A stretch of DNA of 64,000 nt. Origin: Bacteroidia bacterium (GTDB lineage: Bacteria > Bacteroidota > Bacteroidia > NS11-12g > UBA9320). This document shows positions 1 to 64,000 of this stretch, one piece after another (positions within the stretch are counted from its first letter, which is position 1; the number at the start of each line of letters is the position of its first letter). The stretch is from NCBI GenBank assembly GCA_044339595.1, contig JBIIVF010000001.1, positions 3,541 to 67,540 of the forward strand, written 5' to 3'. The notes below the pieces were generated by a model, which saw nothing but the letters and a program-made list of their open reading frames with translations, was not told where the DNA came from and did not search any database. A program made the translations under genes and the position numbers.

Positions 1-3000
1 TTTACGTAGTAGGTGAAGTTGCCACCAAAGATGGTGGGTCTGTTCAATTATACAGTATCTCATCCCCCGATTTTCCAAATGACACGGTGCGTTTTGATAC
101 GTTTCAGTTTGTTCAAAACAGACATCAAATAAGATATTGCCTGGTTAAGTCGGACAGTTCCGGAAACATTACGCTTGTCAAAAGTATCTCTCAATTGTTT
201 CTCAAAATGTATAACAGTTCCTCCGGGTATGCAAACCTGATGCATATGGTTACAGATAACGAAGAGAACTTATATACCATTGGATATCTGGGAGATACAT
301 TGAATATAGTAGGCAAAGACACATTAAATTTGCAAAATGGCCGATTGGTTGTAGCCAAATTTGATAAACATCTCGAACCGGTTTACACATCGCAGTTCAG
401 CAATGACTCGTTGTATCATATTTTCCCAAATTATGGTTTCGCATATGGTTACTGGGGGGGAGGGTTCCGAGATACCCGATTGTTTTTTACAGGCCAAAAT
501 CTATACGCCTTTTTCTCTACTAAAGGGAGTTTACGCCTCGCAGGAAAAAATTTCAACTTCGGCCAAAACCTCACCCAGATTTACTGTGAAATAAATCCTA
601 CCGACGGCACAATCAAGTGGTCTGATTATTTCTATTCCGGCAACTTTTATCCGGAATATAATTTCAACATTTCCGGAATGACCCGACTGAATAATCGCTT
701 ATACTTCAGCGGTAGTTTTGGATTTTCAGACAATAAGGATTCCATTATACTCATCAAAGGAGATACCTTTCACAAACCAGGTGGATTTGTAATTGCGACC
801 GATACCATGGGTACATATTTATCACGCGTTGGCTTTCATAATGGATATACATTGCACAACAGAGATATAGCGCATGATCAAAAGAACTTATATATCTGTG
901 GCGCATTCAGAGATAGTTTACCATGGGGAGATACCATGATTCCTCCCGAATTCCCCAGTGGAAAGTATCCAAAAGGAAGAAACACCGTAAATATGGAACT
1001 CTTTGCGGCTTCCTTGACTCCGGACTTACAACATCGTTGGTTTTTCAGGCCTCATGTGCTCGATGTGGATACCTTTTGGACTGCCAATAGCGGACAATTG
1101 GCGAGAATATTCTCTGCAAACGGATTCCTTTATTTTGGTGGAGGTATTTCCATGAGAACTGAAATTAATCAAAAAATATACGGAAGCAACCGATTTTATT
1201 GGTCCAATGTATTCCTGTTTAAAATGGATAACATAGGCAATATCCTATGGGCATCTGACGGAAAAGCGGATAACCATGCCTTTATAACTGAAATGGCCGT
1301 TATTCCTGACAGGTCTATCTTTGCCTCCGGTTCATTTAAAGGCAAAATCATCTTTGGAAAATACCATGACAGTGCGCGAAAATATATCAGTTCATTTCAT
1401 ACCAAAATTACAGATTATTCCATTACCCGAGGTGCTGTTTCTTCAGGACCATACTGTGCCGGAGATTCTATTCTAGTGCCGTTTTCCATTATCGGAACAT
1501 TCGATTCAGCCAATCAGTTTATTGCAGAACTCAGCGATGAATTCGGAAATTTTCATGGCACGCAAAAAGAACTCGGACGAAAAAGCAGTATTACCCATGA
1601 CACCATCGTCGGTATTTTGCCTTTATTTCAGGTAAAATCATCGCCGCATTACCGCATCAGGGTGCGCAGCACCGAACCTGCAGTGCAGAGTTATTACATT
1701 CTCGATACCTTGCGGCTATTGATCTACTCCAAAGACAAAGCAGATCCGGGTCCGCCTGACACCATTTGTTACCGTGACACGCTGCAACTCAATACCTTTG
1801 GCGGAACCAAATGGACCTGGAGTCCTGCATATCTGATGGATGACTCCACCCTTCGCTCTCCTCGCATCTGGCCCGAAAAAGATACGGCATATCAGCTCAT
1901 CATTGCCGATTCTTCCGGCTGTGGTGCGCCCGATACTGCCTTTAAGTCTGTTGTGGTGCGCCAAAGACCCCGCTTGTATGGCGATACTGTCGTGTATAAA
2001 TGTCCGGAGACCTATTTGCGCGTTAAACTTTATGTCACCCATTCCGATTCAGGGCATACCATCCGCTGGTACCGAAACAACAAACTCTATTTCACCGGCG
2101 ACAGCCTCTTTTATGTGGAAGATGCCTCGGTAACGCTAACCGCCATTCTGAAAGACCATTGTTCGCCTGTAACCGATACGTTAGTGGTTCGGGTGCGGTA
2201 CAATGCCCCTTCCAGATTGACCGAAATCAACGATACTGCCGTTTGTTACGGAACTTCCCTTCCATTATTTGCCTCTGCCAACAGCGGATTTGGTCATGTC
2301 TTTAGCTGGTTTGATGCCGGAAGATCCTTTATAGCAACAGGCAGTCCGGTGATGCGCATCACGGCATCTGATTCTTTTATGGTCGTGCTTTCAGACGCTT
2401 GTAACCTCAAAGCCGATTCAGCCTGGAGGCACGTGTTCATAAATGGACGCATCCATCCTGACTTTTCAGATATTTTGCCTGCTGATTCACTTTTTTGTGC
2501 TGATTTTAATTTAACCCTATCACCCAAAAGGGCACATGTTTCAGATTCTATTCGGTGGACAGAAATGCCTTCCGGAATAACCCTGGGTTCGGAAAGCAGC
2601 TTGTTACGCAATACACCGGGGAAGGTGAAAGTACAGGTAGAAAACCTCTGCGGAAGTACCATTGACAGCATCGTTATAGATAGAAAAAATACGCCCGATG
2701 CAGACATAGACTCATTGTTTGTGCCTTGTCAGGGAAATGCACTTACCTTGCATGCCGGCACTTTCCCGGAAGATGTGCGAATTCGCTGGTCAACTGCTGA
2801 TACTTCAACCTTGTTAACCCTGAACACAGATGGAAGCTATTGGATTTCGGCTTCCAACGCATGTGGTTCAGATACCGCTTTTTTCAAAGTACAGTTCATT
2901 CCCAAACCCAAAGCCAATTTCAATAATTCCGATGTGTGTGAGGGCGCCGTTTTCGAGCTGGTTCAAACCGGCAGTGGCGGGCAATCCTTTCTCTGGCGTT

Positions 3001-3635
3001 TGGGAGATGGAACGGTTTCAAATGATAGCAATGCAATCCACACCTATCCCCGCACCGGACAGGCACGTACCTATTTGGTTTCATTCAAAGCTTCCGCTTC
3101 CAAAGACTGCGCAGACAGTATTACGCTACCTATAAATGTGTTGGTCTCCCCTTCTGCCAATTTTACTTACAGTTCCAATGGCCGAACCGTTTATTTTGCG
3201 CCGGATGTAACACCATCGGGTGCATCCTACCGCTGGACTTTAGGTGATGGAGACAGCAGCAATCTGTCTGCACCATCGCACACCTATAAAGCAGATAGTG
3301 GCACTTATACCGTTTGCCTTTCGGTTACGAATGCCGAAAACTGCACTCAAATGGTGTGTAAGTCGGTGTATTTTAATGTGGGGATAGATGAATTGGAGAA
3401 GGGAATCAGGGTCTATCCAAATCCTGCTGAAAAGACTTTATACATCGAAAGTATTTCTTCATACCCCATATTACAAGTTACCCTTCAGGATTTGCAAGGC
3501 AGAATGCTTTATCAGTCCGATTGCCGAAAGAGCAACTGTGAAATCAATGTTTCGGGATGGAGCAAGGGAATGTATATGTTGTCGGTGCAAACGGAAAGGG
3601 GGATTTGGAAAGGGAAAGTGGAAGTTGGGAGGTGA
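1..3635 (+). CDS. Large secreted PKD-domain protein with a T9SS type-A C-terminal sorting domain. It is 5'-partial, because the reading frame stays open to the window edge.
   Basis: The ORF 87..3635 has a GTG as its first in-frame start, but the frame has no stop back to position 1, so the gene probably begins upstream. Two PKD-like repeats are visible (WRLGDGTVSNDSNAIHTY..., WTLGDGDSSNLSAPSHTYKADSGTYTV). The C-terminal ~80 aa (VYPNPAEKTLYIES...GMYMLSVQTERGIWKGKVEV) match the Por_Secre_tail pattern. Confidence 0.8.
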   Translation, partial: YVVGEVATKDGGSVQLYSISSPDFPNDTVRFDTFQFVQNRHQIRYCLVKSDSSGNITLVKSISQLFLKMYNSSSGYANLMHMVTDNEENLYTIGYLGDTLNIVGKDTLNLQNGRLVVAKFDKHLEPVYTSQFSNDSLYHIFPNYGFAYGYWGGGFRDTRLFFTGQNLYAFFSTKGSLRLAGKNFNFGQNLTQIYCEINPTDGTIKWSDYFYSGNFYPEYNFNISGMTRLNNRLYFSGSFGFSDNKDSIILIKGDTFHKPGGFVIATDTMGTYLSRVGFHNGYTLHNRDIAHDQKNLYICGAFRDSLPWGDTMIPPEFPSGKYPKGRNTVNMELFAASLTPDLQHRWFFRPHVLDVDTFWTANSGQLARIFSANGFLYFGGGISMRTEINQKIYGSNRFYWSNVFLFKMDNIGNILWASDGKADNHAFITEMAVIPDRSIFASGSFKGKIIFGKYHDSARKYISSFHTKITDYSITRGAVSSGPYCAGDSILVPFSIIGTFDSANQFIAELSDEFGNFHGTQKELGRKSSITHDTIVGILPLFQVKSSPHYRIRVRSTEPAVQSYYILDTLRLLIYSKDKADPGPPDTICYRDTLQLNTFGGTKWTWSPAYLMDDSTLRSPRIWPEKDTAYQLIIADSSGCGAPDTAFKSVVVRQRPRLYGDTVVYKCPETYLRVKLYVTHSDSGHTIRWYRNNKLYFTGDSLFYVEDASVTLTAILKDHCSPVTDTLVVRVRYNAPSRLTEINDTAVCYGTSLPLFASANSGFGHVFSWFDAGRSFIATGSPVMRITASDSFMVVLSDACNLKADSAWRHVFINGRIHPDFSDILPADSLFCADFNLTLSPKRAHVSDSIRWTEMPSGITLGSESSLLRNTPGKVKVQVENLCGSTIDSIVIDRKNTPDADIDSLFVPCQGNALTLHAGTFPEDVRIRWSTADTSTLLTLNTDGSYWISASNACGSDTAFFKVQFIPKPKANFNNSDVCEGAVFELVQTGSGGQSFLWRLGDGTVSNDSNAIHTYPRTGQARTYLVSFKASASKDCADSITLPINVLVSPSANFTYSSNGRTVYFAPDVTPSGASYRWTLGDGDSSNLSAPSHTYKADSGTYTVCLSVTNAENCTQMVCKSVYFNVGIDELEKGIRVYPNPAEKTLYIESISSYPILQVTLQDLQGRMLYQSDCRKSNCEINVSGWSKGMYMLSVQTERGIWKGKVEVGR

Positions 3636-3649
3636 TGGGTGAACCACCC

Positions 3650-3679
3650 AACCCTTCAAGGGTGTACCCTTGAAGGGTT
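3650..3679. terminator. Perfect 13-bp stem with a 4-nt loop (AACCCTTCAAGGG-TGTA-CCCTTGAAGGGTT) sitting between two convergent genes. Neither strand has a U-tract after it.
   Basis: The inverted repeat is read directly from the sequence. It lies 15 nt after the stop of the 1182-aa gene and about 100 nt after the iscA stop on the other strand. Confidence 0.4.
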
Positions 3680-3775
3680 GATTCAGCGTAAGCACTGCAG
3701 TCGTCAATAGTTCGTTGCAGACTGCGTTCAAAAAAGATAATCAAAGAAACTGGAGCAATGCGAATGAATGTTGAT

Positions 3776-4123
3776 TTACACCGCAAAACTCTCCCCACAA
3801 CCACAGGTACGGGTAGCATTGGGGTTAATAAAATTGAACCCCTTTCCGTTTAATCCATCCGAAAAATCGAGTTCTGTGCCACATAAATATAAAAAACTCT
3901 TCATGTCGCATACAATCTTAATGTCTTCATTTGGAAATACCTGATCTCCGGGTTTGATTTCATCATCAAAATCGAGTTTATAACTCAACCCTGAACAACC
4001 GCCTCCAACAACGGACACTCGGAGAAAATAATCGGGGCCCATTTTTCCATCTTCCTTCAGTTTGTGAATTTGCTGCACCGCCGAAGCACTCACGGTGATC
4101 ATATCCTGATGTATGGTTTCCAT
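3776..4123 (-). CDS. iscA: Fe-S cluster insertion protein of the HesB/IscA/ErpA family
   Basis: The protein is 115 aa and ends in the classic ...CGCGESF motif. It lies immediately downstream of iscU and iscS. Confidence 0.85.
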   Translation of the reverse strand: METIHQDMITVSASAVQQIHKLKEDGKMGPDYFLRVSVVGGGCSGLSYKLDFDDEIKPGDQVFPNEDIKIVCDMKSFLYLCGTELDFSDGLNGKGFNFINPNATRTCGCGESFAV

Positions 4124-4136
4124 AAGCTCTTGTTGA

Positions 4137-4550
4137 TTAATGATGTTTCTTTTCTTCTATCGGTTCAAGACCCTTTTTCACTCTGTAATCGTTGATGGCA
4201 GAACGAATGGCATCCTCAGCCAATACAGAACAATGTATTTTAACCGGCGGTAAGGCCAATTCCTCTACGATATCCATATTGTCAATTTCCAATGCATTAT
4301 CTACTGTCTTACCTTTCAGCCATTCTGTAGCAAGGGATGACGAAGCAATGGCCGAACCACATCCAAAGGTTTTAAAACGAGCATCTTCGATAATGCCGGT
4401 TACATCGTTTACTTTGATTTGCAAACGCATTACATCTCCACATTCGGGCGCTCCTACCAATCCGGTTCCTACATTCGGATCGGATTTATCTAAGGTTCCG
4501 ATGTTGCGCGGATTGTTATAATGATCGATTACTTTATCTGAATATGCCAT
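4137..4550 (-). CDS. iscU: Fe-S cluster scaffold protein IscU
   Basis: The product begins MAYSDKVIDHYNNPRNIG and contains the conserved cysteines (GAPECGD, GCGSAIASS, HCSV). The start was moved to the internal ATG at 4548-4550, and the upstream extension in the ORF track was discarded. Confidence 0.9.
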   Translation of the reverse strand: MAYSDKVIDHYNNPRNIGTLDKSDPNVGTGLVGAPECGDVMRLQIKVNDVTGIIEDARFKTFGCGSAIASSSLATEWLKGKTVDNALEIDNMDIVEELALPPVKIHCSVLAEDAIRSAINDYRVKKGLEPIEEKKHH

Positions 4551-4579
4551 AATTTGAATTTTTTGTATTTTTAGATTAA

Positions 4580-5791
4580 TTAATGTGCTGCCCAAGCAAT
4601 GCTTTTCAAGTCAATGCCTTCTTTGAACATTTCCCAAAGCGGACTCATGTCTCTCAATTTATTCACGGCTTCTTTTACGTGATTAATGGCGAAATCAATT
4701 TCTTCGTCGGTGGTAAAGCGACCTAATCCAAAACGGATGGATGAATGCGCCAGATCGTCATCGAGTCCCAAACTTTTAAGCACGTAACTCGGTTCAAGTG
4801 AGGCTGAAGTACAGGCTGAACCTGAAGAAACCGCCAAATCTTTTATGCCCATCATGAGGCCTTCCCCTTCTACATATTTAAATGAAATATTGGTTACATG
4901 AGGCAAACGGTGTTCTGTGTTGCCATTTACATAACTTTCTTCCAAATCTCTGAGTGAATTTTCAAGACGATCTCTCATCGCTGATAATCGGGCGCCTTCT
5001 GATTTCATTTCCAAACGACATATTTCGCAGGCCTTTCCCAAGCCTACAATACCCGGAACATTTAATGTGCCCGAACGCATGCCTCTTTCGTGTCCTCCAC
5101 CATCCATCTGTGCGGTAACCTTCACCCTTGGATTTTTTCTTCTGACATACAAAGCCCCTACCCCTTTCGGACCATACATTTTATGAGCTGTAAAGGACAT
5201 GAGATCGATAAAGTCTGCATCTACATTCACAGGTATTTTACCAACCGCTTGCGTAGCATCCGTGTGAAACAAAATACCTTTGCTTCGAGCCAATTCTCCA
5301 ATGGCACGTATAGGTTGTATAACGCCGATTTCGTTGTTGCCATACATCACAGAAATGAGTACAGTTTTGTCGGTGATCGCTTCACGTACCTGATCGACGG
5401 TAATTAAACCATCCGCTGCAGGAGTGATGATTGTGACGCTTGCACCCATTTTTTCGATGTGACGACAAGTATCTAAAATCGCTTTGTGCTCAGTTGAAAC
5501 AGTGATGAAATGATTTCCCTTTTGGGCATACATTTCAAACACCCCTTTGATTGCAAGGTTGTTGCTTTCGGTTGCACCCGAAGTAAATATAATTTCCTTG
5601 TCTGTGCTTCCAATCAAAGCTGCGATTTGTTCGCGGGCATAATCAACGGCCTCTTCTGCCTCCCATCCAAAGGCGTGGTTTCGACTGGCCGCATTCCCAA
5701 ATTTTTCTGTAAAATATGGAAGCATCGCCTCAAGTACACGCGGATCCATTGGTGTAGTGGCATTGTTATCGAGATAAATCGGAAATTTCAT
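4580..5791 (-). CDS. iscS: Cysteine desulfurase IscS/NifS
   Basis: The product has the class V aminotransferase fold, with [23 protein letters not shown] near the start and the [20 protein letters not shown]-lysine motif. The active-site Cys is in SSGSACTS. The start was chosen at the ATG at 5789-5791. Confidence 0.9.
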
Positions 5792-5923
5792 ATCCTTGTG
5801 TTTATTTAGATTAAATCTACTTTGCAAATATAACCGTTCATTCGAAAAAATGTTTCGTGTATCTGCTCAAAAAAGCAATCTCAAGAATAAATTTGGCTAC
5901 TTTTGACTCAATCAGTCTTTTAC

Positions 5924-6334
5924 ATGAAAAAAATAGAACACCTAGGGATTGCGGTAAGAGATCTTGAATCCGCTTCGCTTTTATATTCAAAATTGCTCAA
6001 CACCTTACCATACAAGGAGGAAATAGTTGATTCTGAAAAAGTTATCACGCTTTTTTATCAGACCGGTGATGCCAAAATTGAACTGCTTCAGGGGATATCT
6101 CCTGAAAGTCCGATCAGTCGGTTTATCGAAAAGAAAGGAGAAGGCATTCATCACATCGCTTTTGAAGTAGATGACATTCATGAAGAAATGGAACGTCTTA
6201 AAATGGAAGGTTTTACCTTTCTCAATGATACTCCTAAAAAAGGAGCAGACAATAAACTCATCGCCTTCTTACATCCAAAAAGTGCCGGAGGCGTGCTGAT
6301 TGAAATTTGTCAGGAAATAAGAACCCATGTCTAA
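5924..6334 (+). CDS. Methylmalonyl-CoA epimerase, a member of the VOC/glyoxalase superfamily
   Basis: The sequence KKIEHLGIAVRDLESA...GEGIHHIAFEVDDI...GGVLIEICQE is typical of methylmalonyl-CoA epimerase. Other genes of the methylmalonyl pathway occur elsewhere in the window. The first ATG is at 5924, and the ORF track's alternative start is a TTG at 5903. Confidence 0.7.
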   Translation: MKKIEHLGIAVRDLESASLLYSKLLNTLPYKEEIVDSEKVITLFYQTGDAKIELLQGISPESPISRFIEKKGEGIHHIAFEVDDIHEEMERLKMEGFTFLNDTPKKGADNKLIAFLHPKSAGGVLIEICQEIRTHV

Positions 6335-7412
6335 AAACCTGAGGGTTATATTAATTATCGGTGGACTTTTAATGCTCGGATTTACCATCTGGTATTTGAG
6401 TAATATTGTTATTTATATTCTGGTTTCTTTTGTCCTTTCGCTCATCGGCCGCCCGATTATGAACAAATTGAGTCTGATACGAATAAAAGGAAAAATACTT
6501 CCTGATTGGGTTCGTGCAGGCCTTGTTATTCTTCTATTTACCTCCATTTTTTTAGGTATAGTAGGAATACTCGTACCGGTAGTGAACAAGGAAGTACAGC
6601 TGATTTCCTCGATCGACGTACATGAAGTTTTGAGCCGAAATCAAGAGTTTTTCTTAAAAATTGAAGAATACGGTGAGAAACTGAAAATCCGAGATGCCAA
6701 TATTGATTACCTAAAAACCAAATTATCTTCTTATCTCGACTTATCTTTTTTTGGCAATCTGTTCACAGGCATACTTGCTCAATTTGGAAACTTATTGGTT
6801 GCTGTAGGTAGTATTATGTTCATTACCTATTTTTTACTCAAAGATGGAAACATCGTAAACAATATCGTAAACAGCTTGACACCTGACCCATATCTCCCCG
6901 GTATCAATAATATCATGATAGAAACCCGTGAATTGCTATCTCGGTATTTTACCGGTTTATTGATACAAATCACCTTATTCTCCTTAATGATTTGGGGCGG
7001 CCTGTCTATGCTGCATATTCAAAATGCTATTTTACTGGGTTTGCTTGCCGGTTTGTTAAATGTCATTCCCTATGTAGGTCCATTGATTGGCGGTGCCATT
7101 GGTATTGTATTAGGCACTACTGCTAATTTGCATCTTGATTTTCAACTCGAATTGCTTCCCTTGATTTTAAAAATTGCAGCCGTTTTTAGTGTCGCTCAAA
7201 TATTGGACAATTTCATTTTCTCGCCCTTGATCTATTCGACCAGTGTTAAAGCACATCCCCTTGAAATTTTCATGGTAGTGCTCATAGCCGGAACCGTGAG
7301 TGGAATTATGGGAATGATTGTGGCGGTGCCATTTTATACGTTTTTGAGAATTGTAGCCAAAGAATTTTTCCAAGGTTATAAGGTCGTCCAAGGTTTGACT
7401 AAAGACCTTTAG
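6327..7412 (+). CDS. AI-2E family transporter (PerM/UPF0118 membrane permease)
   Basis: The product is a 361-aa polytopic membrane protein with the hydrophobicity pattern and overall architecture of this family. It overlaps the preceding gene by 8 nt. Confidence 0.65.
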   Translation: MSKNLRVILIIGGLLMLGFTIWYLSNIVIYILVSFVLSLIGRPIMNKLSLIRIKGKILPDWVRAGLVILLFTSIFLGIVGILVPVVNKEVQLISSIDVHEVLSRNQEFFLKIEEYGEKLKIRDANIDYLKTKLSSYLDLSFFGNLFTGILAQFGNLLVAVGSIMFITYFLLKDGNIVNNIVNSLTPDPYLPGINNIMIETRELLSRYFTGLLIQITLFSLMIWGGLSMLHIQNAILLGLLAGLLNVIPYVGPLIGGAIGIVLGTTANLHLDFQLELLPLILKIAAVFSVAQILDNFIFSPLIYSTSVKAHPLEIFMVVLIAGTVSGIMGMIVAVPFYTFLRIVAKEFFQGYKVVQGLTKDL

Positions 7413-7561
7413 CCATCCTCAGATATTCGAGCACGCTCCAGCATACATTATGCTGTAAATTAATACTTTACGCTACAGAAACCACCTCCTCTGTTATGGT
7501 TTAATGAAGCCCGGGCCAAGTATTTTCCCCCGGTGGTGACATCTAATGACGTCGTGTCTCA

Positions 7562-8122
7562 TCAACCATTATAAACATTCATGGCCCTTGGAAGACCCTC
7601 TGTACAAAAGGTCTGTATAGCATTTGCGGCTTTGACAATAGATGCGTCTACAGTTGGCTGTTCTAGTTCACTCCACTTCCCCAACACAAAATCCACCTGA
7701 CGACCCTTCTCAAATTGATTTCCAACGCCAAAACGCAACCGTGGAAATGCATCTGATCCAAGCACCTCAGTGATGTGGCGCAAACCATTGTGGCCGCCAT
7801 GACTCCCTTTTGCCCGCAGCCTCAGCACCCCCAAATCTAAATTGAGGTCATCTGTAGCTACCAGCAAATGTTCAGGGGCAATCTTCTCTTGTTGCATCCA
7901 ATATCTGACGGCATTACCACTCAAATTCATATAGGTAGAGGGTTTGATACAAATGACTTGCCTGCCGCGAAGTTTAAATGACGCTACCCATCCGTAACGT
8001 CCGTCTGAAAAGGTCGCTCCTGCTTCCTTCGCCAAATAATCGAGCACATCAAATCCGATGTTGTGTCGGGTATGGACATATTCTGAACCCGGATTTCCCA
8101 AACCTGCAATCAAAAATTTCAT
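7562..8122 (-). CDS. pth: Peptidyl-tRNA hydrolase
   Basis: The N-terminus is MKFLIAGLGNPGSEYVHTRHNIGF and the product is 186 aa long. Confidence 0.9.
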   Translation of the reverse strand: MKFLIAGLGNPGSEYVHTRHNIGFDVLDYLAKEAGATFSDGRYGWVASFKLRGRQVICIKPSTYMNLSGNAVRYWMQQEKIAPEHLLVATDDLNLDLGVLRLRAKGSHGGHNGLRHITEVLGSDAFPRLRFGVGNQFEKGRQVDFVLGKWSELEQPTVDASIVKAANAIQTFCTEGLPRAMNVYNG

Positions 8123-8129
8123 ATCGTTT

Positions 8130-9353
8130 TCAACTTAACTTGACATCATCTGTTTTCACCGAATTATAAGCCGGCCAAAATGAACTCAGCAAACCCAACA
8201 CCACGATCGTCATCCATACCAATAGCACATCTTGCCAGATTACTTTAACAGGATAATAAGCCACAACACTATTCTCAAGTGGTATGAAACCGATTTCTTG
8301 CTGCAATAAACAGACTCCCACGCCAATGATTAGGCCCACAGCCCCGCCAATTAAAGCCAGCAACAAACCTTCGTAGAGAAAAACAGACCGTATCTGCCTG
8401 TAGGTGAAACCCATAGCTTTCAAAACCAATATGTCTTTCTTTTTTTCGATGACCAACATGGTCAATGCCCCGATCATGTTGAAGGATGCTACAATGAGGA
8501 TGAACAGCAATATCAGATACGTCGCCAATTTCTCGGATTTGAAAATTTTAAATACCGCTTCGTTTTGCTCTCTTCGGTCTTTGACAATGAATTTGTCTCC
8601 TAACACGTCACCAATTTCCTGTTTGAGCGATTCCTGATCTGACTTCGGGTCAGTGAATATCTCTATGGCTGAAACTTCATTGGTATACTGCAACAAATTG
8701 CGCATCAACTCCATAGGAACAACTACGTAATCTTTTTCGACGTCTTCTTGTAATACGAAAATGCCTGCGGGCAGCACATTATCCATATTCAATGATTCGG
8801 TTGGATTGAGCGGATTATATCGGGCATTTCGGTCGGGTATGAAGATCCCAACTTTGCTAAATCCGTGCACATTCACGTTTAATCTGGAGGCCACTCCACT
8901 TCCAAATAACGCCATGGGTGAGGTGCCCCTCTTAAGGTCAGCATTGCCTGCAATCACCAATGTGTCTAGACCGAGTAGTTCAGGATAGTCTAGTTCTACT
9001 CCTTTCAATTTTACAATTTCCTGTGCATCTTGATAGGTAATCACACCATTTTCTTCCAAAGATGAACGAGCGGCCAAAACCCCCTTCATTTCTTCGATGC
9101 GTTTTATTTTATTGACATCCGGCTTAAATACCTTCCCTTTTACTGGCGTCACTTTTAAGGGTGGATCAAAGGAACCAATCATCCCTGAAACGATACTTTC
9201 AAAACCATTAAGCGCTGATAATATGATGATTAATGCAGCCGATCCGACCAAAAAAGCCACCACTGAAATACCGGAAATGATGTGAATAGCATTGGCAGAT
9301 TTTGCCGAAAACAAATATCTTCTTGCTAACCGTAAACCAATGTTCATGTTCAA
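8130..9353 (-). CDS. FtsX-like ABC transporter permease (LolC/LolE-like, DUF214)
   Basis: The product is 407 aa. It has an N-terminal TM segment, a large periplasmic loop and a C-terminal FtsX-type 3-TM bundle. It overlaps rbfA by 4 nt, which suggests translational coupling. Confidence 0.7.
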   Translation of the reverse strand: MNMNIGLRLARRYLFSAKSANAIHIISGISVVAFLVGSAALIIILSALNGFESIVSGMIGSFDPPLKVTPVKGKVFKPDVNKIKRIEEMKGVLAARSSLEENGVITYQDAQEIVKLKGVELDYPELLGLDTLVIAGNADLKRGTSPMALFGSGVASRLNVNVHGFSKVGIFIPDRNARYNPLNPTESLNMDNVLPAGIFVLQEDVEKDYVVVPMELMRNLLQYTNEVSAIEIFTDPKSDQESLKQEIGDVLGDKFIVKDRREQNEAVFKIFKSEKLATYLILLFILIVASFNMIGALTMLVIEKKKDILVLKAMGFTYRQIRSVFLYEGLLLALIGGAVGLIIGVGVCLLQQEIGFIPLENSVVAYYPVKVIWQDVLLVWMTIVVLGLLSSFWPAYNSVKTDDVKLS

Positions 9354-9718
9354 GAAGAAGGGTCAGAATCTTTTGGCTTATTCAGTTGATCTATCAAAGC
9401 ATCCATCCGCAAGGCATGGTCGAGCGTATTATCAAGATAGAATTTAATTTCCGGAATGCGCCTTACCTGGTTTTTCAAGCTGGCAGCCAAGGAATGTCTC
9501 AATTCTTTATTGTGCAATTCGAGCGACTCAATCATCTGGTCTTTGGGCTTATTTCCCATAATGCTGAGATATATTTTTGCGAGCCCCAAATCAGGCGTTA
9601 CAATCGCTTCTGTCACCGTAATTAAGGTGCCCGAAAAATGCTGAGAAACAAACCTATCGATAATGGTCCCCATATCTTTCTGAATTTGTCTGGATAGTTT
9701 TTCGGTTCTGCCGGCCAT
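9350..9718 (-). CDS. rbfA: Ribosome-binding factor A
   Basis: The protein is 122 aa and begins MAGRTEKLSRQIQKDMGTII...IVTPDLGLAKIYLSI, which matches the RbfA family pattern. Confidence 0.85.
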   Translation of the reverse strand: MAGRTEKLSRQIQKDMGTIIDRFVSQHFSGTLITVTEAIVTPDLGLAKIYLSIMGNKPKDQMIESLELHNKELRHSLAASLKNQVRRIPEIKFYLDNTLDHALRMDALIDQLNKPKDSDPSS

Positions 9719-9894
9719 AATCGATTTTAAGAACTGCGAAATTACACAAAATTCATGGTTGAAGGATGGGTAAATTCCTTACAAATCAGGCTAAAGTACC
9801 TAAAAACAATCTCGTAAAATGTATTTTTTTCAACAGGAATGAAGAATATGACAGAAAACATGGCCATTTTTTACACATGAAGCAACGAATTGGT

Positions 9895-9902
9895 TACATT
9901 TG
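9895..9902 (+). promoter_or_regulatory. Candidate Bacteroidetes sigma-A -7 element (TAnnTTTG, here TACATTTG), lying 24 nt upstream of the ATG of the 1530-aa gene
   Basis: The motif is read from the sequence. The Bacteroidetes -7 consensus is established knowledge. No clear -33 TTG element was identified. Confidence 0.3.
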
Positions 9903-9925
9903 TTATCCTATTATAAAGTCTCATT

Positions 9926-12900
9926 ATGCGGATTATTTACATCATTTTACTCGGCCTGTTTATTCCGCTGTCTCAAATAAGCAAGGCGGATCATATTATC
10001 GGTTCAGATTTGAGTTACCGATGCAGTGGCACCAATGACAGTATTTGGAAAGTCACCTTTAATTTTTACCGTGATTGTAATGGTTGCTATGTATTGAGCC
10101 AGTCACCAAAGTGCGGCACAAGCGAGAACTGCAATAGTTCACAAACTGCGCCCACGGCGGTTGCCATACGATGTATGGATAACAATTCATCAGTAGGAAC
10201 TTTGAACCTTGTCCGGACCTCGATCACTGACATCACAAAAACTTGTAAGGCTGTCAAAAGCAAATGTGCACAACCCTGCAATACTTCGTATCCATACGGA
10301 ATTGAGAAACACACCTTTGAAGGAACTTTAGATTTAAGGGCGGCCATGAGAAATGGATGTTGCAGATTCGAGCTTTCCGCTTTGTTGTATGTGAGAAACG
10401 TGGCTATAACTACAGGCCAACAGCAACAGTCCTTCTTCACCTTTGCTGAACTCAATGCCTGTGCAAAACCTTGCAACTCCTCACCGGCCCTTACCAATGA
10501 CCCGGTAGCTATCCTCTGTTGCAATCAGCCGTATGTTTTTAATAACGGGGCGGTAGATACCGCCAATTATGATTCATTGTCATACTCATTTAGCGGAGCA
10601 TTTCAAAACAGAAATCAGCTCAATACTTACAATGGAGGTCGCTCCCCTTCCAATCCTATTCAAGCCTATTATCCTAACCCGCTTAAACATCCCTACACAA
10701 ACCCGGACGCAAATCCTCCCATAGGTCTTTATTTAGATGCTGAATCAGGAGATATCATTTTTACTCCCACAGATTGCAGTCAGGTAGCGGTAGTTGTGAT
10801 GCAGATAGATGAATGGCGAAAAGACTCGACGGGTAAGTATAAGAATATCGGAATCACGCGAAGGGATATGCAATTTATAGTCACGCAATGTCCGGATAAC
10901 AATCCACCACGAATAACGAACACCAAATACCTTTTTAATACTTGTGAAGGGTCACAAATTTGCTTTAACATCTCAACGGATGACAAGGTTTTTACGCCTC
11001 CTCCTCCTGCTCCCACTCCTACCCCTGACACGGTAACTTTAACTTGGAACAGGGGTATTCCCGGAGCCACTTTCAAGATTCTCAATCCAAATGACCGACT
11101 CAAAACCGGTGAATTTTGCTGGACTCCTCCGGTCGGAACATCAAGCACACTTCCCTATTCATTTACCGCCACCGTAACCGATGATGCTTGTCCTAAAAAT
11201 GCCAGTTCAACCCGTTCTTTCAGGATCCTCGTTAAACCAAAAGCTCAAGACACCCGTAAATACGCAGACCTAGGTTGCGGATTTTATTCTGCGAAAGCCA
11301 CTCCTGCCAATAATTTCGCCGGAACCCCCTCCTATGATTGGCAAATCAGAGACTCAACAGGGATTCTCATTTTTGATAAGAAAACGGCTTATTTTAAAAG
11401 TACTGGAACTTTTATCAGCACGAAAGACTCTGACGTCGTTCATTTTAGAAAAGGAGGGAAATATATCCTTCAGCACATTGTAAATAACAAACCAAACGAT
11501 TGTCCAACTACCTATTATGACACGCTGATAATTCCTGATTTACTGGAGGTTAACCTTGCTTTAGGAAAAGATACCTTCGTTTGTATAGGCGCCACTTTGC
11601 GATTTTCTCCATACTTGAAAAATGAAAAAGCACCGGTATCTTACAAATGGGCTACACCTTCTGTTCACAATTCAAAAGATACGCTTTCCTATTTTGATAT
11701 ATCTCCGACCACAGATACCGCAGTTTCATTGTTTGTTCAGGATGGATCGAAATGCACCGCTTGGGATACGGTCAGAATATTCTTGCGCGAAAACCCCAAA
11801 GTGAAAATCGGGCCGGATTTACGTATATGCTCTTATGACTCTGCTCTATTTGTTCCGGTGATTGATACGGTAAAAACAAAAATCAATGATTCAACCTGGG
11901 TAAATCAAGGCAATACATTCAGATATACCTGGTATTTGAATAAAGTTCCCTATTCAAGTGATTCCATCCTGAGAATTAATCAAAAAGGCTCCTATGAATT
12001 ACATGTGGTGGATAGCTTAGGCTGTATTGGGAAAGACACGGCCATTCTATACGTGAATGATGTTGTTACCGCCTATGCAGGAGTGGATCAGGTAAAATGC
12101 TGGAATGACAGTCTGGTATTGGTCGCCCAAGGATTAGATACTGCAGGCAATGGCAAATCCGGTACCTATAGATGGTGGGATATCACCAGCAACGCTCCGA
12201 TCAGAATCAATAAAGGCACAGCCAGTACTTTGAAATTTCCGATTAAAGTAACCACCGACTTTCAGCTCGAATTGTTTGTGACTGAAGATACAACAACCTG
12301 CTATCATGCTGATACGATAAATGTAAAGGTGAACGCGTTGCCGGTCATCACCAAACCGACCGACCAAAGTGTTTGCTGCGATGCCGGAGATATCGGTTTA
12401 AATCTTTTAAGTCCAACGCCGGCACCGGCAGGAGGAAAATGGTATTCAAATCAGCGTTCAGACATCGTTGTGTTTGATAAAACTTTCTTAACCGGCAAAG
12501 TTTGTGACCCAACCAATAAAACTACTTGGAGTTTGGTTTACGAATACACCGATCCGGCTACAACCTGTATCAATCGAGATTCCATAAAAATTGTGGTAAA
12601 TCCTTTACCTAGAGTGACCTTAAAGGAAGGTTATTACTGCCAGGATTTGCAAAAGACCAAGCTCATCAAACACGTTTTACAACCGGGTAACCCCAATTTG
12701 GGAACCCAAGAATGGAAATGTGTGGATTGCCGAGGATACAAAGAATCTGATTTAATCAAAAATGTAGGATCTCCTCTATTCCCCGATTATGAATTGAACT
12801 TTGATGAAACTACTATGAACTTGGGCTCCAAGAATGAAGATACCTTGTTCTTAGAGTTTAGTTTCAGAGATGGATCAGGATGTCGCAACAAGGATACTGC

Positions 12901-14518
12901 ATTCTTTAGAATTGTTAGGGTTCCGAAAATAAGTTGGATTGGCTTTAAACCACTTTGTTGGAATGACGGCTTGGTGAGCTTGAATACTTTGAGTAAGGTT
13001 GATCCTAAAGATGGTATTTGGATCAGTATGGATACCTTGGGATATACCAAAATGCCGGCTGGTTCTATTCTAGGCGACACTTTAGATACCCGCAAAACAG
13101 ACCCATTGGGTAAGACCTATTACATGCGTTACTTGCATACAGCGAGCGGATGTCCGGTTTGGAAGGATACTACATTAACCATCAATCCGTTGCCAAAAGT
13201 AACGCCAACACCTTTGCCGCCCTTGGTCTGTGAGAATGAAGCCCCGATTACACTTGGTGCCACACCATCAGGCGGAACCTGGAGTTCTCCTCAAACCGGC
13301 GTAGTGAGTGCAGGCAGGTTCTCACCGGCCACTTCACCGACGGGTGTTTCATTAAAAATGATATACCGATATACCAATCCGGTAACGGGTTGTTCGGGTT
13401 CTGATTCTATTACCTCGATGGTAGAAGCCTTGGCGGAAGTAGAAATACTGACAGCTGATTTGGATACATGCCGCAGTCCGCTGATGAGCAAGTTGGTATC
13501 TGCCCGATTTGCCAATACCCCATCGATTACCTGGATGCCACTGAGTGGTGGAACGGTAGACAATGCCAAAGGCAATCCTGTAACCTTTACCTTCAGCACC
13601 ACCCATGATACCATGCAACAACTGTTGTTGTATGTTATGACCGAAGATGGCAATGCTTGTCCGTTTGTGGATGACTTATTGACCATCAGGGTGCATCCGA
13701 TTCCACATGTAACGGTAACGCCGGATGATCCGAATGGATGTAATCCGCATGCTGTAACCTTTAACACGGTATTCAATAACAAGGTAAATCCTGCCACGGC
13801 TACCTATGCCTGGGATTTTGGAGATGGAGCAACCGGCTTGGTTCAAAACCCGGTGCACAGTTATACCAAAGAAGGGGTGAGCAATGTGAGTTTGAAAGTA
13901 ACGAGCGATCGGGGTTGCGATAGTTCTGTGGGCCTACAGGTGGAAGTATATCCGAATCCGCAAGCCGACTTTACACCCAATCCAAATAACTACACCACCG
14001 CCGCCTTACCGAGGTTCAAATTTATTAACCAATCTATAGTCAGCAATGTATTGGGCAGTTATTTGGATAAACATGAATGGGATTTTGGAGATCCAAACAG
14101 CAATACCGATACCTCAACCGAACATAGTCCAATGTTTTACTACCCGGGCGATACGGCCAATTATCAGGTATGGTTGAAGGTGACCACCAATTACGGTTGT
14201 ACAGACAGCACCATGCGTTTGGTCAGAATCGGGCCTGACATATTGGTATTTATTCCGAATGCATTCACACCGGGCAAGGGAGGTCCTTCAAAAAATGAGG
14301 ACTTCAATGTTGTGGCCAGCGGGTTTAAAACTTACAATATGATGATCTTCAACCGTTGGGGTGAAATCATCTTTGAAAGCAATGATATCAACAAAGGTTG
14401 GGATGGCACATTCAACGGTGCAGATTGTCAACAGGATGTATATGCCTATTCATTGAAAGTAACGAGCCTGAATGATGAAAGCTATGAATACTCCGGAGTT
14501 ATTCACTTGCTGAGATAA
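9926..14518 (+). CDS. Large cell-surface adhesin-like protein of 1530 aa with a gliding-motility-associated C-terminal domain (CHU_C, T9SS type-B CTD)
   Basis: The protein has a signal peptide (MRIIYIILLGLFIPLSQISKA), a Cys-rich N-terminal region and a Pro-rich linker (TPPPPAPTPTPD). Repeated PKD/Ig-like modules (WDFGDGATG..., WDFGDPNSNTD...) follow. The C-terminus (IPNAFTPGKGG...NEDF...FNRWGEIIFES...GWDG...VYAYSLKV) matches the CHU_C pattern. Confidence 0.85.
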   Translation: MRIIYIILLGLFIPLSQISKADHIIGSDLSYRCSGTNDSIWKVTFNFYRDCNGCYVLSQSPKCGTSENCNSSQTAPTAVAIRCMDNNSSVGTLNLVRTSITDITKTCKAVKSKCAQPCNTSYPYGIEKHTFEGTLDLRAAMRNGCCRFELSALLYVRNVAITTGQQQQSFFTFAELNACAKPCNSSPALTNDPVAILCCNQPYVFNNGAVDTANYDSLSYSFSGAFQNRNQLNTYNGGRSPSNPIQAYYPNPLKHPYTNPDANPPIGLYLDAESGDIIFTPTDCSQVAVVVMQIDEWRKDSTGKYKNIGITRRDMQFIVTQCPDNNPPRITNTKYLFNTCEGSQICFNISTDDKVFTPPPPAPTPTPDTVTLTWNRGIPGATFKILNPNDRLKTGEFCWTPPVGTSSTLPYSFTATVTDDACPKNASSTRSFRILVKPKAQDTRKYADLGCGFYSAKATPANNFAGTPSYDWQIRDSTGILIFDKKTAYFKSTGTFISTKDSDVVHFRKGGKYILQHIVNNKPNDCPTTYYDTLIIPDLLEVNLALGKDTFVCIGATLRFSPYLKNEKAPVSYKWATPSVHNSKDTLSYFDISPTTDTAVSLFVQDGSKCTAWDTVRIFLRENPKVKIGPDLRICSYDSALFVPVIDTVKTKINDSTWVNQGNTFRYTWYLNKVPYSSDSILRINQKGSYELHVVDSLGCIGKDTAILYVNDVVTAYAGVDQVKCWNDSLVLVAQGLDTAGNGKSGTYRWWDITSNAPIRINKGTASTLKFPIKVTTDFQLELFVTEDTTTCYHADTINVKVNALPVITKPTDQSVCCDAGDIGLNLLSPTPAPAGGKWYSNQRSDIVVFDKTFLTGKVCDPTNKTTWSLVYEYTDPATTCINRDSIKIVVNPLPRVTLKEGYYCQDLQKTKLIKHVLQPGNPNLGTQEWKCVDCRGYKESDLIKNVGSPLFPDYELNFDETTMNLGSKNEDTLFLEFSFRDGSGCRNKDTAFFRIVRVPKISWIGFKPLCWNDGLVSLNTLSKVDPKDGIWISMDTLGYTKMPAGSILGDTLDTRKTDPLGKTYYMRYLHTASGCPVWKDTTLTINPLPKVTPTPLPPLVCENEAPITLGATPSGGTWSSPQTGVVSAGRFSPATSPTGVSLKMIYRYTNPVTGCSGSDSITSMVEALAEVEILTADLDTCRSPLMSKLVSARFANTPSITWMPLSGGTVDNAKGNPVTFTFSTTHDTMQQLLLYVMTEDGNACPFVDDLLTIRVHPIPHVTVTPDDPNGCNPHAVTFNTVFNNKVNPATATYAWDFGDGATGLVQNPVHSYTKEGVSNVSLKVTSDRGCDSSVGLQVEVYPNPQADFTPNPNNYTTAALPRFKFINQSIVSNVLGSYLDKHEWDFGDPNSNTDTSTEHSPMFYYPGDTANYQVWLKVTTNYGCTDSTMRLVRIGPDILVFIPNAFTPGKGGPSKNEDFNVVASGFKTYNMMIFNRWGEIIFESNDINKGWDGTFNGADCQQDVYAYSLKVTSLNDESYEYSGVIHLLR

Positions 14519-14570
14519 GCACTATAGATTCTATTCAGCTTTCTCAATTTTTCATTAGGTTTGAACCTGA

Positions 14571-15182
14571 ATGAAATATTTGGTGGCCTATGGTGCCGGC
14601 GCAATGACCGGATTTGTTTTGAGCTTGATGTTGGGGACGGTATTTTTTGCCATACTTAATTACAGCATAAAGTTAGGATATAAAAAAGGCGTCTCCATTT
14701 CAATAGGGGTGATTATCTCTGATTTGATTTTCATCTCTATCTGTTTATTTGGAAATCAATACATTCCATTCTTGCAGCAATATGAAAATACCGTAAAGAT
14801 AGCTGGGGGTATTCTGATCATCGTTATGGGATTATCCCAAATTTTGAGCAAAAACAAAGAGCCCAAAGCGGCCAATTTTAGCCGAGCCGGAAGTATCACC
14901 TATTTTGTAACTCAAGGATTTCTGCTCAACTTCTTAAATCCGGTGAATTTGATCAGTTGGTTTGCCATCTACACCTACCTTGTGACTGTTATGAAATACT
15001 CCTTTGGTGAACTTTCGTGGTATTTTGCAGGCAGTCTGAGCGCAATATTTATGGTTGAATTTGCCTTATCCTACTTTGCCGAGAAACTCAACCGATTTCT
15101 TCCTCCCAAAAGAATTCGTCAGATCAATATGGTCGTGGGGATTTTATTCATTGGATTGGGAATATTTTTAATGGTTCGATAA
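14571..15182 (+). CDS. LysE/RhtB family amino-acid exporter
   Basis: The product is 203 aa with six predicted TM helices and an LysE-type N-terminus (MKYLVAYGAGAMTGFVLSLMLG). Confidence 0.65.
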   Translation: MKYLVAYGAGAMTGFVLSLMLGTVFFAILNYSIKLGYKKGVSISIGVIISDLIFISICLFGNQYIPFLQQYENTVKIAGGILIIVMGLSQILSKNKEPKAANFSRAGSITYFVTQGFLLNFLNPVNLISWFAIYTYLVTVMKYSFGELSWYFAGSLSAIFMVEFALSYFAEKLNRFLPPKRIRQINMVVGILFIGLGIFLMVR

Positions 15183-15398
15183 TCAAGAATAGCATCAACC
15201 ATGTTCATAGAAACTGTAAAATCCTTTTTTTAAAAAGATTTTCTTTAAAAATCTCAAAATCACAATTATCCTTCGTTGCCTGAATGTTCATTTATTTACT
15301 GCAATTTTTTAATTATCTTTGTACCAATCAGCCAATGTCCTGTTCTTGTTTACTTTAACAGACCGTTTTCTGAATTAAAAAAAGACACAAAAAAATAA

Positions 15399-15857
15399 AT
15401 GAGTAAATCACAGGAGACCTGGAACAAAAAAGAAGCAGAAAAAAAGAGGCTTAAAAAACGTCAGGACAAAGAGGCAAAAAAACAGGAAAGGAAATCAAAC
15501 ACCAAAGACAACAAATCATTCGATGATATGATTGCTTATGTGGATGAGTTTGGAAATTTCACCAATGTACCTCCTGACCCTAGTAAGAGAACTGAAATTG
15601 CTGAAGACGACATCATGATCAGCATTCCAAAGCAATTGCCACAAGAAGAAGGAGACAATGTAAGAACTGGGGTGGTTTCCTTTTTCAATGATTCCAAAGG
15701 CTTTGGATTTATAGAAGACTCTGATAACAAACAGAGCATTTTTGTTCACATCAATGGTTTAATAGACCGAATCTCAGAAAGAGATAAAGTGACTTTTGAA
15801 ACCGAATCCGGTCCTAAAGGACTAATAGCTGTAAAAGTTCAGCTGGTTAAGAAGTAA
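15399..15857 (+). CDS. Cold-shock domain protein carrying an N-terminal Lys/Glu-rich extension
   Basis: The C-terminal half has a cold-shock domain nucleic-acid-binding motif (GVVSFFNDSKGFGFIEDSDNKQSIFVHINGL). The N-terminal 40 aa are highly charged (KKEAEKKRLKKRQDKEAKKQERK). A long AT-rich 5' leader of about 215 nt precedes the gene. Confidence 0.75.
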   Translation: MSKSQETWNKKEAEKKRLKKRQDKEAKKQERKSNTKDNKSFDDMIAYVDEFGNFTNVPPDPSKRTEIAEDDIMISIPKQLPQEEGDNVRTGVVSFFNDSKGFGFIEDSDNKQSIFVHINGLIDRISERDKVTFETESGPKGLIAVKVQLVKK

Positions 15858-15885
15858 TATTTAAAGGTTGAAGCGGCAGAAATGA

Positions 15886-16599
15886 TCAGCTAACCAGGGT
15901 ACCCACTTTTTCTCCTTTGACCAATTTTTCCAAATTTCCTCTTTCGTTCATGTCAAAAACGATAATGGGAAGATTGTTTTCCTGACATAGAGTTATGGCT
16001 GTTAGGTCCATTACGTTCAAACCCTGGCGATAAACCTCACTGAATGAAATTTGATCAAATTTGGTCGCCGTTGAATCCTTTTCAGGATCGGCGGTATAGA
16101 TACCATCCACCCGGGTTCCTTTTAAAATAACATCGGCTTCTATCTCTACTGCACGTAATGAAGCCGCCGTGTCTGTTGTAAAATAGGGATTTCCGGTGCC
16201 GGCCCCAAAGATAACTACCCTTCCTTTCTCAAGGTGACGTACAGCTCTTCTCCTGATAAATGGTTCGGCAATCTGCTCCATTTTTATAGCAGACTGTAAC
16301 CGAGTAAAAACACCAATTCTTTCGAGTGCTGCCTGTAAGGCCATGGCATTGATGACCGTTGCAAGCATACCCATATAATCGCCTTGTGCTCTGTCGACTG
16401 CGCCCCCCTTCACCAGTTGCACACCTCTGAATATGTTTCCGCCTCCAATCACCACGGCAACTTCTACTCCCGCATCTGAAACGGCCTTTATTTCTTCTGA
16501 ATATTGTTGAAGTACTTCCGGATCTATACCGAATTCCTTACTACCCAAAAGAGCCTCGCCGCTAAGCTTCAATAAAATGCGTTTGTACCTCATCCCCAT
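15886..16599 (-). CDS. pyrH: UMP kinase
   Basis: The sequence [16 protein letters not shown]...[11 protein letters not shown] is diagnostic. The start could be either of two adjacent ATGs (16599 or 16593). Confidence 0.9.
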
Positions 16600-16634
16600 G
16601 TTTTTAATTGCTGCCGAAATCTAAGAAAAATATC

Positions 16635-16663
16635 AAAAAAAACGGCCACTTTTCAGTGACCGT
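16635..16663 (-). terminator. Rho-independent terminator downstream of tsf. On the minus strand it reads CGGUCAC-ugaaaa-GUGGCCG followed by U8.
   Basis: The stem contains one G-U wobble, the loop is 6 nt and a run of 8 U follows immediately. It lies 17 nt after the tsf stop. Confidence 0.55.
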
Positions 16664-16679
16664 CTATAAGTTGCTGGAA

Positions 16680-17513
16680 TTAACTTCCTAAAGCTACCCT
16701 TTTAAATTTGGTAATCTTTAAGCCCTTACTAGTATCGTCGAGCATTTTGCCAACAGTCTTAGAACTGTCTTTTACAAAATCCTGATTTAGCAAAGTAGAT
16801 TCCTTAAAGAATTTATTCAACTTGCCTTGAGCAATTTTCTCAAGCATTTCTTCCGGCTTACCTTCTGCTCTTGCTTGTTCTTTGCCGATTTCCAATTCTC
16901 TCTCGATGATGGATGAATCTACATCATCTTTATCTACTGCTACCGGGAACATCGCTGCCACCTGCATAGCCGCATCTTTACCTGCATCGGTAATGGCATT
17001 GCTAGCGGACTGGTTCATTACAACCAAAACACCAATACGATTTCCTGCATGAATATAAGCTACTACTGAAGGACCTTCAAGAATCTCATAATTAGATACC
17101 TCAATCTTCTCTCCAATTTTTCCCATTTCAGAAAGCAAACGCTCTCCAATGGTTACATCGCCGATGTTGAGGGATTTGAGTGCTTCCAAATCTGCCGGCT
17201 TGTTAGCCAGTGCGATAGATGCCACTTCATTGGCCAAAGCAACAAACTCGTCGTTCTTAGCCACAAAATCCGTTTCGCAATTTAATTCGATTACAACTCC
17301 GACTGTGTTGTCAGTTGATGTTTTCGCGATTACGGCTCCTTCTGCTGCCTCACGGTCAGCACGATTGGCAGAAATTTTCTGACCTTTCTTTCTCAAAAAA
17401 TCGATGGCTGCTTCAAAATCGCCATTGGTTTCCTGAAGGGCTTTTTTACAATCCATCATACCTGCCCCAGTCATTTTTCTTAACTGGTTTACGTCTGCTG
17501 CTGAAATTGACAT
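16680..17513 (-). CDS. tsf: Elongation factor Ts
   Basis: The sequence MSISAADVNQLRKMTGAGMMDCKKALQETNGDFEAAIDFLRKKG is diagnostic of EF-Ts. Confidence 0.9.
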   Translation of the reverse strand: MSISAADVNQLRKMTGAGMMDCKKALQETNGDFEAAIDFLRKKGQKISANRADREAAEGAVIAKTSTDNTVGVVIELNCETDFVAKNDEFVALANEVASIALANKPADLEALKSLNIGDVTIGERLLSEMGKIGEKIEVSNYEILEGPSVVAYIHAGNRIGVLVVMNQSASNAITDAGKDAAMQVAAMFPVAVDKDDVDSSIIERELEIGKEQARAEGKPEEMLEKIAQGKLNKFFKESTLLNQDFVKDSSKTVGKMLDDTSKGLKITKFKRVALGS

Positions 17514-17533
17514 ATTATTTTTTTTACTATTTA

Positions 17534-18286
17534 TTAATTCGCTGCTTCTGAGGTTTCTTCTACTCCCTCTTCTTCTTTTTGAGTCTCGTCTTTTACCTTT
17601 TTTCGCTCCTGCATTCCTTCAATAATAGCGGAAGAAATAGCTGTAGTAATGATTTCGATTGCTTTTGATGCATCATCATTCCCCGGAATTGCATGGTCAA
17701 CTAAAGTAGGATCAGAATTGGTATCTACTAAGGCAAAAATTGGGATATTCAATTTTTGAGCTTCTGCTACTGCAATGTGTTCGCGTTTAATATCCACAAT
17801 GAACAAGGCTGCAGGAAGACGATTTAATTCTTCTATCCCACTCAATACCCTTTCAAGTTTAGCTTTTTCACGGTCTTTCATCAATCTCTCTTTTTTGTTG
17901 AGATTCATGTAAGTACCATCCAAAGCCATCTTGTCAATGCTTTGCATCTTCTTGATGCTTTTACGAACAGTAGCAAAATTGGTTAACATACCTCCCAACC
18001 AACGCTCGGTTACATACGGCATATTTACATTTCTAGCTTGTTCAGCAACCAACTCCTTGGCTTGCTTCTTCGTAGCCACGAAAAGTATTTTGCGACCTGA
18101 TTTAACAATATTTTTAACCGCAGCCTGCGCTTCTTCAAGCTTGGCAATGGTTTTATTCAGATCAATGATGTGAATTCCGTTCTGCTCCATAAAAATGTAG
18201 GGAGCCATCTTCGGATTCCATTTGCGGGTAAGGTGTCCGTAATGAACACCGGCATCTAAAAGATCTTGTGTGGTTAAGTTTGACAT
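17534..18286 (-). CDS. rpsB: 30S ribosomal protein S2
   Basis: The sequence MSNLTTQDLLDAGVHYGHLTRKWNPKMAPYIF is diagnostic, and a C-terminal acidic tail is present. The start was moved to the internal ATG at 18284-18286, because the longer ORF would overlap rpsI. Confidence 0.9.
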   Translation of the reverse strand: MSNLTTQDLLDAGVHYGHLTRKWNPKMAPYIFMEQNGIHIIDLNKTIAKLEEAQAAVKNIVKSGRKILFVATKKQAKELVAEQARNVNMPYVTERWLGGMLTNFATVRKSIKKMQSIDKMALDGTYMNLNKKERLMKDREKAKLERVLSGIEELNRLPAALFIVDIKREHIAVAEAQKLNIPIFALVDTNSDPTLVDHAIPGNDDASKAIEIITTAISSAIIEGMQERKKVKDETQKEEEGVEETSEAAN

Positions 18287-18299
18287 GAATATTCTGCTG

Positions 18300-18686
18300 T
18301 TAACGTTTGCTGAACTGGAATCTCTTTCTCGCTTTCTTCTGACCTGGCTTCTTACGTTCAACCATTCTTGAGTCACGCGTCATCAATTCCTCTTTTCTCA
18401 ATAAGGGCTTGTACTCAGCATCAATTTCGACGATGGCTTTCGCGATGGCTAATTTTAATGCATTGGCTTGACCTGCAAGTCCACCTCCATTGAGATTTGC
18501 TTTCACGTCATACTGACCTGAAAGTTTACAAACTTCAAATGGTTGGTTTACACTATACTGATGAGACGCCGACGGAAAGTAGGCGTTCAGGTCTTTTTTG
18601 TTGATTTCAAACTTGCCTGTTCCAGGGGTCATATAAACCCTTGCAACTGAAGTTTTCCTGCGACCGGATGTATTGATTAATTCCAT
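18300..18686 (-). CDS. rpsI: 30S ribosomal protein S9
   Basis: The product is 128 aa and ends ...GQKKARKRFQFSKR. Confidence 0.9.
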   Translation of the reverse strand: MELINTSGRRKTSVARVYMTPGTGKFEINKKDLNAYFPSASHQYSVNQPFEVCKLSGQYDVKANLNGGGLAGQANALKLAIAKAIVEIDAEYKPLLRKEELMTRDSRMVERKKPGQKKARKRFQFSKR

Positions 18687-18697
18687 TATATTATAAA

Positions 18698-19141
18698 TCA
18701 GATATCTAATTTTTCAGGTTGTTGAGCTTCATGTGGATGGCTGTTTCCTGCAAATACATGCAGATTACCGAACACCTTACGACCGAGCTTTGTTTTTGGA
18801 AGCATTCCTTTAACGGCTTTTTCAACCAAAAACTCTGGACGCTTCGCCAACATATCATTGGCCTTTACAATGCGCTTTCCACCAGGGTGTCCAGAATAGA
18901 ATTGATATTCTTTATCGGTCATCTTACTGCCTGTTAAGGCAATTTTCTCTGCGTTCAATACGATAACATGGTCACCGCAATCTGCGTTAGGTGTAAATCC
19001 AGGCTTGTTCTTGCCTCTGATAATTTTGGCAATTTCGGAGGTAAATCTACCCAATGTCTTGCCTTCAGCATCGGCCACAAACCATCTTTTTTCAATGGAG
19101 TTTTTGCCGAGCGAAATGGTTTTATAACTTAAAGTATCCAC
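18698..19141 (-). CDS. rplM: 50S ribosomal protein L13
   Basis: The sequence (V/M)DTLSYKTISLGKNSIEKRWFVADAEGKTLGRFTSEIAKIIRGKNKP is diagnostic. A GTG start at 19139-19141 gives a canonical N-terminus, and the longer ATG-initiated ORF adds 21 non-conserved residues. Confidence 0.85.
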   Translation of the reverse strand: MDTLSYKTISLGKNSIEKRWFVADAEGKTLGRFTSEIAKIIRGKNKPGFTPNADCGDHVIVLNAEKIALTGSKMTDKEYQFYSGHPGGKRIVKANDMLAKRPEFLVEKAVKGMLPKTKLGRKVFGNLHVFAGNSHPHEAQQPEKLDI

Positions 19142-19232
19142 TTTTGAATGTTTATTATTTCTAAAAAAGGTCTGCAAAGGTAAGAGATACTTTCTATTTT
19201 GCAAAATGGAATCAAAAGATTTCGGAACAAAT

Positions 19233-22200
19233 CTACCTTATCAGCAACAAAGTGCCTTTTTCTTGTTTCAAAATCGACTTTTTACCCTTGTAATTTAAAA
19301 TATACAGATAAACTCCATTCTGACATGCAGCGCTTTTATAACTGCCATCCCAACCTTCATTTTTATCCATCGAATGAAACACTTTTTCACCCCATCGATT
19401 GTAAATTACCAATTCGTAAAAATTCGTTCCAACCACCAACGGCCTGAAAATTTCATTTTTATTATTTCCATCCGGAGAAAAAGCATTGGGAATGATTGCG
19501 TAAACAGAATCGTTCAAACAAACCGGGAGTGAAAGGCTGTCTGAACACCCTCCGGAATTAAATACGACCAATTTTACGGTATATCTGGATGTATCCGGAG
19601 AATAAATGTGGAATGGGTTGAATGCCGGATCAAAATTTTCTTGTTTACCATCTCCATAAAACCACGTTCCACTCTCGGCACCCTGACTTTGATTGATGAT
19701 TCTTAACTCAGGATTGAAAGGATCCAGACAAAAACCGGTTCTGGGAATGGTTATGAAAGATGCTTTTATTTTTGGATATCCGGGGATGGTGGTGAACGTG
19801 TCGAGAAAACAGCCGGTCACTTGGTTTTTAATGCTTAAGGTGTAACGATTTGAAACGAATGCGGTTAAGCGATAACCTTTAAAAGGTGGAGCTGTGTTCC
19901 AAGTTACCGTGTAAGGATCAGTTGTGCCGGGAGTGACTTCCGCAAACCCCTTTTCCCCATAACATTTAATGGGGCTCGTAAGAATGGCAGCGGTTACAGC
20001 AGGATGCACCACGATGTAAGCAGAATCGGTGGCTTCATTCGAACAACCATCGTTCAACCAAACTTTGTGATAACCGGTAATGGATGGGGTATAAAACAAA
20101 CTATTTCCGGTTTGTCCGGTCGACCAACGGAATGAATAATCCGAAGTGATCCCTCCGCTTCCTTTGGCATCAAGCTGCACTGATCCCCCTTTACAAAGGG
20201 TATCATTGGTGCTCAATGCTTTCACTTTCAATCCAGCCATAACGGTGGCCACGATTGAATCAATTCGGTAACACGTAGACGTGCCATAACGGTAATAAAG
20301 GGTATGGTTTCCCGAACCGGCCATAGAGGGGTTAAACTGATTAATATTGACCCCATTTCCCCAGAAATTTCCTCCTGACGGAGAACCGGTCAAAGAAATG
20401 AGGGTGTCTCTGAAACAATGAACACCCGCCGCACCACTCAACTGCACAATCGGCAAGCCTGTCACGGTAATTCTCACCGAATCTTTACAACCGTTTTTGG
20501 ATAGATATCGGATGATATGAATTCCAACACCGGCTCTTCCCGGGTTAAATACCCCATTCAACGAATCTATGATTCCATTCCCTAAAAATTTGCCCCCGGT
20601 TTCTGCATTCCTGAGCTTAAATGACGGGTCTGCTACGCAAAAACTGGTATCCTTTTGAATATCGCTTTTTGGATATACCAAAAATGTAGTACTATCCAAA
20701 CACCCGTTAAAATCATAGATCAATTTGTGGCTACCGTAACCTGCCAAAGAAGGCGTAAAGTAATACAATGAACTAATCCCTGAACCATTCCAAAGACCTC
20801 CAAATGGTGTTACCTGAACGGAATTGAAATCGAGTAAAATCTGAGGATTCTCAATACAGAAATTTTTATTCTTCACGTAAACGTAGACATTGCGTAAATA
20901 CATGATTTTTTTGGCACTGCAATCACCGTAGATGTATTCAATCGTATCGTTGGTTACCTTACCCACCAAAGCCGGATTATACACTCCCATGGCAGAATCT
21001 GCGACCCCTTTCCCTTTCCAGTATCCGCCGGCCGGAATACCTGGTAACATGGTAAACGAAGGTTGTGATAGACAAATCACTTGATTTCCACGCGCATTGA
21101 TATTTTCAACCGTCATTTTTAAAGTATCACGACATCCGCGCATGGTATAGATGAGGTTTTTGGTGCCAATTCCTGCCGTATTCGTATTAAAAATGCCCAA
21201 ATTGGTATTGATGATTCCTGTGCCACTCCAAGTGCCCCCTTGAGGCGTGAATGACAAGGTGATGTTTCCTGCCGATAAACAAATGGTGTCTGTATCCGGC
21301 ACCTTGATAGAATCAACATTAATTATTTTGTTCGCAGTGCAACCATTCCAGGTATAGGTCACCACATAAATCCCTGACGAATCCGGATTGAAAAGACCTG
21401 CAGCATTGATCTTTGGACCACTCCAGGTACCACCGGCAGGTGAATGGCCTGAAACAAAAAACGGCGACGTTCCCGGGCATGCCGCATTTGGCAATCCTCC
21501 GCTGATGGCTCGAACATCTACAACCACTGTATCAGCACATCCGTTTATCAGGTATAACACGGTATCTCTTCCTGCACCGGCCGAAAAGGGCAAATAATTA
21601 CCGGTGGATGCATTGGTGATCCCTTTACCTTTCCAGGTGCCCCCGACAGGATCTCCACTTAATACAAAGGCACCGCCACTTTGACAAACGGAAGTATCTT
21701 TAGGCGCCAATGGCTTAGGTTTTACTACAATGGTAATGGTATCCGAACCGGGTATCGCTACGCCATCACTGACGGTTAGAATGTAGGTGGTTGTGATCAT
21801 TGGACACACCTTCAAAGGGGGCTTTGCATTGCCCAATCCCTGATTCCATGAATAGGCGTATCTTGTGGAGTCCCCTCCATTCACATCCGCAAAAATATTT
21901 GTGCAACCCCGCTCACAAATGGTGTCTGGTGCCGCTCTTAAGGTTACGTTTATAGGACAATCGGTAATACTAAAAGTTGTATTTGCCTCAAGAATCCAGG
22001 CAGAATCGCATCGATCGTATTTCACACTTCTGAAGCGCAAAGCATAACTACCTCCGCGGTTTAGCCCTGAACTCAGCGTGATTTCAAATGAATCCGTTTC
22101 TCCATTTACACACCCAATGGGAGTTACTTTGCTGATTGCAGGGACGAATGAACCTGACAAAGTGAATGTACTATCATAAATAGAGTCGCATATGAATTTC

Positions 22201-22703
22201 TGGTCCAGTCTAACGCGCAAAACGGAAGTACTGCAACTCACAATCGGTTTTCGAACGAATTTAGGAGAAGGCAGGGGTAAAATCTTTGTTCTCCACTTGG
22301 CCTTCCAGCCAAAACAAGCGACACTTGCATCTGACTGAAAATAAATAGTAAGACAAGAATCAGATGATTTGATCACTCCGGGTGATTTAGTGCCATGATG
22401 TCGGCCTCCTATTTTGGCTGCGAATGTGTCACGTCCATCATAAAATTGCAAAAAATCGACATCTTTTTCCGTACAAAAGCTATCAAATTCTAAGGAAACA
22501 TAATCTCCACCGGGAACACAAACCGAAAATATGAGTCGCTCATTGTGTGCATAATCACCCTTTATAATGCCGAGGTCGCTGTCTGTAAATATTCCCTTAC
22601 AGTCGTAAACCCGGTAGTTTTGCATACTGTAGATATTCTGACCTTGCACATGTGAAAGGAGAATATAGATGAGATGAATACATAAAAAACTAAGCTTACG
22701 CAT
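19233..22703 (-). CDS. Surface protein of 1156 aa with an N-terminal CUB domain and a CHU_C (T9SS type-B) C-terminal domain
   Basis: A signal peptide (MRKLSFLCIHLIYILLSHVQG) is followed by a CUB-like module (GIFTDSDLGIIKGDYAHNERLIFSVCVPGGDYVSLEFDSFCTEKDVDFLQFYDG) and then repeated Ig-like units with GGTW/GG.W motifs. The CHU_C tail is IIPNAFSPDGNNKNEIF...YNRWGEKVFHS...GWDG...GVYLYIL. Confidence 0.8.
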   Translation of the reverse strand: MRKLSFLCIHLIYILLSHVQGQNIYSMQNYRVYDCKGIFTDSDLGIIKGDYAHNERLIFSVCVPGGDYVSLEFDSFCTEKDVDFLQFYDGRDTFAAKIGGRHHGTKSPGVIKSSDSCLTIYFQSDASVACFGWKAKWRTKILPLPSPKFVRKPIVSCSTSVLRVRLDQKFICDSIYDSTFTLSGSFVPAISKVTPIGCVNGETDSFEITLSSGLNRGGSYALRFRSVKYDRCDSAWILEANTTFSITDCPINVTLRAAPDTICERGCTNIFADVNGGDSTRYAYSWNQGLGNAKPPLKVCPMITTTYILTVSDGVAIPGSDTITIVVKPKPLAPKDTSVCQSGGAFVLSGDPVGGTWKGKGITNASTGNYLPFSAGAGRDTVLYLINGCADTVVVDVRAISGGLPNAACPGTSPFFVSGHSPAGGTWSGPKINAAGLFNPDSSGIYVVTYTWNGCTANKIINVDSIKVPDTDTICLSAGNITLSFTPQGGTWSGTGIINTNLGIFNTNTAGIGTKNLIYTMRGCRDTLKMTVENINARGNQVICLSQPSFTMLPGIPAGGYWKGKGVADSAMGVYNPALVGKVTNDTIEYIYGDCSAKKIMYLRNVYVYVKNKNFCIENPQILLDFNSVQVTPFGGLWNGSGISSLYYFTPSLAGYGSHKLIYDFNGCLDSTTFLVYPKSDIQKDTSFCVADPSFKLRNAETGGKFLGNGIIDSLNGVFNPGRAGVGIHIIRYLSKNGCKDSVRITVTGLPIVQLSGAAGVHCFRDTLISLTGSPSGGNFWGNGVNINQFNPSMAGSGNHTLYYRYGTSTCYRIDSIVATVMAGLKVKALSTNDTLCKGGSVQLDAKGSGGITSDYSFRWSTGQTGNSLFYTPSITGYHKVWLNDGCSNEATDSAYIVVHPAVTAAILTSPIKCYGEKGFAEVTPGTTDPYTVTWNTAPPFKGYRLTAFVSNRYTLSIKNQVTGCFLDTFTTIPGYPKIKASFITIPRTGFCLDPFNPELRIINQSQGAESGTWFYGDGKQENFDPAFNPFHIYSPDTSRYTVKLVVFNSGGCSDSLSLPVCLNDSVYAIIPNAFSPDGNNKNEIFRPLVVGTNFYELVIYNRWGEKVFHSMDKNEGWDGSYKSAACQNGVYLYILNYKGKKSILKQEKGTLLLIR

Positions 22704-23150
22704 CTATTTTTTGATGGTGATTTCTTTAGTCTGAATATAATTGCTCCAATTACCTGCGCGATCTTTCATTCTTATATCATATTGTGTGCGCTCGTCTCCG
22801 CCGGAACCTAACAAGAAAGTATTGCGCAAACGCAACTGCATAGAACCTTTAATTTTAATGTTGCTGCCAATAGGTGCCATGGGTGGCACATAATAAAAGT
22901 CGGGATTGGTCAATCGGGCATCCTGGACTTCGAGCAATAGGATATCCGGGTTTTTATGTCCAAGATCACCATCCCCATCTTCATACTCGAAAGTAACAAT
23001 GACACTATCCGTAAACTGATTTACAATTTCAGGAGTAATGCTGATGTATCGGATATTCGGTATCACATTGTTTGAGGGTAAAACTGCGTCATCTGCACTG
23101 CAACCCCAAACAGAAATTGAAATCATCACGATATAAAATACCCTCTTCAT
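22704..23150 (-). CDS. Hypothetical lipoprotein of 148 aa
   Basis: The product has a lipoprotein signal (MKRVFYIVMISISVWGCSADD). Its stop codon abuts the start codon of the CHU_C gene, and its start overlaps the upstream gene by 4 nt. Confidence 0.5.
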   Translation of the reverse strand: MKRVFYIVMISISVWGCSADDAVLPSNNVIPNIRYISITPEIVNQFTDSVIVTFEYEDGDGDLGHKNPDILLLEVQDARLTNPDFYYVPPMAPIGSNIKIKGSMQLRLRNTFLLGSGGDERTQYDIRMKDRAGNWSNYIQTKEITIKK

Positions 23151-24097
23151 TGCAGTTTAATTGCACAGTAACGTTTAGCGCTGAACAGACTGTTATCATT
23201 GGGTAATTGGGAGGGGGCACTCACACCATCTCCTATTTTTGTTCTTATCCATAAAACATCTCCGGCCATTGCAATCTGTCGGGTATCAATGGTGATTTTG
23301 TGATGGTAATCAACCATTTCCTTGTAAAAACCAAGGGCTGATTTCGGGGTAGAAACAAATTCTATATTGTATTCCTTCAACGAATCGTAAACATTGGCCA
23401 TTTTAGAAAAACTGGCCTTCAGACCGGTCAGATTGCCCACCGGTGTTTTATCGTCGGCAAATGAAATCCAGACTTCAACCGTTCCGGCACCTGAATTTAT
23501 TTCCATGAAATTATAATGACTTTGGCGGTTGACCAAGTTGCCATTTTGATATAATTGCATTCCTTGCAATTGAACAGGAAAATTCACCGCTTCCGGCCCT
23601 TTCCCGTTGATATCGAGCGCCCCATTCTCTATCCACTTTTTTATATTGTTGATGTATTCATCTTTTTTAAATTTCCAGTCACTGCCCGGCTCGGTAACCA
23701 ATGGCATGATGCCCGAATTATTGTTCAAATCTTCGGTCAGTCTTTTCAAGATCATAGAAGTAGCTGCATTTCCAGGAGTCACCCTTGAAGTAAACGGATT
23801 GAGCTCATCATTTTTAATGATGGGTTGATTGACCAAGGTGTTGTATGTACTGGTAATGCTTCTGAAATCCGGCTCGAAATTGCCATCATGACAACCGCTA
23901 TTGGCACAGGTTGGCTTGAATATATTCTTGTGCAATCCGGCGATCGACTCAGGATCAGGCGTCGTATCTACACCGTCTATACCGATGTAAACATTGTTAT
24001 CCTTCTGATTGTAAGGGTTCGATGGCTCTGTGCCCTTCTCAGAACATGCAGATAGCATCGCAAACAGGCCGATTCCGATCAGTAACAGATTTCTCAT
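23147..24097 (-). CDS. Hypothetical lipoprotein of 316 aa with a C-x4-C-H motif (FKPTCANSGCHDG)
   Basis: The product has a lipoprotein signal (LFAMLSACSEKG). The Cys/His motif lies at nt 23888-23908. It overlaps the DUF1501 gene by 4 nt. Confidence 0.5.
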   Translation of the reverse strand: MRNLLLIGIGLFAMLSACSEKGTEPSNPYNQKDNNVYIGIDGVDTTPDPESIAGLHKNIFKPTCANSGCHDGNFEPDFRSITSTYNTLVNQPIIKNDELNPFTSRVTPGNAATSMILKRLTEDLNNNSGIMPLVTEPGSDWKFKKDEYINNIKKWIENGALDINGKGPEAVNFPVQLQGMQLYQNGNLVNRQSHYNFMEINSGAGTVEVWISFADDKTPVGNLTGLKASFSKMANVYDSLKEYNIEFVSTPKSALGFYKEMVDYHHKITIDTRQIAMAGDVLWIRTKIGDGVSAPSQLPNDNSLFSAKRYCAIKLQ

Positions 24098-25440
24098 ATT
24101 CTGTCAAATAAAGATCGACTCGCGCCGTCAATAATACCGGCATTGGCCACATCATCTTTAATACCGAAAATTTCTGCGATGGTCAGTACATTGTCTGTGG
24201 CTAAACCAACCGGACTTGTGTCATTCCCCAACATCAGGTTGGTGGGGACATTAGGACCTGCCATGGAAGTGAAAATGCGCTGTGTATTTGCATCTCCGCT
24301 GTGGTCAAATGCAAACCAGTCATTTTCATCCTGAATTGGATTAGGTCTAAGATTACGACCGCATTCAGGAGTAGCAATCATGATGGTTTTACCGGCCATT
24401 TCAGGGATTTGTGTTTGAATGTAATTCCATAAAAATCCAACAGCGTGATCTGCTCTATGGAGTGCTCTCAAATAACCGGAAAAGCTCGAATGACAACCAT
24501 CTACGTTACTCATATTAACTACGGTAATTTTCGGTTTAAACCATTTCATCACTTCCGCAGCATAGGAAACATTCAACAAATCGCTGTTGTCATTTACAGG
24601 AGGTGAGGCGATGCCGCCGGATTGTTGTCGCTGAAATATTGACTTTATGAACTCCTTTATATTATTTTTCTCCTCTTCTGTATTGGTGATATTTGGAATC
24701 TCTCCATTTTTTACCCTGAAAACATTATCTAAAAATTGCTTCATTTTATAAATGGGCTCCATTTCTTCTTGAGGATGATAAACTTTCGCATTAGATAACA
24801 CTTCTCTCCCCTGTTGGCCAAAGGTGATCAGTGGTGCGAAGAAATTAGCTCCATATTCGAGACCATAGGCACTGTGATTACTGCAATTGAGCAGCGGCAC
24901 TGAACTGCCAATGGTGTTGCCAATAAACCAGGCATCTGTAGCTTTGAACCCTCTATGACGACGCAGATATTCAAATATAGTTGGATTTTGGGGTCTCACT
25001 TTTAAACCTTGTGTTGCGGCCCGCGTGCCGGTGAGCAATGATGTCAAGCCACCATAATGCCCTCCGTTCACAGCCCTGACCTCACGAAAAAGGGTCCCCT
25101 GCTTCTGAAGCGTAGTATTCAATAATTTTGGTATCGGCCTGCTAAAAGGCACATCGCCCGGAGGTGAAGTTCCGTAGACAATTTTATTGGTTGGAGCTTC
25201 ACCATCCAGCATGTTGTACATGATGTTACCGGCATATTCAAGCCCCTGACTATCATCTAAATAACGTTGCAAAATGCTCTCTTGATGTCTAACACCACCG
25301 GCAAATAAGACATACACAACGTGATCCGCCAAGGGCGTTCCGGTTTTAGCAAATAATCGCCCTGAAGGAAGCAAATAAGGGAATGCCAAACTTCCGGCGG
25401 CCAACAGGGCTGATTTTTGGATAAACTCTTTTCTTTTCAT
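24094..25440 (-). CDS. DUF1501 family protein, a sulfatase/alkaline-phosphatase-like protein that is probably Tat-exported
   Basis: The N-terminus (MKRKEFIQKSALLAAGSLAFPYL...) is followed by a VVYVLFAGGVRHQES block that resembles the DUF1501 'RVIfLfmsGGpSq' motif. A C-terminal FDHSGD...MAGPNV block is also present. This assignment is based on motifs only. Confidence 0.6.
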   Translation of the reverse strand: MKRKEFIQKSALLAAGSLAFPYLLPSGRLFAKTGTPLADHVVYVLFAGGVRHQESILQRYLDDSQGLEYAGNIMYNMLDGEAPTNKIVYGTSPPGDVPFSRPIPKLLNTTLQKQGTLFREVRAVNGGHYGGLTSLLTGTRAATQGLKVRPQNPTIFEYLRRHRGFKATDAWFIGNTIGSSVPLLNCSNHSAYGLEYGANFFAPLITFGQQGREVLSNAKVYHPQEEMEPIYKMKQFLDNVFRVKNGEIPNITNTEEEKNNIKEFIKSIFQRQQSGGIASPPVNDNSDLLNVSYAAEVMKWFKPKITVVNMSNVDGCHSSFSGYLRALHRADHAVGFLWNYIQTQIPEMAGKTIMIATPECGRNLRPNPIQDENDWFAFDHSGDANTQRIFTSMAGPNVPTNLMLGNDTSPVGLATDNVLTIAEIFGIKDDVANAGIIDGASRSLFDRI

Positions 25441-25450
25441 GTTGCCCGGT

Positions 25451-25957
25451 TTAATAAAACTGATATTCTTCTGATGCCGAAAATGCTGTATAAACCAATT
25501 CTGTGGTCACATTAGGATTGGCTTCAATATAGTTTCTAAAAAAAGTAACTTCCAGCTCACTTGGATCTCGTACAAAAAATCTCCGGTAGGTCTTTTTGAT
25601 AAATGCATCAATATCTGCCCGCATTTCGATATCGGTAGGAATTTGCCGACTTGGAGAATTCATGTAATTGCTGATGATTAATTCATAAGCCAAAGCACGA
25701 TCTCCAATAGAATAAATAACATTTTCAGTCTTTACCAACTCATTCACTGAAATAGGTTTTTGGAGTAAGTTGGTGGAAAGGATGGAAATATATTGAGCAT
25801 CACTTTTGGCCTTTCCCTTTTTGATAAACTGACTGTTTACCGGAGTCTCATTCACTCCATAATCTGCGTTGATCAGTTCTTTTTTACATCCCGCCAAAAC
25901 GGACATATAAAAAAGTAATCCTACCCATATGACTGACTTAGAAATTTGCATATTCAT
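25451..25957 (-). CDS. Hypothetical lipoprotein of 168 aa
   Basis: The product has a lipoprotein signal (LFYMSVLAGCKKE). It overlaps the upstream lipoprotein gene by 20 nt. Confidence 0.45.
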   Translation of the reverse strand: MNMQISKSVIWVGLLFYMSVLAGCKKELINADYGVNETPVNSQFIKKGKAKSDAQYISILSTNLLQKPISVNELVKTENVIYSIGDRALAYELIISNYMNSPSRQIPTDIEMRADIDAFIKKTYRRFFVRDPSELEVTFFRNYIEANPNVTTELVYTAFSASEEYQFY

Positions 25958-26879
25958 CCGTTACCAAAATTTTTTGTTGCAGGGCCGGTAAATCTCCGTT
26001 GGATTTGAATTCTTTGAACAATACAGCCGTCTCTTCAGTTCTTGGTTCTCTTCCCAGTAAATTCTGAAATACCCATTTTATTATTCCTTCATAAAACTCG
26101 TCGCTGTGGCAGAGCAATAGACAATACTCCCTCTTATTGGAAGCATAACTACCCATCAAAGCTCCCAATTTATTGGTTTCGATGATAGAATAGGCTGTTT
26201 CAAATTCTATTTTGGTGGGGAAACGATAAAACAAATCGTCAAAAGATGCATTCACAAAATTGAACGTATTCATGTTGATGTTGTCGTATACATTGTTGTC
26301 GAGCATCCGCGCATACATTTCATTCAGCGTAATGCTGCCAAAACGATACTCATCTTTTGAAGTTACAATTCTGCCATTTCTCGCCATTTGCTCCAGTGCC
26401 TGAAAAACTCGAACAGAATCTCCTTCTAATCTGGCAATGGTTAAAGAAAATTGTGCCAATCCTACGTGACGGGTAAACTCACCGTCTGCCGCCCCTTCGC
26501 ATAAGCTTGATTTCACCATATCGTAAATCCGCTGGTAGTATGCCTTTTTGTAAGAAGAATCTCCTTCTACAAAGGTGTCACTGGATTGTAAACGTGTGAT
26601 TAGATTGAGTCTCACATCTTTTGAAAGCTTTCCATCTTTGAGTCTTGCTACTTCAAGATTCATTTCATTTTGAGTTGGAACCCTGCCCAATAAATCGATG
26701 TACAAGCGGTTTACGTAGTTTTCTACTTTAACGGTTGGCACAGTACCCGGCAGCAGGGCTTGATTGCCATCATACGTTTTGTTTACCACTTCTGTTTTGC
26801 AAGCGCTAAAAAATGACAGGAGCAAAAGCAATCCAAAATAAATCCGAAAACGGGCAAATTTCAATAAAAACTGATCCAT
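25938..26879 (-). CDS. Hypothetical lipoprotein of 313 aa with repeated 'LLGR.PT..E' motifs
   Basis: The product has a lipoprotein signal (LLLLSFFSACKTE). The motifs YIDLLGRVPTQNEM and FQNLLGREPRTEET are reminiscent of DUF1549/DUF1800-type repeats. Confidence 0.45.
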   Translation of the reverse strand: MDQFLLKFARFRIYFGLLLLLSFFSACKTEVVNKTYDGNQALLPGTVPTVKVENYVNRLYIDLLGRVPTQNEMNLEVARLKDGKLSKDVRLNLITRLQSSDTFVEGDSSYKKAYYQRIYDMVKSSLCEGAADGEFTRHVGLAQFSLTIARLEGDSVRVFQALEQMARNGRIVTSKDEYRFGSITLNEMYARMLDNNVYDNINMNTFNFVNASFDDLFYRFPTKIEFETAYSIIETNKLGALMGSYASNKREYCLLLCHSDEFYEGIIKWVFQNLLGREPRTEETAVLFKEFKSNGDLPALQQKILVTDEYANF

Positions 26880-26950
26880 TAAAGTGTTGTCGATAACAAA
26901 TCTAAGTAATTACAACGACAATTACAAGTCGTGTTTTTTATTGCTTTCGT

Positions 26951-28264
26951 CTAATTATTTTGAAAAAAGTTGCACGCATGTCGGTCATACCAATCCTTTA
27001 AGAAGAAATAGTGATCGTCCTGATACTTTTTATCTGTCTGGGCTAAATCCCATGGGATGAACCTAAAATTCCCCATCTTATCGCAATGAAGATATAAAAA
27101 CTTAAATCCACTGTTAATGAGTACTTCTCCGGAGGGTGTTTTGGCCAACTCAAGGGTGGCATAACCGGTTAAGTGGCTCCAGCTAAAAATATCATACGCA
27201 ACAAAATCCCCTAAGGAATAATACACGATTCCCCGAACTTCTTTTCCATCAGATTTGCGGTGATAATGAACCACTTCAGAAGGCTGAAGATTATGCGGAT
27301 GATGGATAAAAATAACGTCCGGCTCCCCGAATTCAAAAATCTCCAATACCCGATTTCTGATATGTTCAGAGGGATAGCATTGATAGGCATTGCCCATATG
27401 GAGCGAGGCAATCACCACCTCTGCCCCTTGACTTTTAGCGGCTTTGAGTGCATCAAAAAGTGGATGAATATCGCTCAAAGGATCATTTAATCTCAAATGG
27501 CAGATAATATCCATCGCCTCATCATCCGGATTCACCCGATTGAGTGAATAGGTGTAATTCACAATCCCGATGTTAAACCCATTTTTTTGGAGGATTACGA
27601 AGTCATTTTCCCCCTTATGACGACGCGCTCCGGAGAACGGAATTTTACGACTGTCAAGAAATTGCATCGTCTCTTTTAACGAGCTTGTGCCGGCATCGAG
27701 CATGTGGTTGTTCGCCAGACTGAGATAATCGTAGCTATAACTCCCATGGGCTGTAAATACATCCAGCAATGCTCTACTACCATTGAACTGCATGTCGTTG
27801 AGCATTAATTCAGGAACATACGAAGGTTTTTTAAAAAAATCCATGGGCGTCTCCAGATTAGCCATGGTAATATCACTTCCAAAAAAGTCCTCCCCACATA
27901 AAGACCAAAGTTCATCGGATCGACCATTTATCATCACTTCATAAGGCATCAGGTCTCCGCCTGCATGAATCATCAACCGATCTGCTTGTCCGGTGATTTC
28001 TTTTAAAGAGCGTTGACTGTCAGCAATTTGTCCGGACTCATGTGGCTTACCGTAATATTTAGCCCCCAAATAAAGGGCATCTTTCCAGGTAAAGTAGGCC
28101 GGATTTTCTTCAAAGCTTTTCAGTGGATAACCCCATCTCGATTTATTAAAATAGGCGATTAATTTAAACAATGCCTTCAATGGAATTAACAACAATCTGC
28201 CCAAGAAACTCCAACCACGCACAGGGTAGTATTGATGAATTGATTTTTTTTGCACTGTTTTCAA
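26951..28264 (-). CDS. CapA/PgsA-family metallophosphoesterase with an N-terminal membrane anchor
   Basis: Metallophosphatase motifs are present (LANNHMLDAG, GAEVVIASLHMGNAY, YSLGDFV). The protein is 437 aa. Confidence 0.7.
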   Translation of the reverse strand: MKTVQKKSIHQYYPVRGWSFLGRLLLIPLKALFKLIAYFNKSRWGYPLKSFEENPAYFTWKDALYLGAKYYGKPHESGQIADSQRSLKEITGQADRLMIHAGGDLMPYEVMINGRSDELWSLCGEDFFGSDITMANLETPMDFFKKPSYVPELMLNDMQFNGSRALLDVFTAHGSYSYDYLSLANNHMLDAGTSSLKETMQFLDSRKIPFSGARRHKGENDFVILQKNGFNIGIVNYTYSLNRVNPDDEAMDIICHLRLNDPLSDIHPLFDALKAAKSQGAEVVIASLHMGNAYQCYPSEHIRNRVLEIFEFGEPDVIFIHHPHNLQPSEVVHYHRKSDGKEVRGIVYYSLGDFVAYDIFSWSHLTGYATLELAKTPSGEVLINSGFKFLYLHCDKMGNFRFIPWDLAQTDKKYQDDHYFFLKDWYDRHACNFFQNN

Positions 28265-28390
28265 AAGTAAGGTCTGAAATTTTGAAAATTGAAAAAGACT
28301 TTGACTTATTGATCTCAGACTTAGATTTTACAATTTCCTTTTGATCTTATCTTATGGTTTAAAGATATCAAATCAACCCTTATTTGCCCA

Positions 28391-28412
28391 TTGCTGCAAC
28401 TTGCTGCAACTT
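28391..28412. promoter_or_regulatory. Two tandem copies of TTGCTGCAAC, each containing the 9-bp palindrome TTGCnGCAA, spaced exactly 10 bp apart in a divergent intergenic region
   Basis: The repeat is read directly from the sequence. It lies between the CapA-like gene on the minus strand and the gene for the small CTD-only protein on the plus strand. Confidence 0.3.
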
Positions 28413-28526
28413 AATTCATACAACTTGTCTTCTACAGTGAACACCTCTGAATAATTTTTCAACGATTTTAAAAGGATTTTTGGATTGGAACGATTTTTAA
28501 TATATCTTCGTAAAACGAATCAGTGT

Positions 28527-28877
28527 ATGAATAAAGGAGTACTATTAATGATTGTGATGATGGGAGCTTTGACTTTCGCCGCCCTACCCGGCAAAGCGAT
28601 TGGTCCGATTTACCCTTCAGGCACTGAAGCTCAGAGCATTAAGCTTGGGCAGAACTATCCTAATCCGGCTAACAGCAAAACTGTAATCGACTTATCTTTT
28701 ACTTCTTCTGAAGCAACTTTAACCATTTACAATGTTCTTGGTAAAGTGGTGGACGAATTTTCAGTGATTGACAAGCGTTTCATTTTGGATGTAACCAACT
28801 ATCCTGAAGGTGTGTATCTCTATACACTCGAAGCAGACGGAGAAAAACTTACCCGTCGCATGACTGTGAGAAAATAA
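28527..28877 (+). CDS. Very small (116 aa) protein made of a signal peptide plus a T9SS type-A C-terminal sorting domain, with only about 15 aa of 'cargo'
   Basis: The signal peptide is MNKGVLLMIVMMGALTFAALPGKA. The remainder (NYPNPANSKTVIDLSF...LTIYNVLGKVV...YPEGVYLYTLEADGEKLTRRMTVRK) covers all the conserved T9SS C-terminal domain motifs. Confidence 0.65.
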   Translation: MNKGVLLMIVMMGALTFAALPGKAIGPIYPSGTEAQSIKLGQNYPNPANSKTVIDLSFTSSEATLTIYNVLGKVVDEFSVIDKRFILDVTNYPEGVYLYTLEADGEKLTRRMTVRK

Positions 28878-28913
28878 TCCAACATCCACATTTCTTTTCT
28901 TACATTTAGAATA

Positions 28914-30269
28914 TTAAGTGAGGAGTAAGTTCCCTATCAGAAAGTAAATAAACATTCCGAGTAAGTCGTTAGACGTTGTGATAAAAGGCCCGGTTGCCAA
29001 TGCCGGATCTATCTTTAATCGATCTAGCAATAAAGGAATGGTAGCTCCCATAACAGAAGCAAAAACAATGGAGGCAAATAAAGAAATACCTACTACCAAA
29101 GTAATGGCCGTGCTTTGTCCCATGAAATAGGCGATTCCGAACAATAGCGCTGAGCAAATCAAAGCATTAAAGGTTGCAACAAAAAATTCCTTTCCCAATC
29201 GTTTCGTAATACTATCCGAACCAATGCTTTCATTGGCAATACTTTGAACAATGATTGCGCTGGATTGCACACCTGCATTACCGCCCATTGCAGCAACCAA
29301 AGGCATAAAAAATGCGAGTTGAACATTTCTTTGCAAGATATCGCCATAACTACCAATCACAGCCGCATTGGCAATTCCACCCATCAGACCTATCACCAAC
29401 CACGGCAAGCGAGCTCTGGATAACAACCAAATTGTATCATCACTTTCAACACTTTCCGAAATACCGGATAACAACTGATAATCTCTTTCTGCTTCCTCCT
29501 GAATTAAATCTACCACGTCATCAATGGTTACCCTTCCCACTAAGCGATTCAGGGTATCGGTTATGGGCATCGATTCAAGATCATATTTTTTCATCAAGCG
29601 AGCAACTTCCTCTCCCTTGGTGTAAATATTGGCAGAAATGATATTGGATTCGGAAATTTGAACCACTTTGGTCTGTGCCTTGGATAAAATAATTTTTTTA
29701 AGAGATACAGTGCCTACCAGTGTGTCGCTGTCATCCACCACATAAACTGAATACACCTTGGTTACTTCCTCTGCTTGTTTTCGAATTTCTTCTGTACACT
29801 GAGCGACGGTCCAATTCTGATTCACCTTAATTAATTCTCGGGCCATCAAACCACCGGCAGAATCTTCGGGATATTTTAGAAGAGACGTTAGATTCAGAGA
29901 ATATTCCCGGTCCTGGATATGACTGATAATCTCATTAACTTCTGATGAAGAAAATTCACTTAAAATATCAGCCGCATCATCCGAATCCATATTTTCAATG
30001 AATTGATGGGCAATTTCAATTGGTGTAAACCCTCTTAGTAGCGACTCCCGGACATCGGGTTCCAATTCTGCCAGTACCTCTACCTTTTTTACTGTATCCA
30101 GAACATGCATTACATACACAGCCTGGTCTTTATCCAGTTCATTAAAAAGCTCTGCTATATCGGCCGGAAATAATTTTAGAAGAATGGACCGCAATTCCGA
30201 TTCACGTTGCTCATCAATGTGAGCAATGAACTCATCTATGAATTCTCGGGTAAGCTGGTAATGCTGCAT
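28914..30269 (-). CDS. mgtE: Magnesium transporter MgtE
   Basis: An N-terminal MgtE-N domain is followed by tandem CBS domains and a C-terminal 5-TM MgtE domain (GNAGVQSSAIIVQ, GPFITTSNDLLG). Confidence 0.85.
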   Translation of the reverse strand: MQHYQLTREFIDEFIAHIDEQRESELRSILLKLFPADIAELFNELDKDQAVYVMHVLDTVKKVEVLAELEPDVRESLLRGFTPIEIAHQFIENMDSDDAADILSEFSSSEVNEIISHIQDREYSLNLTSLLKYPEDSAGGLMARELIKVNQNWTVAQCTEEIRKQAEEVTKVYSVYVVDDSDTLVGTVSLKKIILSKAQTKVVQISESNIISANIYTKGEEVARLMKKYDLESMPITDTLNRLVGRVTIDDVVDLIQEEAERDYQLLSGISESVESDDTIWLLSRARLPWLVIGLMGGIANAAVIGSYGDILQRNVQLAFFMPLVAAMGGNAGVQSSAIIVQSIANESIGSDSITKRLGKEFFVATFNALICSALLFGIAYFMGQSTAITLVVGISLFASIVFASVMGATIPLLLDRLKIDPALATGPFITTSNDLLGMFIYFLIGNLLLT

Positions 30270-30277
30270 CGCCCATC

Positions 30278-31060
30278 TTATTTTCGGTGTTTCTCAATAA
30301 AATTTGTCAGGCTGACAAAGTCAGCAACGGTTAGATTTTCAGCGCGCAATTTAGCAAATTCATTCTGCTGAAACACGTCTTTTGGAATATTAAATCTTGA
30401 AATTGAGTTCCCGAGCATTTTTCTTCGTTGAGAAAAGGAGGCTTTGACCACTTCAATAAATAGTTTTTCATCACAATCGAGCGTTTGACCATCCATTCTA
30501 GTGCAGCTAATCACGGCTGAACGCACTTTGGGAGGTGGGAAAAAAGCACCGGGTTCAATATTGAATTCGAGCTTTACCTCGTAAAATGCCTGCGTTATGA
30601 CGGAGATAATACCATACTCTTTAGAATTAGGGGCAGAAGCAATTCTCCTCGCCATTTCAAACTGAAACATTCCTGCCATAAAAGGGATGCTCTCGCGATG
30701 TTGAATCATTTTAAAAACAATCTGCGACGAAATATTATACGGGTAGTTTCCACACAGAATAAATTGATCAGCATACAAGTCTGCAAAAGAATAGTTTAGA
30801 AAATCAGCTTCAATTACCTCCTCAGACAAGGCTGGAAAATGCACTTTCAAATAAGCAACTGACTCCGAATCAATTTCAATCACTTTTAATTTTCTCTCCG
30901 GAATTTGAAGGAGATATTGTGTTAAAACACCCATCCCGGGACCCACTTCAAGTACCTGCATTAAAGGAAATTCTGCCACTAAATGGGCCAGTTTTTCAGC
31001 AACCCTTAGGTCGGTCAAGAAATGTTGGCCTAACTTCTTTTTAGGTCTTACCTTGTCCAT
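30278..31060 (-). CDS. rsmA: 16S rRNA (adenine1518/1519-N6)-dimethyltransferase
   Basis: The sequence KKKLGQHFLTD...VLEVGPGMGVLT is diagnostic of KsgA/RsmA. Confidence 0.9.
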   Translation of the reverse strand: MDKVRPKKKLGQHFLTDLRVAEKLAHLVAEFPLMQVLEVGPGMGVLTQYLLQIPERKLKVIEIDSESVAYLKVHFPALSEEVIEADFLNYSFADLYADQFILCGNYPYNISSQIVFKMIQHRESIPFMAGMFQFEMARRIASAPNSKEYGIISVITQAFYEVKLEFNIEPGAFFPPPKVRSAVISCTRMDGQTLDCDEKLFIEVVKASFSQRRKMLGNSISRFNIPKDVFQQNEFAKLRAENLTVADFVSLTNFIEKHRK

Positions 31061-32081
31061 AATTCATTTTGTTTCGGGTTAATTGGGTCAACAATTCATT
31101 GAATTCTTGATGTTGACTTACTGTGACCTGAACAGGCACAATCATAATATTCCATTGTTGTATCTGATTTAGAAAAGGCCCCCATTTAATCCAGTCTTTT
31201 TCAGTGGTGATCACATTAATCTCACCAGGGTGATTTCTTGCTATTTGTTCGAAAGTCTCACGGTGGTATGAAAAATGATCTTTAAAGCAGAAATGTTGAC
31301 TCAACTCGAGTTTTGTACTTACAAAATCTTTCAAGGGGTCGGCATTGGCAATACCCGTTACCAAGACAGTTGATAGTTGTGGATTCAAGTTCCCTTGCAC
31401 AGGTTTAAATTCCCCATTCACATACTTCGCAAAAAACAATTGTTGATGCGGTTTCAAATGCAAGGATTGCTTCCATTTAGTTTTAACAAAAGAATCAGGG
31501 AACTCAGGGCATTTGGTTACCACAATGATATCGGCTCTGCGGTTTCCACTTCTAAATTCGCGCAGCAATCCGGCCGGAAATGGATAATCCATAAAGTAGG
31601 GCTTCGAATGGTCGGTGAGCAGAATATTTAAGGATGGCTGAATAGGCAGGTGCTGAAATGCATCGTCGAGCAAAATTATCTTTATTTGAGGGGCATCTTT
31701 TAGCATTTGCCTTACCCCTGATACCCGACTTTCACATACGGCCACAAATGCTTTCGGGAATTTGCTTTTAATCATTAAAGGTTCATCGCCCGACAATTCT
31801 GCCGTATCATCCAATTCAACCCATCTGAATCCTTTTGATTTGCGACCATATCCCCGACTTAGAACCGCCACTTCACTTACAGGAGACAAATGAGCCAACA
31901 GGAGAATAACCATCGGTGTTTTGCCGCTGCCACCCGCATTCAGATTTCCGACAGAAATGATGGGTATGCCAAAAGAAACCCGCTTAAATATTCCATTCAA
32001 ATAGAAACTATTTCGAATGGCCACCATGGCTCCGTAAAGCATGCTCAAAGGCAAACTGAATAAAAGCCATATCTTCTTCAT
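31041..32081 (-). CDS. lpxK: Tetraacyldisaccharide 4'-kinase
   Basis: The P-loop VGNLNAGGSGKTPMV and an N-terminal membrane helix are present. The start was moved to the ATG at 32079-32081. Confidence 0.8.
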   Translation of the reverse strand: MKKIWLLFSLPLSMLYGAMVAIRNSFYLNGIFKRVSFGIPIISVGNLNAGGSGKTPMVILLLAHLSPVSEVAVLSRGYGRKSKGFRWVELDDTAELSGDEPLMIKSKFPKAFVAVCESRVSGVRQMLKDAPQIKIILLDDAFQHLPIQPSLNILLTDHSKPYFMDYPFPAGLLREFRSGNRRADIIVVTKCPEFPDSFVKTKWKQSLHLKPHQQLFFAKYVNGEFKPVQGNLNPQLSTVLVTGIANADPLKDFVSTKLELSQHFCFKDHFSYHRETFEQIARNHPGEINVITTEKDWIKWGPFLNQIQQWNIMIVPVQVTVSQHQEFNELLTQLTRNKMNYGQGKT

Positions 32082-32129
32082 TGCTGGATTTGTCAGGAAA
32101 AATTTAATTTGCACCAAAGATAGGTCGCT

Positions 32130-33227
32130 ATGGTTAAAATAAAGCAAGTTATTCAGTTTCTGGAAGATAAAGCACCTTTGGCATTGCAGGAGAGTTATGA
32201 CAATTGTGGGTTATTGGTTGGCGAATCAGACGTAGAAATCACCGGCATTCTGGTTTCGCTGGATGTAACGGAAGCTGTGCTGGAAGAAGCCATCCTGAAA
32301 AAGTGCAACCTCATTGTGGCCCATCATCCCCTTATCTTTGCGGGGATCAAAAAAATCACCGGTAGAAACAGCACCGAAAGAATTATTTTGAGGGCCATTA
32401 GAAATCAGATTTCGATTTATGCCATGCATACCAACCTCGACAATGTTTATCATGGTGTAAATGCCAAACTATCCTCCAAATTAGGACTTAACGACTGCCG
32501 AATATTACAACCCAAGTCATCTCTCATAAAAAATCTGACTACCTATGCCCCTTCAAGCCATGCCGAAGGGATTCGTCAAGCACTTTTTGATGCCGGTGCA
32601 GGAAAAATTGGGAACTACGATGAATGCAGCTTTTCAGTCACAGGCAACGGCACTTTTCGCGCAATGGAAGGTGCAAACCCATTTTTGGGTGAAGTTGGCA
32701 CCCAGCATCAAGAAAAAGAAGAGCGCATCGAAGTGATTTTTCCGGCTTATCTCGAATTATCCGTTGTTCAGGCACTAAAAAACAGTCATCCATACGAGGA
32801 AGTGGCCTATTATATTCTCAAAACAGACAATCTTCATCAAAATATTGGCGCCGGTATGGTGGGATTCTTGTCGAAGCCGATGTCGACACAAGAATTTCTT
32901 CAGCATTTAAAAACGACGATCAATTTAGAAATGATACGATACACCTCTTTTGATCATAACATTCATAAAGTGGCGGTTTGCGGGGGATCAGGAAGTTTCT
33001 TGTTGAACGATGCCATGGCGGCAGGCGCTCATGCGTTGGTAACAGGCGATTTTAAATATCATCAGTTTTTCGATGCAGAAAACAAGATAATGATTGCAGA
33101 TATCGGACATTTCGAGAGCGAGAAACACACGATAGAATTAATTGGTCAGTGGTTGTCAGATTTTTTTCCTAATTTTGCAGTCATTTTTACTGAAACGAAC
33201 ACCAACCCGGTTAATTATTACTTATAA
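32130..33227 (+). CDS. Nif3-family dinuclear metal centre protein (YqfO/YbgI-like)
   Basis: The N-terminal block (LQESYDNCGLLVG...LIVAHHPLIFAG) and C-terminal block (VAVCGGSGSF...GDFKYHQF...DIGHFESE) are characteristic of Nif3. Confidence 0.8.
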   Translation: MVKIKQVIQFLEDKAPLALQESYDNCGLLVGESDVEITGILVSLDVTEAVLEEAILKKCNLIVAHHPLIFAGIKKITGRNSTERIILRAIRNQISIYAMHTNLDNVYHGVNAKLSSKLGLNDCRILQPKSSLIKNLTTYAPSSHAEGIRQALFDAGAGKIGNYDECSFSVTGNGTFRAMEGANPFLGEVGTQHQEKEERIEVIFPAYLELSVVQALKNSHPYEEVAYYILKTDNLHQNIGAGMVGFLSKPMSTQEFLQHLKTTINLEMIRYTSFDHNIHKVAVCGGSGSFLLNDAMAAGAHALVTGDFKYHQFFDAENKIMIADIGHFESEKHTIELIGQWLSDFFPNFAVIFTETNTNPVNYYL

Positions 33228-33230
33228 ATT

Positions 33231-34019
33231 ATGGCAGTTTTATCGATTGAAGACAAACTCAAAGGACTTTACAACCTTCAGAAAATTGACACCAAACTCG
33301 ACCGTTTAAGGTCTGTGAGGGGTGAACTTCCAATGGAAGTTTCTGACTTGGAGGATGAGATTGTTGGACTTCAAACCAGAATTCAAAACATCGCACAGGA
33401 GTCAGAAGATTTTGAAAATGAGATCAAAAGCTTGAAAGAGAAGATTAAAAACTCTGAAGCGATGATCAAGAAATACAACGAGCAGTTGAACAACGTAAAG
33501 AACAACCGTGAATTCGACGCTTTGAATAAAGAGATTGAAATTCAGGGTCTTGAAATTATGGCTGCTGAGAAAAAAATCAACGAGCACAAAAAATCCATCG
33601 AAATTAAAAAAGAGATGTTGGATGAGGTGACCGTTGCGTTGGAAGGTCGTAATCAGGATTTGAACAATAAAAAAGAAGAACTCGATTCTATTACGGTGGA
33701 AACACAGAAAGAAGAAGAGCACATTCTTGGCGAGCGTGAAAAAGCTGAAAAGAGCATCGATGAAAAATTACTCATTGCTTATGATCGAATCAGGGTTAAC
33801 GTGATCAACGGAATCGCCATAGCTCCCGTAGTAAGAGGTGCTTGCGGTGGCTGTTTCGCCAAAATTCCACCACAGTTGCAATCCGATATTCGTCAAAGGA
33901 AAAAAATTGTGATCTGCGAACATTGTGGCAGAGTTAATATTGATGCTAAAATGGCAGGTTTAGAAGATGAGGTGGAAGAGGAAAAGCCAAAATCAAGAAG
34001 AAGAAAAAAGGCTGAATAA
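33231..34019 (+). CDS. C4-type zinc-ribbon/coiled-coil protein (COG1579-like), a common Nif3 neighbour
   Basis: A long coiled coil is followed by a C-terminal CGGCF...CEHCGR zinc ribbon. A conserved Nif3 + zinc-ribbon gene pair is established in many bacteria. Confidence 0.7.
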   Translation: MAVLSIEDKLKGLYNLQKIDTKLDRLRSVRGELPMEVSDLEDEIVGLQTRIQNIAQESEDFENEIKSLKEKIKNSEAMIKKYNEQLNNVKNNREFDALNKEIEIQGLEIMAAEKKINEHKKSIEIKKEMLDEVTVALEGRNQDLNNKKEELDSITVETQKEEEHILGEREKAEKSIDEKLLIAYDRIRVNVINGIAIAPVVRGACGGCFAKIPPQLQSDIRQRKKIVICEHCGRVNIDAKMAGLEDEVEEEKPKSRRRKKAE

Positions 34020-34041
34020 TTTGGCCAACATAATCAACAAA

Positions 34042-34082
34042 AGCATCCTCTCGGCTATCACCATACAGAGGATGCTTTTTTA
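34042..34082 (+). terminator. Rho-independent terminator with a 10-bp stem (AGCATCCTCT / AGAGGATGCT), a 15-nt loop and a UUUUUUA tail
   Basis: The structure is read from the sequence. The 3' half of the stem contains the ATG (34072) of the next gene. Confidence 0.55.
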
Positions 34083-35544
34083 TTTATTGCTCATTTTTGC
34101 TCCTTATGCTTTTTCGTCGAATACAAAATCCGGTTTTAATGCTTCCCTTTTAAAAGCGCAAAATGACGTTTATCATTTAAGACTCACTGAAGCAGAAATC
34201 ACGCTTTCAAACGAAATCAAAAACCGTCCTGAAAATATTTCTGCTTATCATCTGCAAGAGCTTTCGTTCTTCCTTAAGGCATTTATTTCTGAAACCTCCA
34301 AGGATTTTGTTGAATATGAGAAGAACAGAATTGTAGCCGAAAAGAAAATCACTTTACTTCCCTCAGGAGATCAATACAGGCCATTCATGCTGTCTGAACT
34401 GTGTTTACACAAAGGATTACTTTTGCTTAAATCAGCGAATTACACGGGTGCAGCATTGTCTTTTAAAGATGCCTATTCCTGGTGCAAAAAAAGTATCGAA
34501 AAACACCCAGACTTTCTTCCGGCCTACAAAGGGATAGCTCTTTTGGAGTCTGCTGCGGCTCATTTAGGACCCAGTTTTCACTGGGTGATTAAACTCTCAG
34601 GCATCAATCCAAATAATCAACACAGCGTACGTCAAACTTTAAAGTTCATTCAAAGTCCACAAATCGGTGAACTCGAATGGATGCGCAGAGATGCCGCCTT
34701 TATGATGGGATATATACATTGGCAATTGAAGCAAAAAACGCTGGCCTGGAAATTAATTCAATCAAATACCGAAGACTATCCGACCAATCCATTGTCTTTG
34801 TATTTCCATTCCGTGTTTGCACATAAAAGCGGCATGAATGATCATTGTCTGAAATCCTTGAGCTCATACTCGGCTAGAAAAAACGAAATTCAAATTCCAT
34901 TTCTGTATTACCTAAAAGGGTTATGCCAACTGCAAAAACTTGATACGAATTGTCTGCGTTCATTTCAACAATTTCTTGGTACTCATCAGGGCATGCATTA
35001 CATCAAGGCTTGCCATCTCAAAATGGCATGGGGCCATCTTATTTTTGGTCGATTAAGTCAATTTCATCATTCCATGTCAATGGTAAAATCCCAAGGACAA
35101 TCCATTACTGAAGAAGACAAGCAAGCCCTAATAGAAGCCCGGCGTAAAACGATTCCTCATCCAAAATTGCTCATTGCAAGGCTTTTATTTGATGGAGGAT
35201 ATAACCGATTGGCACTGCAGTATATCCAACCTTTAAAGGCTTCAGATTTCCATTCAGCCCTGGAAAAAACGGAATACTGTTACCGAAAAGGACGCATCTA
35301 TCAATCATTAAATCAAAATACCCTCGCCATCGCCTTTTACGAGGCTGCCATTTCAACCGGGAAAATTTTAGAGGTCTATTATGCCTCTTATGCGTGCATT
35401 TACATAGCGGAAATTAATGAAGATCAAGGAAATCGAACTTTGGCACTCAAGTATTATAAGTTGGCAACTTCCTTTAAGAACAATTCAGAATACGTTCAGT
35501 CTATTGAACAAAAGGCAGCTTCAGGAATTCGCAGACTAAAGTGA
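34072..35544 (+). CDS. Secreted TPR-like repeat protein of about 490 aa
   Basis: A signal peptide (MLFYLLLIFAPYAFSS) is present. The C-terminal region has TPR-like helices (AIAFYEAAISTGKILEVYYASYACIYIAEINEDQGNRTLALKYYKLA). The upstream 35 codons of the ORF overlap the previous gene and were discarded. Confidence 0.5.
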   Translation: MLFYLLLIFAPYAFSSNTKSGFNASLLKAQNDVYHLRLTEAEITLSNEIKNRPENISAYHLQELSFFLKAFISETSKDFVEYEKNRIVAEKKITLLPSGDQYRPFMLSELCLHKGLLLLKSANYTGAALSFKDAYSWCKKSIEKHPDFLPAYKGIALLESAAAHLGPSFHWVIKLSGINPNNQHSVRQTLKFIQSPQIGELEWMRRDAAFMMGYIHWQLKQKTLAWKLIQSNTEDYPTNPLSLYFHSVFAHKSGMNDHCLKSLSSYSARKNEIQIPFLYYLKGLCQLQKLDTNCLRSFQQFLGTHQGMHYIKACHLKMAWGHLIFGRLSQFHHSMSMVKSQGQSITEEDKQALIEARRKTIPHPKLLIARLLFDGGYNRLALQYIQPLKASDFHSALEKTEYCYRKGRIYQSLNQNTLAIAFYEAAISTGKILEVYYASYACIYIAEINEDQGNRTLALKYYKLATSFKNNSEYVQSIEQKAASGIRRLK

Positions 35545-35847
35545 ATTATATTCTGCCCATTGCGCATCACCCCCATCCAGCAATAATCCTTCTTGAAAAT
35601 ACAATTCATTTTTAGAATCATGAAGTTTTGAAGTTCTTGAGAAATCAAAATCCTGTTCACAATATCCTGAAAGATGACTCCCTTCTGATGCCGAAAGTAC
35701 CAACTTATCTTCTATTTTAGATTTTGGCTGAACTGAAGTTACATGGTCATCCTTCTTCGTTCTATCGCTTGGGGCAAAGCCATTAGAATCTGAGAAAGCA
35801 GCCACTAACAAGAAAAGGGTTTTAAACCTATCTTTCTGCCAGTTCAA
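35536..35847 (-). CDS. Small hypothetical exported protein of 103 aa
   Basis: The product has a signal-peptide-like N-terminus (KTLFLLVAAFSDSNGFA). No recognisable domain was found, so coding status is uncertain. Confidence 0.3.
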   Translation of the reverse strand: MNWQKDRFKTLFLLVAAFSDSNGFAPSDRTKKDDHVTSVQPKSKIEDKLVLSASEGSHLSGYCEQDFDFSRTSKLHDSKNELYFQEGLLLDGGDAQWAEYNSL

Positions 35848-35988
35848 AAGATGCTCCTACATACTATGCAAGCAATTAATCGTTTGATTATCATAATATT
35901 GAATTTAAATAAAGGAATCCAATCCATATCTCATTTTTTTGGAAAGATATTCCCATTTTTAAAGCACAATTCCTGCCAATCTATCGAT

Positions 35989-35996
35989 TATCTTTG
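35989..35996 (+). promoter_or_regulatory. Candidate Bacteroidetes -7 promoter element (TATCTTTG) lying 17 nt upstream of the gltX ATG
   Basis: The sequence matches the TAnnTTTG consensus. Confidence 0.3.
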
Positions 35997-36012
35997 CAGC
36001 TTCAAGTTAATT

Positions 36013-37557
36013 ATGGAAAGAAAAGTAAGGGTGCGTTTTGCGCCCAGCCCAACGGGACCGTTGCACATTGGTGGCGTGAGAACCGCACTGTACAATTATT
36101 TGTTTGCCAGAAAACATGGTGGAACCTGTATTTTGAGAATTGAAGACACGGATCAAAACCGGTTTGTTCCAGGTGCTGAAGAATACATTGTAGAGACCAT
36201 GAAATGGTTGGGCATAGATTACGATGAAGGAGTTCATTTGGGCGGTCCTCACGCACCTTATCGTCAAAGTGAGCGGAAAGCCATGTATCGTCAATATGCT
36301 GAAGAACTGATAGAAAAAGGATTGGCATACTATGCATTTGACACTTCCGAAGAACTCGAAGTTATGCGCAAGAAACTCGAAGCCGGCGGCATGAGTCCGA
36401 AATATGATGCAACCAGCAGAATGAGTATGAAAAACTCCCTCACTTTGAGTGAAGATGAAGTGAAAGCAAGACTGGCTGAAGGAGATAATTATGTCATCAG
36501 GATAAAATTACCCCGTAAAGAAGAAGTTAGGTTTCACGACATCATCCGTGATTGGGTGGTAGTGCATACGCAGCAGATGGACGACAAAGTTCTGTTGAAA
36601 GGAGATGGCATGCCTACATATCATTTGGCCAACGTGGTGGATGACCATATCATGGAAATCACCCATGTAATCAGAGGCGAAGAATGGTTGCCCTCAGCCC
36701 CATTGCATGTGATGTTGTATCGTTACTTTGGATGGGAAGACACCATGCCTCAATTCGCTCATTTACCCTTGTTGTTAAAACCCGACGGTAATGGCAAACT
36801 GAGCAAAAGGGATGGAGATCGCTTAGGATTTCCAGTATTTCCACTTGAATGGAAAGATCCCTTTACCGGAGAAATTAGCAGCGGCTACCGAGAATCAGGA
36901 TACTTGCCGGATGCCGTTCTAAACATGTTGGCATTACTTGGATGGCATACTTCCGACAACCAGGAAATATTCACCCGTGAAGAGCTGATAGCTGCTTTTT
37001 CTCTCGAAAGAGTGAATAAAAGTGGGGCCAAGTTTGACGTGGACAAAGCCAAATGGTTTAACCACAAATACCTGCATGGTGCCGCTGATCAGGATTTACT
37101 TCCTTATGTAATGGAACAAATTAAAGAATTGAACATCGACACTTCAGAAGCTTACATATTGAAGGTGATCTCAATGATGAAAGAGAAGGTAAATTTTGTT
37201 CAAGACATTTTGAAAGAAGGAATCTACTTCTTTGAGAAACCAAAACAATTTGATTCAGCCATCTTGCAAAAAAAATGGACCGAAGAAGTTGAAGCCGTAA
37301 TCAGAAAATACCGCGATGAACTTGCTTCATCTGAAAGTTATGTTTCTGCAGATTTAGAAATGCTTTTGAATACTACCTGTGCTGACCAAAACATTAAAAC
37401 CGGCATGGTGATGCAGCCTTTGCGCATAGCCGTATCAGGAGCTGCCGGCGGTCCTCCAATATTTGAATTGCTTGCACTCATTGGCAAACAAGAAACGCTG
37501 GAAAGATTGAATTTCGCTTTAGAAAACTTCTCTAAATTAGCTGCTGCAGGGCAATAA
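36013..37557 (+). CDS. gltX: Glutamate--tRNA ligase
   Basis: The sequence MERKVRVRFAPSPTGPLHIGGVRTALYNYLFA carries the HIGH motif, and a KLSKR motif is also present. The start was set at the ATG at 36013. Confidence 0.9.
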   Translation: MERKVRVRFAPSPTGPLHIGGVRTALYNYLFARKHGGTCILRIEDTDQNRFVPGAEEYIVETMKWLGIDYDEGVHLGGPHAPYRQSERKAMYRQYAEELIEKGLAYYAFDTSEELEVMRKKLEAGGMSPKYDATSRMSMKNSLTLSEDEVKARLAEGDNYVIRIKLPRKEEVRFHDIIRDWVVVHTQQMDDKVLLKGDGMPTYHLANVVDDHIMEITHVIRGEEWLPSAPLHVMLYRYFGWEDTMPQFAHLPLLLKPDGNGKLSKRDGDRLGFPVFPLEWKDPFTGEISSGYRESGYLPDAVLNMLALLGWHTSDNQEIFTREELIAAFSLERVNKSGAKFDVDKAKWFNHKYLHGAADQDLLPYVMEQIKELNIDTSEAYILKVISMMKEKVNFVQDILKEGIYFFEKPKQFDSAILQKKWTEEVEAVIRKYRDELASSESYVSADLEMLLNTTCADQNIKTGMVMQPLRIAVSGAAGGPPIFELLALIGKQETLERLNFALENFSKLAAAGQ

Positions 37558-37605
37558 CTTAGATTCATAAATCGCCTCGGCAGCGCATTCCAAACCCCAT
37601 AAAAA

Positions 37606-37645
37606 AAGCGGAAAGCAGGTTCACCCACTTTCCGCTTTATATTTT
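37606..37645. terminator. Bidirectional rho-independent terminator (AAGCGGAAAG...CTTTCCGCTT, flanked by an A-run and a T-run) between gltX and the convergent T9SS gene
   Basis: It has a 10-bp stem and a 12-nt loop. A poly-A run precedes it and a T-rich stretch follows. Confidence 0.55.
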
Positions 37646-37667
37646 GAGCAATTTCTGCTCGACTAAA

Positions 37668-39296
37668 TTATTTGTTCAAGAAAATCTTGTGTGTAGAAAC
37701 ACCGTTTGAAGTGCTGATTTTCACAAGGTACAAACCATTGTTCAATGAAGTCAAATCGGCTACTACTCTGTTAGATCCCATGAAGAACTCTTCGTTGTTC
37801 ACGATTGCGTAAACGGTACGTCCTGACAAGTCAGAAATTTCCATGTTTACCATTTGGTTGTCAGTAAGGTCGAAATCAACCTGAACTGTTCCGTTGGTAG
37901 GGTTAGGATATACGTTCAAGTTCAACACAGCGAAGTTAGAAACTGATCCTGGATTTGGTGGGATAGAATCATACTGAGCATTGTTTGGATCGAAGTTCGT
38001 CCAACCGGCCATCCAATTATCTGTTTCACCAAAAGCACCGATGTAAGACGTTGCAGTAAAGTTGGTGTTATTTAATTTAGCATTGGCAAATGAAGCACCA
38101 CTTAAAGCAGGTGAACCGGCCATTGGTCTGAAATCAGGATTGCTGTAATTGAAAGCGTCTTTCAACATTACCGAAGAATTCAAGGCATATCTGCGGTTGT
38201 TGTTTCCGGTACTGTCATAGAAAGCAGTAAAATCGGCAGTTACTACTCCACCTTGTCCGCTAAAATAAGTCTTATTTCCCGCTACGATATTGTTTTGCAA
38301 GAAACCAACATTGGTTCTGAAGTTGTTGAATGTGGTTGCTCCATCCATTCTGACACCTTCTCTCCAGCCCATAATAACTGAATTGAAGATAGAAATTTCA
38401 TTGTTTCTTCTCAAGTGGGCACCTCTTCCGTGCAAAGAAGCTCTTACGTCTGAAGTATCTTTAAACGCACCGATTACGGTCATATTTGAAAACACCGCTG
38501 CAGTTTTAGGAGTTTCATTGGTTCCACCTGCATCATTGTCCACTTCAAAACCATTTTTGGTAGACACGTCAGCAACATTAGGATCTGCCAATGACACACC
38601 AAATTGTACATTCCCTCTAAATCCCTGATCTACGTCGAAATCGTCATCATTGGTTTTGAAAGCCACCAGGTGCTTGGCGTTTACGGCTCCACCGAACCAT
38701 TCGAAAGCGTCATCATTGTTAAATGAACACTGCACATAGTCAATGGTCGTTCCATTTCCTACAGCACACATAGTCAATGAATTCAATTCGCGATCTTGTT
38801 CAAAAGGAAAACCGGCAAACTCAATGCGACAATATTTCAAAGTACCACTGTTATCTGTATCATCCGATCCACCGTAGTTACCGGGTATTACACCCCCTTC
38901 ATAGGTTGGATTAACTTTGTTGGCTTTGGCATTTCCAAAAATCACAATCCCTCCCCAATCTCCATAGTCTCTTTGACCTTTAGGTTCACCGGAAGTAAAC
39001 ACGATTGGCTTTTCTTTGGTTCCGATAGCAACCAATTTTCCACCTTTGTCAACCAAAAGACAAGTTGCATTGGATTGATCCGGAGCTTTTCCTCCTTTTA
39101 CGACAGTTCCAGGCTCAACAGTCAGGGTTACACCGTTCTGAATGCGCACAATACCGCTTAATACATAAATTTTGTCGGCAGTCCAGGTTGCGCTGGCTGT
39201 GATGTTGGAAGTCACATTAACCACCTGTTTTGCTGTTTGAGATTGAACGAACTGAGCACTCAGAATCGTTAGCATCATTAGGAATAATTTTTTCAT
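37668..39296 (-). CDS. Secreted parallel beta-helix-like protein with a T9SS type-A C-terminal domain
   Basis: A signal peptide (MKKLFLMMLTILSAQFVQSQ) is followed by repetitive Gly/Asn-rich beta-strand modules. The C-terminus (LNLNVYPNPTNGTVQVDFDL...GLYLVKISTSNGVSTHKIFLNK) matches the T9SS C-terminal domain. Confidence 0.75.
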   Translation of the reverse strand: MKKLFLMMLTILSAQFVQSQTAKQVVNVTSNITASATWTADKIYVLSGIVRIQNGVTLTVEPGTVVKGGKAPDQSNATCLLVDKGGKLVAIGTKEKPIVFTSGEPKGQRDYGDWGGIVIFGNAKANKVNPTYEGGVIPGNYGGSDDTDNSGTLKYCRIEFAGFPFEQDRELNSLTMCAVGNGTTIDYVQCSFNNDDAFEWFGGAVNAKHLVAFKTNDDDFDVDQGFRGNVQFGVSLADPNVADVSTKNGFEVDNDAGGTNETPKTAAVFSNMTVIGAFKDTSDVRASLHGRGAHLRRNNEISIFNSVIMGWREGVRMDGATTFNNFRTNVGFLQNNIVAGNKTYFSGQGGVVTADFTAFYDSTGNNNRRYALNSSVMLKDAFNYSNPDFRPMAGSPALSGASFANAKLNNTNFTATSYIGAFGETDNWMAGWTNFDPNNAQYDSIPPNPGSVSNFAVLNLNVYPNPTNGTVQVDFDLTDNQMVNMEISDLSGRTVYAIVNNEEFFMGSNRVVADLTSLNNGLYLVKISTSNGVSTHKIFLNK

Positions 39297-39410
39297 AATC
39301 TGATTTTAATTTGTGCGACAAAGTTCAAACCAGGGCTTTACGCCAATGTTATGTAGATAATACGTTTTTATTACTATATGGTCGGTTGATTCCTGCCAAC
39401 CCGTATTGCC

Positions 39411-42212
39411 TTAAAACTTATAAGAGACCCCTGCCGTAATGGTTCTAGGCATCTTGTATCGGAAGATGACATTGTCATCCTTTTCAGTGTATCGGTTATT
39501 TTTATCGTAATCCATGTAAAAAATCAAATCACGGCTTAACAAATCTGATACACCCAATTTCGCTTCAAGTTTCTTCTTAAGGAAAGATTTGGTTACTTGC
39601 AAATCGACCAAATGGCGAGCTCTCTCATAAATATCAGGATATGACGTATTACCAACGTTATAAATCCGGTCACCATAGATGTTGTATAATGCACTCACAG
39701 ACAAATTGTACTTTTCTACATTCCACAAAACACCATAGTTTACTACATAAGGAGATTGACCTTGCATAGGGCGATTTTCACTCCAACGATTGAGGTTGTT
39801 TCCCTGCTCAATCACCGACTTAATATAGGTAAAATTACCGTACATGGTCCATGATTTATTGATGTCATATCTAAAATCAAGTTCTCCACCATAACTGGTA
39901 GCCCTGGGGAGGTTCACAAAGGATCTTCTGATTACCCCCAACGAAATATCATTGGCCAAAACCAATTCGATTGGATTATCAAATTGTTTGAAGAACAGGG
40001 CGGCGGTAAAAATCTGTCCTGCTCCGGGATAGATTTCATAACGCATATCCAGATTCTTAATCACAGCTCTTTTCAATTTGTCATTTCCTTCCAAAGAACT
40101 GGACGTACTGAAATCATAAAAAGAGAAAGGAGCAAGTTCTCTCAATTCAGGCCGAGATACTGTTTTAGACGCACTTAACCTAACATTGCTTTTTGAATTG
40201 ATAGAATACACCACATTCATTGAAGGCAACCAATCGTTAAAATCGGTATTAATATCAACGATTTCATTATTTCTGGTAGCAGAAACCAATTGCTGATTAT
40301 ACGCCTCATAACGCAGCCCATATACCGCTCTTAACCTTTTACCAAACTTACTTTCTGACATGATATAACCGGCACCTAAGGTTGAATTGGCATCATATTG
40401 ATGGGATGCATTGGTAATATCATTGAGTTTAAAACCATTTAGGCCCATATTTTCATAGTTAAAGACTTGATCAATCGGGAGTAATAATAAGGCAGCATCA
40501 AAGGTTGAATTTCTTGCCCTGGCAAATCCCATCATTCTGGCATCAAAAGTTCTGTCTTTTTTCTGAAAAAACGCCCCTGCCTTCAACGTTGAGTTGGCAT
40601 GTATTGGCATCGGCAATGCCACAGAAGCTCCGGCGGTATGGAGTCTTTCATTCAAATCTGTGAATAAACGAGCAGCATTTTCATTGGCTGAGTTTATGAC
40701 ACCCAAGGTAAGATTCTCCTTTTCATTGCCACGGTATTCCACGTTTTTGTAATCAGGCATATTACGGGAGGTAACCGCTCTCGACATTTCCCAATTCAAT
40801 TTCACTTCTTTATCCCGAAAAACATGCTCTCCATTTAATTGACTCAACATCAATTTATTTTGGGTGTACATGTACGAATAAGCTTGTTTGAAGATTCCTT
40901 CCGCCTGACTTGGCCCAATACGCGTTGCTGTGGCATTCTCTCCTGATAAATTGAAGGTATTCTTAAAGGAGAATTTGTGATTTTCCTTTAGCTGATATGA
41001 CAAGTTCAGAAGGGCACCCACTTTAACGTTGTTTTCGTATAAACTATCCAGATAGTTGAACTGCGTATTTTTCGCAAAATCATACCAGTTTCTGTCAACC
41101 TGTTGAAAGGAGTTAGAATTCCCGTAACTGGTCGAAAATACGATGCCCAATTCTTCTTTTTTGATTTTAAACACTTTGCCACCTGAAATTTGAGTGCTCA
41201 GGTTTGGCATCGCAGTTTTATTGAGCAATGCGTAATTATTGTTTAACAACTTACCTGCATCTGCTTCTTTTTGAGCACGTTCCAAATTAGATCCGTTTCT
41301 GAGTTCTTCTGTTGTTGGAAAACCTTCCGGTAATTGTCGGGTTCCGTTATCAAATCCCCATTTATCCGTTGAACTACCTTGGTAATGCTTAAAATCCTTG
41401 CCTGTACTTAGACTGTTATAGCTTGAACTCAAAGACACATTCAAAAAGGGTTTAGAAGGCGTTTCTTTGGTGGTTACCTGAATCACGCCGCCGGCAAAAT
41501 CACCGGGCAAATTTGGGGCCGCTGTTTTGATAATCACAATTTGATCTACCATATTGGTCGGAATCAAATCAAATGAAAATGCCCTTCTTTCAGGTTCTGT
41601 GCTTGGTAGTGGCGAACCGTTGATCATGGCCGCATTGTAACGGTCATTCAGACCTCTTATTACAGCGAATTTGCCTTGTTGCAAGGTAGCACCGCTGATT
41701 CTTTTCATGGCTTCGCCGGTATTGGCATCCGGTGTTCTTTTAATAACTTCGGCAGAAATACCATCAGAAATGGTGATATTTTTCTTTTGCTGAAGATACA
41801 TACCTTCTATGGTTTCCTTTTTGATTTGAGCCTTCACTACAGCCTCCTTCAATTCATTGGCAGATTCTATCAACAAAACTTTGATATCTTTGATTTCTCC
41901 GGCCTTTATTTCAATTCCCGGAACTACCTTTTTGGCGTATGATATATAGTTGAATACAAGGTTATATTTGCCCGGAGTCAATTTATCCAAAACAAACTTT
42001 CCTTCGAAGTCGGTTATAGTTCCTCTGGTGGTACCTTCAATTGATACAGAAACTCCAATGAGTTCTGAATAATTCTGCTCATCAAGCACAATACCGGTAA
42101 TTTTGGCTGTTTGCGCAAAAAGTGCACCGGTTGACAAAACAAACACGAATAAGAAGGAGGCAAAAAGAGTCGGCTTGTTCGATAAAAATGAATCTTGTGT
42201 TTTCTTAATCAT
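39411..42212 (-). CDS. TonB-dependent outer-membrane receptor carrying an N-terminal carboxypeptidase-regulatory-like domain
   Basis: The signal peptide is followed by a CarbopepD_reg-like domain (AKITGIVLDEQNYSELIGVSVSIEG...DFEGKFVLDKLTPGKYNL) and then a plug and 22-strand barrel. The C-terminal Phe (…GVSYKF) is typical of outer-membrane barrels. Confidence 0.85.
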   Translation of the reverse strand: MIKKTQDSFLSNKPTLFASFLFVFVLSTGALFAQTAKITGIVLDEQNYSELIGVSVSIEGTTRGTITDFEGKFVLDKLTPGKYNLVFNYISYAKKVVPGIEIKAGEIKDIKVLLIESANELKEAVVKAQIKKETIEGMYLQQKKNITISDGISAEVIKRTPDANTGEAMKRISGATLQQGKFAVIRGLNDRYNAAMINGSPLPSTEPERRAFSFDLIPTNMVDQIVIIKTAAPNLPGDFAGGVIQVTTKETPSKPFLNVSLSSSYNSLSTGKDFKHYQGSSTDKWGFDNGTRQLPEGFPTTEELRNGSNLERAQKEADAGKLLNNNYALLNKTAMPNLSTQISGGKVFKIKKEELGIVFSTSYGNSNSFQQVDRNWYDFAKNTQFNYLDSLYENNVKVGALLNLSYQLKENHKFSFKNTFNLSGENATATRIGPSQAEGIFKQAYSYMYTQNKLMLSQLNGEHVFRDKEVKLNWEMSRAVTSRNMPDYKNVEYRGNEKENLTLGVINSANENAARLFTDLNERLHTAGASVALPMPIHANSTLKAGAFFQKKDRTFDARMMGFARARNSTFDAALLLLPIDQVFNYENMGLNGFKLNDITNASHQYDANSTLGAGYIMSESKFGKRLRAVYGLRYEAYNQQLVSATRNNEIVDINTDFNDWLPSMNVVYSINSKSNVRLSASKTVSRPELRELAPFSFYDFSTSSSLEGNDKLKRAVIKNLDMRYEIYPGAGQIFTAALFFKQFDNPIELVLANDISLGVIRRSFVNLPRATSYGGELDFRYDINKSWTMYGNFTYIKSVIEQGNNLNRWSENRPMQGQSPYVVNYGVLWNVEKYNLSVSALYNIYGDRIYNVGNTSYPDIYERARHLVDLQVTKSFLKKKLEAKLGVSDLLSRDLIFYMDYDKNNRYTEKDDNVIFRYKMPRTITAGVSYKF

Positions 42213-42687
42213 TTGGTTAACTGTATGTTAAATGCTATTCCCATGTGCTTTTAAGATTAATTGAATGTTAGCAACGGATAAAGCTTCGATTTTACGGCAC
42301 AAAAGTACTCCTCTCATATTTCGCCATTTTCACCGCTATATTTTCGAATTGTTAAGGCGTGTTAACTGAAGATTAAGCGAACGATCCAAAAAGTTTAGGA
42401 ATCCCTATAATTTTGATGATTTCGGAACATTTCCGTTTCACGATTTCCACTCAACATAAATCAGTATTTCTATCTAGTGTTACAAAATGACCATTTAAGT
42501 TTATCGGTCAATTCTTGTAATGATGATTAATATAAAAAGATCACAAACCCCTACTCCACTAATTGTTATGATTACTGATAACGATTTTGGGTTAAATCGA
42601 GTTACCTCAAAAAAACTCTCGGGCCTTTATACTAAATGCCTCAATTTAGCGATATTTGCGCCCTTATTAACCCAAAGAAGGTTAATT

Positions 42688-42769
42688 GCCCAAGTGGTGA
42701 AATTGGTAGACACGCTGTCTTCAGGCGGCAGTTCCGCAAGGTGTGCAGGTTCGAGTCCTGTCTTGGGCA
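42688..42769 (+). tRNA. tRNA-Leu (anticodon CAG), type II with a long variable arm
   Basis: A hand fold gives an acceptor stem GCCCAAG/CTTGGGC with discriminator A, and a D-arm GTG-AAATTGGTAGA-CAC. The anticodon stem is CTGTC/GGCAG with loop TTCAGGC. A 13-nt variable arm is followed by a T-arm GCAGG-TTCGAGT-CCTGT. No CCA is encoded. Confidence 0.75.
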
Positions 42770-42810
42770 CATCAGTTAAATTACGCAAAGCTCACTTTTT
42801 GCGTGTTGAA

Positions 42811-43797
42811 TTATTCATCTAAGTCTTTCAAAAGGGTTCTGGCTGCCTGGAACGGATTGGCACTCCCTTCTCTGATTTGCTGCGTATATCGATGCATTTT
42901 CTCTTCAAATCCTTCGGAGGCATAAAGCTTTTCGAGCCAATTTCGATGCACTTGTTCTTTGAACCACCAAGTATTTTGTTCTGCCCTGAATTTGGTCAAA
43001 CCCTGATTTTGGTCCATGTGCTCAAAATATTGATCGATGGAATCCAGTAACTCCAAAGTAGAGTCAGGCAAATACATGGAGTGCTTTAATACCTTGGGTT
43101 GCCAACCATCTGTTCTTGGAGGGAAATAATGCAATGCATTGCGGTAATGATGCATCGCATCTAATGCGGATTCTTTCGCGACCCCGTCAAATTTGTTGAG
43201 GACGATAAGATCGGTCATTTCCATGATACCTCTTTTTATACCCTGTAATTCATCGCCGGCACCGGGAAGCATTAAGAGGATAAAGATATCGGCCATATAT
43301 CGAATTTCCGTTTCTGATTGTCCTACACCGACTGTTTCGATGATAATGTTATCAAAACCCGCTGCTTCACACAGCAAGATGGTTTGCATGGTTCTCTCTC
43401 CTACCCCACCTAAATGACCGCCGGAAGGGGTTGGTCTGATAAAGGCCTCCTTGCTTTTTGACAATTCCTGCATTCTGGTTTTGTCGCCTAAAATACTGCC
43501 CCCACTGATGCTGCTGCTCGGATCGATGGCCAATACCGCTACCGACTGGTTTCGATGTTGAATCAACGACAATCCCAATGCCTCTATCGCGGTGCTCTTC
43601 CCAACACCGGGTACACCGGTTATTGCGATTCTTCGGGAAATATGGGCATGATCGGACAAAATTTCCATCAACTCATCCGCCAATAAGCGATGTTCAGGCA
43701 GGCGGCTTTCAACCAACGTGATGGCTCTGCCTAATGAAACCCGGTTTCCCTCAAGGATTTCAATGGATAATTGCTTTAAATCAAATTTTGATTGCAT
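42811..43797 (-). CDS. meaB: Methylmalonyl-CoA-mutase-associated GTPase MeaB (ArgK family)
   Basis: The P-loop ITGVPGVGKST and the MeaB/ArgK architecture are present, and an MCM gene lies nearby. Confidence 0.85.
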   Translation of the reverse strand: MQSKFDLKQLSIEILEGNRVSLGRAITLVESRLPEHRLLADELMEILSDHAHISRRIAITGVPGVGKSTAIEALGLSLIQHRNQSVAVLAIDPSSSISGGSILGDKTRMQELSKSKEAFIRPTPSGGHLGGVGERTMQTILLCEAAGFDNIIIETVGVGQSETEIRYMADIFILLMLPGAGDELQGIKRGIMEMTDLIVLNKFDGVAKESALDAMHHYRNALHYFPPRTDGWQPKVLKHSMYLPDSTLELLDSIDQYFEHMDQNQGLTKFRAEQNTWWFKEQVHRNWLEKLYASEGFEEKMHRYTQQIREGSANPFQAARTLLKDLDE

Positions 43798-43962
43798 TCA
43801 GTATACGAAGATACGATCAAGTGAATAAATAGTTTGGATATAAAGTAGTTTGATTGGAAATTGAGTTTTGGATTGATGAAGCTTTAATAACTCTCGTGCA
43901 GAATTTTCTCTAAAAGCATTCCTCTATATTGCGACCATTAAACTTATTGGATTATTTGCCGT

Positions 43963-44535
43963 ATGGCTTGGACAGATCAAAACAATACAAGAATGACAAA
44001 CAATTTTAATGCATGGCACCACGTTTCGCCGGGAAACAAATTACCTGAGATCGTAAATGGGATCATTGAGATCACCAAAGGCACAAGAGCGAAATATGAG
44101 CTTGACAAAGAGAGCGGATTATTGCGATTGGATCGGGTTCTTTTCTCTTCTGTGTATTATCCGGCTAATTATGGTTTCATTCCGCAAAGCTATTGTGATG
44201 ATCACGATCCATTAGACATTCTTATTCTGTCACAAATCGATATCGTTCCGATGTGTATCGTTCCGGCCAAAGTGATTGGAGTCATGAGAATGCTCGATAA
44301 TGGCGAAGCGGATGACAAAATTATTGCCGTAGCGGTTGGCGATCCCAGTGTTAGTCACATAAACGATATTTCAGAATTGCCTCAGCATTTCATTTCAGAA
44401 TTGCGGAACTTTTTTGAAGATTATACAAAATTGGAAAAAAAGACCGTGGTGGTGGAAGATTTTTTTGACCGAAATACGGCTATTGAAATTCTGCAGGATA
44501 GCTTTAAAATGTATAAAGAACACTTTGTGAAATAA
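43963..44535 (+). CDS. ppa: Inorganic pyrophosphatase (family I)
   Basis: The sequence [32 protein letters not shown]...[22 protein letters not shown] is diagnostic. An alternative start at M11 is possible. Confidence 0.85.
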
Positions 44536-44637
44536 CTGATTCGATTTTCATGCATGTATGTTTAGTATTCATTGATTACCGAACACCTGCGCTCAATTTT
44601 TTCTTTTAATGCTAACTTCGTTGTTCACTAATATTAT

Positions 44638-45018
44638 ATGAAAACTTTCATCCTTTGGCACAATCCCCGATGCGGTAAATCAAGGCAAGCGCTCGAAATA
44701 TTGAGGGGAAAAGGCATAGAACCTAAAATCCGATTGTACCTTCAAGATCCCCCTGATACCGAAGAAATAAAAATGCTGCTTAAAAAGTTAGGGCTTTCTG
44801 CACGAGAAATCACCCGAACCAAAGAATCTGTTTTCAATTCTTTGATTGATCCGGCAAATACCGCGGAAGCACAATGGATTAATACGCTGGCACAACATCC
44901 CATTTTGATTGAACGGCCGATCTTAATTACAGATCACGCAGCTGTGATCGGCAGACCTCCCGAAAACATTCTGAAACTTCTACCAGCATCTACTCACATC
45001 AATAAAAAAAGCCGTTGA
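44638..45018 (+). CDS. ArsC/Spx-family thioredoxin-fold protein (arsenate-reductase-like, YffB-type)
   Basis: The sequence MKTFILWHNPRCGKSRQALEIL is the family signature. The protein is 126 aa. Confidence 0.7.
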   Translation: MKTFILWHNPRCGKSRQALEILRGKGIEPKIRLYLQDPPDTEEIKMLLKKLGLSAREITRTKESVFNSLIDPANTAEAQWINTLAQHPILIERPILITDHAAVIGRPPENILKLLPASTHINKKSR

Positions 45019-45036
45019 GGTTCTCAACGGCTTTTC
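45011..45036. terminator. Rho-independent terminator (GCCGTTGAG-GTT-CTCAACGGC followed by UUUUCU). It has an A7 run upstream, so it may act bidirectionally.
   Basis: It has a 9-bp perfect stem. The TGA stop of the upstream gene lies inside the stem. Confidence 0.6.
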
Positions 45037-45054
45037 TATAAAATGTTTTAAAGA

Positions 45055-45504
45055 TTATTTATTTTGATTGATGACTGCCGGTGCAGGTTCAACAGGTGCT
45101 GAATCTACAATTCCTTTGATGGTCAAATAGGCAGTTCCTTCTTCACCATTGTGTTTTACAGTAATGGTTTTGGTGAAATTACCAGGACGGCCAGAAGAAT
45201 TGTAAACTGCAGTGATTTTACCGGTTGCTCCGGGAGCAATAGGATCACGGGTCCATGTTGGGGTAGTACATCCGCATGACGCCTGAACAGAAGACAGTAC
45301 CAAAGGAGCTTTACCTGTATTTTTGAAGGTAAAATCTACGGTTGCTTGAGTTCCCTCTTTGATGTTACCGAAATCGTGGGTAGTCTTTTCAAAAGTGGCG
45401 GTTGGCAAATTTTCAGTAGCAATGGTTACTACCGGTTTTTCTTGAGCCGTTGCAAATCCAAAAGATCCAAGGGCTAACATAATTAAGGCGATCGATTTTT
45501 TCAT
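45055..45504 (-). CDS. DUF1573 domain protein (exported, ASPM-SPD-2-Hydin-like fold)
   Basis: A signal peptide and the conserved SCGCTTP motif are present. The protein is 149 aa. Confidence 0.7.
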   Translation of the reverse strand: MKKSIALIMLALGSFGFATAQEKPVVTIATENLPTATFEKTTHDFGNIKEGTQATVDFTFKNTGKAPLVLSSVQASCGCTTPTWTRDPIAPGATGKITAVYNSSGRPGNFTKTITVKHNGEEGTAYLTIKGIVDSAPVEPAPAVINQNK

Positions 45505-45573
45505 GTTTCTAAATTTATTTCAAATGTAAACTTTCATCGGCAATGTTACAAATGCTGTACCAAAAGTAGCATT

Positions 45574-46344
45574 TTAAAAATTTGCTGTTCTTTTTTCTAA
45601 AAATGCACTGGTCCCTTCCTTAAAATCAGAGGTTTCGAAAGATTTTCCGAATACTTCAATTTCGGTTTTCATACCATCCAAACCTTCCGTGTAGTATGCA
45701 TTTACACACTCAATGACTTTTGATAAGGCCATCGGCGATTTTGATTTTATCTTTTCGAGCAGCACTTTGCAGGTATTCAACAATTCTTCCTGCGGCACCA
45801 CTGCGTTCACCAATCCTAATTGAAGGGCCTCCGGTGCTTTGATCATATCGGCTGTGAGCAACAATTCAAGGGCTTTCCCTTTGCCAATAAGTTGAATCAA
45901 CCTTTGTGTTCCGCCATATCCGGGAGGCACGCCCAGATTCACTTCCGGCTGACCGAAACGTGCATTTTCACTCGCAATTCTCAAATGACAGGCCATGGCC
46001 AACTCACATCCACCGCCCAATGCAAAACCATTGACCGCCGCTATGATGGGCTTAGAACATTGTTCGATGGTATTCATCACTGCGTGACCATCTGCACTCA
46101 TTTGTGTACCTTGATGTACAGTGAATTGGGCAAACTCTGAAATGTCGGCGCCGGCTGCAAAAGCTTTTGCACCTGAACCGGTTATAATCATGCCTCTGAT
46201 ATCGGCATCTGCTTCTGCAGCTTGAACTGCCAGTTTTATTTCGCCTAATAATTCAATGTTGAGCGCATTCATTTTGCTCTCGCGATTGATGGTGATCACT
46301 TGAATGAACCCTTCCTTTTCTGATAAGATGTTGTTGTAAGTCAT
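45574..46344 (-). CDS. Enoyl-CoA hydratase/isomerase (crotonase family)
   Basis: The sequences FIQVITINRESKMNALN...ITGSGAKAFAAGADI and the ...GGGCELAM oxyanion-hole motifs are present. The start was set at the ATG at 46342-46344. The longer ORF overlaps the divergent MCM gene. Confidence 0.8.
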   Translation of the reverse strand: MTYNNILSEKEGFIQVITINRESKMNALNIELLGEIKLAVQAAEADADIRGMIITGSGAKAFAAGADISEFAQFTVHQGTQMSADGHAVMNTIEQCSKPIIAAVNGFALGGGCELAMACHLRIASENARFGQPEVNLGVPPGYGGTQRLIQLIGKGKALELLLTADMIKAPEALQLGLVNAVVPQEELLNTCKVLLEKIKSKSPMALSKVIECVNAYYTEGLDGMKTEIEVFGKSFETSDFKEGTSAFLEKRTANF

Positions 46345-46471
46345 GGTAAAAATTTGCGCAAAAATAGCAATCCTCTTAATAACCGGCTTTCTCTTTAAAA
46401 TATATCTCAGCCCGCCATTTCTGCTAAATCTCTGAAATGGCTTAAGTTTGTGCGTTAGAATTAAACCAAAC

Positions 46472-49400
46472 ATGAAAGATCTATTTTCCGTTTTCCCTTT
46501 TCAGGATAAAAGTGATTGGACCGAGCTCGTTAAAAAGGATTTGAAGGAAGGTGAATTTCAGCATAAATTCATTCGACAAACTGAAGGTTTTTTGACGGAA
46601 GCACTGAATGTTGAAAACGAAATAGACGGGCAGACTCGAAATTTAAAAACTTATGCCGGATGGCAATCTCCCTCTGCGTTAACCATTACTGCAACCAACT
46701 ATGTTGATTGCCTAAAAATATTACCTCATTTGTTTCAATACGGTGCCGATGGATGCTTTATTGAAATTGCAGACACACAACTTTCAGAAGTGCAGAAACT
46801 CGATTTACTTCGACATGCAACGCCGAATTTCCCGATTTATATCATCGATGAACAGGACCGTTTGGAAAGTTGGTATTATCAATGGGTTGCTGCCTATACT
46901 GAGAGAGGCTTAACTATTTCGGATATCCGAGGTGGATTGCTTTCAAAGGAAGTAAATCAGGATTTAAGTTCTTTTCAAGCCATGATCGATCTGTGCAAAG
47001 GAAGTCCTGAACTCAAATTGATTCGCATCTTTTACCAAAAAAAGGAAGGTTCAACCCCCATGCTTCTGCAATTGAAGGAAATTTTGGAGCATTGGAAGTC
47101 AATGGTCCAACAAATAAAATTGGATTTACAAGATACATTGTCCTCAAAAACGCTGATCATAATGGATTGTAGTCAGCAGTATTTTGAACAAATCGCTCAA
47201 TTTCGGGCTTTGCGTATCCTCTTAGAATCTGTACAACCTCAGATTCCGCAACTCGTTGGATGGTGTTATACCCCTACTGACAATCCAAAGGATTTTGACC
47301 GCTTGGTTCGCGATACCCTAAAAACCATGAGTGGTGTTAAAGGGGGCGCTGACCTGATGGTTACTCATCCTGTTTTTGCCGATGCCGATTGGTGCCGATG
47401 GGCTACAAACATCCATCATTTGCTTCGCGAAGAAGGAAAATTCGAGAAGTATGCCGATATAGTTGCAGGTAGTTATACCGTAGAAGCCTTGACTCTCAGA
47501 ATGGTAGAATCAGTATTAGGACATAAGGTATCTTCAACAACAAACGCCGATAAGAATGAAACACTGAACAACTCAATTGCGACTTGGCCTTGTCCTGAAG
47601 GATTTGACATTCCAAATTTATTAGAAAATAAAAAAGAAGCGCATGTAAAGTACTTGCCCGGCATTTCTCCTTATTTAAGAGGCCCCTATGCATCGATGTA
47701 TGTAATTCGGCCATGGACCATTCGTCAGTACGCAGGATTTTCTACTGCAGAAGCATCCAACGCATTTTACAGAAGGAATCTGGCTGGAGGCCAAAAAGGT
47801 TTATCGGTAGCCTTTGATCTAGCCACCCATCGGGGATATGACTCTGACCATCCGAGGGTTAGTGGAGATGTAGGGATGGCCGGCGTAGCCATTGACAGCA
47901 TTGAAGACATGAAGCTTTTGTTCGATGAAATTCCTTTGAATGAAATGTCGGTTTCGATGACCATGAATGGCGCTGTAATTCCCATTTTAGCCTTTTATAT
48001 TGCCGCTGCACAGGAACAAGGAGTTGCATTGAAGGATTTGAGCGGCACTATACAAAATGATATTCTCAAAGAATTCATGGTGAGAAACACGTACATCTAT
48101 CCACCTTCACCTAGCATGCGCATCGTCAGTGATATTTTTAGCTTCACTTCGAAGCAGATGCCAAAGTTCAATTCAATCAGCATCAGTGGATATCACATGC
48201 ATGAGGCCGGTGCGAGTGCAGACATCGAATTGGCTTATACCCTGGCAGATGGCATGGAATACGTGAGGACCGGCATGGCCGCCGGGCTCGATATAGATCA
48301 ATTTGCACCGCGCCTTTCATTTTTTTGGGCAATCGGGATGAACCACGCCATGGAAATTGCCAAAATGCGCGCAGGAAGAGTATTATGGTCGTATATCATG
48401 CGAAAAATGGGTGCTAAGGATGATAAATCTCTTGCCTTAAGAACCCATTGTCAGACCAGCGGATGGAGTCTAACCGAACAAGATCCATTTAACAACGTAA
48501 TCAGAACTACCCTTGAAGCCATGGCGTCTGTCTTAGGGGGAACTCAAAGTTTACACACCAATGCTTTGGATGAAGCCATTGCTTTGCCTACCGATTTTTC
48601 TGCGGCGATAGCCAGAAATACCCAAATTATTATTCAAAAAGAAACCGGCATTACCCAATACATCGACCCTATGGGAGGAAGCCGATATATTGAATATTTG
48701 ACGGCTCAATTAATGGAACGTGCCTGGAATTTGATAGAAGAAATCGAATCCTTGGGTGGTATGACCAAAGCGATTGAAATGGGCGTTCCTAAAAGAAAAA
48801 TTGAAGAAGCTTCGGCCAGAAAGCAAGCCCGAATAGACAACGGGAATGAAGTGATTGTCGGGGTCAATAAATACCGGACCGACAGCAATACTGTTTTGAA
48901 TATTCTCGAAATAGACAATACCGAAGTGCGGAATGCTCAAATTCTGAAACTCAAGCGAATCAAAGAGAGCCGCAATCAGATAAAGGTAAATTCATTGCTT
49001 GCTCAACTCGAAGCCGCTGCCCAAAATACGGACCAAAATCTATTGGAAATTGCCATAGAAGCAGCCAAAGAAAGGGCCACTTTGGGCGAAATTTCGATGG
49101 CACTCGAAAATGTATTTGGTCGATATAAAGCCAATACACAATCTGTTTCGGGTGTATATTTGTCTGAAATGAAGCAGGATCCCTTTTTCGGAGAAGCAAG
49201 AAAGCGAACCGCACTCTTTGAAACGCGTCAGGGCAGAAGACCCAGAATTCTGGTGGCGAAAATGGGACAGGATGGTCATGACCGAGGCGCACGTATCATT
49301 GCCACAAGTTTTGCCGATATTGGGTTTGATGTAGACATTGGACCATTATTCCAAACCCCGGAAGAAGTAGCCCGACAAGCCATAGAGAACGACGTACATG

Positions 49401-49630
49401 TGCTTGGAATTAGCAGTCTTGCCGGAGGGCACCGCACCCTGGTACCAGAAGTTATCGATGCATTAAGGACACAAGGAAGAAGTGATATTCTTGTTATTGC
49501 AGGAGGTGTAATTCCACAACAAGACTATGATTCCTTAAAGAAATCAGGTGTAGCCGCCATTTTTGGACCTGGAACTGTGATCAGCAAAGCCGCCATAGAA
49601 ATCATGGACATGCTTCCCGACCGGGCTTAG
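46472..49630 (+). CDS. Methylmalonyl-CoA mutase, a long form of 1053 aa. It comprises an N-terminal extension of about 340 aa, the substrate-binding barrel and a C-terminal B12-binding domain.
   Basis: Residues from about 360 to the end align with the E. coli Sbm/MutB pattern ([50 protein letters not shown]...). The C-terminus carries the DxHxxG B12 motif ([16 protein letters not shown]). The first 340 aa have only a mutase-like N-terminus ([14 protein letters not shown]...TEGF) and no B12 domain. Confidence 0.8.
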
Positions 49631-51840
49631 TTTTCGAGATAGGCAGGGAGAGTCGCTTCGTAGTGTGATCTAAAATCTTTCACGCTACCAAAGCTTTCTC
49701 CATCCACGGTAACTTGAGTTCCCTTCACCGAACCTATCCAAACATGTGGAATATTCTGATTTTTCAAGTATTCTGTAATACTTTGTTTTTGACTTTCGGC
49801 GGCAGAAATAATGACTCTACTTTGACCCTCTCCAAAAAGGAAAGCATCCTTGCGAACCTCTTTAACCGATGAAATATCAAAACCTTTTCCGGATTGAAGC
49901 GCGCTTTCAAGTAAGCTAATAAAGACCCCGCCTTCGGAAATATCATGACAAGAGGACACCCAACCTTGGCGAATCAAGTGCTTCACGGATTGCTGCACTT
50001 TGTATTCAGTATCAAGATCAAATTCCGGACATTGTGAATGATCAATTCCGAGGTACTTAGCCAAATATTGAGAACTACCCAAATCATTGGTCACAGGCCC
50101 TATGAGAAGAATGGCATCTCCTTCATTTTTAAAAGCAATGTTTGTAATATGAGACTGTTTTTCAATAATCCCCACCATTCCGATGGTCGGTGTTGGAAAT
50201 ACTGCAGTTCCGTCACCACTTTGGTTATAAAAACTTACGTTTCCGCCGGTAACCGGTGTGCCAAATTTTTCACAGGCTGCTTTCATCCCCATTATGGCAT
50301 TCGTAAATTGCCAGTATACCCCTTTATCGTAGGGATTGCCAAAATTAAGGCAGTTGGTAATCGCACAAGGTTCTCCACCTGAGCAAATGATGTTACGGGC
50401 TGCCTCTGAAACCGCTATAGCAGTTCCCTTTTCCGGATCTGCATAAATATATCGTGAATTACAATCTACGGTCAGTGCCAAAGACTTTTCACTTCCTTTA
50501 ATTCGCACAATAGATGCATCTGAAGGACGATTGGTGCTCTGATTTACCGTTCCCACCATAGAATCATATTGGTTATAAACCCATTTTCTGGAGGCGATAT
50601 TAGGAAGTGCAGTGATGAAATAAGCAATATCTTTAAAATCGGTAGGTATCGAAAGGGTGTTCTGTTGAAACGCTTCAATTTTGTCTTGATAGGCGGGTCT
50701 TTCAAATTCACGGTGATAAATTGGAGCTCCACCCCCCAAAACCAATGATTCGGCAGGAATATCTGCTTCTAACTTATCATGCATGAAATATCTTACACGT
50801 CCACTATCTGTGATGGTTCCGATAGGCGCATAGAGTAAATCCCACTTTTCGAGAACTCGTTCAATTTCGGATTCTTTTCCTTTTTCAATTACCACCAACA
50901 TGCGTTCTTGTGATTCAGAAAGAAGAATTTCCCAGGCCTTCATATCCGCTTGACGCAATGGTACTTTATCGAGCTGAATATCCATTCCGGTGCCGCTTTT
51001 GGCACTCATTTCTGAGGTTGAGCAGGTGATCCCGGCGGCGCCCATGTCTTGCATACCAATGACTGCCCCGGTTTCAATGATTTCCATAGAAGCCTCCAGA
51101 ATTAGTTTTTCCCAAAAGGGGTCACCTACCTGCACAGCAGGAAGATCTTTAACTGAATCTTCACTGATATCTTTGGAGGCAAATGCGGCTCCATGGATCC
51201 CATCTTTACCCGTTCTGCTTCCGAAGATATATACAGGATTACCGACTCCCTCAGCGATGGCTGAAACGGTTTTGCCAACTTCTACCAAACCAACACTCAT
51301 GGCGTTTACTAAAATGTTGGTTTCATAACAAGGATCGAAATACACTTCTCCTCCTACTGTAGGAATTCCGAAAGAGTTACCATAATCGCCAATTCCTTTT
51401 ACAACTCCTTTTACGAGCCATTTGGTTCGATCGGTATCAATGCTTCCAAACCTTAGCGAGTTCAGTTGAGCGATGGGTCTTGCTCCCATAGAAAATATAT
51501 CGCGGTTGATGCCCCCTACCCCGGTCGCTGCACCCTGATAAGGCTCAATAGCACTCGGGTGATTATGGCTTTCGATTTTAAAGCAACATGCCAATCCATC
51601 TCCAATATCTACCAAACCGGCATTCTCTTCTCCCGCCTTGGCCAACATAGCAGGACCTTCCTTTGGAAGTTTCTTTAACCAGACAATGGAGTTTTTATAG
51701 GAACAATGTTCACTCCACATCACAGAATAGATGCTCAATTCCGTAAAATTGGGTACACGTCCTAAAATTTCACAAATTTTGTCGTATTCTTCCGGTAAGA
51801 GGCCCAATTGACGGGCGGTTTCTAGATTTGATACTTCCAT
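49627..51840 (-). CDS. purL: Phosphoribosylformylglycinamidine synthase subunit PurL
   Basis: The product is 737 aa and contains [16 protein letters not shown] and tandem AIRS domains. Confidence 0.9.
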
Positions 51841-51993
51841 GTTTTGGTAAATGATGACGCAAATTTAACCACAACAAAAAAGAAAATCGGGGTTTACGTT
51901 TAATAAATAGTAAACGAACAGCCCAAGTTTCTCCACAATGGTCGGAGGTTCTATCAACCTTCGTTGATATAACTGAAATGAATCTAGAAATAG

Positions 51994-53334
51994 TTATGCG
52001 TTAATATCGAATGACTCCATGAATTTGGTCGTGAAATTACCTTTTCTGAAGTCGGGATGTTGCATAATTTTCAAGTGCAGCGGAATGGTGGTTTTAAGGC
52101 CATCAATCACAAATTCATTGAGCGCTCTTTCCATTTTTACGATCACTTCTTCCCTTGTTTGAGCTGCCACGATCAATTTAGCGATCATGCTGTCATAATT
52201 AGGGGGAATGGTGTATCCGGCATAAATGTGCGTGTCTACTCTTACTCCGTGACCTCCCGGTTTATGCAAATGGGTGATTTTACCGGGGCAAGGCATGAAA
52301 TTATTGAATGGATCTTCCGCATTGATTCTGCATTCCATTGAATGTTTCAAGGGGAAATAATTCTTACCACTTATGGGCACGCCGGCAGCAAGGAGTATTT
52401 GTTCTTTAATAAGGTCGAAATTAATGACTTCTTCTGTAACCGGGTGTTCAACCTGGATACGAGTGTTCATTTCCATAAAGTAGAAATTCCGGTGTTTATC
52501 TACCAAGAATTCTACCGTTCCAACCCCTTCGTATTTAATACTGGTTGCAGCAGCAATGGCTGCTTCTCCCATGCGATTCCTCAAATCATCCGTCATAAAA
52601 GGTGAAGGCGATTCTTCGATCAATTTTTGATGTCTGCGTTGAATCGAACAATCTCTTTCGCTGAGGTGACAAGCTTTACCATATTGATCACCGGCAATCT
52701 GAATTTCGATATGGCGTGGTTCTTCGATATACTTTTCGAGATACATGCCATCATTGCCAAAAGCAGCTTTGGCTTCCTGGCGAGCTGAATTCCATGCGGC
52801 TTCAAAATCTTCCGATTTCCATACGATGCGCATTCCCCGTCCCCCACCACCTGCAGTGGCTTTCAAGATGATTGGATATTTGATTTCTTCGGCGAGCACG
52901 ATACCTTCTTCTAAAGATTTCAGCAATCCTTCAGAACCCGGAATGGTAGGCACCCCGGCTTTTTTCATGGTTTCTTTAGCGTTGGATTTATCTCCCATGG
53001 AATGAATCATTTCAGGGGAGGCTCCAATAAATTTAATTCCGTGATCACGGCATAGGCCTGAAAACTTTTCGTTTTCAGATAAAAAACCATAACCCGGATG
53101 AACGGCATCAGCATTGGTTATTTCAGCCGCTGCCAAAATGCTGGGCATGTTTAGATATGACTGCGCACTTGGAGGTGGGCCAATACAAACAGCTTCATCG
53201 GCAAAGCGCACGTGTAAACTTTCCTTATCTGCAGTGGAATATACAGCCACTGTTTTGATGCCCATTTCTTTGCAGGTTCTGATAATGCGCAATGCAATCT
53301 CCCCGCGATTAGCAATCAGTATCTTCTTAAACAT
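51994..53334 (-). CDS. accC: Acetyl-CoA carboxylase, biotin carboxylase subunit
   Basis: The product has an ATP-grasp fold and begins [33 protein letters not shown]. Confidence 0.9.
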
Positions 53335-53347
53335 ATCTGATTCCTTT

Positions 53348-53818
53348 CTAAATTTCTACCAGAAACAGCGGCTGGTCATATTCTACCGGTGTAGCGTCGT
53401 CAACAAGAACTTTAACAATCTTACCACTAATCTCTGACTCAATTTCATTGAACAACTTCATGGCTTCAACAATGCAAAGAACTTGTCCAACTTCGATGGT
53501 ATCTCCAACATTGACGAAAGAAGGCTTATCCGGTGATGATGAACGATAAAATGTGCCAATCATTGGCGATTTTATTTCCTTAAGATTTGAAGCAGGCGCC
53601 GCAATAGGTGCCGGAGCTACCGCAATTTCAGCAACGGGTGCTGCTGCAGGTGCAGGTGCTGCTGAAACCTGCTGAGGGGCTGCTGCCACTGCCACCACTT
53701 CAGTGATTTTTCCTGTTTTTTTAATTGAAAGTTTGAAATCCTTTCTTTCGATGCTAACTTCGTCTACACCTGAAGCGGAAACGAATCTTATCAGACTTTG
53801 AATGTCCTTTAATTCCAT
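53348..53818 (-). CDS. accB: Biotin carboxyl carrier protein
   Basis: An Ala/Pro-rich linker is followed by a C-terminal biotinyl domain carrying the EAMKL motif. Confidence 0.85.
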
Positions 53819-53860
53819 AATTTTAAGATTAATTCAGACTACAAGAATATGAAAATACTT

Positions 53861-54856
53861 TTAAGAATTGTATGCCCATTTCAAATATATAGCACCCCAG
53901 GTGAATCCACCACCAAAAGTTGCAAAAATTAGGGTGTCTCCTTTTTTAAATTTCTTCTCAAAATCCCACAGTAACAAGGGCAAAGTACCATTGGTCGTAT
54001 TGCCATATTTCTCAATATTGATTAATACTTTATCCTGCTCTATTCCCATTCGGTCTGCAGTAGCATCAATAATTCTTTTATTGGCCTGATGAGCAATTAA
54101 ATACGAAACGTCATTGGAGGTGAGATTATTTCTGAGCATGATCTGATGACTCACGTCTGCCATATTTGTTACGGCAAATTTAAATACAGATTTACCCTCC
54201 TGATAAACGTAATGCAATCTATTCTGCACCGTTTCTAAAGAAGGAGGCATCAATGAACCACCTGCCTTTTGATGCAGAAATTCACGTCCTGAGCCATCTG
54301 ATTTCAGGATACTATCGATTAAACCAAGACCTTCTTCATTGGGTTCGAGTAATATGCACCCTACACCATCTCCGAAAATTATACAAGTATTTCTGTCGGT
54401 GTAGTCAATAATAGCTGACATTTTATCACCGCCCACGACCAAAACTTTTTTGTAGCGCCCAGATTCGATCAATGAAGCCCCGGTTTGCATGCCAAATAAA
54501 AATCCTGAACATGCCGCAGCCAGATCAAAACCCCAAGCATTTTTTGCACCGACTTTATCACAAAGGATGTTTGCCGTAGCCGGAAAAATCAAGTCACCTG
54601 TGATGGTGCAGCAAACGACCACATCAATTTCAAGCGCTGAAATTCCGCGTTTGGCCAATAATCCGTTTACGGCTTCCGCTGCCATATCAGACATGGCTTT
54701 GCCCGGTTCTCTGAGAATTCTTCGTTCTTTAATACCCGTTCTGGATTGAATCCATTCATCGGTGGTATCCACCATCTTCTCGAGGTCTTTGTTCGAAAGA
54801 ATGGTTTCAGGAACGTAACCGTTAACACAAGTGATTGCCGCCGTGATTTTACCCAT
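53861..54856 (-). CDS. fabH: 3-oxoacyl-ACP synthase III
   Basis: The sequences AAITCVNGYVPE...DEWIQSRTGIKERRI and the catalytic Cys in AACSGF are diagnostic. Confidence 0.9.
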   Translation of the reverse strand: MGKITAAITCVNGYVPETILSNKDLEKMVDTTDEWIQSRTGIKERRILREPGKAMSDMAAEAVNGLLAKRGISALEIDVVVCCTITGDLIFPATANILCDKVGAKNAWGFDLAAACSGFLFGMQTGASLIESGRYKKVLVVGGDKMSAIIDYTDRNTCIIFGDGVGCILLEPNEEGLGLIDSILKSDGSGREFLHQKAGGSLMPPSLETVQNRLHYVYQEGKSVFKFAVTNMADVSHQIMLRNNLTSNDVSYLIAHQANKRIIDATADRMGIEQDKVLINIEKYGNTTNGTLPLLLWDFEKKFKKGDTLIFATFGGGFTWGAIYLKWAYNS

Positions 54857-54891
54857 TTGAAATTTTTAAATTATGGCAAATATACCTTATT

Positions 54892-55827
54892 CTACAAGGA
54901 GGATTTAATTTTATCTACCAGACCTGAACTCACGACATCGCGAGCCAATCTGATCATATTTACAATTGTATTTGCCTTTGAAATGCCATGACCAATGATG
55001 ACCGGCTTATTGATTCCGAGAATCGGAGAGCCTCCATAATTGGTAAAATTGAATCGATCCAGATAATCGTCTTTAAGCCCTCTTTTCAGCAAATTATAGA
55101 AAAACCCTTCACAAGTTTTTAGCACCACATTGCCGGTGAATCCATCACAAACCACTACATCTGCCTTGTCGTTGAACAAATCCCTTCCTTCAACATTACC
55201 CACAAAATGAATATTTCTTAGATCTTCCAGCAGGTTGTACGTAGCCAGGGTGAGCAGATTGCCTTTTTCCTTTTCTTCTCCGATGCTCAGTAAGGCTACT
55301 TTTGGATTTTCAATTTTGAGCACATGCTGCGCATAGAGAGATCCCAGTACGGCAAACTGTTTGAGGGTTTCCGGCTTTACGTCAGCGTTGGCACCGACAT
55401 CCAGCATAACCCCGGTTGAGCCATCTATTTTAGGGAGAACAGTAGAGATAGAGGGTCTTTGAATGCCTTCAATGGCTCTGACAGAATAAAGGGATGAAAC
55501 CATCATGGCTCCGGTATTTCCTGCCCCTGCAAAAGCATCAATTTCTCCTTCACTCAGCATTTTTAATCCAATATTAATGCTGGAATGACGTTTTTGTGAT
55601 ACTGCTTTTGTCGGATGCTCGGCCATACCAATAACCTCAGGAGCATGCACAATATTAAATTTAATATTGCAATCGAGTTCTGATAAGGTTTGTTTCAATA
55701 GCGGTTCATCTCCAAAGAGAATTACTTCCACATTAGACAAATCACTCTCAGTAGCCGCCTGAATGGCACCTTTAATTACTTCGAGCGGTGCATAATCACC
55801 ACCCATTGCATCTAAACCGATTTTCAT
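54892..55827 (-). CDS. plsX: Phosphate acyltransferase PlsX
   Basis: The product begins MKIGLDAMGGDYAP. The start was set at the ATG at 55825-55827. Confidence 0.9.
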   Translation of the reverse strand: MKIGLDAMGGDYAPLEVIKGAIQAATESDLSNVEVILFGDEPLLKQTLSELDCNIKFNIVHAPEVIGMAEHPTKAVSQKRHSSINIGLKMLSEGEIDAFAGAGNTGAMMVSSLYSVRAIEGIQRPSISTVLPKIDGSTGVMLDVGANADVKPETLKQFAVLGSLYAQHVLKIENPKVALLSIGEEKEKGNLLTLATYNLLEDLRNIHFVGNVEGRDLFNDKADVVVCDGFTGNVVLKTCEGFFYNLLKRGLKDDYLDRFNFTNYGGSPILGINKPVIIGHGISKANTIVNMIRLARDVVSSGLVDKIKSSL

Positions 55828-55848
55828 CTGTTTACGATACAATCATGA

Positions 55849-56031
55849 CTAGTCATTTTTACCGGGCAATACTTTAATGCCGCGGTACATGCCGGTTTCG
55901 AGGTTGAGTTTGTGATACACACCAACATCTCCTGTTGCAGGATCGGTAAACAATTGCATGCTTCCCAATTTGTGGTGAGTTCTTCTCTTGTCTCTCCTGG
56001 TTTTCGAGGTTTTACGTTTCGGATGAGCCAT
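55849..56031 (-). CDS. rpmF: 50S ribosomal protein L32
   Basis: The sequence MAHPKRKTSKTRRDKRRTHHKL is diagnostic of L32. Confidence 0.9.
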   Translation of the reverse strand: MAHPKRKTSKTRRDKRRTHHKLGSMQLFTDPATGDVGVYHKLNLETGMYRGIKVLPGKND

Positions 56032-56551
56032 TTTTATCCTTATTAAATAGTACTTTCAATTTATCCCAGGTTCCGTCCTGGCCCGTATTATCTGTTTCTG
56101 ATGACTTCAAAAACGAAGTGATCGATTCATTGCATTGCTTGGGTTCTTTTAGCGAATTTTCGCAAAGTTTTCTCATCGGCAGATCTAACATCAAGAAATC
56201 ATAGATCAACTGATCAACCCATAATTCCTGTTCCTGAGGTGTTATATAAATCAAATCCGGTTCATCTTCTGCCGGTTGTGATTGTACTTTTACCTCAATG
56301 GTATTTGAACCTTTCACCGGGTATTTGATTTCATCGAGACAATTGTCGCAGTTTACCACCAAATATCCATCCCAGTTAAAATTGAGTTCAAACAAGTTTT
56401 CTGCTTTTTTGAAATCTAAAAGAACGTGAACATTCCCTTTTTCAATCAACCCGCCTTCCCGCTCTCTGAAAAATTCCTCATCGACCAGGAAATCGTAGTT
56501 GTGCGATCCTGAGGAAAGTTGAACAAATGGTATTTTAAATGTACGCTTCAC
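56012..56551 (-). CDS. yceD: YceD/DUF177 family protein, a large-subunit rRNA accumulation factor that is conventionally found upstream of rpmF
   Basis: The gene sits in the conserved position and carries the CDNCLDEI Cys motif. It overlaps rpmF by 20 nt. Confidence 0.75.
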   Translation of the reverse strand: MKRTFKIPFVQLSSGSHNYDFLVDEEFFREREGGLIEKGNVHVLLDFKKAENLFELNFNWDGYLVVNCDNCLDEIKYPVKGSNTIEVKVQSQPAEDEPDLIYITPQEQELWVDQLIYDFLMLDLPMRKLCENSLKEPKQCNESITSFLKSSETDNTGQDGTWDKLKVLFNKDKNGSSET

Positions 56552-56614
56552 TCCACAGACCCTAAAAAGGTCGGCAAAAATACAATATTTTATCTAAATG
56601 AAAAACAACTGACA

Positions 56615-57694
56615 TTATTTAAGTACCGGAATACCGATGCTGAATTTTTCTCTTCTGTGTTTGGTAAATGCCAATGGATTTTTCGTTAGTTCCATAAACT
56701 CGACACGCTTCTTGTAAATTTCATTGTTCAAAAAGATCGCATTTATGAATGACTCAGCGTTGGCAACTCCTTTACCGGCAATGTCATAAGCCGTCCCGTG
56801 ATCGGGTGAAGTTCGCACTGCAGGTAATCCTGCTGTATAATTAACGCCCGAAGAAAAAGCCATTTGTTTAAATGGGATAAGCCCTTGATCGTGATACATC
56901 GCTAGTACTGCATCAAACTTCTTATAGAGTCCATTCCCAAAAAAACCATCCGCCGGATAAGGACCCAAGGCCAAAATATCCATTTTTCTAGCCTCTTCTA
57001 TGGCAGGCATGATGATTTCAATTTCCTCTTTTCCGATAACTCCATTATCTCCTGAATGAGGATTTAAGCCTAAAACAGCAATTTTGGGGTTTGAAATTCC
57101 GAAATCCTGGATTAGAGATTCATTCAAAATGGACAGCTTTTCTAAAATCTTCTCTGTTTTTAATGCGCCCGCTACTTGTTGAATTGGAATATGTCCGGTA
57201 ACTAAACCAACTTTTAAATCCTCACTCACGAGCAACATCATAAACCTTTCCGTTTCAAAGGTGTTGGCTAAAAACTCAGTATGGCCCGCAAATTCAAATT
57301 CTTTGCTGTAGGTAGTATTTTTATCAATGGGCCCTGTTAACAGGTTATGAATTTCACCGTTCTTGATATCCTCAATGGCTGCATTCAATGCCTTTAAAGC
57401 ATAGTTACCTGCCTTCTGATCCGGTTTTCCCGGTTGAAAATCAAAGGCTTCTGCATGAATATTCTTTAGGTTTAATTTACCCGGTTCAAATTCCTTTGTA
57501 GAAGAGATTACTTTATATTGAAAATGATCCATGCCGAGTAAATTGGCATAGTGCCGAATCAATTCGGGATTGGCGTATAGCACAGGTAGGCAATGATTGA
57601 AGATAAGCGGATTGTCGAATGATTTTAAAATGAGCTCCATGCCAATCCCGTTCGGGTCACCCGGCGTAATTCCCAAAAATATCTTGTTTTTCAT
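56615..57694 (-). CDS. pdxA: 4-hydroxythreonine-4-phosphate dehydrogenase
   Basis: The sequences ITPGDPNGIG, GHTEFLA and a C-terminal SPDHGTAYDIAGKG are diagnostic. The ORF track begins 14 codons earlier, at 57736, so the true start is uncertain. Confidence 0.85.
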   Translation of the reverse strand: MKNKIFLGITPGDPNGIGMELILKSFDNPLIFNHCLPVLYANPELIRHYANLLGMDHFQYKVISSTKEFEPGKLNLKNIHAEAFDFQPGKPDQKAGNYALKALNAAIEDIKNGEIHNLLTGPIDKNTTYSKEFEFAGHTEFLANTFETERFMMLLVSEDLKVGLVTGHIPIQQVAGALKTEKILEKLSILNESLIQDFGISNPKIAVLGLNPHSGDNGVIGKEEIEIIMPAIEEARKMDILALGPYPADGFFGNGLYKKFDAVLAMYHDQGLIPFKQMAFSSGVNYTAGLPAVRTSPDHGTAYDIAGKGVANAESFINAIFLNNEIYKKRVEFMELTKNPLAFTKHRREKFSIGIPVLK

Positions 57695-58101
57695 ACCTGA
57701 GTACAAACCTAAGATTTTTTTGACTTGCATGGACATGTTGATTCTAAATTGAAAAAATAACTATGAAACCAGCCCAAAAGGTCACCGCCTCCTAACCTGC
57801 TAAACTGAGAATTAATGGGCTTCGGATCGTTAAATAATCAAAAAAATCGCCCCTCCTTTCAAGCAAATTATAGGCTAAAATTTCCCAAATACAGAAAACC
57901 ATCCAAACTCAAGACTTTGCTCTATTTTTTATACCCATCATTTACGAAAATAAATGAAAGCAAACTCGGCTAAAAATGTTGATTATAAGAAAAAAAAAAG
58001 CATATTGCGTGAATACACAAGCAAATCCATTATGGACATGACATTGCGATTGAATCCTACTTATTGTTCTTGGAACCTGAATTACCCAAACTGATCTTTC
58101 G

Positions 58102-58791
58102 TTGATTACGGAAATAAAGATAAAGGCATTCAGGGCCATTGATGATGAGGCCAGTTGTATTAAGTTTCTCGAGGGACACCGAGAGGTACTTATTGAACAT
58201 GGTTTTAGCCACTTCAAGACCAATACTCAGGCTTGGTTTTACAACCCTTTGGTTTACGTATTGGTAGCTGAGGATATTCATACCGGAGAATATATAGGCG
58301 GGGTTCGTCTCGAAATTGCTGATGATAGTTACGAACTGCCATGTGAGATGGCTTTAAAGCAAATGGATCCTAAAATTTCTGATTACATCAAGTTGCACCA
58401 AAAAGATGTAATGGCTGAAGGTTGTGGTTTATGGAATTCTAAATCCGTTGCCGGAAAGAGAATTAGTGTTATGCTTGTAAAGGCTGCCATCGTTGTTGCT
58501 GTGCAATTAAAAATCACGAAACTAATCGCGTTTTTGGCGCGATATACCAGTTACATTATTTTAAGAATGGGCTTTAAATCTGAAACCGGTTTAGGTAAAA
58601 ATGGGGATTTTAATTATCCTACCGATCAGTTTATTGCAAGAGTCTATTTGAATGATGATTTGATTAACCTAAAGGATGCGAGTGAAGAAGACCGCAAGAG
58701 AATCATGTTTCTGCAAGCCAATCCCATTATTACACTCGACGAACTTGAGACAAATGAGCCGGTAAGGGTTCATTATGAATTAAAGATTTAA
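58102..58791 (+). CDS. GNAT-fold acyl-CoA N-acyltransferase-like protein of about 229 aa, apparently TTG-initiated
   Basis: A beta2-beta3-like segment (LVYVLVAEDIHTGEYIGGVRLEI) is present. A motif-A-like block (VAGKRISVMLVKAAI) is followed by a motif-B-like block (ARYTSYIILRMGF). No in-frame ATG lies upstream of the domain. The first start codon after the in-frame stop at 58078 is the TTG at 58102. Confidence 0.5.
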   Translation: MITEIKIKAFRAIDDEASCIKFLEGHREVLIEHGFSHFKTNTQAWFYNPLVYVLVAEDIHTGEYIGGVRLEIADDSYELPCEMALKQMDPKISDYIKLHQKDVMAEGCGLWNSKSVAGKRISVMLVKAAIVVAVQLKITKLIAFLARYTSYIILRMGFKSETGLGKNGDFNYPTDQFIARVYLNDDLINLKDASEEDRKRIMFLQANPIITLDELETNEPVRVHYELKI

Positions 58792-58795
58792 TCCA

Positions 58796-60805
58796 GTGTT
58801 TAGAATTCCGGCATTTATTTTCTGTATTTTATCTTTTTTTACATCTGAAGCGATCAATGCGGATAGTCAATTCGTTCAATTAACACCCAATCAAGAAATT
58901 ACGGCAGAAGTCTCAGACGGATTATCTGCCAACGATTTTTATCTTTTTCACGACAATCAATTTCCATCGCAGAGTTTGAAATTGGTAACGCCCAGGTTGG
59001 ATACCGTTCGATTATATCAAATCAATAATGGCCAATATCAGTTGATTTATTTTAGAGAAGGTTTGAAACAAAAAAACAAAAACTTCATTCACTACATTGT
59101 TCCACTTCTCAATGGCGTAAATCCTGATTCCTTCAAATTAGAAATCAAATCTAGTTTTAAACTCAGGTTCAAAATGGTTTTAGAAGAGACTGAGGTCTCG
59201 CATAAAAAAGAACAGATTTTTGAATTGTGGTTCAGTTTGTTTACCGGCATTATGCTGGTGATGATTATTTATAACTTATTTCTTTTCTTCTCTGTAAGAG
59301 ACAATATCTATCTGCTTTATGTATTGTATATCCTCACCGTTTTGTTCACTCAGCTTTCCATTTTTGGGGTTGCGGCAAAATATCTTTGGGCCGGCAATGA
59401 GTGGCTCAATTATCAGTCAGTAAATATATTTACCTCTTTGGTGGGCATTGCCTCCCTCGAATTCTTCAAGAAATTTAACCAAATCAAAGACTTTTTTCCA
59501 AAAGCAGACAAAGTATTAAACATCCACCATGTGGTTTACGTATTGGCGCTGATTTACTCTTTTTCTGACAAAAGCAATGTACCAACCGCTTATGGTTTGA
59601 TTTCGGTGAATGCCACCGTTCTTTCTATTGTTGCCATCATTCTGGGTTTTAAACTCATGATAAACGGTTTTAGACCGGCGAAATTCTTTTTGATTGCCTG
59701 GATTCTTTTTATTGTCGGCATCGTGTTGTACATCATGAAAGATTTTGGGTTTTTACCACTCACCTTTTTAACCAGATATATGATGCCCATTGGCTCTGCC
59801 ATGGAAACCGTGATCCTTTCTTTGGCGTTGGCAGATCGAATCAACATATTAAAGAAAGAGAAGGAGACTTCACAAGCACAGGCGCTGAATGAGATGAAGA
59901 AAAATCAGCAGTTGATTAGAGAACAGAATATTGTACTTGAACAAAAAGTAGTTGAAAGAACTGCTGAACTTGAACAGACATTGATGGACCTCAAGCAAAC
60001 GCAAAGTCAATTGGTTGCTGCAGAAAAACTAGCCTCACTCGGTCAATTGACCGCGGGTATTGCGCACGAAATCAACAACCCCATTAACTTTGTTTCATCC
60101 AATATCGAACCGCTTAAAAACGACATTAAAGACATCATTGAATTATTGAATATTTATCAAGAAAAAGCCCGTTCTTTAAACCCTGCTGAATTCAAGTCGG
60201 CCAAAGAATTTGAAGATGAAATTGACTTAGAATATACCATTGAAGAAATCGATCGGCTGATGAAAGGCATACGAGAAGGGGCAGACCGGACCACAGAAAT
60301 CGTAAGCAGTTTGAGGACTTTCTCAAGAACCGATGAAATTGCCCTTCAAACAGTCGATATACACACCATCATAGATTCAACCCTCACCATCTTAAAAAAC
60401 AATCTCGGCCGCATTCAAGTTATTCGGCAATATGGTGAAATTTTACCGATTGAAGCCTATGCGGGTAAATTGAATCAAGCCATTATGAATGTCGTAAACA
60501 ATGCAATGCAGGCCATTTTCGATTGCTACGAAGACGAAAGTAAAGGAATCATCTATATAAAGACTGAGCAAATCGACTCGATGATTAAAATTTCAATTTC
60601 GGACAACGGTTCAGGGATTGATCCCTTGTATGTCGACAAAATTTTTGAACCCTTTTTTACGACCAAGGAGGTTGGAAAAGGAACCGGATTAGGACTTTCG
60701 ATTACATATGGAATCATTGATCAACACAGTGGAAAGATTTATGCAGAGGAACATGGTAATACCGGCACTAAAATCTCGATAGAAATACCTATACATCAAT
60801 CATGA
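58796..60805 (+). CDS. Sensor histidine kinase of the 7TMR-DISM type. It has a periplasmic 7TMR-DISMED2-like domain, a 7-TM region, HisKA and HATPase_c.
   Basis: A signal-anchor is followed by an extracellular domain of about 115 aa. Seven TM helices span residues 140-345, followed by a coiled coil. The H-box (AEKLASLGQLTAGIAHEINNP) and the N, G1 and G2 boxes (GTGLGLSI) are present. Confidence 0.8.
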   Translation: MFRIPAFIFCILSFFTSEAINADSQFVQLTPNQEITAEVSDGLSANDFYLFHDNQFPSQSLKLVTPRLDTVRLYQINNGQYQLIYFREGLKQKNKNFIHYIVPLLNGVNPDSFKLEIKSSFKLRFKMVLEETEVSHKKEQIFELWFSLFTGIMLVMIIYNLFLFFSVRDNIYLLYVLYILTVLFTQLSIFGVAAKYLWAGNEWLNYQSVNIFTSLVGIASLEFFKKFNQIKDFFPKADKVLNIHHVVYVLALIYSFSDKSNVPTAYGLISVNATVLSIVAIILGFKLMINGFRPAKFFLIAWILFIVGIVLYIMKDFGFLPLTFLTRYMMPIGSAMETVILSLALADRINILKKEKETSQAQALNEMKKNQQLIREQNIVLEQKVVERTAELEQTLMDLKQTQSQLVAAEKLASLGQLTAGIAHEINNPINFVSSNIEPLKNDIKDIIELLNIYQEKARSLNPAEFKSAKEFEDEIDLEYTIEEIDRLMKGIREGADRTTEIVSSLRTFSRTDEIALQTVDIHTIIDSTLTILKNNLGRIQVIRQYGEILPIEAYAGKLNQAIMNVVNNAMQAIFDCYEDESKGIIYIKTEQIDSMIKISISDNGSGIDPLYVDKIFEPFFTTKEVGKGTGLGLSITYGIIDQHSGKIYAEEHGNTGTKISIEIPIHQS

Positions 60806-61905
60806 CGGCGATAAAACCAAAAATACTGATTGTAGATGATGAAGAGCAGAATTTAGTTTCATTCAAAGCATCTTTCCGAAGGATTTACCATGTTTATACT
60901 GCTCAATCAGCAGACGAGGGCATGCAGGTTCTGCGAACAGAGAATGGCATCTGTGTAGTAGTTTCAGACCATCGAATGCCGGGAAAAACAGGCGTAAAAT
61001 TTTTAGAAGATGTAAAGCAGGAGTTCCACAATATTATCCGCATAGTATTGACCGCCTATGCCGATCCAGAAGCCACTCGTGATGCCATTAATAAAGCAGG
61101 GGTCTACCGATATCTGAACAAACCCTGGGTAGAACAGGATTTACTCTCTACCCTGAATTCTGCGGTGGAGCTTTACAATACCCGCGAAGAACTCATTCAT
61201 AAACAAGAAGAACTTGAGCAAGCCTATGCAGAATTAAGCAAGTTCGTTTACAGTGCTTCTCATGATTTAAGGGCGCCTTTGGTTTCCGTTATTGGATTAA
61301 TTAATGTGGCCAAAATGGATCCTGAGTTTCCCAAAGACAGCATGTATCTCCCCTTGATCGAAAAAAGTGTGCTAAAACTTGAAGTATTTGTAAGAAATAT
61401 CATTGAATACTACCAGAACAAAGAAAGAAAGAAAAGCATGGTTCCGGTGAATATTGCCTTCATGGTGGAAGAAATTGTACACTCACTCGAATATTTCCAA
61501 AATGCCTCGGAAATCCATTATATAAAACAATTTGATCTCGAAATAGTCACCGTTACGGATGAATTCCGCTTAAAGGTGATCCTTAATAATCTTATTTCCA
61601 ACGCGATTAAATATCAACGAGAGGATGAGGCGAATAAACAAATTCGAATTTCAGCGAAGTCAAATTCCGAACAAATCATCCTTGAAGTTTCTGACAATGG
61701 CATCGGTATAAAATCTTCCTCTAAGGAACATATTTTTGATATGTTCTACCGGGCAACCAATCAAGAATCAGGCTCGGGAATAGGATTATATATTTTAAAG
61801 GACGCGGTAAATAAATTAGGAGGGCAGATTTCCTTTGAATCAGAAACCGGCGTTGGGACCACTTTCAAAGTGATGATACCCAATAATCCCACAACGAATT
61901 TATGA
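60802..61905 (+). CDS. Hybrid two-component protein with an N-terminal REC receiver fused to HisKA and HATPase_c
   Basis: The REC domain (KILIVDDEEQNL...VVSDHRMPGKTG...NKP) is followed by an H-box (SASHDLRAPL) and an ATPase domain (ISNAIKY...DNGIGI...GSGIGLYI). There is a 4-nt ATGA overlap with the upstream kinase. Confidence 0.8.
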   Translation: MTAIKPKILIVDDEEQNLVSFKASFRRIYHVYTAQSADEGMQVLRTENGICVVVSDHRMPGKTGVKFLEDVKQEFHNIIRIVLTAYADPEATRDAINKAGVYRYLNKPWVEQDLLSTLNSAVELYNTREELIHKQEELEQAYAELSKFVYSASHDLRAPLVSVIGLINVAKMDPEFPKDSMYLPLIEKSVLKLEVFVRNIIEYYQNKERKKSMVPVNIAFMVEEIVHSLEYFQNASEIHYIKQFDLEIVTVTDEFRLKVILNNLISNAIKYQREDEANKQIRISAKSNSEQIILEVSDNGIGIKSSSKEHIFDMFYRATNQESGSGIGLYILKDAVNKLGGQISFESETGVGTTFKVMIPNNPTTNL

Positions 61906-61911
61906 TCTTAA

Positions 61912-63006
61912 CTATTTAAGAACATCCACGTGTTCTTCTCTCCTCTTCCTGATCCTTCTCAACCAAATGGGCAAAACGATGCTGCCGATGATGATATAAG
62001 GATAATAACTCAAAAATCTCCACAAGAAGGCCACCCCACCTGCAATTTCATGACTTGGCAAAAAGTTTCCGAGAAATGCAGGAAAAATCAATTCAGCCAC
62101 GCCGCTACCTCCGGGCGTTACCGCCACCAAAAGAATCACCCACATGATGAGTTGTCTTCCATAAATCATTAAATGGTCGTCTATGGGTCCAAATGCCAGC
62201 ATCAAAAAATTAACCATCAAATATCTGGCAGTCCAGCTCAGAAATGTGGCGCCATAGGCACTCAGCCAAAACTTCCATCCTTTCCCTCTAAACTCGGTAG
62301 CTGCAATGAGCAGATCTTTGGCCCATTCCCTGCTGCTCCACCGCCAACGTCGCAAAACAGGAAATGAAAATAACTTGAGAATAAATCGAGTGGTTATGCT
62401 TGGTTTTAACAATAAACAAAACAACAACAACACCGTCCATGCTGCCAATATTCCGTATCCTGTCCAAAAGAATAATTTAATATTGCCGGTGCTGAATAAG
62501 CCTGTTGCATTTTCTGTGAGTTCAATGGCAGGAAAAGCATTTGAAAAGCCTATTACAAAAAACACAATCGGTACCATGGTGATGAAAAATATTTCATCCA
62601 ATAAGGACGTAATAAGGACAATGGCGGTGGTTCTGCCTGTTTTTATTTTCTCCTGAGCCATGATGACCAATGCCACAGCAGTTCCACCCACGGCACTTGG
62701 TGAAATGGCAGAAGAAAATTCCCATAACATGGAGATTTCAAAACACTGACGCCAACTTAATTCCTTTTCAGACAGTACTCTCAATCTCAGCATGTACCCG
62801 ACATCCCTCAGGACCATCATTAAAATAGAAACGCCTATCCAAATAGATGAGTAAACGGTCCAATTGATGCGTCGATAGGCGTCTGCGTCCTTTTGGTCAA
62901 AATTCCAAAAGATGATAAAGACAGTTACAATCAAACCGATGATAACCGGCAGAATAACCCTTCGCCCGCGGAAATATTTTGTAATGTCGGATATCCTGTT
63001 TTTCAC
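61912..63006 (-). CDS. Integral membrane protein of the MprF/lysylphosphatidylglycerol-synthase TM-region (flippase-like, UPF0104) family
   Basis: The product is 364 aa with about 8 TM helices. The N-terminus (MKNRISDITKYFRGRRVILPVIIGLIV) and overall topology fit this family. No catalytic domain is present. Confidence 0.6.
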   Translation of the reverse strand: MKNRISDITKYFRGRRVILPVIIGLIVTVFIIFWNFDQKDADAYRRINWTVYSSIWIGVSILMMVLRDVGYMLRLRVLSEKELSWRQCFEISMLWEFSSAISPSAVGGTAVALVIMAQEKIKTGRTTAIVLITSLLDEIFFITMVPIVFFVIGFSNAFPAIELTENATGLFSTGNIKLFFWTGYGILAAWTVLLLFCLLLKPSITTRFILKLFSFPVLRRWRWSSREWAKDLLIAATEFRGKGWKFWLSAYGATFLSWTARYLMVNFLMLAFGPIDDHLMIYGRQLIMWVILLVAVTPGGSGVAELIFPAFLGNFLPSHEIAGGVAFLWRFLSYYPYIIIGSIVLPIWLRRIRKRREEHVDVLK

Positions 63007-63233
63007 TCAATCTGTAGAAGGCCAAAAATAATGGATATCAGGAGTTTATAATAACTTTGAAGGATAAATCTGCAGATTTTTTTATACCGATTGATACATC
63101 TACTGCGTGTTTCTTAAAAATAAATGAACAATTCTTGTGACCTGCAGACACATTATATGTCTAAAAGGGGCAATTAGGAATAGAATATTCTTAAAATTCA
63201 ACTCAATATCGCAAAAATCAATTTTTATTATTC

Positions 63234-64000
63234 ATGAGGCAGCTAAAAATCAGTAAACAGTTTACCAATCGCGAGAACAAATCTTTGGACAAATATCTAA
63301 ACGAAATCAGCAAGGTTTCGATGATTGATGCCCAGGAGGAAGTTGAACTCGCACGCAGAATCAGAGAAGGTGATCAGGCTGCATTAGAAAGATTGGTTAA
63401 TGCCAACCTCCGATTTGTGGTATCTGTTTCAAAGCAGTATCAAAATCAAGGGCTAACCTTGGGAGACCTTATCAATGAGGGCAATCTCGGGTTGATTAAA
63501 GCTGCCAAGCGTTTTGACGAAACACGCGGATTTAAATTCATTTCTTATGCCGTTTGGTGGATTCGTCAAAGCATCCTTCAAGCATTGGCAGATCAGAGCA
63601 GAATTGTTCGTTTGCCTTTAAATAAAGTAGGCTCTATCGGAAGAATTACGGCCACAGCCGCCAAACTTGAACAAGAGCACGAACGCGAACCAACACCTGA
63701 AGAAATTGCAGAGGTATTGGGTATCGCCACGTCTGAAGTTGAAAATGCATTTAAAACATCCGGCCGTCACTTAAGTATCGATGCTCCCTTGACTGAAGGA
63801 GAAGACAATACGTTGCTTGGTGTATTGGACAATAACGACGAACCGGATCCGGACAATTTGCTTATCAACGAGTCGTTGCAAAAAGAAATTAACCGTGTCA
63901 TCAGTACCCTTTCTGAAAAAGAACGCGATGTATTGAGATATTACTACGGGCTTGATGGCGGACCGGCTCATACTTTGGAAGATATTTCTGAAAAAGTTGG
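63234..64000 (+). CDS. rpoD: RNA polymerase primary sigma factor (sigma-70/RpoD). It is 3'-partial because it runs off the window.
   Basis: Region 2 ([37 protein letters not shown]) and region 3 are recognisable. This gene is not in the ORF track because no stop is reached before the window ends. Confidence 0.85.

Follow-up and report, generated by a model that had tools for sequence, protein, structure and literature searches.

The locus studied here is probably related to the canonical PSCyt/DUF1501 system, a two-gene system (a PSCyt1-PSCyt2-PSD1 protein plus a DUF1501 protein) of Planctomycetota, Verrucomicrobiota, and some Bacteroidota. In genuine systems of this kind, the DUF1501 gene adjoins the PSCyt1-bearing gene (PMC3542564), and the reference loci compared here show the same. 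In the window –the whole 64-kb stretch of DNA analysed– we consider it probable that five genes, A to E, are a distant, disassembled relative of that system, with their own promoter and a usually co-transcribed sixth gene, F.

Gene layout and conservation

A first-pass annotation had described seven minus-strand genes running head to tail, and the ORF list of the window places all seven where it did:

26951..28264, minus strand: 437-aa PGA_cap (CapA-like metallophosphoesterase) gene (ORF; PF09587 6e-37)
25938..26879, minus strand: gene A, 313 aa, first in the conserved module (ORF)
25451..25957, minus strand: gene B, 168 aa (ORF)
24094..25440, minus strand: gene C, 448 aa (ORF)
23147..24097, minus strand: gene D, 316 aa (ORF)
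22704..23150, minus strand: gene E, 148 aa (ORF)
19233..22703, minus strand: gene F, 1156 aa (ORF)

The Pfam match to PGA_cap agrees with the CapA-like label of the 437-aa product. The junction sizes also held on the ORF coordinates, and three of them were read directly in the sequence: a 71-nt gap separates the CapA-like gene from A, A and B overlap by 20 nt, B and C lie 10 nt apart, C/D and D/E each share a 4-nt ATGA overlap, and the TAG stop of E abuts the ATG of F. The tight spacing is not a product of chance, since it recurs in the gene calls of relatives, and the A/B overlap is conserved, since the MNM-x-I start of B is conserved in its family alignment. Gene-neighbourhood comparison confirmed that the cluster is co-directional, tightly spaced, and conserved among relatives.

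The order A-B-C-D-E was kept in 84/84 related loci from metagenomes and species genomes. Module carriers, found in at least 489 species genomes, comprise hundreds of uncultured Bacteroidota species. E was found in all module versions. F followed E, collinear and on the same strand, in every main-clade locus reaching far enough, whereas divergent versions (L089 and L091/L092) presented the five-gene core without F, with order and spacing unchanged. The expectation that the lipoproteins always flank a CUB/CHU_C gene holds for the main clade, in loci that are long enough, but not for these divergent versions. Across the 84 loci, identity was highest for C (60-89 %) and lowest for F (31-68 %), and C's neighbours went down to 31-45 %. 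The conserved unit is the five genes A-E, smaller than the seven first proposed, and F is a frequent but dispensable associate.

A CapA-like homolog was upstream of A in only 2/84 loci (L005 and L007, the two closest relatives), and L001 and L004 have other, unrelated genes upstream of A. The CapA-like gene is a neighbour outside the conserved module. Its proposed membership of the unit is contradicted by this synteny and by a promoter-like motif between it and A:

26897..26904, minus strand: TAGATTTG, match to the Bacteroidota -7 promoter motif TAnnTTTG (sequence read)

The motif ends 17 nt upstream of the start codon of A. Of 50 distinct loci, 23 have TAnnTTTG 5-70 nt upstream of A, a 13-fold enrichment over random windows (3.5 %), and TAGATTTG is likely the module promoter, an action predicted from its sequence.

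Proteins of the module

No A-E protein scored above any Pfam or NCBIfam threshold, and the Pfam search for DUF1501, DUF1549, DUF1553, DUF1800, and PSCyt, the families to which the locus had been linked, placed no ORF above threshold. C gave zero matches to any Pfam or NCBIfam family, DUF1501 included, even at E <= 1. In HHalign comparisons, computed without secondary-structure scoring and with small reference profiles (mostly 4-11 sequences; PSCyt about 44, about 40 of them from one tight orthologous group), cross-compared unrelated pairs stayed at or below 2.6 %, and DUF1501 was the sole full-length match of C (94.2 %, E = 1.2e-7, 378 columns, vs. 102 columns for Sulfatase and 74 for Phosphodiest). 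The PSCyt-associated DUF1501 subtype scored 50 % and the DUF1800-associated one 1.5 %. C keeps the DUF1501 constellation (H128, D314-x2-H317, D331, E359-x-G-R362, and D379-H380), and one of its distant relatives, P0274, is above the DUF1501 threshold. On these comparisons, C belongs to the alkaline-phosphatase superfamily as a divergent protein of DUF1501 type, probably a metalloprotein, with DUF1501 as nearest family. The earlier DUF1501 assignment of the 448-aa ORF stands by fold and profile-profile comparisons only, not by a direct Pfam or NCBIfam match.

25348..25440, minus strand: C residues 1-31, twin-arginine-type leader (consensus MKRREFIKK, window copy MKRKEFIQK)

This leader can be aligned to the Tat leader of DUF1501 and is followed by a nearly invariant PYILPSGRLFA segment in the family alignment. 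RR is present in 69/86 family members, and the window's own C has RK. The Tat-type leader proposed for the 448-aa protein is present, although as RK and not RR in this copy, and C would presumably be exported by Tat.

In D, a cytochrome-c-like domain of PSCyt1 type precedes an Ig-like beta-sandwich (pLDDT of the predicted structure, 81.7). D has 421 homologs, with a Pfam domain in 0/421.

23567..23965, minus strand: D residues 45-177, domain with PSCyt1 (planctomycete cytochrome c) homology, by HHalign
23888..23908, minus strand: C64-x4-C69-H70, putative covalent heme-c attachment site and proximal histidine, invariant in the family
23702..23707, minus strand: M131-P132, putative distal methionine ligand, invariant, aligned with the MP of PSCyt1 domains
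23153..23572, minus strand: D residues 176-315, Ig/CBM-like beta-sandwich

When compared with Pfam-validated PSCyt1-PSCyt2-PSD1 proteins over their PSCyt1 region, D scored 96.5 % (HHalign, E = 1e-9, 107 columns), and the negative controls DUF1501 and DUF1800 scored 0.1 %. The residue-level alignment pairs K-P...C-H, VPG..S..R, MP, and WI..GA. The C-x4-C-H already noticed in the 316-aa lipoprotein is present, invariant, and inside the PSCyt1-homologous domain, and it may bind heme. Its C-H aligns with the C-H of the PSCyt1 CxxCH, as M-P does with that of genuine PSCyt1 domains. In the most divergent modules (CGNVQCH, CAVSGCH, and CAVGGCH), spacing, cysteines, and histidine are kept and the inner residues vary, as would be expected if the motif ligates heme. 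Moreover, other bacteria are known to attach heme c at CX4CH (e.g. PMC11492766). All this weighs against reading the motif as a disulfide or a site for another metal, and D as a degenerate, non-redox PSCyt1 descendant without electron transfer. We regard that alternative as somewhat unlikely, even though the motif departs from CxxCH, 0/32 scanned family members match a Pfam cytochrome model, and neither the PDB profile search nor the fold searches returned a cytochrome. No cytochrome-c maturation gene was found in ten other window ORFs, which is uninformative because only these ten were scanned.

A and B are paralogous lipoproteins, made of helical units of the DUF4214/phycobilisome-linker type.

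26571..26732, minus strand: A residues 50-103, first LLGRxP unit (DUF4214 22.0 bits, cut-off 23.2; PSCyt2 E = 0.085)
25941..26429, minus strand: A residues 151-313, phycobilisome-linker-like, second LLGRxP motif inside (PDB profile alignments)

In the A family alignment (42 sequences), all Pfam hits were sub-threshold: DUF4214 in 27/42, PBS_linker in 21/42 (best 6.9e-9), PSCyt2 in 16/42, and PSD1 in 3/42; no unrelated Pfam family appeared in more than two of the 42 members scanned. The PDB profile search found the phycobilisome linkers ApcH (9e-5) and ApcE (1.8e-4), aligned over A residues ~151-222 and 254-300, and Pfam placed PBS_linker_poly on residues 266-312. Both LLGRxP motifs reported in the 313-aa protein exist (residues 62-72 and 273-283), but they are DUF4214/phycobilisome-linker-type units and not the DUF1549/DUF1800 sign they were taken for. 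Likeness to DUF1549/DUF1553 remains at the motif level only (HHalign 16-24 %), and there is no similarity to DUF1800 (<0.3 %). Residues 50-103 resemble two domain ends, the N-terminal one of PSCyt2/DUF1549 and the C-terminal one of PSD1/DUF1553: A39-103 matches PSCyt2 positions 29-88 at 24 % (E = 8e-4), and A52-89 the PSD1 C-terminus at 19 %. Such a short, weak match could merely reflect a widespread DUF4214-like helical unit. B carries one DUF4214-type unit at its C-terminus (sub-threshold Pfam match in 20/34 members) and is a paralogue of part of A (HHalign of A124-236 vs. B78-147, 83 %). Neither B nor E matched canonical PSCyt/DUF1501 components.

E has no relatives in Pfam or PDB. F comprises a signal peptide, a CUB domain, seven Cys-rich repeats of ~70 aa (GGxWxGxGI, residues 354-777), a PKD-like domain, and a CHU_C sorting domain.

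22944..22985, minus strand: E residues 56-69, Y-E-D-G-D-G-D-L-G...P-D, conserved acidic loop (family alignment)
22296..22556, minus strand: F residues 50-136, CUB domain (PF00431, 36 bits, cut-off 21.4, 9.5e-9)
19236..19496, minus strand: F residues 1070-1156, CHU_C / T9SS type-B C-terminal sorting domain (PF13585 6e-15; TIGR04131 39.6 bits, cut-off 35, 4.4e-10)

In the acidic loop of E, Y56, D58, G61, and G64 are invariant and D62 and D69 nearly so; the motif points to a possible Ca2+ site. The 1156-aa product is, as first annotated, a T9SS type-B cargo with a CUB domain, both above the Pfam or NCBIfam cut-offs, and CUB was also called on the F orthologues in L001 and L087.

Cellular location and working model

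Tat delivers to the periplasm. Four lipobox lipoproteins had been called, and the family alignments keep all four lipobox cysteines (A C27, B C24, D C18, and E C17) without exception. Under the published definition of the Bacteroidota lipoprotein export signal, LES (PMC5080379), few proteins have a strict motif, 5/67 for A, 3/82 for B, and 9/65 for D; the window's E has an LES-like C-S-A-D-D. The signal sequences suggest that the core A-E is periplasmic and not on the surface. The earlier term 'surface-localised' does not suit the core, as most A, B, and D members have no LES and the leader of C is of the Tat type. Its T9SS sorting domain (Pfam, NCBIfam) marks F as a surface protein.

The working model builds on what was observed: how the genes are ordered and conserved, how the proteins fold, which remote homologies they have, and which residues they keep. 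Its mechanism is conjecture, because the literature holds no experimental function even for the canonical PSCyt/DUF1501 system. C would be folded and metal-loaded in the cytoplasm before Tat export, and then held at the membrane on the periplasmic side by the lipoproteins A, B, D, and E, if these form a complex. With heme attached, the D domain may exchange electrons with the metal site of C or redox-gate it, and C could act on a substrate that is anionic or carries an ester and that probably derives from a glycan. Where present, F would supply or bind material at the cell surface.

Rival readings and the PSCyt/DUF1501 system

The locus could also be an ordinary nutrient-scavenging operon, with C as one more phospho- or sulfo-esterase of the alkaline-phosphatase superfamily, D as a generic small cytochrome-like or metal-binding lipoprotein, and the PSCyt/DUF1501 likeness as a superfamily coincidence. 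The wider halo of C relatives gives this some weight: its profile scored 98.0 % against Sulfatase and 98.5 % against DUF1501, in Pfam its members match Phosphodiest (17), Sulfatase (11), and Metalloenzyme more often than DUF1501 (5), and very distant relatives stand alone beside hydrolases, with A, B, D, and E all missing. Besides, the canonical system has nothing equivalent to A, B, and E. However, a coincidence would have to cover two independent matches, C to DUF1501 and D to PSCyt1, in genes that are adjacent, with a 4-nt overlap, as in the canonical pairing. C aligns end to end with DUF1501 only, shares with it the DUF1501-specific E-x-G-R...D-H and the Tat leader, and its sequence lacks the sulfatase nucleophile motif C/S-x-P-x-R. 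Its conservation relative to its neighbours is also atypical for accessory scavenging enzymes, and we find this reading unlikely.

It is less credible still that A-E are accessory factors processing, anchoring, or assembling F. F does come right after E on the same strand in all main-clade loci long enough, with abutting stop and start codons in the window. The usual partner of type-B T9SS cargo is PorP/SprF, and its absence beside F in 51/54 loci means that F might need another anchoring system. But A-E persist unchanged in order and spacing where F is missing, the conservation of F (lowest) and C (highest) is the opposite of what this reading expects, and the genome is rich in T9SS cargo genes, the 64-kb window alone having four besides F. 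Least probable of all is the seven-gene surface capture-and-hydrolysis machine first suggested, including the CapA-like phosphoesterase and with the 313-aa lipoprotein as DUF1549/DUF1800 equivalent. The gene layout is as described, the LLGRxP motifs are real, A has sub-threshold PSCyt2 matches, the window's E is LES-like, and F is on the surface. Yet synteny and the DUF1800 results contradict it: the CapA-like gene is rarely syntenic and is split from A by the promoter-like motif, and the A motifs fit DUF4214/PBS-linker better. Most A, B, and D without an export signal, Tat-directed C, and a dispensable F also speak against it.

We favour A-E as a new split variant of the PSCyt/DUF1501 module, whose biochemical function we infer. 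The split Bacteroidota variant that the first-pass annotation envisaged is retained in that C is nearest to DUF1501 and D is homologous to PSCyt1, but A-E remain below the Pfam thresholds. The module offers a simpler form in which to study the uncharacterised 'planctomycete cytochrome + DUF1501' system. C adjoins D, as the DUF1501 gene adjoins the PSCyt1-bearing gene in the canonical pair. The PSCyt1-type domain sits on a separate lipoprotein, with C-x4-C-H where canonical PSCyt1 has CxxCH, and A and B stand in place of the large helical PSCyt2/PSD1 part.

Gene order and conservation of the operon

At the organisational level, we found seven minus-strand ORFs with the junctions that the first-pass annotation had described. 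All junctions were taken from the ORF coordinates, and three of them were also read directly.

Genes of the cluster, in their order on the minus strand
G0, minus strand, 437 aa: CapA-like protein; 71-nt gap before A
A, minus strand, 313 aa: lipoprotein; 20-nt overlap with B
B, minus strand, 168 aa: lipoprotein; 10-nt gap before C
C, minus strand, 448 aa: DUF1501-like protein; ATGA overlap with D
D, minus strand, 316 aa: PSCyt1-like lipoprotein; ATGA overlap with E
E, minus strand, 148 aa: small lipoprotein; its TAG stop abuts the ATG of F
F, 19233-22703, minus strand, 1156 aa: CUB/CHU_C cargo protein of the type IX secretion system (T9SS), type B

Direct Pfam and NCBIfam scans of all seven proteins retrieved nothing above threshold for A to E; the only matches above threshold were PGA_cap in G0, and CUB, CHU_C, and the type-B sorting domain in F. 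When one genome per species was scanned, relatives were present in at least 489 species genomes, and the best 80 of these matches all came from uncultured Bacteroidota MAGs. Every named cluster member that we sampled was a MAG 'hypothetical protein'.

The genes A-B-C-D-E-F were collinear on one strand in 84 of 84 loci, wherever the contig extends far enough, and a single copy was seen in the window and in every related locus.

Identity to the window protein across the 84 loci
A: 34-76 %
B: 39-76 %
C: 60-89 %
D: 33-62 %
E: 32-66 %
F: 31-68 %

The strong conservation of C (60-89 % identity versus neighbours that go down to 31-45 %) suggests a strongly constrained activity, which could be ecologically important in lakes and oceans.

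G0 carries a PGA_cap/CapA domain (PF09587; domain match 6e-37) and had been counted as an operon member, a view that the neighbourhoods do not bear out. A homolog lies upstream of A in 2 of the 84 loci, those of the two closest relatives only. The 71-nt gap upstream of A contains TAGATTTG, a match to TAnnTTTG, the Bacteroidota -7 promoter motif. Of 50 distinct loci, 23 have this motif 5-70 nt ahead of A, versus 3.5 % of random windows. Because of the two loci only and the promoter motif between G0 and A, we regard G0 as a neighbour, not a member, and the CapA-like gene was ruled out as a part of the module. Scans for sigma-70 promoters and intrinsic terminators gave counts equal to the shuffled expectation and are uninformative for a Bacteroidota genome.

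Adhesin F had been proposed as an integral part of the operon. The A to F neighbourhood is indeed collinear in the 84 loci, but three more divergent loci (L089, L091, and L092) keep the A-E order and the tight spacing without a CUB/CHU_C gene after them. In another locus, L087, F is kept and a PorP/SprF gene is added. From the F-less loci, we take five genes as the invariant core and F as a frequent, lineage-associated addition. Since the window holds four other T9SS cargo genes, adjacency to one of them in a single genome means little; it is cross-species synteny that carries weight for the association of F.

Five T9SS cargo genes in 64 kb is a very high density; three are type-A (Por_Secre_tail) and two are type-B (CHU_C).

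T9SS cargo genes in the window
87-3635, plus strand: T9SS cargo gene
9926-14518, plus strand: T9SS cargo gene
19233-22703, minus strand: F, type-B
28485-28877, plus strand: 130-aa ORF with Por_Secre_tail
37668-39296, minus strand: T9SS cargo gene

Flanked by the CapA-like gene and mgtE and read from the opposite strand, the 130-aa ORF consists of a signal peptide and Por_Secre_tail (2.8e-12, residues 58-127) with little else. By its domain content, it would be a minimal type-A T9SS cargo with almost no passenger domain.

Some neighbouring genes deserve a remark on their annotation. In the region 19100-19232 (minus strand), the listed TTG start of rplM (19204) is probably too far upstream. Another TAnnTTTG -7-type motif, TACCTTTG, lies at 19175-19182, and a GTG followed by DTLSYKT is found near 19140; thus, a separate promoter for rplM probably lies about 50 nt past the stop codon of F. 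With its listed GTG start, the rpsB ORF (17534-18376, minus strand) shares 77 nt with the end of rpsI (18300-18686, minus strand) and gains an arginine-rich extension at its N-terminus; translation probably starts at the internal Met that precedes SNLTTQDLL. The sole tRNA gene in the window is tRNA-Leu(CAG) at 42688-42770 (plus strand).

Relationship of C and D to DUF1501 and PSCyt1

The family of C comprises more than 1227 homologs of about 446 aa each, all named 'hypothetical' and none with a Pfam domain, and an exhaustive profile search from C yielded 776 representative relatives. Searches of C against PDB sequences, with the single sequence and with the profile, gave nothing significant. 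The first-pass annotation had likened the 448-aa protein to DUF1501 (PF07394; gathering threshold 27 bits). This did not hold in Pfam, where C had no DUF1501 match even at E <= 1, but it was supported by profile-profile comparison (HHalign) and by shared residues. Among the distant relatives of C, P0296 scored 26.4 bits against DUF1501 (below the threshold) and P0274 scored 28.6 bits (above it).

Pfam families matched by 40 distant relatives of C
Phosphodiest: 17/40
Sulfatase: 11/40
Metalloenzyme: 8/40
DUF1501: 5/40, one above threshold

Since the assignment through distant relatives was ambiguous, we compared the candidate families head to head with HHalign, using as references 11 DUF1501 proteins (six PSCyt-associated and five DUF1800-associated), six Phosphodiest, and four Sulfatase. 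The reference alignments are small, and all references are real annotated plasmid genes, each validated with Pfam. The DUF1501 and sulfatase references were found on annotated plasmids through bait sequences that did not themselves enter the comparison; the DUF1800 and PSCyt reference genes are neighbours of the retrieved DUF1501 genes, and the Phosphodiest references were retrieved with a real protein from one of the fetched loci (L085).

HHalign comparison of the C profile with reference families
All 11 DUF1501: 94.2 %, E 1.2e-7, 378 columns, from leader to C-terminus
PSCyt-associated DUF1501 only: 50 %, E 1.6e-4, 358 columns
DUF1800-associated DUF1501 only: 1.5 %, E 0.034, 84 columns
Sulfatase: 45 %, E 2.2e-4, 102 columns
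Phosphodiest: 24 %, E 8e-4, 74 columns

For scale, the two DUF1501 subtypes matched each other at 97.5 % over only 121 columns. With the profile of the halo, the wider set of distant relatives of C, DUF1501 reached 98.5 % versus 98.0 % for Sulfatase; on these profiles, the DUF1501 margin over Sulfatase is clear for the C family and small for the halo. Sulfatase and Phosphodiest have in their favour the larger number of Pfam matches among the 40 distant relatives, and the C profile aligns with them over 102 and 74 columns. The sulfatase motif C/S-x-P-x-R was absent from the C sequence, and the residues of C follow DUF1501. C has the alkaline-phosphatase/sulfatase-superfamily alpha/beta fold of DUF1501, and G48, H128, D314/H317, E359-C-G-R362, and D379-H380 coincide with positions conserved in at least 80 % of the 11 DUF1501 proteins. 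D314-x2-H317 (V-D-G-C-H) corresponds to the W-D-x-H of DUF1501, and E359-x-G-R362 to its E-F-G-R; the DUF1501 signature further comprises a GG after beta-1, (N/S)H, and D-H. Both also have in common the GG that comes after strand one, an acidic residue five positions on from it, D331, and D416, and the RR leader of the C family (R-K in the window copy) lines up with theirs. Moreover, D, the PSCyt1-like gene, overlaps the end of C by 4 nt, so that C has the pairing of a DUF1501 gene. The very distant relatives P0296 and P0244 lie in neighbourhoods that lack A, B, D, or E partners and offer no hint of function. We conclude that C most plausibly forms a divergent branch whose nearest relatives are the PSCyt-associated DUF1501 proteins and which the present Pfam model does not cover.

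Enzymes of the alkaline-phosphatase superfamily carry a Ser, Thr, or formylglycine nucleophile. In C, H128 follows the core strand 115-122, at the start of the helix 130-137, and may occupy the position of the superfamily nucleophile.

Residues 21-31 of C (25348-25380, minus strand), PYILPSGRLFA after the hydrophobic core of the leader, hardly vary within the family. Since signal peptides that are cleaved off tend to be poorly conserved, this segment may remain in mature C, perhaps serving as an anchor that stays uncleaved or as a docking peptide.

For D, the link with PSCyt1 (PF07635) appears in profile-profile comparison only. None of 32 D-family members matched PSCyt1 in the Pfam scan, even at E <= 10, and its N-terminal domain gave nothing significant against PDB sequences with either the single sequence or the profile. 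With HHalign, the D profile matched the PSCyt1 region of genuine PSCyt1-PSCyt2-PSD1 proteins at 96.5 % (E 1e-9, 107 columns, D 45-177) and the whole proteins at 93-94 %, versus 0.1 % for the DUF1501 and DUF1800 controls. The direct alignment runs from the helix into the heme motif through C-H, (I/V)VPG..S..R, and M-P to W-I-x-x-G-A. M131-P132 and W155-I156..G159-A160 of D are invariant and aligned with the distal Met and the C-terminal helix of PSCyt1.

The C-x4-C-H of D, already pointed out in the first-pass annotation, is invariant in the family and takes the place of CxxCH, which is absent: D has two extra residues between the cysteines relative to PSCyt1, and the C-H parts of the two motifs line up. 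The most divergent modules have CGNVQCH, CAVSGCH, or CAVGGCH at this place. The spacing, both cysteines, and the histidine are fixed while the inner residues vary, which fits a putative heme-attachment site. In other bacteria, CX4CH is recognised as a non-canonical heme-c motif (e.g. PMC11492766), and we infer that D may bind heme.

Lipoproteins A, B, and E, surface protein F, and localisation

The LLGRxPTxxE motifs of A had been said to recall DUF1549 and DUF1800. By family-wide matches, they appear to belong to helical units of the DUF4214/phycobilisome-linker type.

Pfam families matched below threshold by 42 A-family members
DUF4214: 27/42, best 2.2e-5
PBS_linker_poly: 21/42, best 6.9e-9
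PSCyt2: 16/42, best 1.2e-4
PSD1: 3/42, best 0.024
Any unrelated Pfam family: at most 2/42

The window copies of A (22.0 bits) and B (21.5 bits) were just below the DUF4214 cut-off of 23.2, and the A profile matched the linker domains of ApcH (9e-5) and ApcE (1.8e-4) in the PDB. Both proteins have the unit x-Y-x-x-L-L-G-R-x-P...(S/T)-x-E-Y. B has one DUF4214-type unit, found below threshold in 20 of 34 members, and is paralogous to the middle of A (83 %, HHalign).

The likeness to DUF1549 survived as a weak, short match. Window A scored 13.2 bits against PSCyt2/DUF1549 (PF07583, about 209 residues; cut-off 29.8), and in HHalign A reached 24 % at profile positions 29-88 only, about the first 60 residues (B, 1.4 %). 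Against PSD1/DUF1553 (PF07587, about 244 residues), A reached 16-19 % over the last 38-40 residues or so. This likeness is a short helical unit that is widespread elsewhere too; thus, an identity of A with DUF1549/DUF1553 is not established. DUF1800 (PF08811, about 420 residues) fell away altogether: the profiles of A, B, D, and E gave at most 0.3 % against five Pfam-validated DUF1800 proteins in HHalign, and it was ruled out as the identity of A and B.

HHalign also aligned residues 181-274 of A with residues 203-288 of D (window ~26058-26339 and ~23234-23491) at 49.5 % (E 1.7e-4, 85 columns). The D side of this match is a beta-sandwich region, which is unexpected if A is all-helical.

E had no relatives in the family Pfam scan or in the searches of PDB sequences with the single sequence and the profile. 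Its acidic loop, Y-x-D-x-(D/N)-G-D-(L/I)-G...D-P-D, is invariant and may be a calcium site.

F carries a CUB domain (PF00431; 36 bits, cut-off 21.4, 9.5e-9, residues 50-136) that is kept in orthologues, CHU_C (PF13585; 55.6 bits, cut-off 27, 6e-15), and a type-B sorting domain (TIGR04131; 39.6 bits, cut-off 35). The usual partner of a type-B T9SS cargo gene is a PorP/SprF gene. There was none next to F or next to the other type-B gene of the window. Of 54 eligible loci, only 3 had PorP/SprF immediately after F, as did L004 in addition, and on this count the gene was ruled out as a part of the module.

Residues ~330-850 of F (20154-21716, minus strand) form seven tandem repeats of ~70 aa marked by GGxWxGxGI (residues 354, 424, 489, 559, 635, 703, and 777), for which no Pfam repeat model matched at E <= 1. 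The whole protein has 36 cysteines.

Regarding localisation, the lipobox cysteines noticed in the first-pass annotation are invariant in their families (A C27, B C24, D C18, and E C17), with lipobox-like residues at -3 to -1. The C leader is twin-arginine-like and aligns with the DUF1501 leader; in the family, it reads MKRREFIKK by consensus; 69 of 86 members have RR, and the window copy has R-K. In Bacteroidota, the lipoprotein export signal (LES) has been defined experimentally as C-X-K-(D/E)2, or a polar residue followed by (D/E)2 (PMC5080379).

Strict LES matches per family
A: 5/67
B: 3/82
D: 9/65
E: 19/67

Among the window lipoproteins, only E has an LES-like sequence (C-S-A-D-D). The column consensus C-K-K-(D/E)-(E/D) is LES-like and would favour surface exposure of A, B, and D, but strict per-sequence matches are a minority, so that surface exposure of these three was rejected. 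The surface localisation of the core that had been suggested before is thus not supported: given the Tat-like C leader and the few strict LES in A, B, D, and E, the A-E core most likely works in the periplasm, tethered to a membrane. F is the sole surface protein of the operon.

Proposed working and comparison with known systems

From gene order, conservation, fold, remote homologies, and conserved residues, we infer the following working. C would be loaded with metal in the cytoplasm, at a site formed by H128, D314, H317, D379, and H380, and exported folded by Tat. In the periplasm, it would join the lipoproteins A, B, D, and E, where the heme of D may exchange electrons with the metal site of C or gate it. 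The substrate would be an anionic or ester-bearing compound, probably glycan-derived, and F would act at the surface in the lineages that have it.

The split PSCyt/DUF1501 variant proposed in the first-pass annotation gained support from the profile-profile and residue-level tests, but no Pfam threshold was passed by A-E. On balance, we favour reading the operon as a distant form of the PSCyt/DUF1501 module that is split into separate proteins and has a periplasmic core of five genes; it probably works like, and descends from, that module. The specific redox-coupled chemistry of C and D seems unlikely. A fuller version is at the lower end of that estimate and rather improbable: a minimal modular PSCyt/DUF1501 system, in which a mono-heme C-x4-C-H lipoprotein is the obligate redox partner of an alkaline-phosphatase-fold metalloenzyme with a possible His at the nucleophile site, together with phycobilisome-linker-like scaffolds and tied to a T9SS protein. 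If true, it would bring redox-dependent, not purely hydrolytic, chemistry into the alkaline-phosphatase superfamily, and a small split system would reveal the role of hundreds of planctomycete and verrucomicrobial PSCyt/DUF1501 paralogues.

In Planctomycetota and Verrucomicrobiota, DUF1501 and PSCyt/PSD rank with the largest families whose function is unknown, and the operon would carry the system into uncultured aquatic Bacteroidota, a large group in which at least 489 species genomes have it. Its presumed parts are separate small proteins: the enzyme C, the heme and Ig-like D, the helical scaffolds A and B, and the acidic-loop E. This split arrangement would show which parts are indispensable and offers small, expressible targets for heme, metal, and activity assays. 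Thus, it could be a simpler entry point to a long-standing unknown system, and it defines five protein families that have no current Pfam or NCBIfam model.

Several known systems resemble single parts of the operon. In Proteobacteria, DUF1800 + DUF1501 pairs (fetched from Novosphingobium, Phyllobacterium, Vibrio, Burkholderia, and Rhizobium plasmids) also place a DUF1501-type Tat protein after the gene of a helical protein, but they have no cytochrome-like partner, and C matched their DUF1501 subtype alone at 1.5 %. Compared with solved structures of the alkaline-phosphatase superfamily (PhoK/SPAP 5xwi, S1 sulfatases, NPP/ENPP, and phosphonate monoester hydrolase), C has 12-18 % identity and, unlike them, a Tat-like leader and an obligate cytochrome-like neighbour. 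A and B share their unit with DUF4214 and phycobilisome linkers (PF13946 / PF00427), but they are lipoproteins of a non-photosynthetic bacterium and have no phycobiliprotein partner. F is like SprB-like type-B T9SS cargo of Flavobacteriia and Cytophagia in its sorting domain, Sec signal, and repetitive Ig-like modules, and unlike the usual cargo in its N-terminal CUB, its place in an operon with periplasmic proteins, and the lack of an adjacent PorP/SprF gene here and in 51 of 54 loci.

The Phosphodiest control genes (L103-L107) lie inside ebo-type clusters (eboA/C/E, inositol-3-phosphate synthase, and prenyltransferase). On Haloferax volcanii pHV3, the gene after the Phosphodiest control is annotated as 'PVC-type heme-binding CxxCH protein'.

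The closest comparison is the canonical system, in which DUF1501 is paired with PSCyt1/PSCyt2/PSD1. Kamneva et al. 2012 described it bioinformatically and proposed membrane targeting and electron transport (PMC3542564). The literature that we searched contained no functional study of DUF1501, PSCyt, DUF1549, DUF1553, or DUF4214. The system occurs in Planctomycetota, Verrucomicrobiota, and Lentisphaerota, and on plasmids of Bacteroidota and Gammaproteobacteria (Kamneva et al. 2012, PMC3542564; He et al. 2017, PMC5615132).

In four canonical loci from Bacteroidota and Catenovulum plasmids (L094 5307-11970, L095 3467-10798, L096 2554-9727, and L097 1-7266), a second protein stands beside the pair. 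It has a PSCyt1 domain and leucine-rich repeats in L094 and L095, also with a DUF2231 membrane domain in Chondrinema; for L096 and L097, the annotation says no more than c-type cytochrome domain protein. A 6-bladed beta-propeller gene is often present in these loci. The Catenovulum loci have GH115/GH98 genes or one for a fucose permease as neighbours, in keeping with a role linked to glycans.

Our operon differs from the canonical system in that four small lipoproteins replace the PSCyt1-PSCyt2-PSD1 protein of about 800-1100 aa. The cytochrome domain is on its own lipoprotein, D, with C-x4-C-H and not CxxCH, and DUF4214-type lipoproteins stand in place of the PSCyt2/PSD1 body, with a helical unit of about 40-60 residues as the only likeness. 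There is an extra small lipoprotein, E, and in most cases a T9SS cargo gene follows. In planctomycete genomes, the PSCyt/DUF1501 proteins form large paralogous families, whereas here only one copy was seen per locus, and none of the A-E proteins passes the Pfam models. Like the canonical system, the operon has a protein of the alkaline-phosphatase superfamily with a Tat-like leader (H / D-x-H / E-x-G-R / D-H) beside a PSCyt1-type gene, Ig/CBM-like modules on the cytochrome-bearing protein, and products that are all predicted to be extracytoplasmic. In the genuine systems that we fetched from Singulisphaera, Haliscomenobacter, Chondrinema, and Catenovulum, DUF1501 is directly beside the PSCyt protein. 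Since this adjacency is reproduced by C and D together with the listed differences, we class the operon outside the present Pfam families and as alike in its working to the PSCyt/DUF1501 module.

Follow-up and report, generated by a model that had tools for sequence, protein, structure and literature searches.

T9SS C-terminal sorting domains (CTDs) are regarded as disposable tags, and here we describe a protein family that consists of the tag only, a sign that the fold can have a function in its own right. The member studied is encoded in a stretch of 64,000 nucleotides (the window), as a 116-aa protein in which a Sec signal peptide and a short linker lead directly into a complete type-A CTD. 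We hold with high confidence that this CTD-only protein, referred to below as the mini-CTD protein, is real and functional; it is a new architectural variant of a known domain family, and a literature search found no description of CTD-only, stand-alone, decoy or small T9SS proteins. Because the protein lacks a passenger and evolution can do without its linker, the CTD fold itself appears to be the functional unit. As to what it does, a PorA-like monitoring or regulatory role, suggested by analogy, is possible but rather unlikely, and the blended proposal of a real CTD-only protein that has such a role falls somewhat short of an even call.

The translated open reading frame shows the NYPNPANSKTVI, IYNVLGKVV and GVYLYTL...KLTRRMTVRK blocks, and two profiles agree on the extent of the domain. 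Pfam PF18962 (Por_Secre_tail) matches residues 44-113 over profile positions 2-74 of 75 (E 2.2e-12; 47.5 bits, against a Pfam cut-off of 27 bits), and NCBIfam TIGR04183 matches residues 44-114 (E 2.7e-12; 46.5 bits, against a cut-off of 23 bits). Both matches are far above chance and reach the extreme C-terminus, ending at residue 113-114 of 116, and profile searches of Pfam and NCBIfam returned no second domain. A passenger domain is absent, as just 14 non-conserved residues separate the predicted signal cleavage site from the CTD. The first-pass annotation had read the protein as a signal peptide and short linker followed by a complete type-A CTD, with domain boundaries that leave essentially no cargo, and the profile searches bear out both points. 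By inspection only, the Sec signal (residues 1-24) has an n-region, MNK, containing K and a 17-residue hydrophobic core, and ends in G-K-A followed by I, which fits the -3/-1 rule; an equivalent K/R-rich n-region and hydrophobic core is found in every orthologue, though the signal sequence itself is not conserved.

An AF2 model predicts the CTD (about residues 39-116) with a pLDDT of 95-98 and places strands at residues 39-49, 51-57, 63-69, 74-80, 84-88, 95-103 and 106-114, the last of these with a pLDDT of about 96. The linker residues 25-38 have values of 48-70, and the signal peptide is modelled as a low-confidence helix at residues 4-11. Foldseek matched this model to the CTDs of mirolase (8qb1) and PorZ (5m11), as well as to those of NucA, FspA and RemZ bound in SprA-PorV (8glk_D, 8glj_D and 8gl8_D), with target-normalised TM-scores of 0.73-0.80 to the NucA, FspA and mirolase CTDs; the profile matches the FspA CTD at E 1.6e-9. 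On the model, the domain is a complete type-A CTD, predicted as a seven-strand beta-sandwich like the solved ones. By profile and fold it belongs to the same family as the CTDs of ordinary type-A cargos (FspA, NucA, RemZ, RgpB, mirolase), which likewise have a Sec signal peptide and carry the CTD at the C-terminus. In those cargos, however, the CTD is a disposable tag on a passenger of hundreds to thousands of residues, whereas the mini-CTD protein has no passenger and the tag is its conserved part.

The gene is monocistronic and lies 262 bp from a divergent PGA_cap-family gene. An in-frame stop precedes position 28485, and with the divergent gene starting at 28264 there is no room for a cargo, so that an upstream hidden or frameshifted cargo, which would have pointed to a true start far upstream, cannot exist. 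A longer start at TTG 28485, which gives a mechanical 130-aa open reading frame, was considered and rejected: this TTG lies within a conserved upstream block and is therefore not a start codon, and the orthologues all begin at the equivalent of ATG 28527. The features of the locus are collected in Table 1.

Table 1. Features of the mini-CTD locus, in window positions
Feature	Position	Strand	Description
PGA_cap-family gene	26951-28264	-	divergent neighbour of the mini-CTD gene
Tandem repeat	28391-28412		TTGCTGCAAC x2.2
Promoter-like / 5' regulatory block	28485..28510	+	TTGGAAC-N11-TATCTTCG, ends 16 nt before ATG
Cargo-less T9SS type-A CTD protein, full CDS	28527..28877	+	116 aa, stop codon included
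Signal peptide	28527..28598	+	residues 1-24, MNKGVLLMIVMMGALTFAALPGKA; predicted cleavage after A24, by sequence inspection
Variable linker	28599..28640	+	residues 25-38, 14 aa, IGPIYPSGTEAQSI; sole 'passenger' of the mature protein
T9SS type-A C-terminal sorting domain	28641..28874	+	residues 39-116, modelled seven-strand beta-sandwich
mgtE	28914-30269	-	convergent with the mini-CTD gene

Related genomes, which the first-pass annotation had proposed to survey, contain orthologous mini-CTD genes. At least 21 contigs from public metagenomes carry the identical 116-aa protein in an unchanged gene order, and orthologues of 85-120 aa were found in at least 37 species-level MAG loci. Homologous clusters (n=31, 87-146 aa) all match PF18962 only, and below this family, whose members all come from metagenomes or MAGs, the next-best matches (30-38% identity) are ordinary large cargos. 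Further CTD-only families were also seen, for example P0041, P0078, P0089 and P0142. The hosts of the mini-CTD family form a clade of uncultured aquatic Bacteroidota, with loci L001-L010 coming from lakes, in which the gene has been retained over the long term in core-genome neighbourhoods.

Purifying selection on the gene is strong and centres on the CTD. Most comparisons with the window gene are saturated at synonymous sites, and across the 92 unsaturated pairs the median dN/dS is 0.17 and the highest value 0.41. Twenty-five of the 81 CTD columns are at least 90% identical in an alignment of 38 sequences. Over 17 syntenic genomes, mean identity to the window is 60% for the CTD, 59% for MgtE and 50% for RsmA, and identities to the L059 genome are 79.5% for the CTD, 77.6% for ribosomal protein L13, 76.7% for MgtE and 41% for LpxK. 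Across dozens of species, the family matches a magnesium transporter or a ribosomal protein in how tightly it is conserved. High CTD conservation is not unique to it, as the type-B CTD of the neighbouring 1156-aa cargo, the sole cargo-CTD control for this comparison, is 72% identical between window and L059; for a type-A cargo, the 542-aa beta-helix protein at 37668-39296, the fetched loci contain no orthologue. Within the mini-CTD protein the contrast is sharp, with just 24% identity to the L059 orthologue over signal peptide and linker together. Not one column of the linker is conserved in the orthologue alignment, between 23 and 43 residues separate the start codon from the CTD, and in many orthologues only about 3-4 residues would remain ahead of the CTD after signal-peptide cleavage. 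The last two strands are conserved on both faces, together with several charged residues; E102, D104, K107 and R110/R111 are invariant residues at the surface, and the last strand is nearly invariant and basic-rich (K-x-T-[RK]-[RK]-[ML]-T-V-[KR]-K). The window CTD has 10 K/R; the family mean is 9.3, with 4.9 in the last 12 residues, which is higher than in large-cargo CTDs (mean 7.1, with 3.4 in the last 12), in a comparison of phylogenetically non-independent sequences where the large-cargo set was chosen by similarity to the mini-CTD family.

Conservation also extends to the region ahead of the gene, where a five-genome alignment of the intergenic region shows a single conserved block. Its family consensus is TTGGCAC-N12-13-TAnnTTTG(A/T)AA, and the pattern TTGG[CAT]A[CT]-N10-14-TAnnTT[TC]G occurs 34 times in 689,835 bases (window and loci, both strands), with 30 of the occurrences 8-20 nt upstream of a mini-CTD start codon. 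The pattern points to a dedicated, gene-specific conserved upstream block of promoter-like character. It may be an ECF-type site, reading GGAAC-N17-CGTAA in the window, or may be a sigma-A site with an unusually short -33/-7 spacing. A sigma-54 reading of TTGGCAC was not adopted, given that the -12 GC element is not conserved (TTT[GATC] stands in its place, then the TAnnTTTG box). Searches of the region for known RNA elements and an intrinsic terminator found none, and no sigma-70 site was above chance. The first-pass annotation had also linked this lone gene to a tandem palindromic repeat in the same intergenic region. The repeat exists, but the tie to the gene does not hold: the repeat is species-specific, lies outside the conserved upstream signal, and is not conserved in relatives, even in L061, a locus that encodes an 87%-identical protein, so it was set aside as a regulator.

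The mgtE-rsmA neighbourhood recurs in 21 of the 37 loci, and the conserved neighbours are all housekeeping genes (MgtE, RsmA, LpxK, methylmalonyl-CoA mutase, UbiA/MenC-like, RecJ, PfkB and PNPase), so that guilt by association across the 37 loci yields no functional clue. In none of these loci is a T9SS core gene or porX, porY or sigP adjacent to the mini-CTD gene, nor are porV, porQ and porU co-localised with it, and gldKLMN, sprA, porV and porU are absent from the 64-kb window and the fetched loci. The window does hold four further type-A or type-B CTD cargo genes, which may suggest that the organism uses a T9SS, and its sole histidine kinase (58796-60805) is not identifiable as PorY.

The closest functional precedent is PorA (PGN_0123) of Porphyromonas gingivalis, which like the mini-CTD protein is small and has a Sec signal and a type-A CTD; it is the smallest verified type-A cargo, according to its authors (PMC12152298). 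The active part of PorA is its CTD, not its passenger: the CTD alone is the ligand of the sensor kinase PorY, its C-terminal 69 residues suffice, when fused to Halo, to activate PorY-PorX-SigP, and activity requires at least six basic residues and an intact last strand (PMC12152298). The mini-CTD protein likewise has a basic-rich, nearly invariant last strand, and the window CTD, with its 10 K/R and a modelled last strand, has the features that PorA requires, which are necessary but not specific. PorA, however, has 246 aa and a 134-residue FimH-like Ig domain ahead of the CTD; this Ig domain is absent from the mini-CTD protein, which is therefore not a PorA orthologue and could at most be a functional analogue. 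The likeness was drawn from the published description of the PorA CTD. So far a single oral pathogen is known to have the PorA-PorY link; its authors predicted equivalents in other T9SS bacteria (PMC12152298). PorA can also reach the surface without the T9SS (PMC7712824).

The reading that we put forward, tentatively and as one of low probability, is that a CTD freed of cargo acts as a signalling molecule, a minimal PorA-like flux sensor whose periplasmic level, set by Sec import against T9SS export, would inform a sensor kinase or an envelope-stress sigma system, so that T9SS capacity follows demand, and which would have its own specialised, deeply conserved promoter. The protein would be exported by Sec and trimmed by signal peptidase I, and the free CTD of about 9-10 kDa would be recognised by the SprA/Sov-PorV translocon like any type-A substrate. 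CTDs alone suffice for T9SS targeting of mCherry (PMC10994853), and mCherry-CTD and Halo-CTD fusions show that a type-A CTD is all that is needed to bind the translocon and be exported (PMC10994853, PMC12152298); the mini-CTD protein is in effect a natural signal-CTD construct minus the reporter, whereas the engineered fusions are artificial and carry a passenger. While export keeps pace, the mini-CTD would be cleared from the periplasm; with the translocon saturated or blocked, it would accumulate and engage a periplasmic sensor, as modelled on the PorA CTD of P. gingivalis, which binds PorY and switches on T9SS genes. The protein would then be a cheap reporter or regulator of T9SS capacity. 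Such a role is one form of the decoy or regulator of the secretion machinery suggested in the first-pass annotation; a putative decoy or regulator is compatible with everything seen and has a published precedent in the PorA CTD. If the flux-sensor reading is true, the family would be an unrecognised T9SS accessory component in a large clade of environmental Bacteroidota, and the 'dual-role CTD' idea would extend beyond P. gingivalis. The mini-CTD is a natural minimal test object for the sensing or regulation of T9SS load, and also for what sets CTD recognition, cleavage or retention by SprA/PorV/PorU; at about 78 residues it is, in addition, an evolution-optimised minimal secretion tag that could serve to engineer T9SS display or secretion.

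An extracellular or PorV-bound role of the mini-CTD would account for the data equally well. It could be a minimal extracellular or surface protein, a T9SS-exported beta-sandwich that is soluble or PorV-bound and serves as a binding module (in adhesion, ligand capture or as a protein signal), with no part in secretion control, a possibility that we likewise consider unlikely in itself. The conservation of both faces of the last two strands and of several charged residues speaks for such a module, a charge higher than that of cargo CTDs is expected of a free-standing soluble domain, and there is no linkage to T9SS genes. Similar folds do stand alone in Bacteroides not known to have a T9SS: the DUF3244 proteins BT_3571 (3sd2) and BT_1867 (4g5a) of Bacteroides thetaiotaomicron are free-standing small beta-sandwiches, with solved chains of 86-99 residues, and are as close in fold to the mini-CTD model as real CTDs are (Foldseek E 1e-4 to 6e-4). 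This similarity is at the level of the fold only, however, as DUF3244 (PF11589) is not among the Pfam matches of the 116-aa protein at E <= 0.01. Against a binding module, the protein is a textbook type-A sorting domain throughout and has no added loop, pocket or insertion to hint at a new binding function, normal T9SS processing discards the CTD, and the genomic context suggests no ligand or partner. Should it turn out to be a plain small secreted protein, the family would still correct the view that each PF18962 match stands for an enzyme or adhesin carried as cargo.

A role as structural accessory or placeholder of the machinery, the 'decoy' of the first-pass annotation, appears improbable. 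Here an uncleaved CTD would remain bound to PorV or to a barrel of the PorQ/PorP type, as a cap, a primer or a competitive throttle that sets the number of free shuttles or translocons. CTDs bind SprA-PorV tightly, burying about 1,850 square angstroms (PMC10994853), and PorU and PorZ retain their CTDs, which are lasting anchors to PorV/PorQ barrels and are not discarded (PMC10202324); unlike the mini-CTD protein, however, these two are essential parts of the attachment complex, large and built of several domains, enzymatic or LPS-binding ones among them. Orthologues with just 3-4 residues before the CTD would give PorU little to cleave, and a housekeeping-level conservation in core-genome regions would also suit a structural part. 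A pure competitor, on the other hand, would waste proton-motive force, and porV, porQ and porU do not co-localise with the gene. Moreover, type-A CTDs generally show poor conservation of the surface that contacts the translocon, except for one Lys (PMC10994853), so docking by itself does not call for tight sequence conservation.

The protein had further been proposed as a carrier of a short N-terminal peptide, attached to anionic LPS or released after PorU cleavage, and the 14-aa linker with its small residues (S-G, T-E, A-Q) could hold a PorU site. The linker is, however, the least conserved part of the protein and variable in length, many orthologues would be left with next to nothing to carry, and selection acts on the CTD and not on the supposed peptide product; on this sequence pattern the proposal appears close to refuted and very improbable. 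Least credible of all, and in practice refuted, is a degraded remnant of a larger cargo gene, raised in the first-pass annotation, or a spurious open reading frame, for which the small size and the lack of any database function beyond the domain name might speak, but against which stand the same length class and cargo-less architecture under purifying selection in at least 37 species-level genomes, an intergenic region without an upstream coding remnant, the conserved promoter-like block, and an identity of 18-25% to the type-A CTDs of two large cargos in the window, from which it follows that the mini-CTD is not a recent derivative of those cargos.

The 116-aa product studied here (mini-CTD) is, by every in-silico criterion, a member of the family of type-A T9SS C-terminal sorting domains (CTDs) from which the typical cargo passenger is missing. 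Translation confirmed the ORF of the first-pass annotation, which had described a cargo-less T9SS protein composed of a signal peptide and a CTD, and both CTD profiles match above their cut-offs: PF18962 (Por_Secre_tail) at residues 44-113 (profile positions 2-74 of 75, E 2.2e-12, 47.5 bits, cut-off 27) and TIGR04183 at residues 44-114 (46.5 bits, cut-off 23), with no second domain among Pfam and NCBIfam profiles. The longest mechanical ORF opens at a TTG (28485) immediately 3' of an in-frame stop and within a conserved non-coding block. Given this stop and the divergent PGA_cap start codon 262 bp away, no upstream sequence is able to encode a lost passenger, so that the longer upstream cargo which the earlier annotation had considered as a refutation was searched for and is not possible. 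The gene is monocistronic.

Features of the mini-CTD gene and its surroundings (window coordinates; residues where stated)
Feature	Position	Strand	Remarks
T9SS type-A cargo	87-3635	+	
T9SS type-B cargo	9926-14518	+	
T9SS type-B cargo	19233-22703	-	1156 aa, CUB + CHU_C
Seven-gene cluster	19233-28264	-	divergent from mini-CTD gene
PGA_cap-family gene	26951-28264	-	divergent; start codon 262 bp from mini-CTD gene
57-aa ORF	28171-28344	+	overlaps start region of the longer PGA_cap
Tandem repeat	28391-28412		TTGCTGCAAC x2.2
Conserved upstream block	28485-28510		TTGGAAC-N11-TATCTTCG; ends 16 nt before ATG
mini-CTD gene	28527-28877	+	116 aa
Sec signal peptide	residues 1-24		by inspection; G-K-A/I at -3/-1 (slash, cleavage)
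Linker	residues 25-38		by inspection
CTD	residues 39-116		by inspection
mgtE	28914-30269	-	convergent, 36 bp past mini-CTD stop; TIGR00400, 352 bits
T9SS type-A cargo	37668-39296	-	
Methylmalonyl-CoA mutase	46448-49630	+	1060 aa; ~365-residue N-terminal extension before large-subunit match
Sensor histidine kinase	58796-60805	+	669 aa; between co-directional 229-aa and 367-aa ORFs (58102-61905)

At least 21 metagenome contigs (ENA, JGI and Logan) encode a protein identical to mini-CTD in an unchanged gene order. Searching 5.8 billion clusters returned 31 homologous clusters (44-99% identical to the window protein over the full length), all of 87-146 aa and with PF18962 as their sole domain. Scanning one genome per species, we found 48 loci, 37 of which hold a small ORF (85-120 aa with the start set at the signal peptide), while the rest encode mostly ordinary cargos of several hundred to >1,800 residues at 30-38% identity; the figure of 37 species is a minimum, as the scan relied on two peptide patterns only. 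All 37 loci are from MAGs, labeled Bacteroidia, Chitinophagaceae, Flavobacteriales or Sphingobacteriia, and every sequence of the family comes from uncultured organisms. When the homologous clusters were aligned, the initiator methionine was the sole conserved column of the signal peptide and linker, and the CTD had 20 invariant and 13 more near-invariant columns. Across 38 DNA-derived sequences the CTD spans 78-81 residues, indels are almost absent, and 25 of 81 columns reach at least 90% identity. For the 92 pairs in which dS was unsaturated, the dN/dS ratio (Nei-Gojobori) had a median of 0.17 and reached at most 0.41; between the window and its orthologues dS was mostly saturated, with dN of 0.1-0.5. 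Judged by these comparisons the gene is a conserved family and no remnant, and the degraded-cargo reading offered earlier is contradicted by a cargo-less layout that is kept, at this dN/dS, in at least 37 species.

Between the window and a fully syntenic relative (L059), identity was 79.5% for the CTD part of mini-CTD, 77.6% for ribosomal protein L13, 76.7% for MgtE, 74.3% for GlnS, 65.3% for RsmA, 51.5% for PGA_cap, 41.1% for LpxK and 23.7% for the mini-CTD signal peptide plus linker. Mean identities to the window were 60% (CTD), 59% (MgtE) and 50% (RsmA) over the 17 genomes with mgtE-rsmA beside the mini-CTD gene. The type-B CTD of the neighboring 1156-aa cargo is likewise well kept (72%, remainder 65%, window versus L059), and mini-CTD is therefore not singled out by conservation alone; its distinctive feature is that the CTD is the whole protein. 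It shares only 25% and 18% identity with the type-A CTDs of the window's two large type-A cargos, and by sequence it is an old separate lineage and no recent fragment of these cargos.

AlphaFold2, run on the family alignment, predicted a seven-strand beta-sandwich over residues 39-114 (pLDDT 95-98) and a disordered N-terminus. Foldseek searches of the PDB matched this fold to the mirolase CTD (8qb1_A, E 1.1e-4), to the NucA, FspA and RemZ CTDs from SprA-PorV translocon structures (8glk_D, 8glj_D and 8gl8_D; for 8glk_D a target-normalised TM-score of 0.80, rmsd 2.6 angstroms) and to PorZ (5m11), as well as to two free-standing B. thetaiotaomicron DUF3244 proteins (3sd2, 4g5a) at scores like those of the CTDs. 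The family profile also matched the FspA CTD sequence (E 1.6e-9).

The architecture, the fold, the selection acting on the CTD and a dispensable linker are established by these analyses; the mechanism beyond them is a proposal. Following Sec export and signal-peptide cleavage, mini-CTD would be recognised by SprA/PorV, and its function would sit in the CTD itself; isolated CTDs suffice for translocon binding and reporter export (PMC10994853). A cargo-less CTD could be the minimal form of a PorA-like reporter. The strongest precedent is PorA of P. gingivalis, which acts on the sensor kinase PorY and is described, at 246 aa, as the smallest of the verified type-A cargos. On its own, the PorA CTD binds the PorY periplasmic domain and brings T9SS gene expression back; its 69 C-terminal residues fused to a Halo tag are enough, no fewer than six basic residues are needed, and the last strand must be intact (PMC12152298). 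The authors of that study proposed that an export block raises periplasmic CTD and thereby up-regulates the system, and expected PorA equivalents in other Bacteroidota (PMC12152298). In the mini-CTD family the last strand, K-x-T-[RK]-[RK]-[ML]-T-V-[KR]-K, is nearly invariant. Charged residues exceed those of cargo CTDs (K/R 9.3 versus 7.1; D/E 9.5 versus 6.6; basic residues in the last 12, 4.9 versus 3.4), an excess that is consistent with the PorA-like model and undiagnostic, because the sequences are non-independent and the comparison set is biased. Unlike PorA, mini-CTD has no FimH-like domain and is hence no PorA orthologue; it may work like the PorA CTD, and we regard such a regulatory role as a tentative proposal, less likely than not. 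An extracellular or surface binding role is only slightly less probable, and it is rather improbable that mini-CTD serves as a placeholder or throttle of PorV and the translocon.

Across orthologues, between 43 and as few as 23 residues separate the start codon from the first strand of the CTD, and in the shortest, mostly marine, forms predicted signal-peptidase cleavage leaves about 3-4 residues before the CTD (e.g. ...NLLA/GDFPKLGLNYPNPA). The linker is, on this evidence, dispensable, and its shrinkage and hypervariability argue against the carrier of a short functional peptide that had been suggested previously; this idea and that of a remnant are, even taken together, very improbable.

HMMER, run over the full set of 1.84 billion representatives, yielded 84,376 matches at E <= 1e-3, in which the mini-CTD family proper comprises six 50%-identity clusters (P0032-P0037, E <= 2e-29). 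Below these, large cargos are mixed with many full-length proteins of 115-135 aa that consist of a signal peptide, a 15-30 residue spacer and a type-A CTD; the profile contains the signal peptide and so favors short proteins, which biases their share of the list. Examples (P0038, P0041, P0049, P0069, P0078, P0089, P0119, P0124, P0142, P0146, P0176) look unrelated, several end in TRRL[IV]V[KR][RK], and those that are named carry only the MAG annotation 'T9SS type A sorting domain-containing protein'. These matches suggest that proteins with a CTD and no cargo recur as a class in the metagenomes of Bacteroidota. Literature searches gave no description of CTD-only proteins, and public annotation of the mini-CTD family goes no further than the domain name.

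The intergenic region holds one conserved stretch only (family consensus TTGGCAC-N12-13-TAnnTTTG(A/T)AA), at equivalent positions in the 37 orthologous loci (L011-L047) and in the relatives L059 and L061. A relaxed pattern matched 34 times in 690 kb, and 30 of these matches sit 8-20 nt 5' of a mini-CTD start, which makes the block gene-specific and no generic promoter. TAnnTTTG is the Bacteroidota sigma-A -7 box, TGGCAC resembles a sigma-54 -24 box with the -12 GC absent, and the window's block can also be read as the ECF-like GGAAC-N17-CGTAA; by sequence all three are candidate readings. In marine orthologues the start codon is TTG or GTG and follows the end of the block by just 8-13 nt, a spacing that makes a simple promoter reading difficult to sustain. 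The tandem repeat, which the first-pass annotation had tied to the gene, is species-specific to the window: in L061 (87% protein identity) only one TGCAAC copy is present, and L059, L011 and L012 lack any copy. Neither an Rfam family nor a terminator was found in the mini-CTD region, and no sigma-70 site exceeded chance.

As in the window, mgtE and/or rsmA lie tail-to-tail with the mini-CTD gene in 21 of the 37 loci. In 13 other species (the type-2 loci among L013-L035) its immediate convergent neighbor is the orthologue of a fused methylmalonyl-CoA mutase, located 18 kb off in the window; either the mini-CTD gene has thus changed place between two sites of the core genome, or these sites were themselves rearranged. 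In the marine group, UbiA-prenyltransferase and MenC-like genes precede it. Neither the window nor the 37 loci have a T9SS component or regulator next to it. Four further T9SS cargo genes within 64 kb suggest that the organism uses this system heavily. The window also encodes a sensor histidine kinase, a candidate envelope sensor not recognisable as PorY from NCBIfam matches.

The divergent cluster runs from the PGA_cap-family gene (437 aa) through ORFs of 313, 168, 448, 316 and 148 aa, none with a confident Pfam or NCBIfam match, to the 1156-aa cargo. It is wholly syntenic in L059 and L061 (448-aa protein 84% identical) and is a possible operon, uncharacterised so far, for surface or secretion functions. 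Public gene calls on the identical contigs conflict, giving PGA_cap either 409 aa with an opposite-strand 57-aa ORF, or 437 or 434 aa alone; the 57-aa ORF is probably spurious.

Follow-up and report, generated by a model that had tools for sequence, protein, structure and literature searches.

N-acyl amino acids and acyl-oxazolones, the compounds of the Oxz, Tyz, and Trz pathways described between 2020 and 2025, are made by many bacteria, including Mycobacterium tuberculosis (PMC12856293; bioRxiv 10.1101/2020.06.11.147165). In these reports the function of acyl-oxazolones is given as unknown, no receptor is named, and a role in signaling is the authors' speculation. TrzA-TrzS (Rv1356c-Rv1355c; M. 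tuberculosis), TyzABC, and OxzAB of Pseudoalteromonas rubra are pathways leading from an N-acyl amino acid to an acyl-oxazolone; TrzA N-acylates tryptophan from acyl-CoA (PMC12856293). A further N-acyl amino acid synthase is FeeM, a soil-metagenome N-acyl tyrosine synthase (PDB 2G0B) that uses acyl-ACP as its donor. The gene logic of a signal made and sensed by one operon is represented by Ralstonia phcBSRQ, which encodes a signal synthase, a sensor kinase, a protein that combines receiver and kinase but lacks a DNA-binding domain, and a receiver-only protein (PMC8578825).

Here, we describe a three-gene locus that shares features with both kinds of system, within a 64-kb stretch of DNA (the window). 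Like TyzA, its first gene product, ORF1, has the fold whose nearest solved structures are FeeM and the acyl-homoserine lactone (AHL) synthases. As in TrzA-TrzS, homologues of ORF1 adjoin a ThiF-like gene at 38 related loci, and the full-length ThiF-like genes pass the NCBIfam Rv1355c equivalog cutoff. Unlike the Trz, Tyz, and Oxz loci, ORF1 has neither a ThiF nor an oxidase partner in the window, about half of the related loci have a methyltransferase instead, and the Bacteroidota family of ORF1 is too divergent for Pfam and NCBIfam models. Moreover, those pathways have no dedicated receptor, and the M. tuberculosis locus adjoins c-di-GMP genes (PMC12856293), whereas the synthase here is joined in an operon to a seven-transmembrane kinase cascade. 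In its succession of synthase, membrane sensor kinase, and soluble receiver-kinase, with a receiver-only protein in relatives, the locus resembles phcBSRQ. It differs in that PhcB, a methyltransferase, produces methyl 3-hydroxymyristate, no PhcQ-like receiver-only gene is present in the window, and PhcS is not described as a 7TMR-DISM protein (PMC8578825). From sequence and comparative genomics, we propose that the operon may pair a self-made N-acyl amino acid signal synthase with its own receptor kinase in a phcBSRQ-like build, a reading to which we assign a probability of roughly 0.5.

Gene layout and the predicted synthase

The three genes lie on the plus strand. ORF1 (58102-58791; 229 aa, TTG start) is separated by 4 nt (58792-58795) from ORF2 (58796-60805; 669 aa, GTG start), and the start of ORF3 (60802-61905; 367 aa, ATG start) overlaps the ORF2 stop by 4 nt, ATGA. 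These coordinates bear out the tight linkage, with gaps of 4 and -4 nt, described in an earlier sequence-only reading of this DNA. On the 5' side of ORF1 is an intergenic region (57737-58101, plus strand) that presumably bears the promoter. It contains no ORF and no receiver remnant detectable by tblastn, and the Bacteroidetes -7 motif (TAnnTTTG) is absent from its plus strand; the promoter was not located. In relatives with 57-72% identity (e.g., L001, L005, and L006), this position is occupied by a divergent receiver-only gene of approximately 154 aa. Directly downstream of the operon, in convergent orientation, the window clade has a flippase-like LPG_synthase_TM gene.

ORF1 is a real gene, as judged from its comparison with an 88%-identical relative, in which pN is 0.087 against a pS of 0.80, with synonymous sites saturated. 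It has no sequence match in Pfam, NCBIfam, or PDB; its best acetyltransferase hit (E=0.096) is far below the cutoff, and neither the Pfam FeeM model nor the Autoind_synth model for LuxI-type AHL synthases is matched. The GNAT-fold motifs attributed to ORF1 in the sequence-only reading were therefore not recovered by profile search of the protein itself, but they hold at the level of the fold. The AF2 model (pLDDT 88.9, pTM 0.89) is a mixed alpha/beta fold with the strand and helix order of the GNAT superfamily, b1-a1-a2-b2-b3-b4-a3-b5-a4-b6, and 40 of 130 family members weakly match Acetyltransf_1 (best, 2e-6). The structures nearest to the model are FeeM, with which ORF1 shares approximately 10% sequence identity, and LuxI-type synthases. 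The pyrophosphate loop between b4 and a3 (Q/R-x-x-G-x-G/A) has GxG in the family consensus and reads S-V-A-G-K-R in the window clade, with the second glycine replaced. Across the 130 family members a single residue is invariant, Glu106 (nt 58417-58419), which lies on strand beta4. A review lists a glutamate among the active-site residues of both FeeM (Glu94) and LasI (Glu101) (PMC9654057), and the motif, considered without superposition, suggests that Glu106 may be their equivalent.

More distant homology points in the same direction. The ORF1 family profile aligns over 173 columns (hhalign, 96.5%, E=8.9e-10) with acyltransferases that adjoin Rv1355c-family genes in Nocardia and Rhodococcus; these comparators are presumed TrzA-type enzymes, assigned by synteny only, and M. 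tuberculosis TrzA itself lay outside the comparison. GGxR69, E106, W111, and Y172-P173 are common to the two groups. The structure and profile searches thus agree with the acyltransferase assignment previously made for ORF1, giving an acyltransferase fold closest to the FeeM- and LuxI-type synthases that had been named as candidates, together with homology to presumed TrzA-type synthases. Based on this sequence-level evidence, ORF1 most likely makes N-acyl amino acids.

Sensor kinase and receiver-kinase

The identities previously proposed for the second and third genes, a 7TMR-DISM sensor kinase and a receiver fused to a kinase core without DNA-binding output, are confirmed by domain matches. 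ORF2 matches 7TMR-DISM_7TM over the full length of the model (E=1e-46, aa 143-348), HisKA (aa 415-443), and HATPase_c (E=4.5e-20), and carries the kinase motifs His424, a G1 box at 603, and a G2 box at 629. A signal-peptide-like N-terminus precedes a predicted periplasmic beta-sandwich (aa 23-131, nt 58862-59188), for which AF2 gives nine strands at a pLDDT of approximately 80-87. This domain is shorter than a standard 7TMR-DISMED2, and ORF2 has no Pfam match to 7TMR-DISMED1 or 7TMR-DISMED2 (PF07696); kinases of relatives with a tailoring gene do match DISMED2 (e.g., 3.7e-29). The beta-sandwich is followed by a transmembrane bundle of seven helices in the AF2 model (aa 132-350, nt 59189-59845), and these two parts together make up the sensor module, which is swapped from one cassette type to another among relatives. 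The remainder of the protein (aa 351-666, nt 59846-60793; Pfam and AF2) comprises a long signaling helix, the DHp domain with His424 (nt 60065-60067), and the catalytic ATP-binding domain. Pseudomonas RetS and LadS likewise join a 7TMR-DISM_7TM module to a histidine kinase core. Both of those proteins, however, are hybrid kinases that end in receiver domains at the C terminus and have a recognizable DISMED2, and they are not known to be encoded beside a signal synthase; the periplasmic domain of ORF2, in contrast, is shorter and unrecognized by the DISMED2 model.

ORF3 begins with a Response_reg domain (E=6e-17, aa 8-118) containing Asp56 (nt 60967-60969), followed by a kinase core with HisKA, including His154 (nt 61261-61263), and HATPase_c (E=4e-25, aa 253-361); the domain search found no DNA-binding domain in it. 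Nor did this search find an HPt domain in ORF2 or ORF3. The pathway had been interpreted as a phosphorelay, but the absence of HPt, with a receiver leading directly into a full DHp/CA core, indicates a kinase-to-receiver-kinase cascade rather than a classical phosphorelay. The 64-kb window contains no stand-alone receiver, ThiF-like, or nitroreductase-like gene, and the receiver-only gene is also missing from the 88%-identical relative, L093. In other relatives, the terminal partner is likely the conserved receiver-only protein of approximately 154 aa.

Conservation and cassette exchange in Bacteroidota

An acyltransferase at the head of a sensory operon had appeared unusual. We found instead that the arrangement is widespread in Bacteroidota, although we found no description of it in the literature. 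Among the 77 species genomes with enough flanking sequence, a 7TMR-DISM kinase lies directly downstream of the ORF1 homologue on the same strand in all 77, the receiver-kinase gene is present in 73, and the small receiver gene in 74. The synthase gene is also upstream of all six of the more distant kinases sampled (34-47% sensor identity). Neither outcome that the sequence-only reading named as refuting, a first ORF that is no acyltransferase or kinase orthologues that mostly lack the gene upstream, was thus observed.

Most relatives have one extra tailoring gene between synthase and kinase, encoding a SAM methyltransferase (44 loci) or a ThiF/TrzS-like protein (38 loci), never both. At least 12 of the 38 ThiF-like loci have a fused oxidase domain, and against the NCBIfam Rv1355c equivalog, for which the cutoff is 476, the long ThiF-like genes reach 748-822 bits. 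No tailoring gene is present in the window clade. The sensor module varies with the tailoring class: its identity is approximately 50-55% within a class and approximately 30-34% (maximum, 44%) between classes, compared to between-class identities of up to 90% for the kinase core and ORF1, 93% for the receiver-kinase, and 94% for the small receiver. For example, in two Sphingobacterium loci (L014 and L009), the DNA is 97.2% identical upstream and 86.8% identical downstream of a variable block without detectable DNA similarity, which comprises the last ~35 synthase codons, the tailoring gene, and kinase aa 1-385.

This pattern matches that of the specificity groups of staphylococcal agr and streptococcal com, in which a hypervariable block runs from the end of a signal-processing gene through the gene that determines the signal and into the sensor half of the receptor kinase, and the kinase core is conserved. 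The agr and com systems use ribosomal peptides, whereas what varies here is a tailoring enzyme whose presumed substrate is a lipid-like small molecule. At the same time, the tailoring gene adjoins the 5' half of the kinase gene, which encodes the sensor, and their joint replacement could reflect plain linkage rather than matched specificity.

Proposed mechanism and alternative explanations

Fold and homology give good support to a first step in which ORF1 would act as a cytoplasmic GNAT-fold N-acyltransferase of the FeeM/TyzA/TrzA kind, joining acyl-CoA or acyl-ACP to an amino acid or similar amine and yielding an amphiphilic N-acyl amino acid. As comparative genomics suggests, this product would then leave the cytoplasm and be recognized by the beta-sandwich and seven-helix bundle of ORF2, changing autophosphorylation at His424; from sequence, ORF2 probably detects the ORF1 product. 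Domain content and gene overlap are consistent with a third step in which phosphate would pass from ORF2 to Asp56 of ORF3, whose receiver would switch its own kinase core (His154) toward a further receiver protein. In most relatives this protein would be the ~154-aa receiver-only protein, which is not encoded in the window. In other genera, the enzyme acting between synthase and kinase would be either a methyltransferase or a cyclase of the ThiF/TrzS-like kind, which may or may not have an oxidase domain, so that cells would signal with a methyl ester or an oxazolone-type derivative. In the window clade, where the tailoring gene is absent, the plain N-acyl compound would be the signal. The window thus holds a minimal version, with neither a tailoring gene nor a stand-alone receiver, and this variant could work differently.

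Of the two roles once suggested for the acyltransferase, signal production is favored over acylation-based control because relatives contain additional enzymes that tailor small molecules, and the sensor of the kinase co-varies with these enzymes. Response regulators of other bacteria are known to undergo lysine acetylation, and the GNAT fold of ORF1 would suit a protein acyltransferase that modifies a lysine or the N-terminus of ORF2, ORF3, or the receiver and thereby tunes the cascade. We consider this highly improbable, given that the closest structures are small-molecule N-acyl synthases rather than protein acetyltransferases, that ORF1 shows homology to amino acid acyltransferases presumed to be of the TrzA type, and that its homologues commonly occur together with ThiF-oxidase or methyltransferase enzymes that tailor small molecules and, in at least one representative protein (P0147), seem to be fused to such an enzyme. 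An unlikely explanation casts the kinases as cluster-situated regulators of a small cluster for lipid biosynthesis. Regulators are often encoded within biosynthetic clusters, and carbohydrate binding is the role classically proposed for 7TMR-DISM periplasmic domains. ORF2 might then sense an unrelated external cue, such as a carbohydrate, stress, or an antibiotic, with the cascade controlling how much ORF1 enzyme is made or how active it is and the product serving as a surfactant, antimicrobial, or stress lipid rather than a ligand. The strict linkage of synthase and kinase fits this explanation equally well, and in Proteobacteria antibiotics at sublethal doses induce the production of oxazolones (bioRxiv 10.1101/2020.06.11.147165). 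However, no DNA-binding output occurs anywhere in the module, and a regulator of this kind gives no reason for sensor classes to match the tailoring enzyme when the rest of the cascade is 90% identical, although adjacency could still yield that pattern.

Membrane-lipid homeostasis, in which ORF1 makes a membrane-resident aminolipid and the ORF2 bundle monitors how much of it the cell's own membrane contains, with feedback on envelope functions but no transfer of information between cells, shares the first two steps with the self-made signal and differs only in the diffusibility of the ligand. The predicted sensor is mostly a seven-transmembrane bundle, a flippase-like gene lies immediately downstream in the window clade, and N-acyl amino acid lipids are described as membrane components in Bacteroidota (PMC11631085). 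Nevertheless, the LPG_synthase_TM neighbor is a matter of local synteny, with a sequence search locating it at 4 of 90 loci and Pfam annotation adding L089 and L093, and allelic cassette swaps between near-identical genomes would be more typical of diversifying communication specificity than of a housekeeping role in sensing lipids. We regard homeostasis as quite unlikely.

Extending the proposal of a self-made signal with its own receptor kinase, we tentatively speculate that a widespread but undescribed form of cell-to-cell signaling exists in Bacteroidota, in which N-acyl amino acids, together with methyl esters or oxazolones derived from them, would serve as autoinducers, 7TMR-DISM kinases would be their receptors, and specificity would be diversified by swapping the cassette of tailoring enzyme and sensor module; we hold this broader view to be possible, with the balance against it. 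If it is true, acyl-oxazolone lipids would gain both a first receptor and a first role in physiology. To our knowledge, no small-molecule communication system is well established in Bacteroidota; confirmation would add one and would supply a ligand class for 7TMR-DISM receptors. In hundreds of Bacteroidota lineages, the module couples a homologue of the first enzyme of the pathway to a dedicated sensor kinase and so provides a candidate receptor for acyl-oxazolone-type lipids, and the natural cassette swaps predict which sensor should recognize which product. The module is carried by culturable Sphingobacterium, Pedobacter, and Taibaiella, in which the question of signal and receptor can be tested. 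The ORF1 family, which comprises at least 579 clusters at 50% identity, could receive a provisional function in annotation; every member with an organism name is from Bacteroidota, and wherever the source names the protein, its label is "hypothetical protein".

The operon and its neighbourhood in other genomes

The operon comprises three plus-strand genes: ORF1 (58102-58791; 229 aa, TTG start), a candidate N-acyl amino acid synthase, ORF2 (58796-60805; 669 aa, GTG start), a 7TMR-DISM histidine kinase, and ORF3 (60802-61905; 367 aa, ATG start), a receiver-kinase. When the window was re-read, these positions agreed exactly with those of the sequence-only reading, which had treated the three genes as one module. 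Four bases separate ORF1 from ORF2, and ORF2 and ORF3 overlap in the sequence ATGA. The 7TMR-DISM input previously proposed for ORF2 was borne out by a Pfam match to 7TMR-DISM_7TM (E=1e-46), accompanied by HisKA and HATPase_c; in ORF3 the matches are to Response_reg, HisKA, and HATPase_c. Both proteins retain all their catalytic motifs: ORF2 has His424 with G1 and G2 boxes, and ORF3 has Asp56 and His154 with N, G1, and G2 boxes. A domain search found no DNA-binding or HPt domain in either kinase, confirming the earlier description of ORF3 as a protein without a DNA-binding output.

Housekeeping genes flank the operon. Those upstream, on the minus strand, are pdxA and YceD-family, ribosomal protein L32, FA_synthesis-family, and KAS III-type genes; pdxA was identified in the window itself, and the Pfam families were taken from the syntenic relative L001. 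Downstream, a flippase-like LPG_synthase_TM gene (61912-63006, minus strand) is convergent with ORF3 and lies just 6 nt past its stop codon. We rejected this gene as a member of the module, as a sequence search found it at only 4 of 90 loci. Pfam annotation places it additionally at L089 and L093, but its synteny is limited to the window clade and one distant locus, so it probably does not belong to the module. A sigma-70 promoter scan gave scores no better than those of shuffled sequences, and the Bacteroidetes -7 motif was absent from the plus strand within 57737-58101.

With a 13-member ORF1 alignment as the query, 80 related loci were recovered from GTDB species sampled at one genome each; they belong to Sphingobacterium, Pedobacter, Taibaiella, Arcticibacter, Parapedobacter, Daejeonella, and several Bacteroidota metagenome-assembled genomes. 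Of these loci, 77 extend far enough downstream to be scored, and in every one the ORF1 homologue is followed on the same strand by a 7TMR-DISM histidine kinase. An ORF3-like receiver-kinase is present in 73 of these 77 loci, and a small receiver, a stand-alone receiver-only protein of about 154 aa, in 74. The kinases of the window clade share at least 52% identity over the sensor part, and all six of the more distant kinases examined (34-47% sensor identity) have an ORF1 homologue, confirmed by HMM, immediately upstream. An ORF1 homologue is likewise upstream of the kinase in two further Flavobacteriales contexts. The sequence-only reading had named kinase orthologues that mostly lack the upstream gene as evidence that would count against it; an ORF1 homologue was found upstream in every kinase context examined, and this check therefore does not refute the reading.

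The genes that follow the kinase are more variable. Four Taibaiella loci (L031, L033, L036, and L078) encode a synthase, a methyltransferase, a 7TMR-DISM kinase, and a 154-aa receiver on one strand and have no receiver-kinase, so that an ORF3-type protein is dispensable in Taibaiella. In distant loci, the downstream neighbour of the kinase is a receiver-HisKA_3 kinase, a receiver-PAS-kinase, or a 228-aa receiver protein (L088:6740-8107, L090:7028-8551, L091:9937-11475, and L089:7042-7728), and the synthase-kinase pair is constant despite this variation.

The fold and family of ORF1

The earlier assignment of ORF1 to the GNAT fold holds at the level of structure and was not recovered by sequence search. 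No match of ORF1 to Pfam, NCBIfam, or PDB sequences was better than E ~0.1, and a profile of 130 members of the ORF1 family reached only E=0.05 against the PDB, to GNATs. An AlphaFold model built from the 13-sequence alignment (pLDDT 88.9, pTM 0.89) has the strand and helix order of GNATs, and its top Foldseek match is FeeM (E=4e-8). Weak matches to Acetyltransf_1 occur in 40 of the 130 family members, and weak matches to FeeM in 7. A word-indexed search of 5.8 billion proteins returned only 13 relatives of ORF1; when 1.84 billion cluster representatives were searched with a profile, the family comprised at least 579 clusters, 215 of them below 1e-30. All members bearing a name are called "hypothetical protein", and all members bearing an organism name are from Bacteroidota. 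Possible actinobacterial members of this family were sought from a higher-GC member, whose named relatives proved to be Flavobacteriales and Mucilaginibacter. Among 150 cluster representatives listed, longer predicted proteins (P0147, P0142, P0051, and P0017) end in an ORF1-like domain preceded by ThiF, FAD-linked oxidase, TIR, or leucine-rich repeat regions, and these could be either fusions or gene-calling artefacts.

The sole residue invariant across the 130 family members is Glu106, on strand β4. Conservation is at least 90% at His26, Trp45, Arg69, Leu79-Pro80, Cys108, Trp111, Tyr172-Pro173, and Tyr225. Active-site residues described in a review include Glu94 of FeeM and Glu101 of LasI (PMC9654057), and Glu106 may be their counterpart. 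ORF1 is under strong purifying selection: in a comparison with a relative of 88% amino-acid identity, pN was 0.087 with synonymous sites saturated, and ORF1 was the best conserved of the three operon proteins.

The extra genes found at related loci identify the probable chemistry of the module. A class I SAM methyltransferase is present in 44 loci and a ThiF-like gene in 38, and no locus has both; this tailoring gene either separates the synthase from the kinase or flanks them. In NCBIfam, the ThiF-like genes fall within the equivalog "Rv1355c family protein". At 770-781 aa, the full-length members clear its cutoff of 476 bits with scores of 748-822 and also match an Acg-type FMN oxidoreductase model, and shorter members match the N-terminal ThiF half. 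Rv1355c is TrzS, a fusion of a ThiF cyclase and a flavin oxidase, and Rv1356c, encoded upstream of it, is TrzA, which carries out acyl-CoA-dependent N-acylation of tryptophan; together they yield N-acyl tryptazolones (PMC12856293). TyzABC of M. tuberculosis and OxzAB of Pseudoalteromonas rubra perform the same chemistry on tyrosine and phenylalanine (PMC10404671; bioRxiv 10.1101/2020.06.11.147165). The nearest solved structures reported for TyzA are FeeM and an AHL synthase, the same as those nearest to the ORF1 model.

Homology between ORF1 and these enzymes was assessed with Rv1355c-family loci from actinobacterial plasmid records. Among all ORFs of these loci, the top matches of the ORF1 family HMM were the gene directly upstream of the Rv1355c-family gene in Nocardia farcinica and its divergent neighbour on two Rhodococcus plasmids (28.4, 22.4, and 19.7 bits). 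Profile-profile comparison of the ORF1 family with these neighbours gave 96.5% probability and E=8.9e-10 over 173 columns, aligning GGxR, the β4 Glu, Trp111, and Tyr-Pro. These HMM matches and this alignment make ORF1 a distant homologue of enzymes presumed, from synteny, to be N-acyl amino acid synthases of the TrzA type. An alternative suggested by the GNAT-like fold, that ORF1 is a protein acyltransferase controlling the cascade by acylation, we rank low.

The actinobacterial loci have further features. On the two Rhodococcus plasmids (L095 and L100), a GGDEF-domain gene adjoins the TrzA-like/Rv1355c-family pair, echoing the c-di-GMP genes found beside trzAS in M. tuberculosis (PMC12856293). 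A Kitasatospora sp. plasmid (NZ_CP108248.1; L096:4263-6113) encodes a 616-aa protein annotated as "ThiF family adenylyltransferase". Its ThiF part shares 48% identity with the ThiF half of the Bacteroidota proteins, and its N-terminal extension of about 245 aa faintly matches the ORF1 family HMM (E=0.06-0.12). This gene is followed by a ketoacyl-ACP synthase III gene, with a LuxR-type regulator nearby.

Sensor variation and a possible signalling route

The sensor module of the kinase, consisting of its periplasmic domain and 7TM region, varies with the type of tailoring gene. Between methyltransferase and ThiF loci within Sphingobacteriaceae, mean identity is 72% for the ORF1 homologue (maximum 90%), 68% for the kinase core (maximum 90%), 64% for the receiver-kinase (maximum 93%), and 76% for the small receiver (maximum 94%), compared to 31% for the sensor module (maximum 37%). 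Within one type, sensor modules are about 59% identical. Across 85 loci in four classes (none, methyltransferase, ThiF, and ThiF-oxidase), sensors of the same class are about 49-55% identical, and those of different classes 30-34%, never exceeding 44%. This tracking of the tailoring enzyme by the sensor is the main evidence that the kinase recognizes the predicted product of the synthase.

A pair of Sphingobacterium loci illustrates how such a difference can be confined to one block. Sphingobacterium paucimobilis (L014, methyltransferase) and S. tabacisoli (L009, ThiF) form a mosaic in which the upstream DNA is 97.2% identical over 8.7 kb, the downstream DNA is 86.8% identical, and the intervening blocks of about 2.0 and 2.4 kb, respectively (L014:8676-10726 and L009:8676-11099), have no detectable DNA similarity. 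The replaced block starts about 35 codons short of the synthase stop, takes in the tailoring gene, and reaches kinase residue ~385, where the membrane module ends; the two kinases share 88-100% identity from residue 386 onward. A similar pattern is seen in the hypervariable block of staphylococcal agr. The honest alternative is that the tailoring gene and sensor were exchanged jointly as adjacent DNA simply travelling together. The breakpoint nonetheless falls at a domain boundary, and mixed sensor and tailoring combinations are absent from the 85 loci; these two observations point to a functional match between sensor and tailoring gene.

We propose that ORF1 makes an N-acyl amino acid or similar N-acyl amine, which its fold and homology support. 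This amphiphilic product would reach the membrane or periplasm and be bound by the sensor of ORF2. The ORF2 model (pLDDT 79) places a nine-strand β-sandwich at aa 23-131 ahead of seven membrane helices, which a long helix connects to the DHp domain. Judging from gene overlap and domain order, ORF2 would then phosphorylate Asp56 of ORF3 and so control ORF3's own kinase core, which would act on a further receiver. For all members of the family, we infer everything past fold, homology, and gene linkage. The gene logic matches that of Ralstonia phcBSRQ, in which a synthase and a sensor kinase are accompanied by a receiver+kinase protein that lacks a DNA-binding domain and by a protein consisting of a receiver alone (PMC8578825). 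Both the enzyme kind, a FeeM/TyzA/TrzA/OxzA-type synthase, and the system kind, a synthase plus receptor kinase, are already known. We found no description of a synthase combined with a 7TMR-DISM kinase in the searchable 7TMR-DISM literature, and the acyl-oxazolone literature searched names no receptor and calls the biological role unknown.

Aligned with the receiver and linker of ORF3, as far as the residues preceding the phospho-acceptor His, the small receiver shows about 41% identity; it has a conserved C-terminal tail, ...QLEF(L/M)LRQ(K/R)L(L/I)S (for example, L001:6968-7432, minus strand; L060:12890-13357, minus strand; L031:11876-12340, plus strand). Because it resembles ORF3 cut just before this His, it might be a partner of the ORF3 DHp helix or a competitor for it.

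The window variant and other features of the window

The window, L001-L003, L005, L006, and L093 form a clade that has no tailoring gene and a sensor class of its own, with a shorter periplasmic domain that the DISMED2 model does not recognize. Relatives that are 57-72% identical to the window keep the 154-aa receiver between pdxA and ORF1, and L001 has a second, 126-aa receiver downstream. Neither receiver is present at the window or at L093, its 88%-identical relative, and tblastn of the 64-kb window detected no stand-alone receiver, methyltransferase, or ThiF gene. As the window holds no such receiver, the output partner must be encoded elsewhere or lost.

The window is Bacteroidota chromosome and includes cargo genes of type IX secretion. 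Four large proteins predicted to be secreted (encoded at 87-3635, 9926-14518, 19233-22703, and 37668-39296) have type IX secretion C-terminal sorting domains (Por_Secre_tail or CHU_C); PKD domains are present in some of them and a CUB domain in one. A plus-strand ORF of 1060 aa (46448-49630) contains two methylmalonyl-CoA mutase stretches and a B12-binding domain, and may be a fusion of both mutase subunits. The sole RNA gene detected in the window by ARAGORN and Rfam is tRNA-Leu(CAG) at 42688-42770 on the plus strand.
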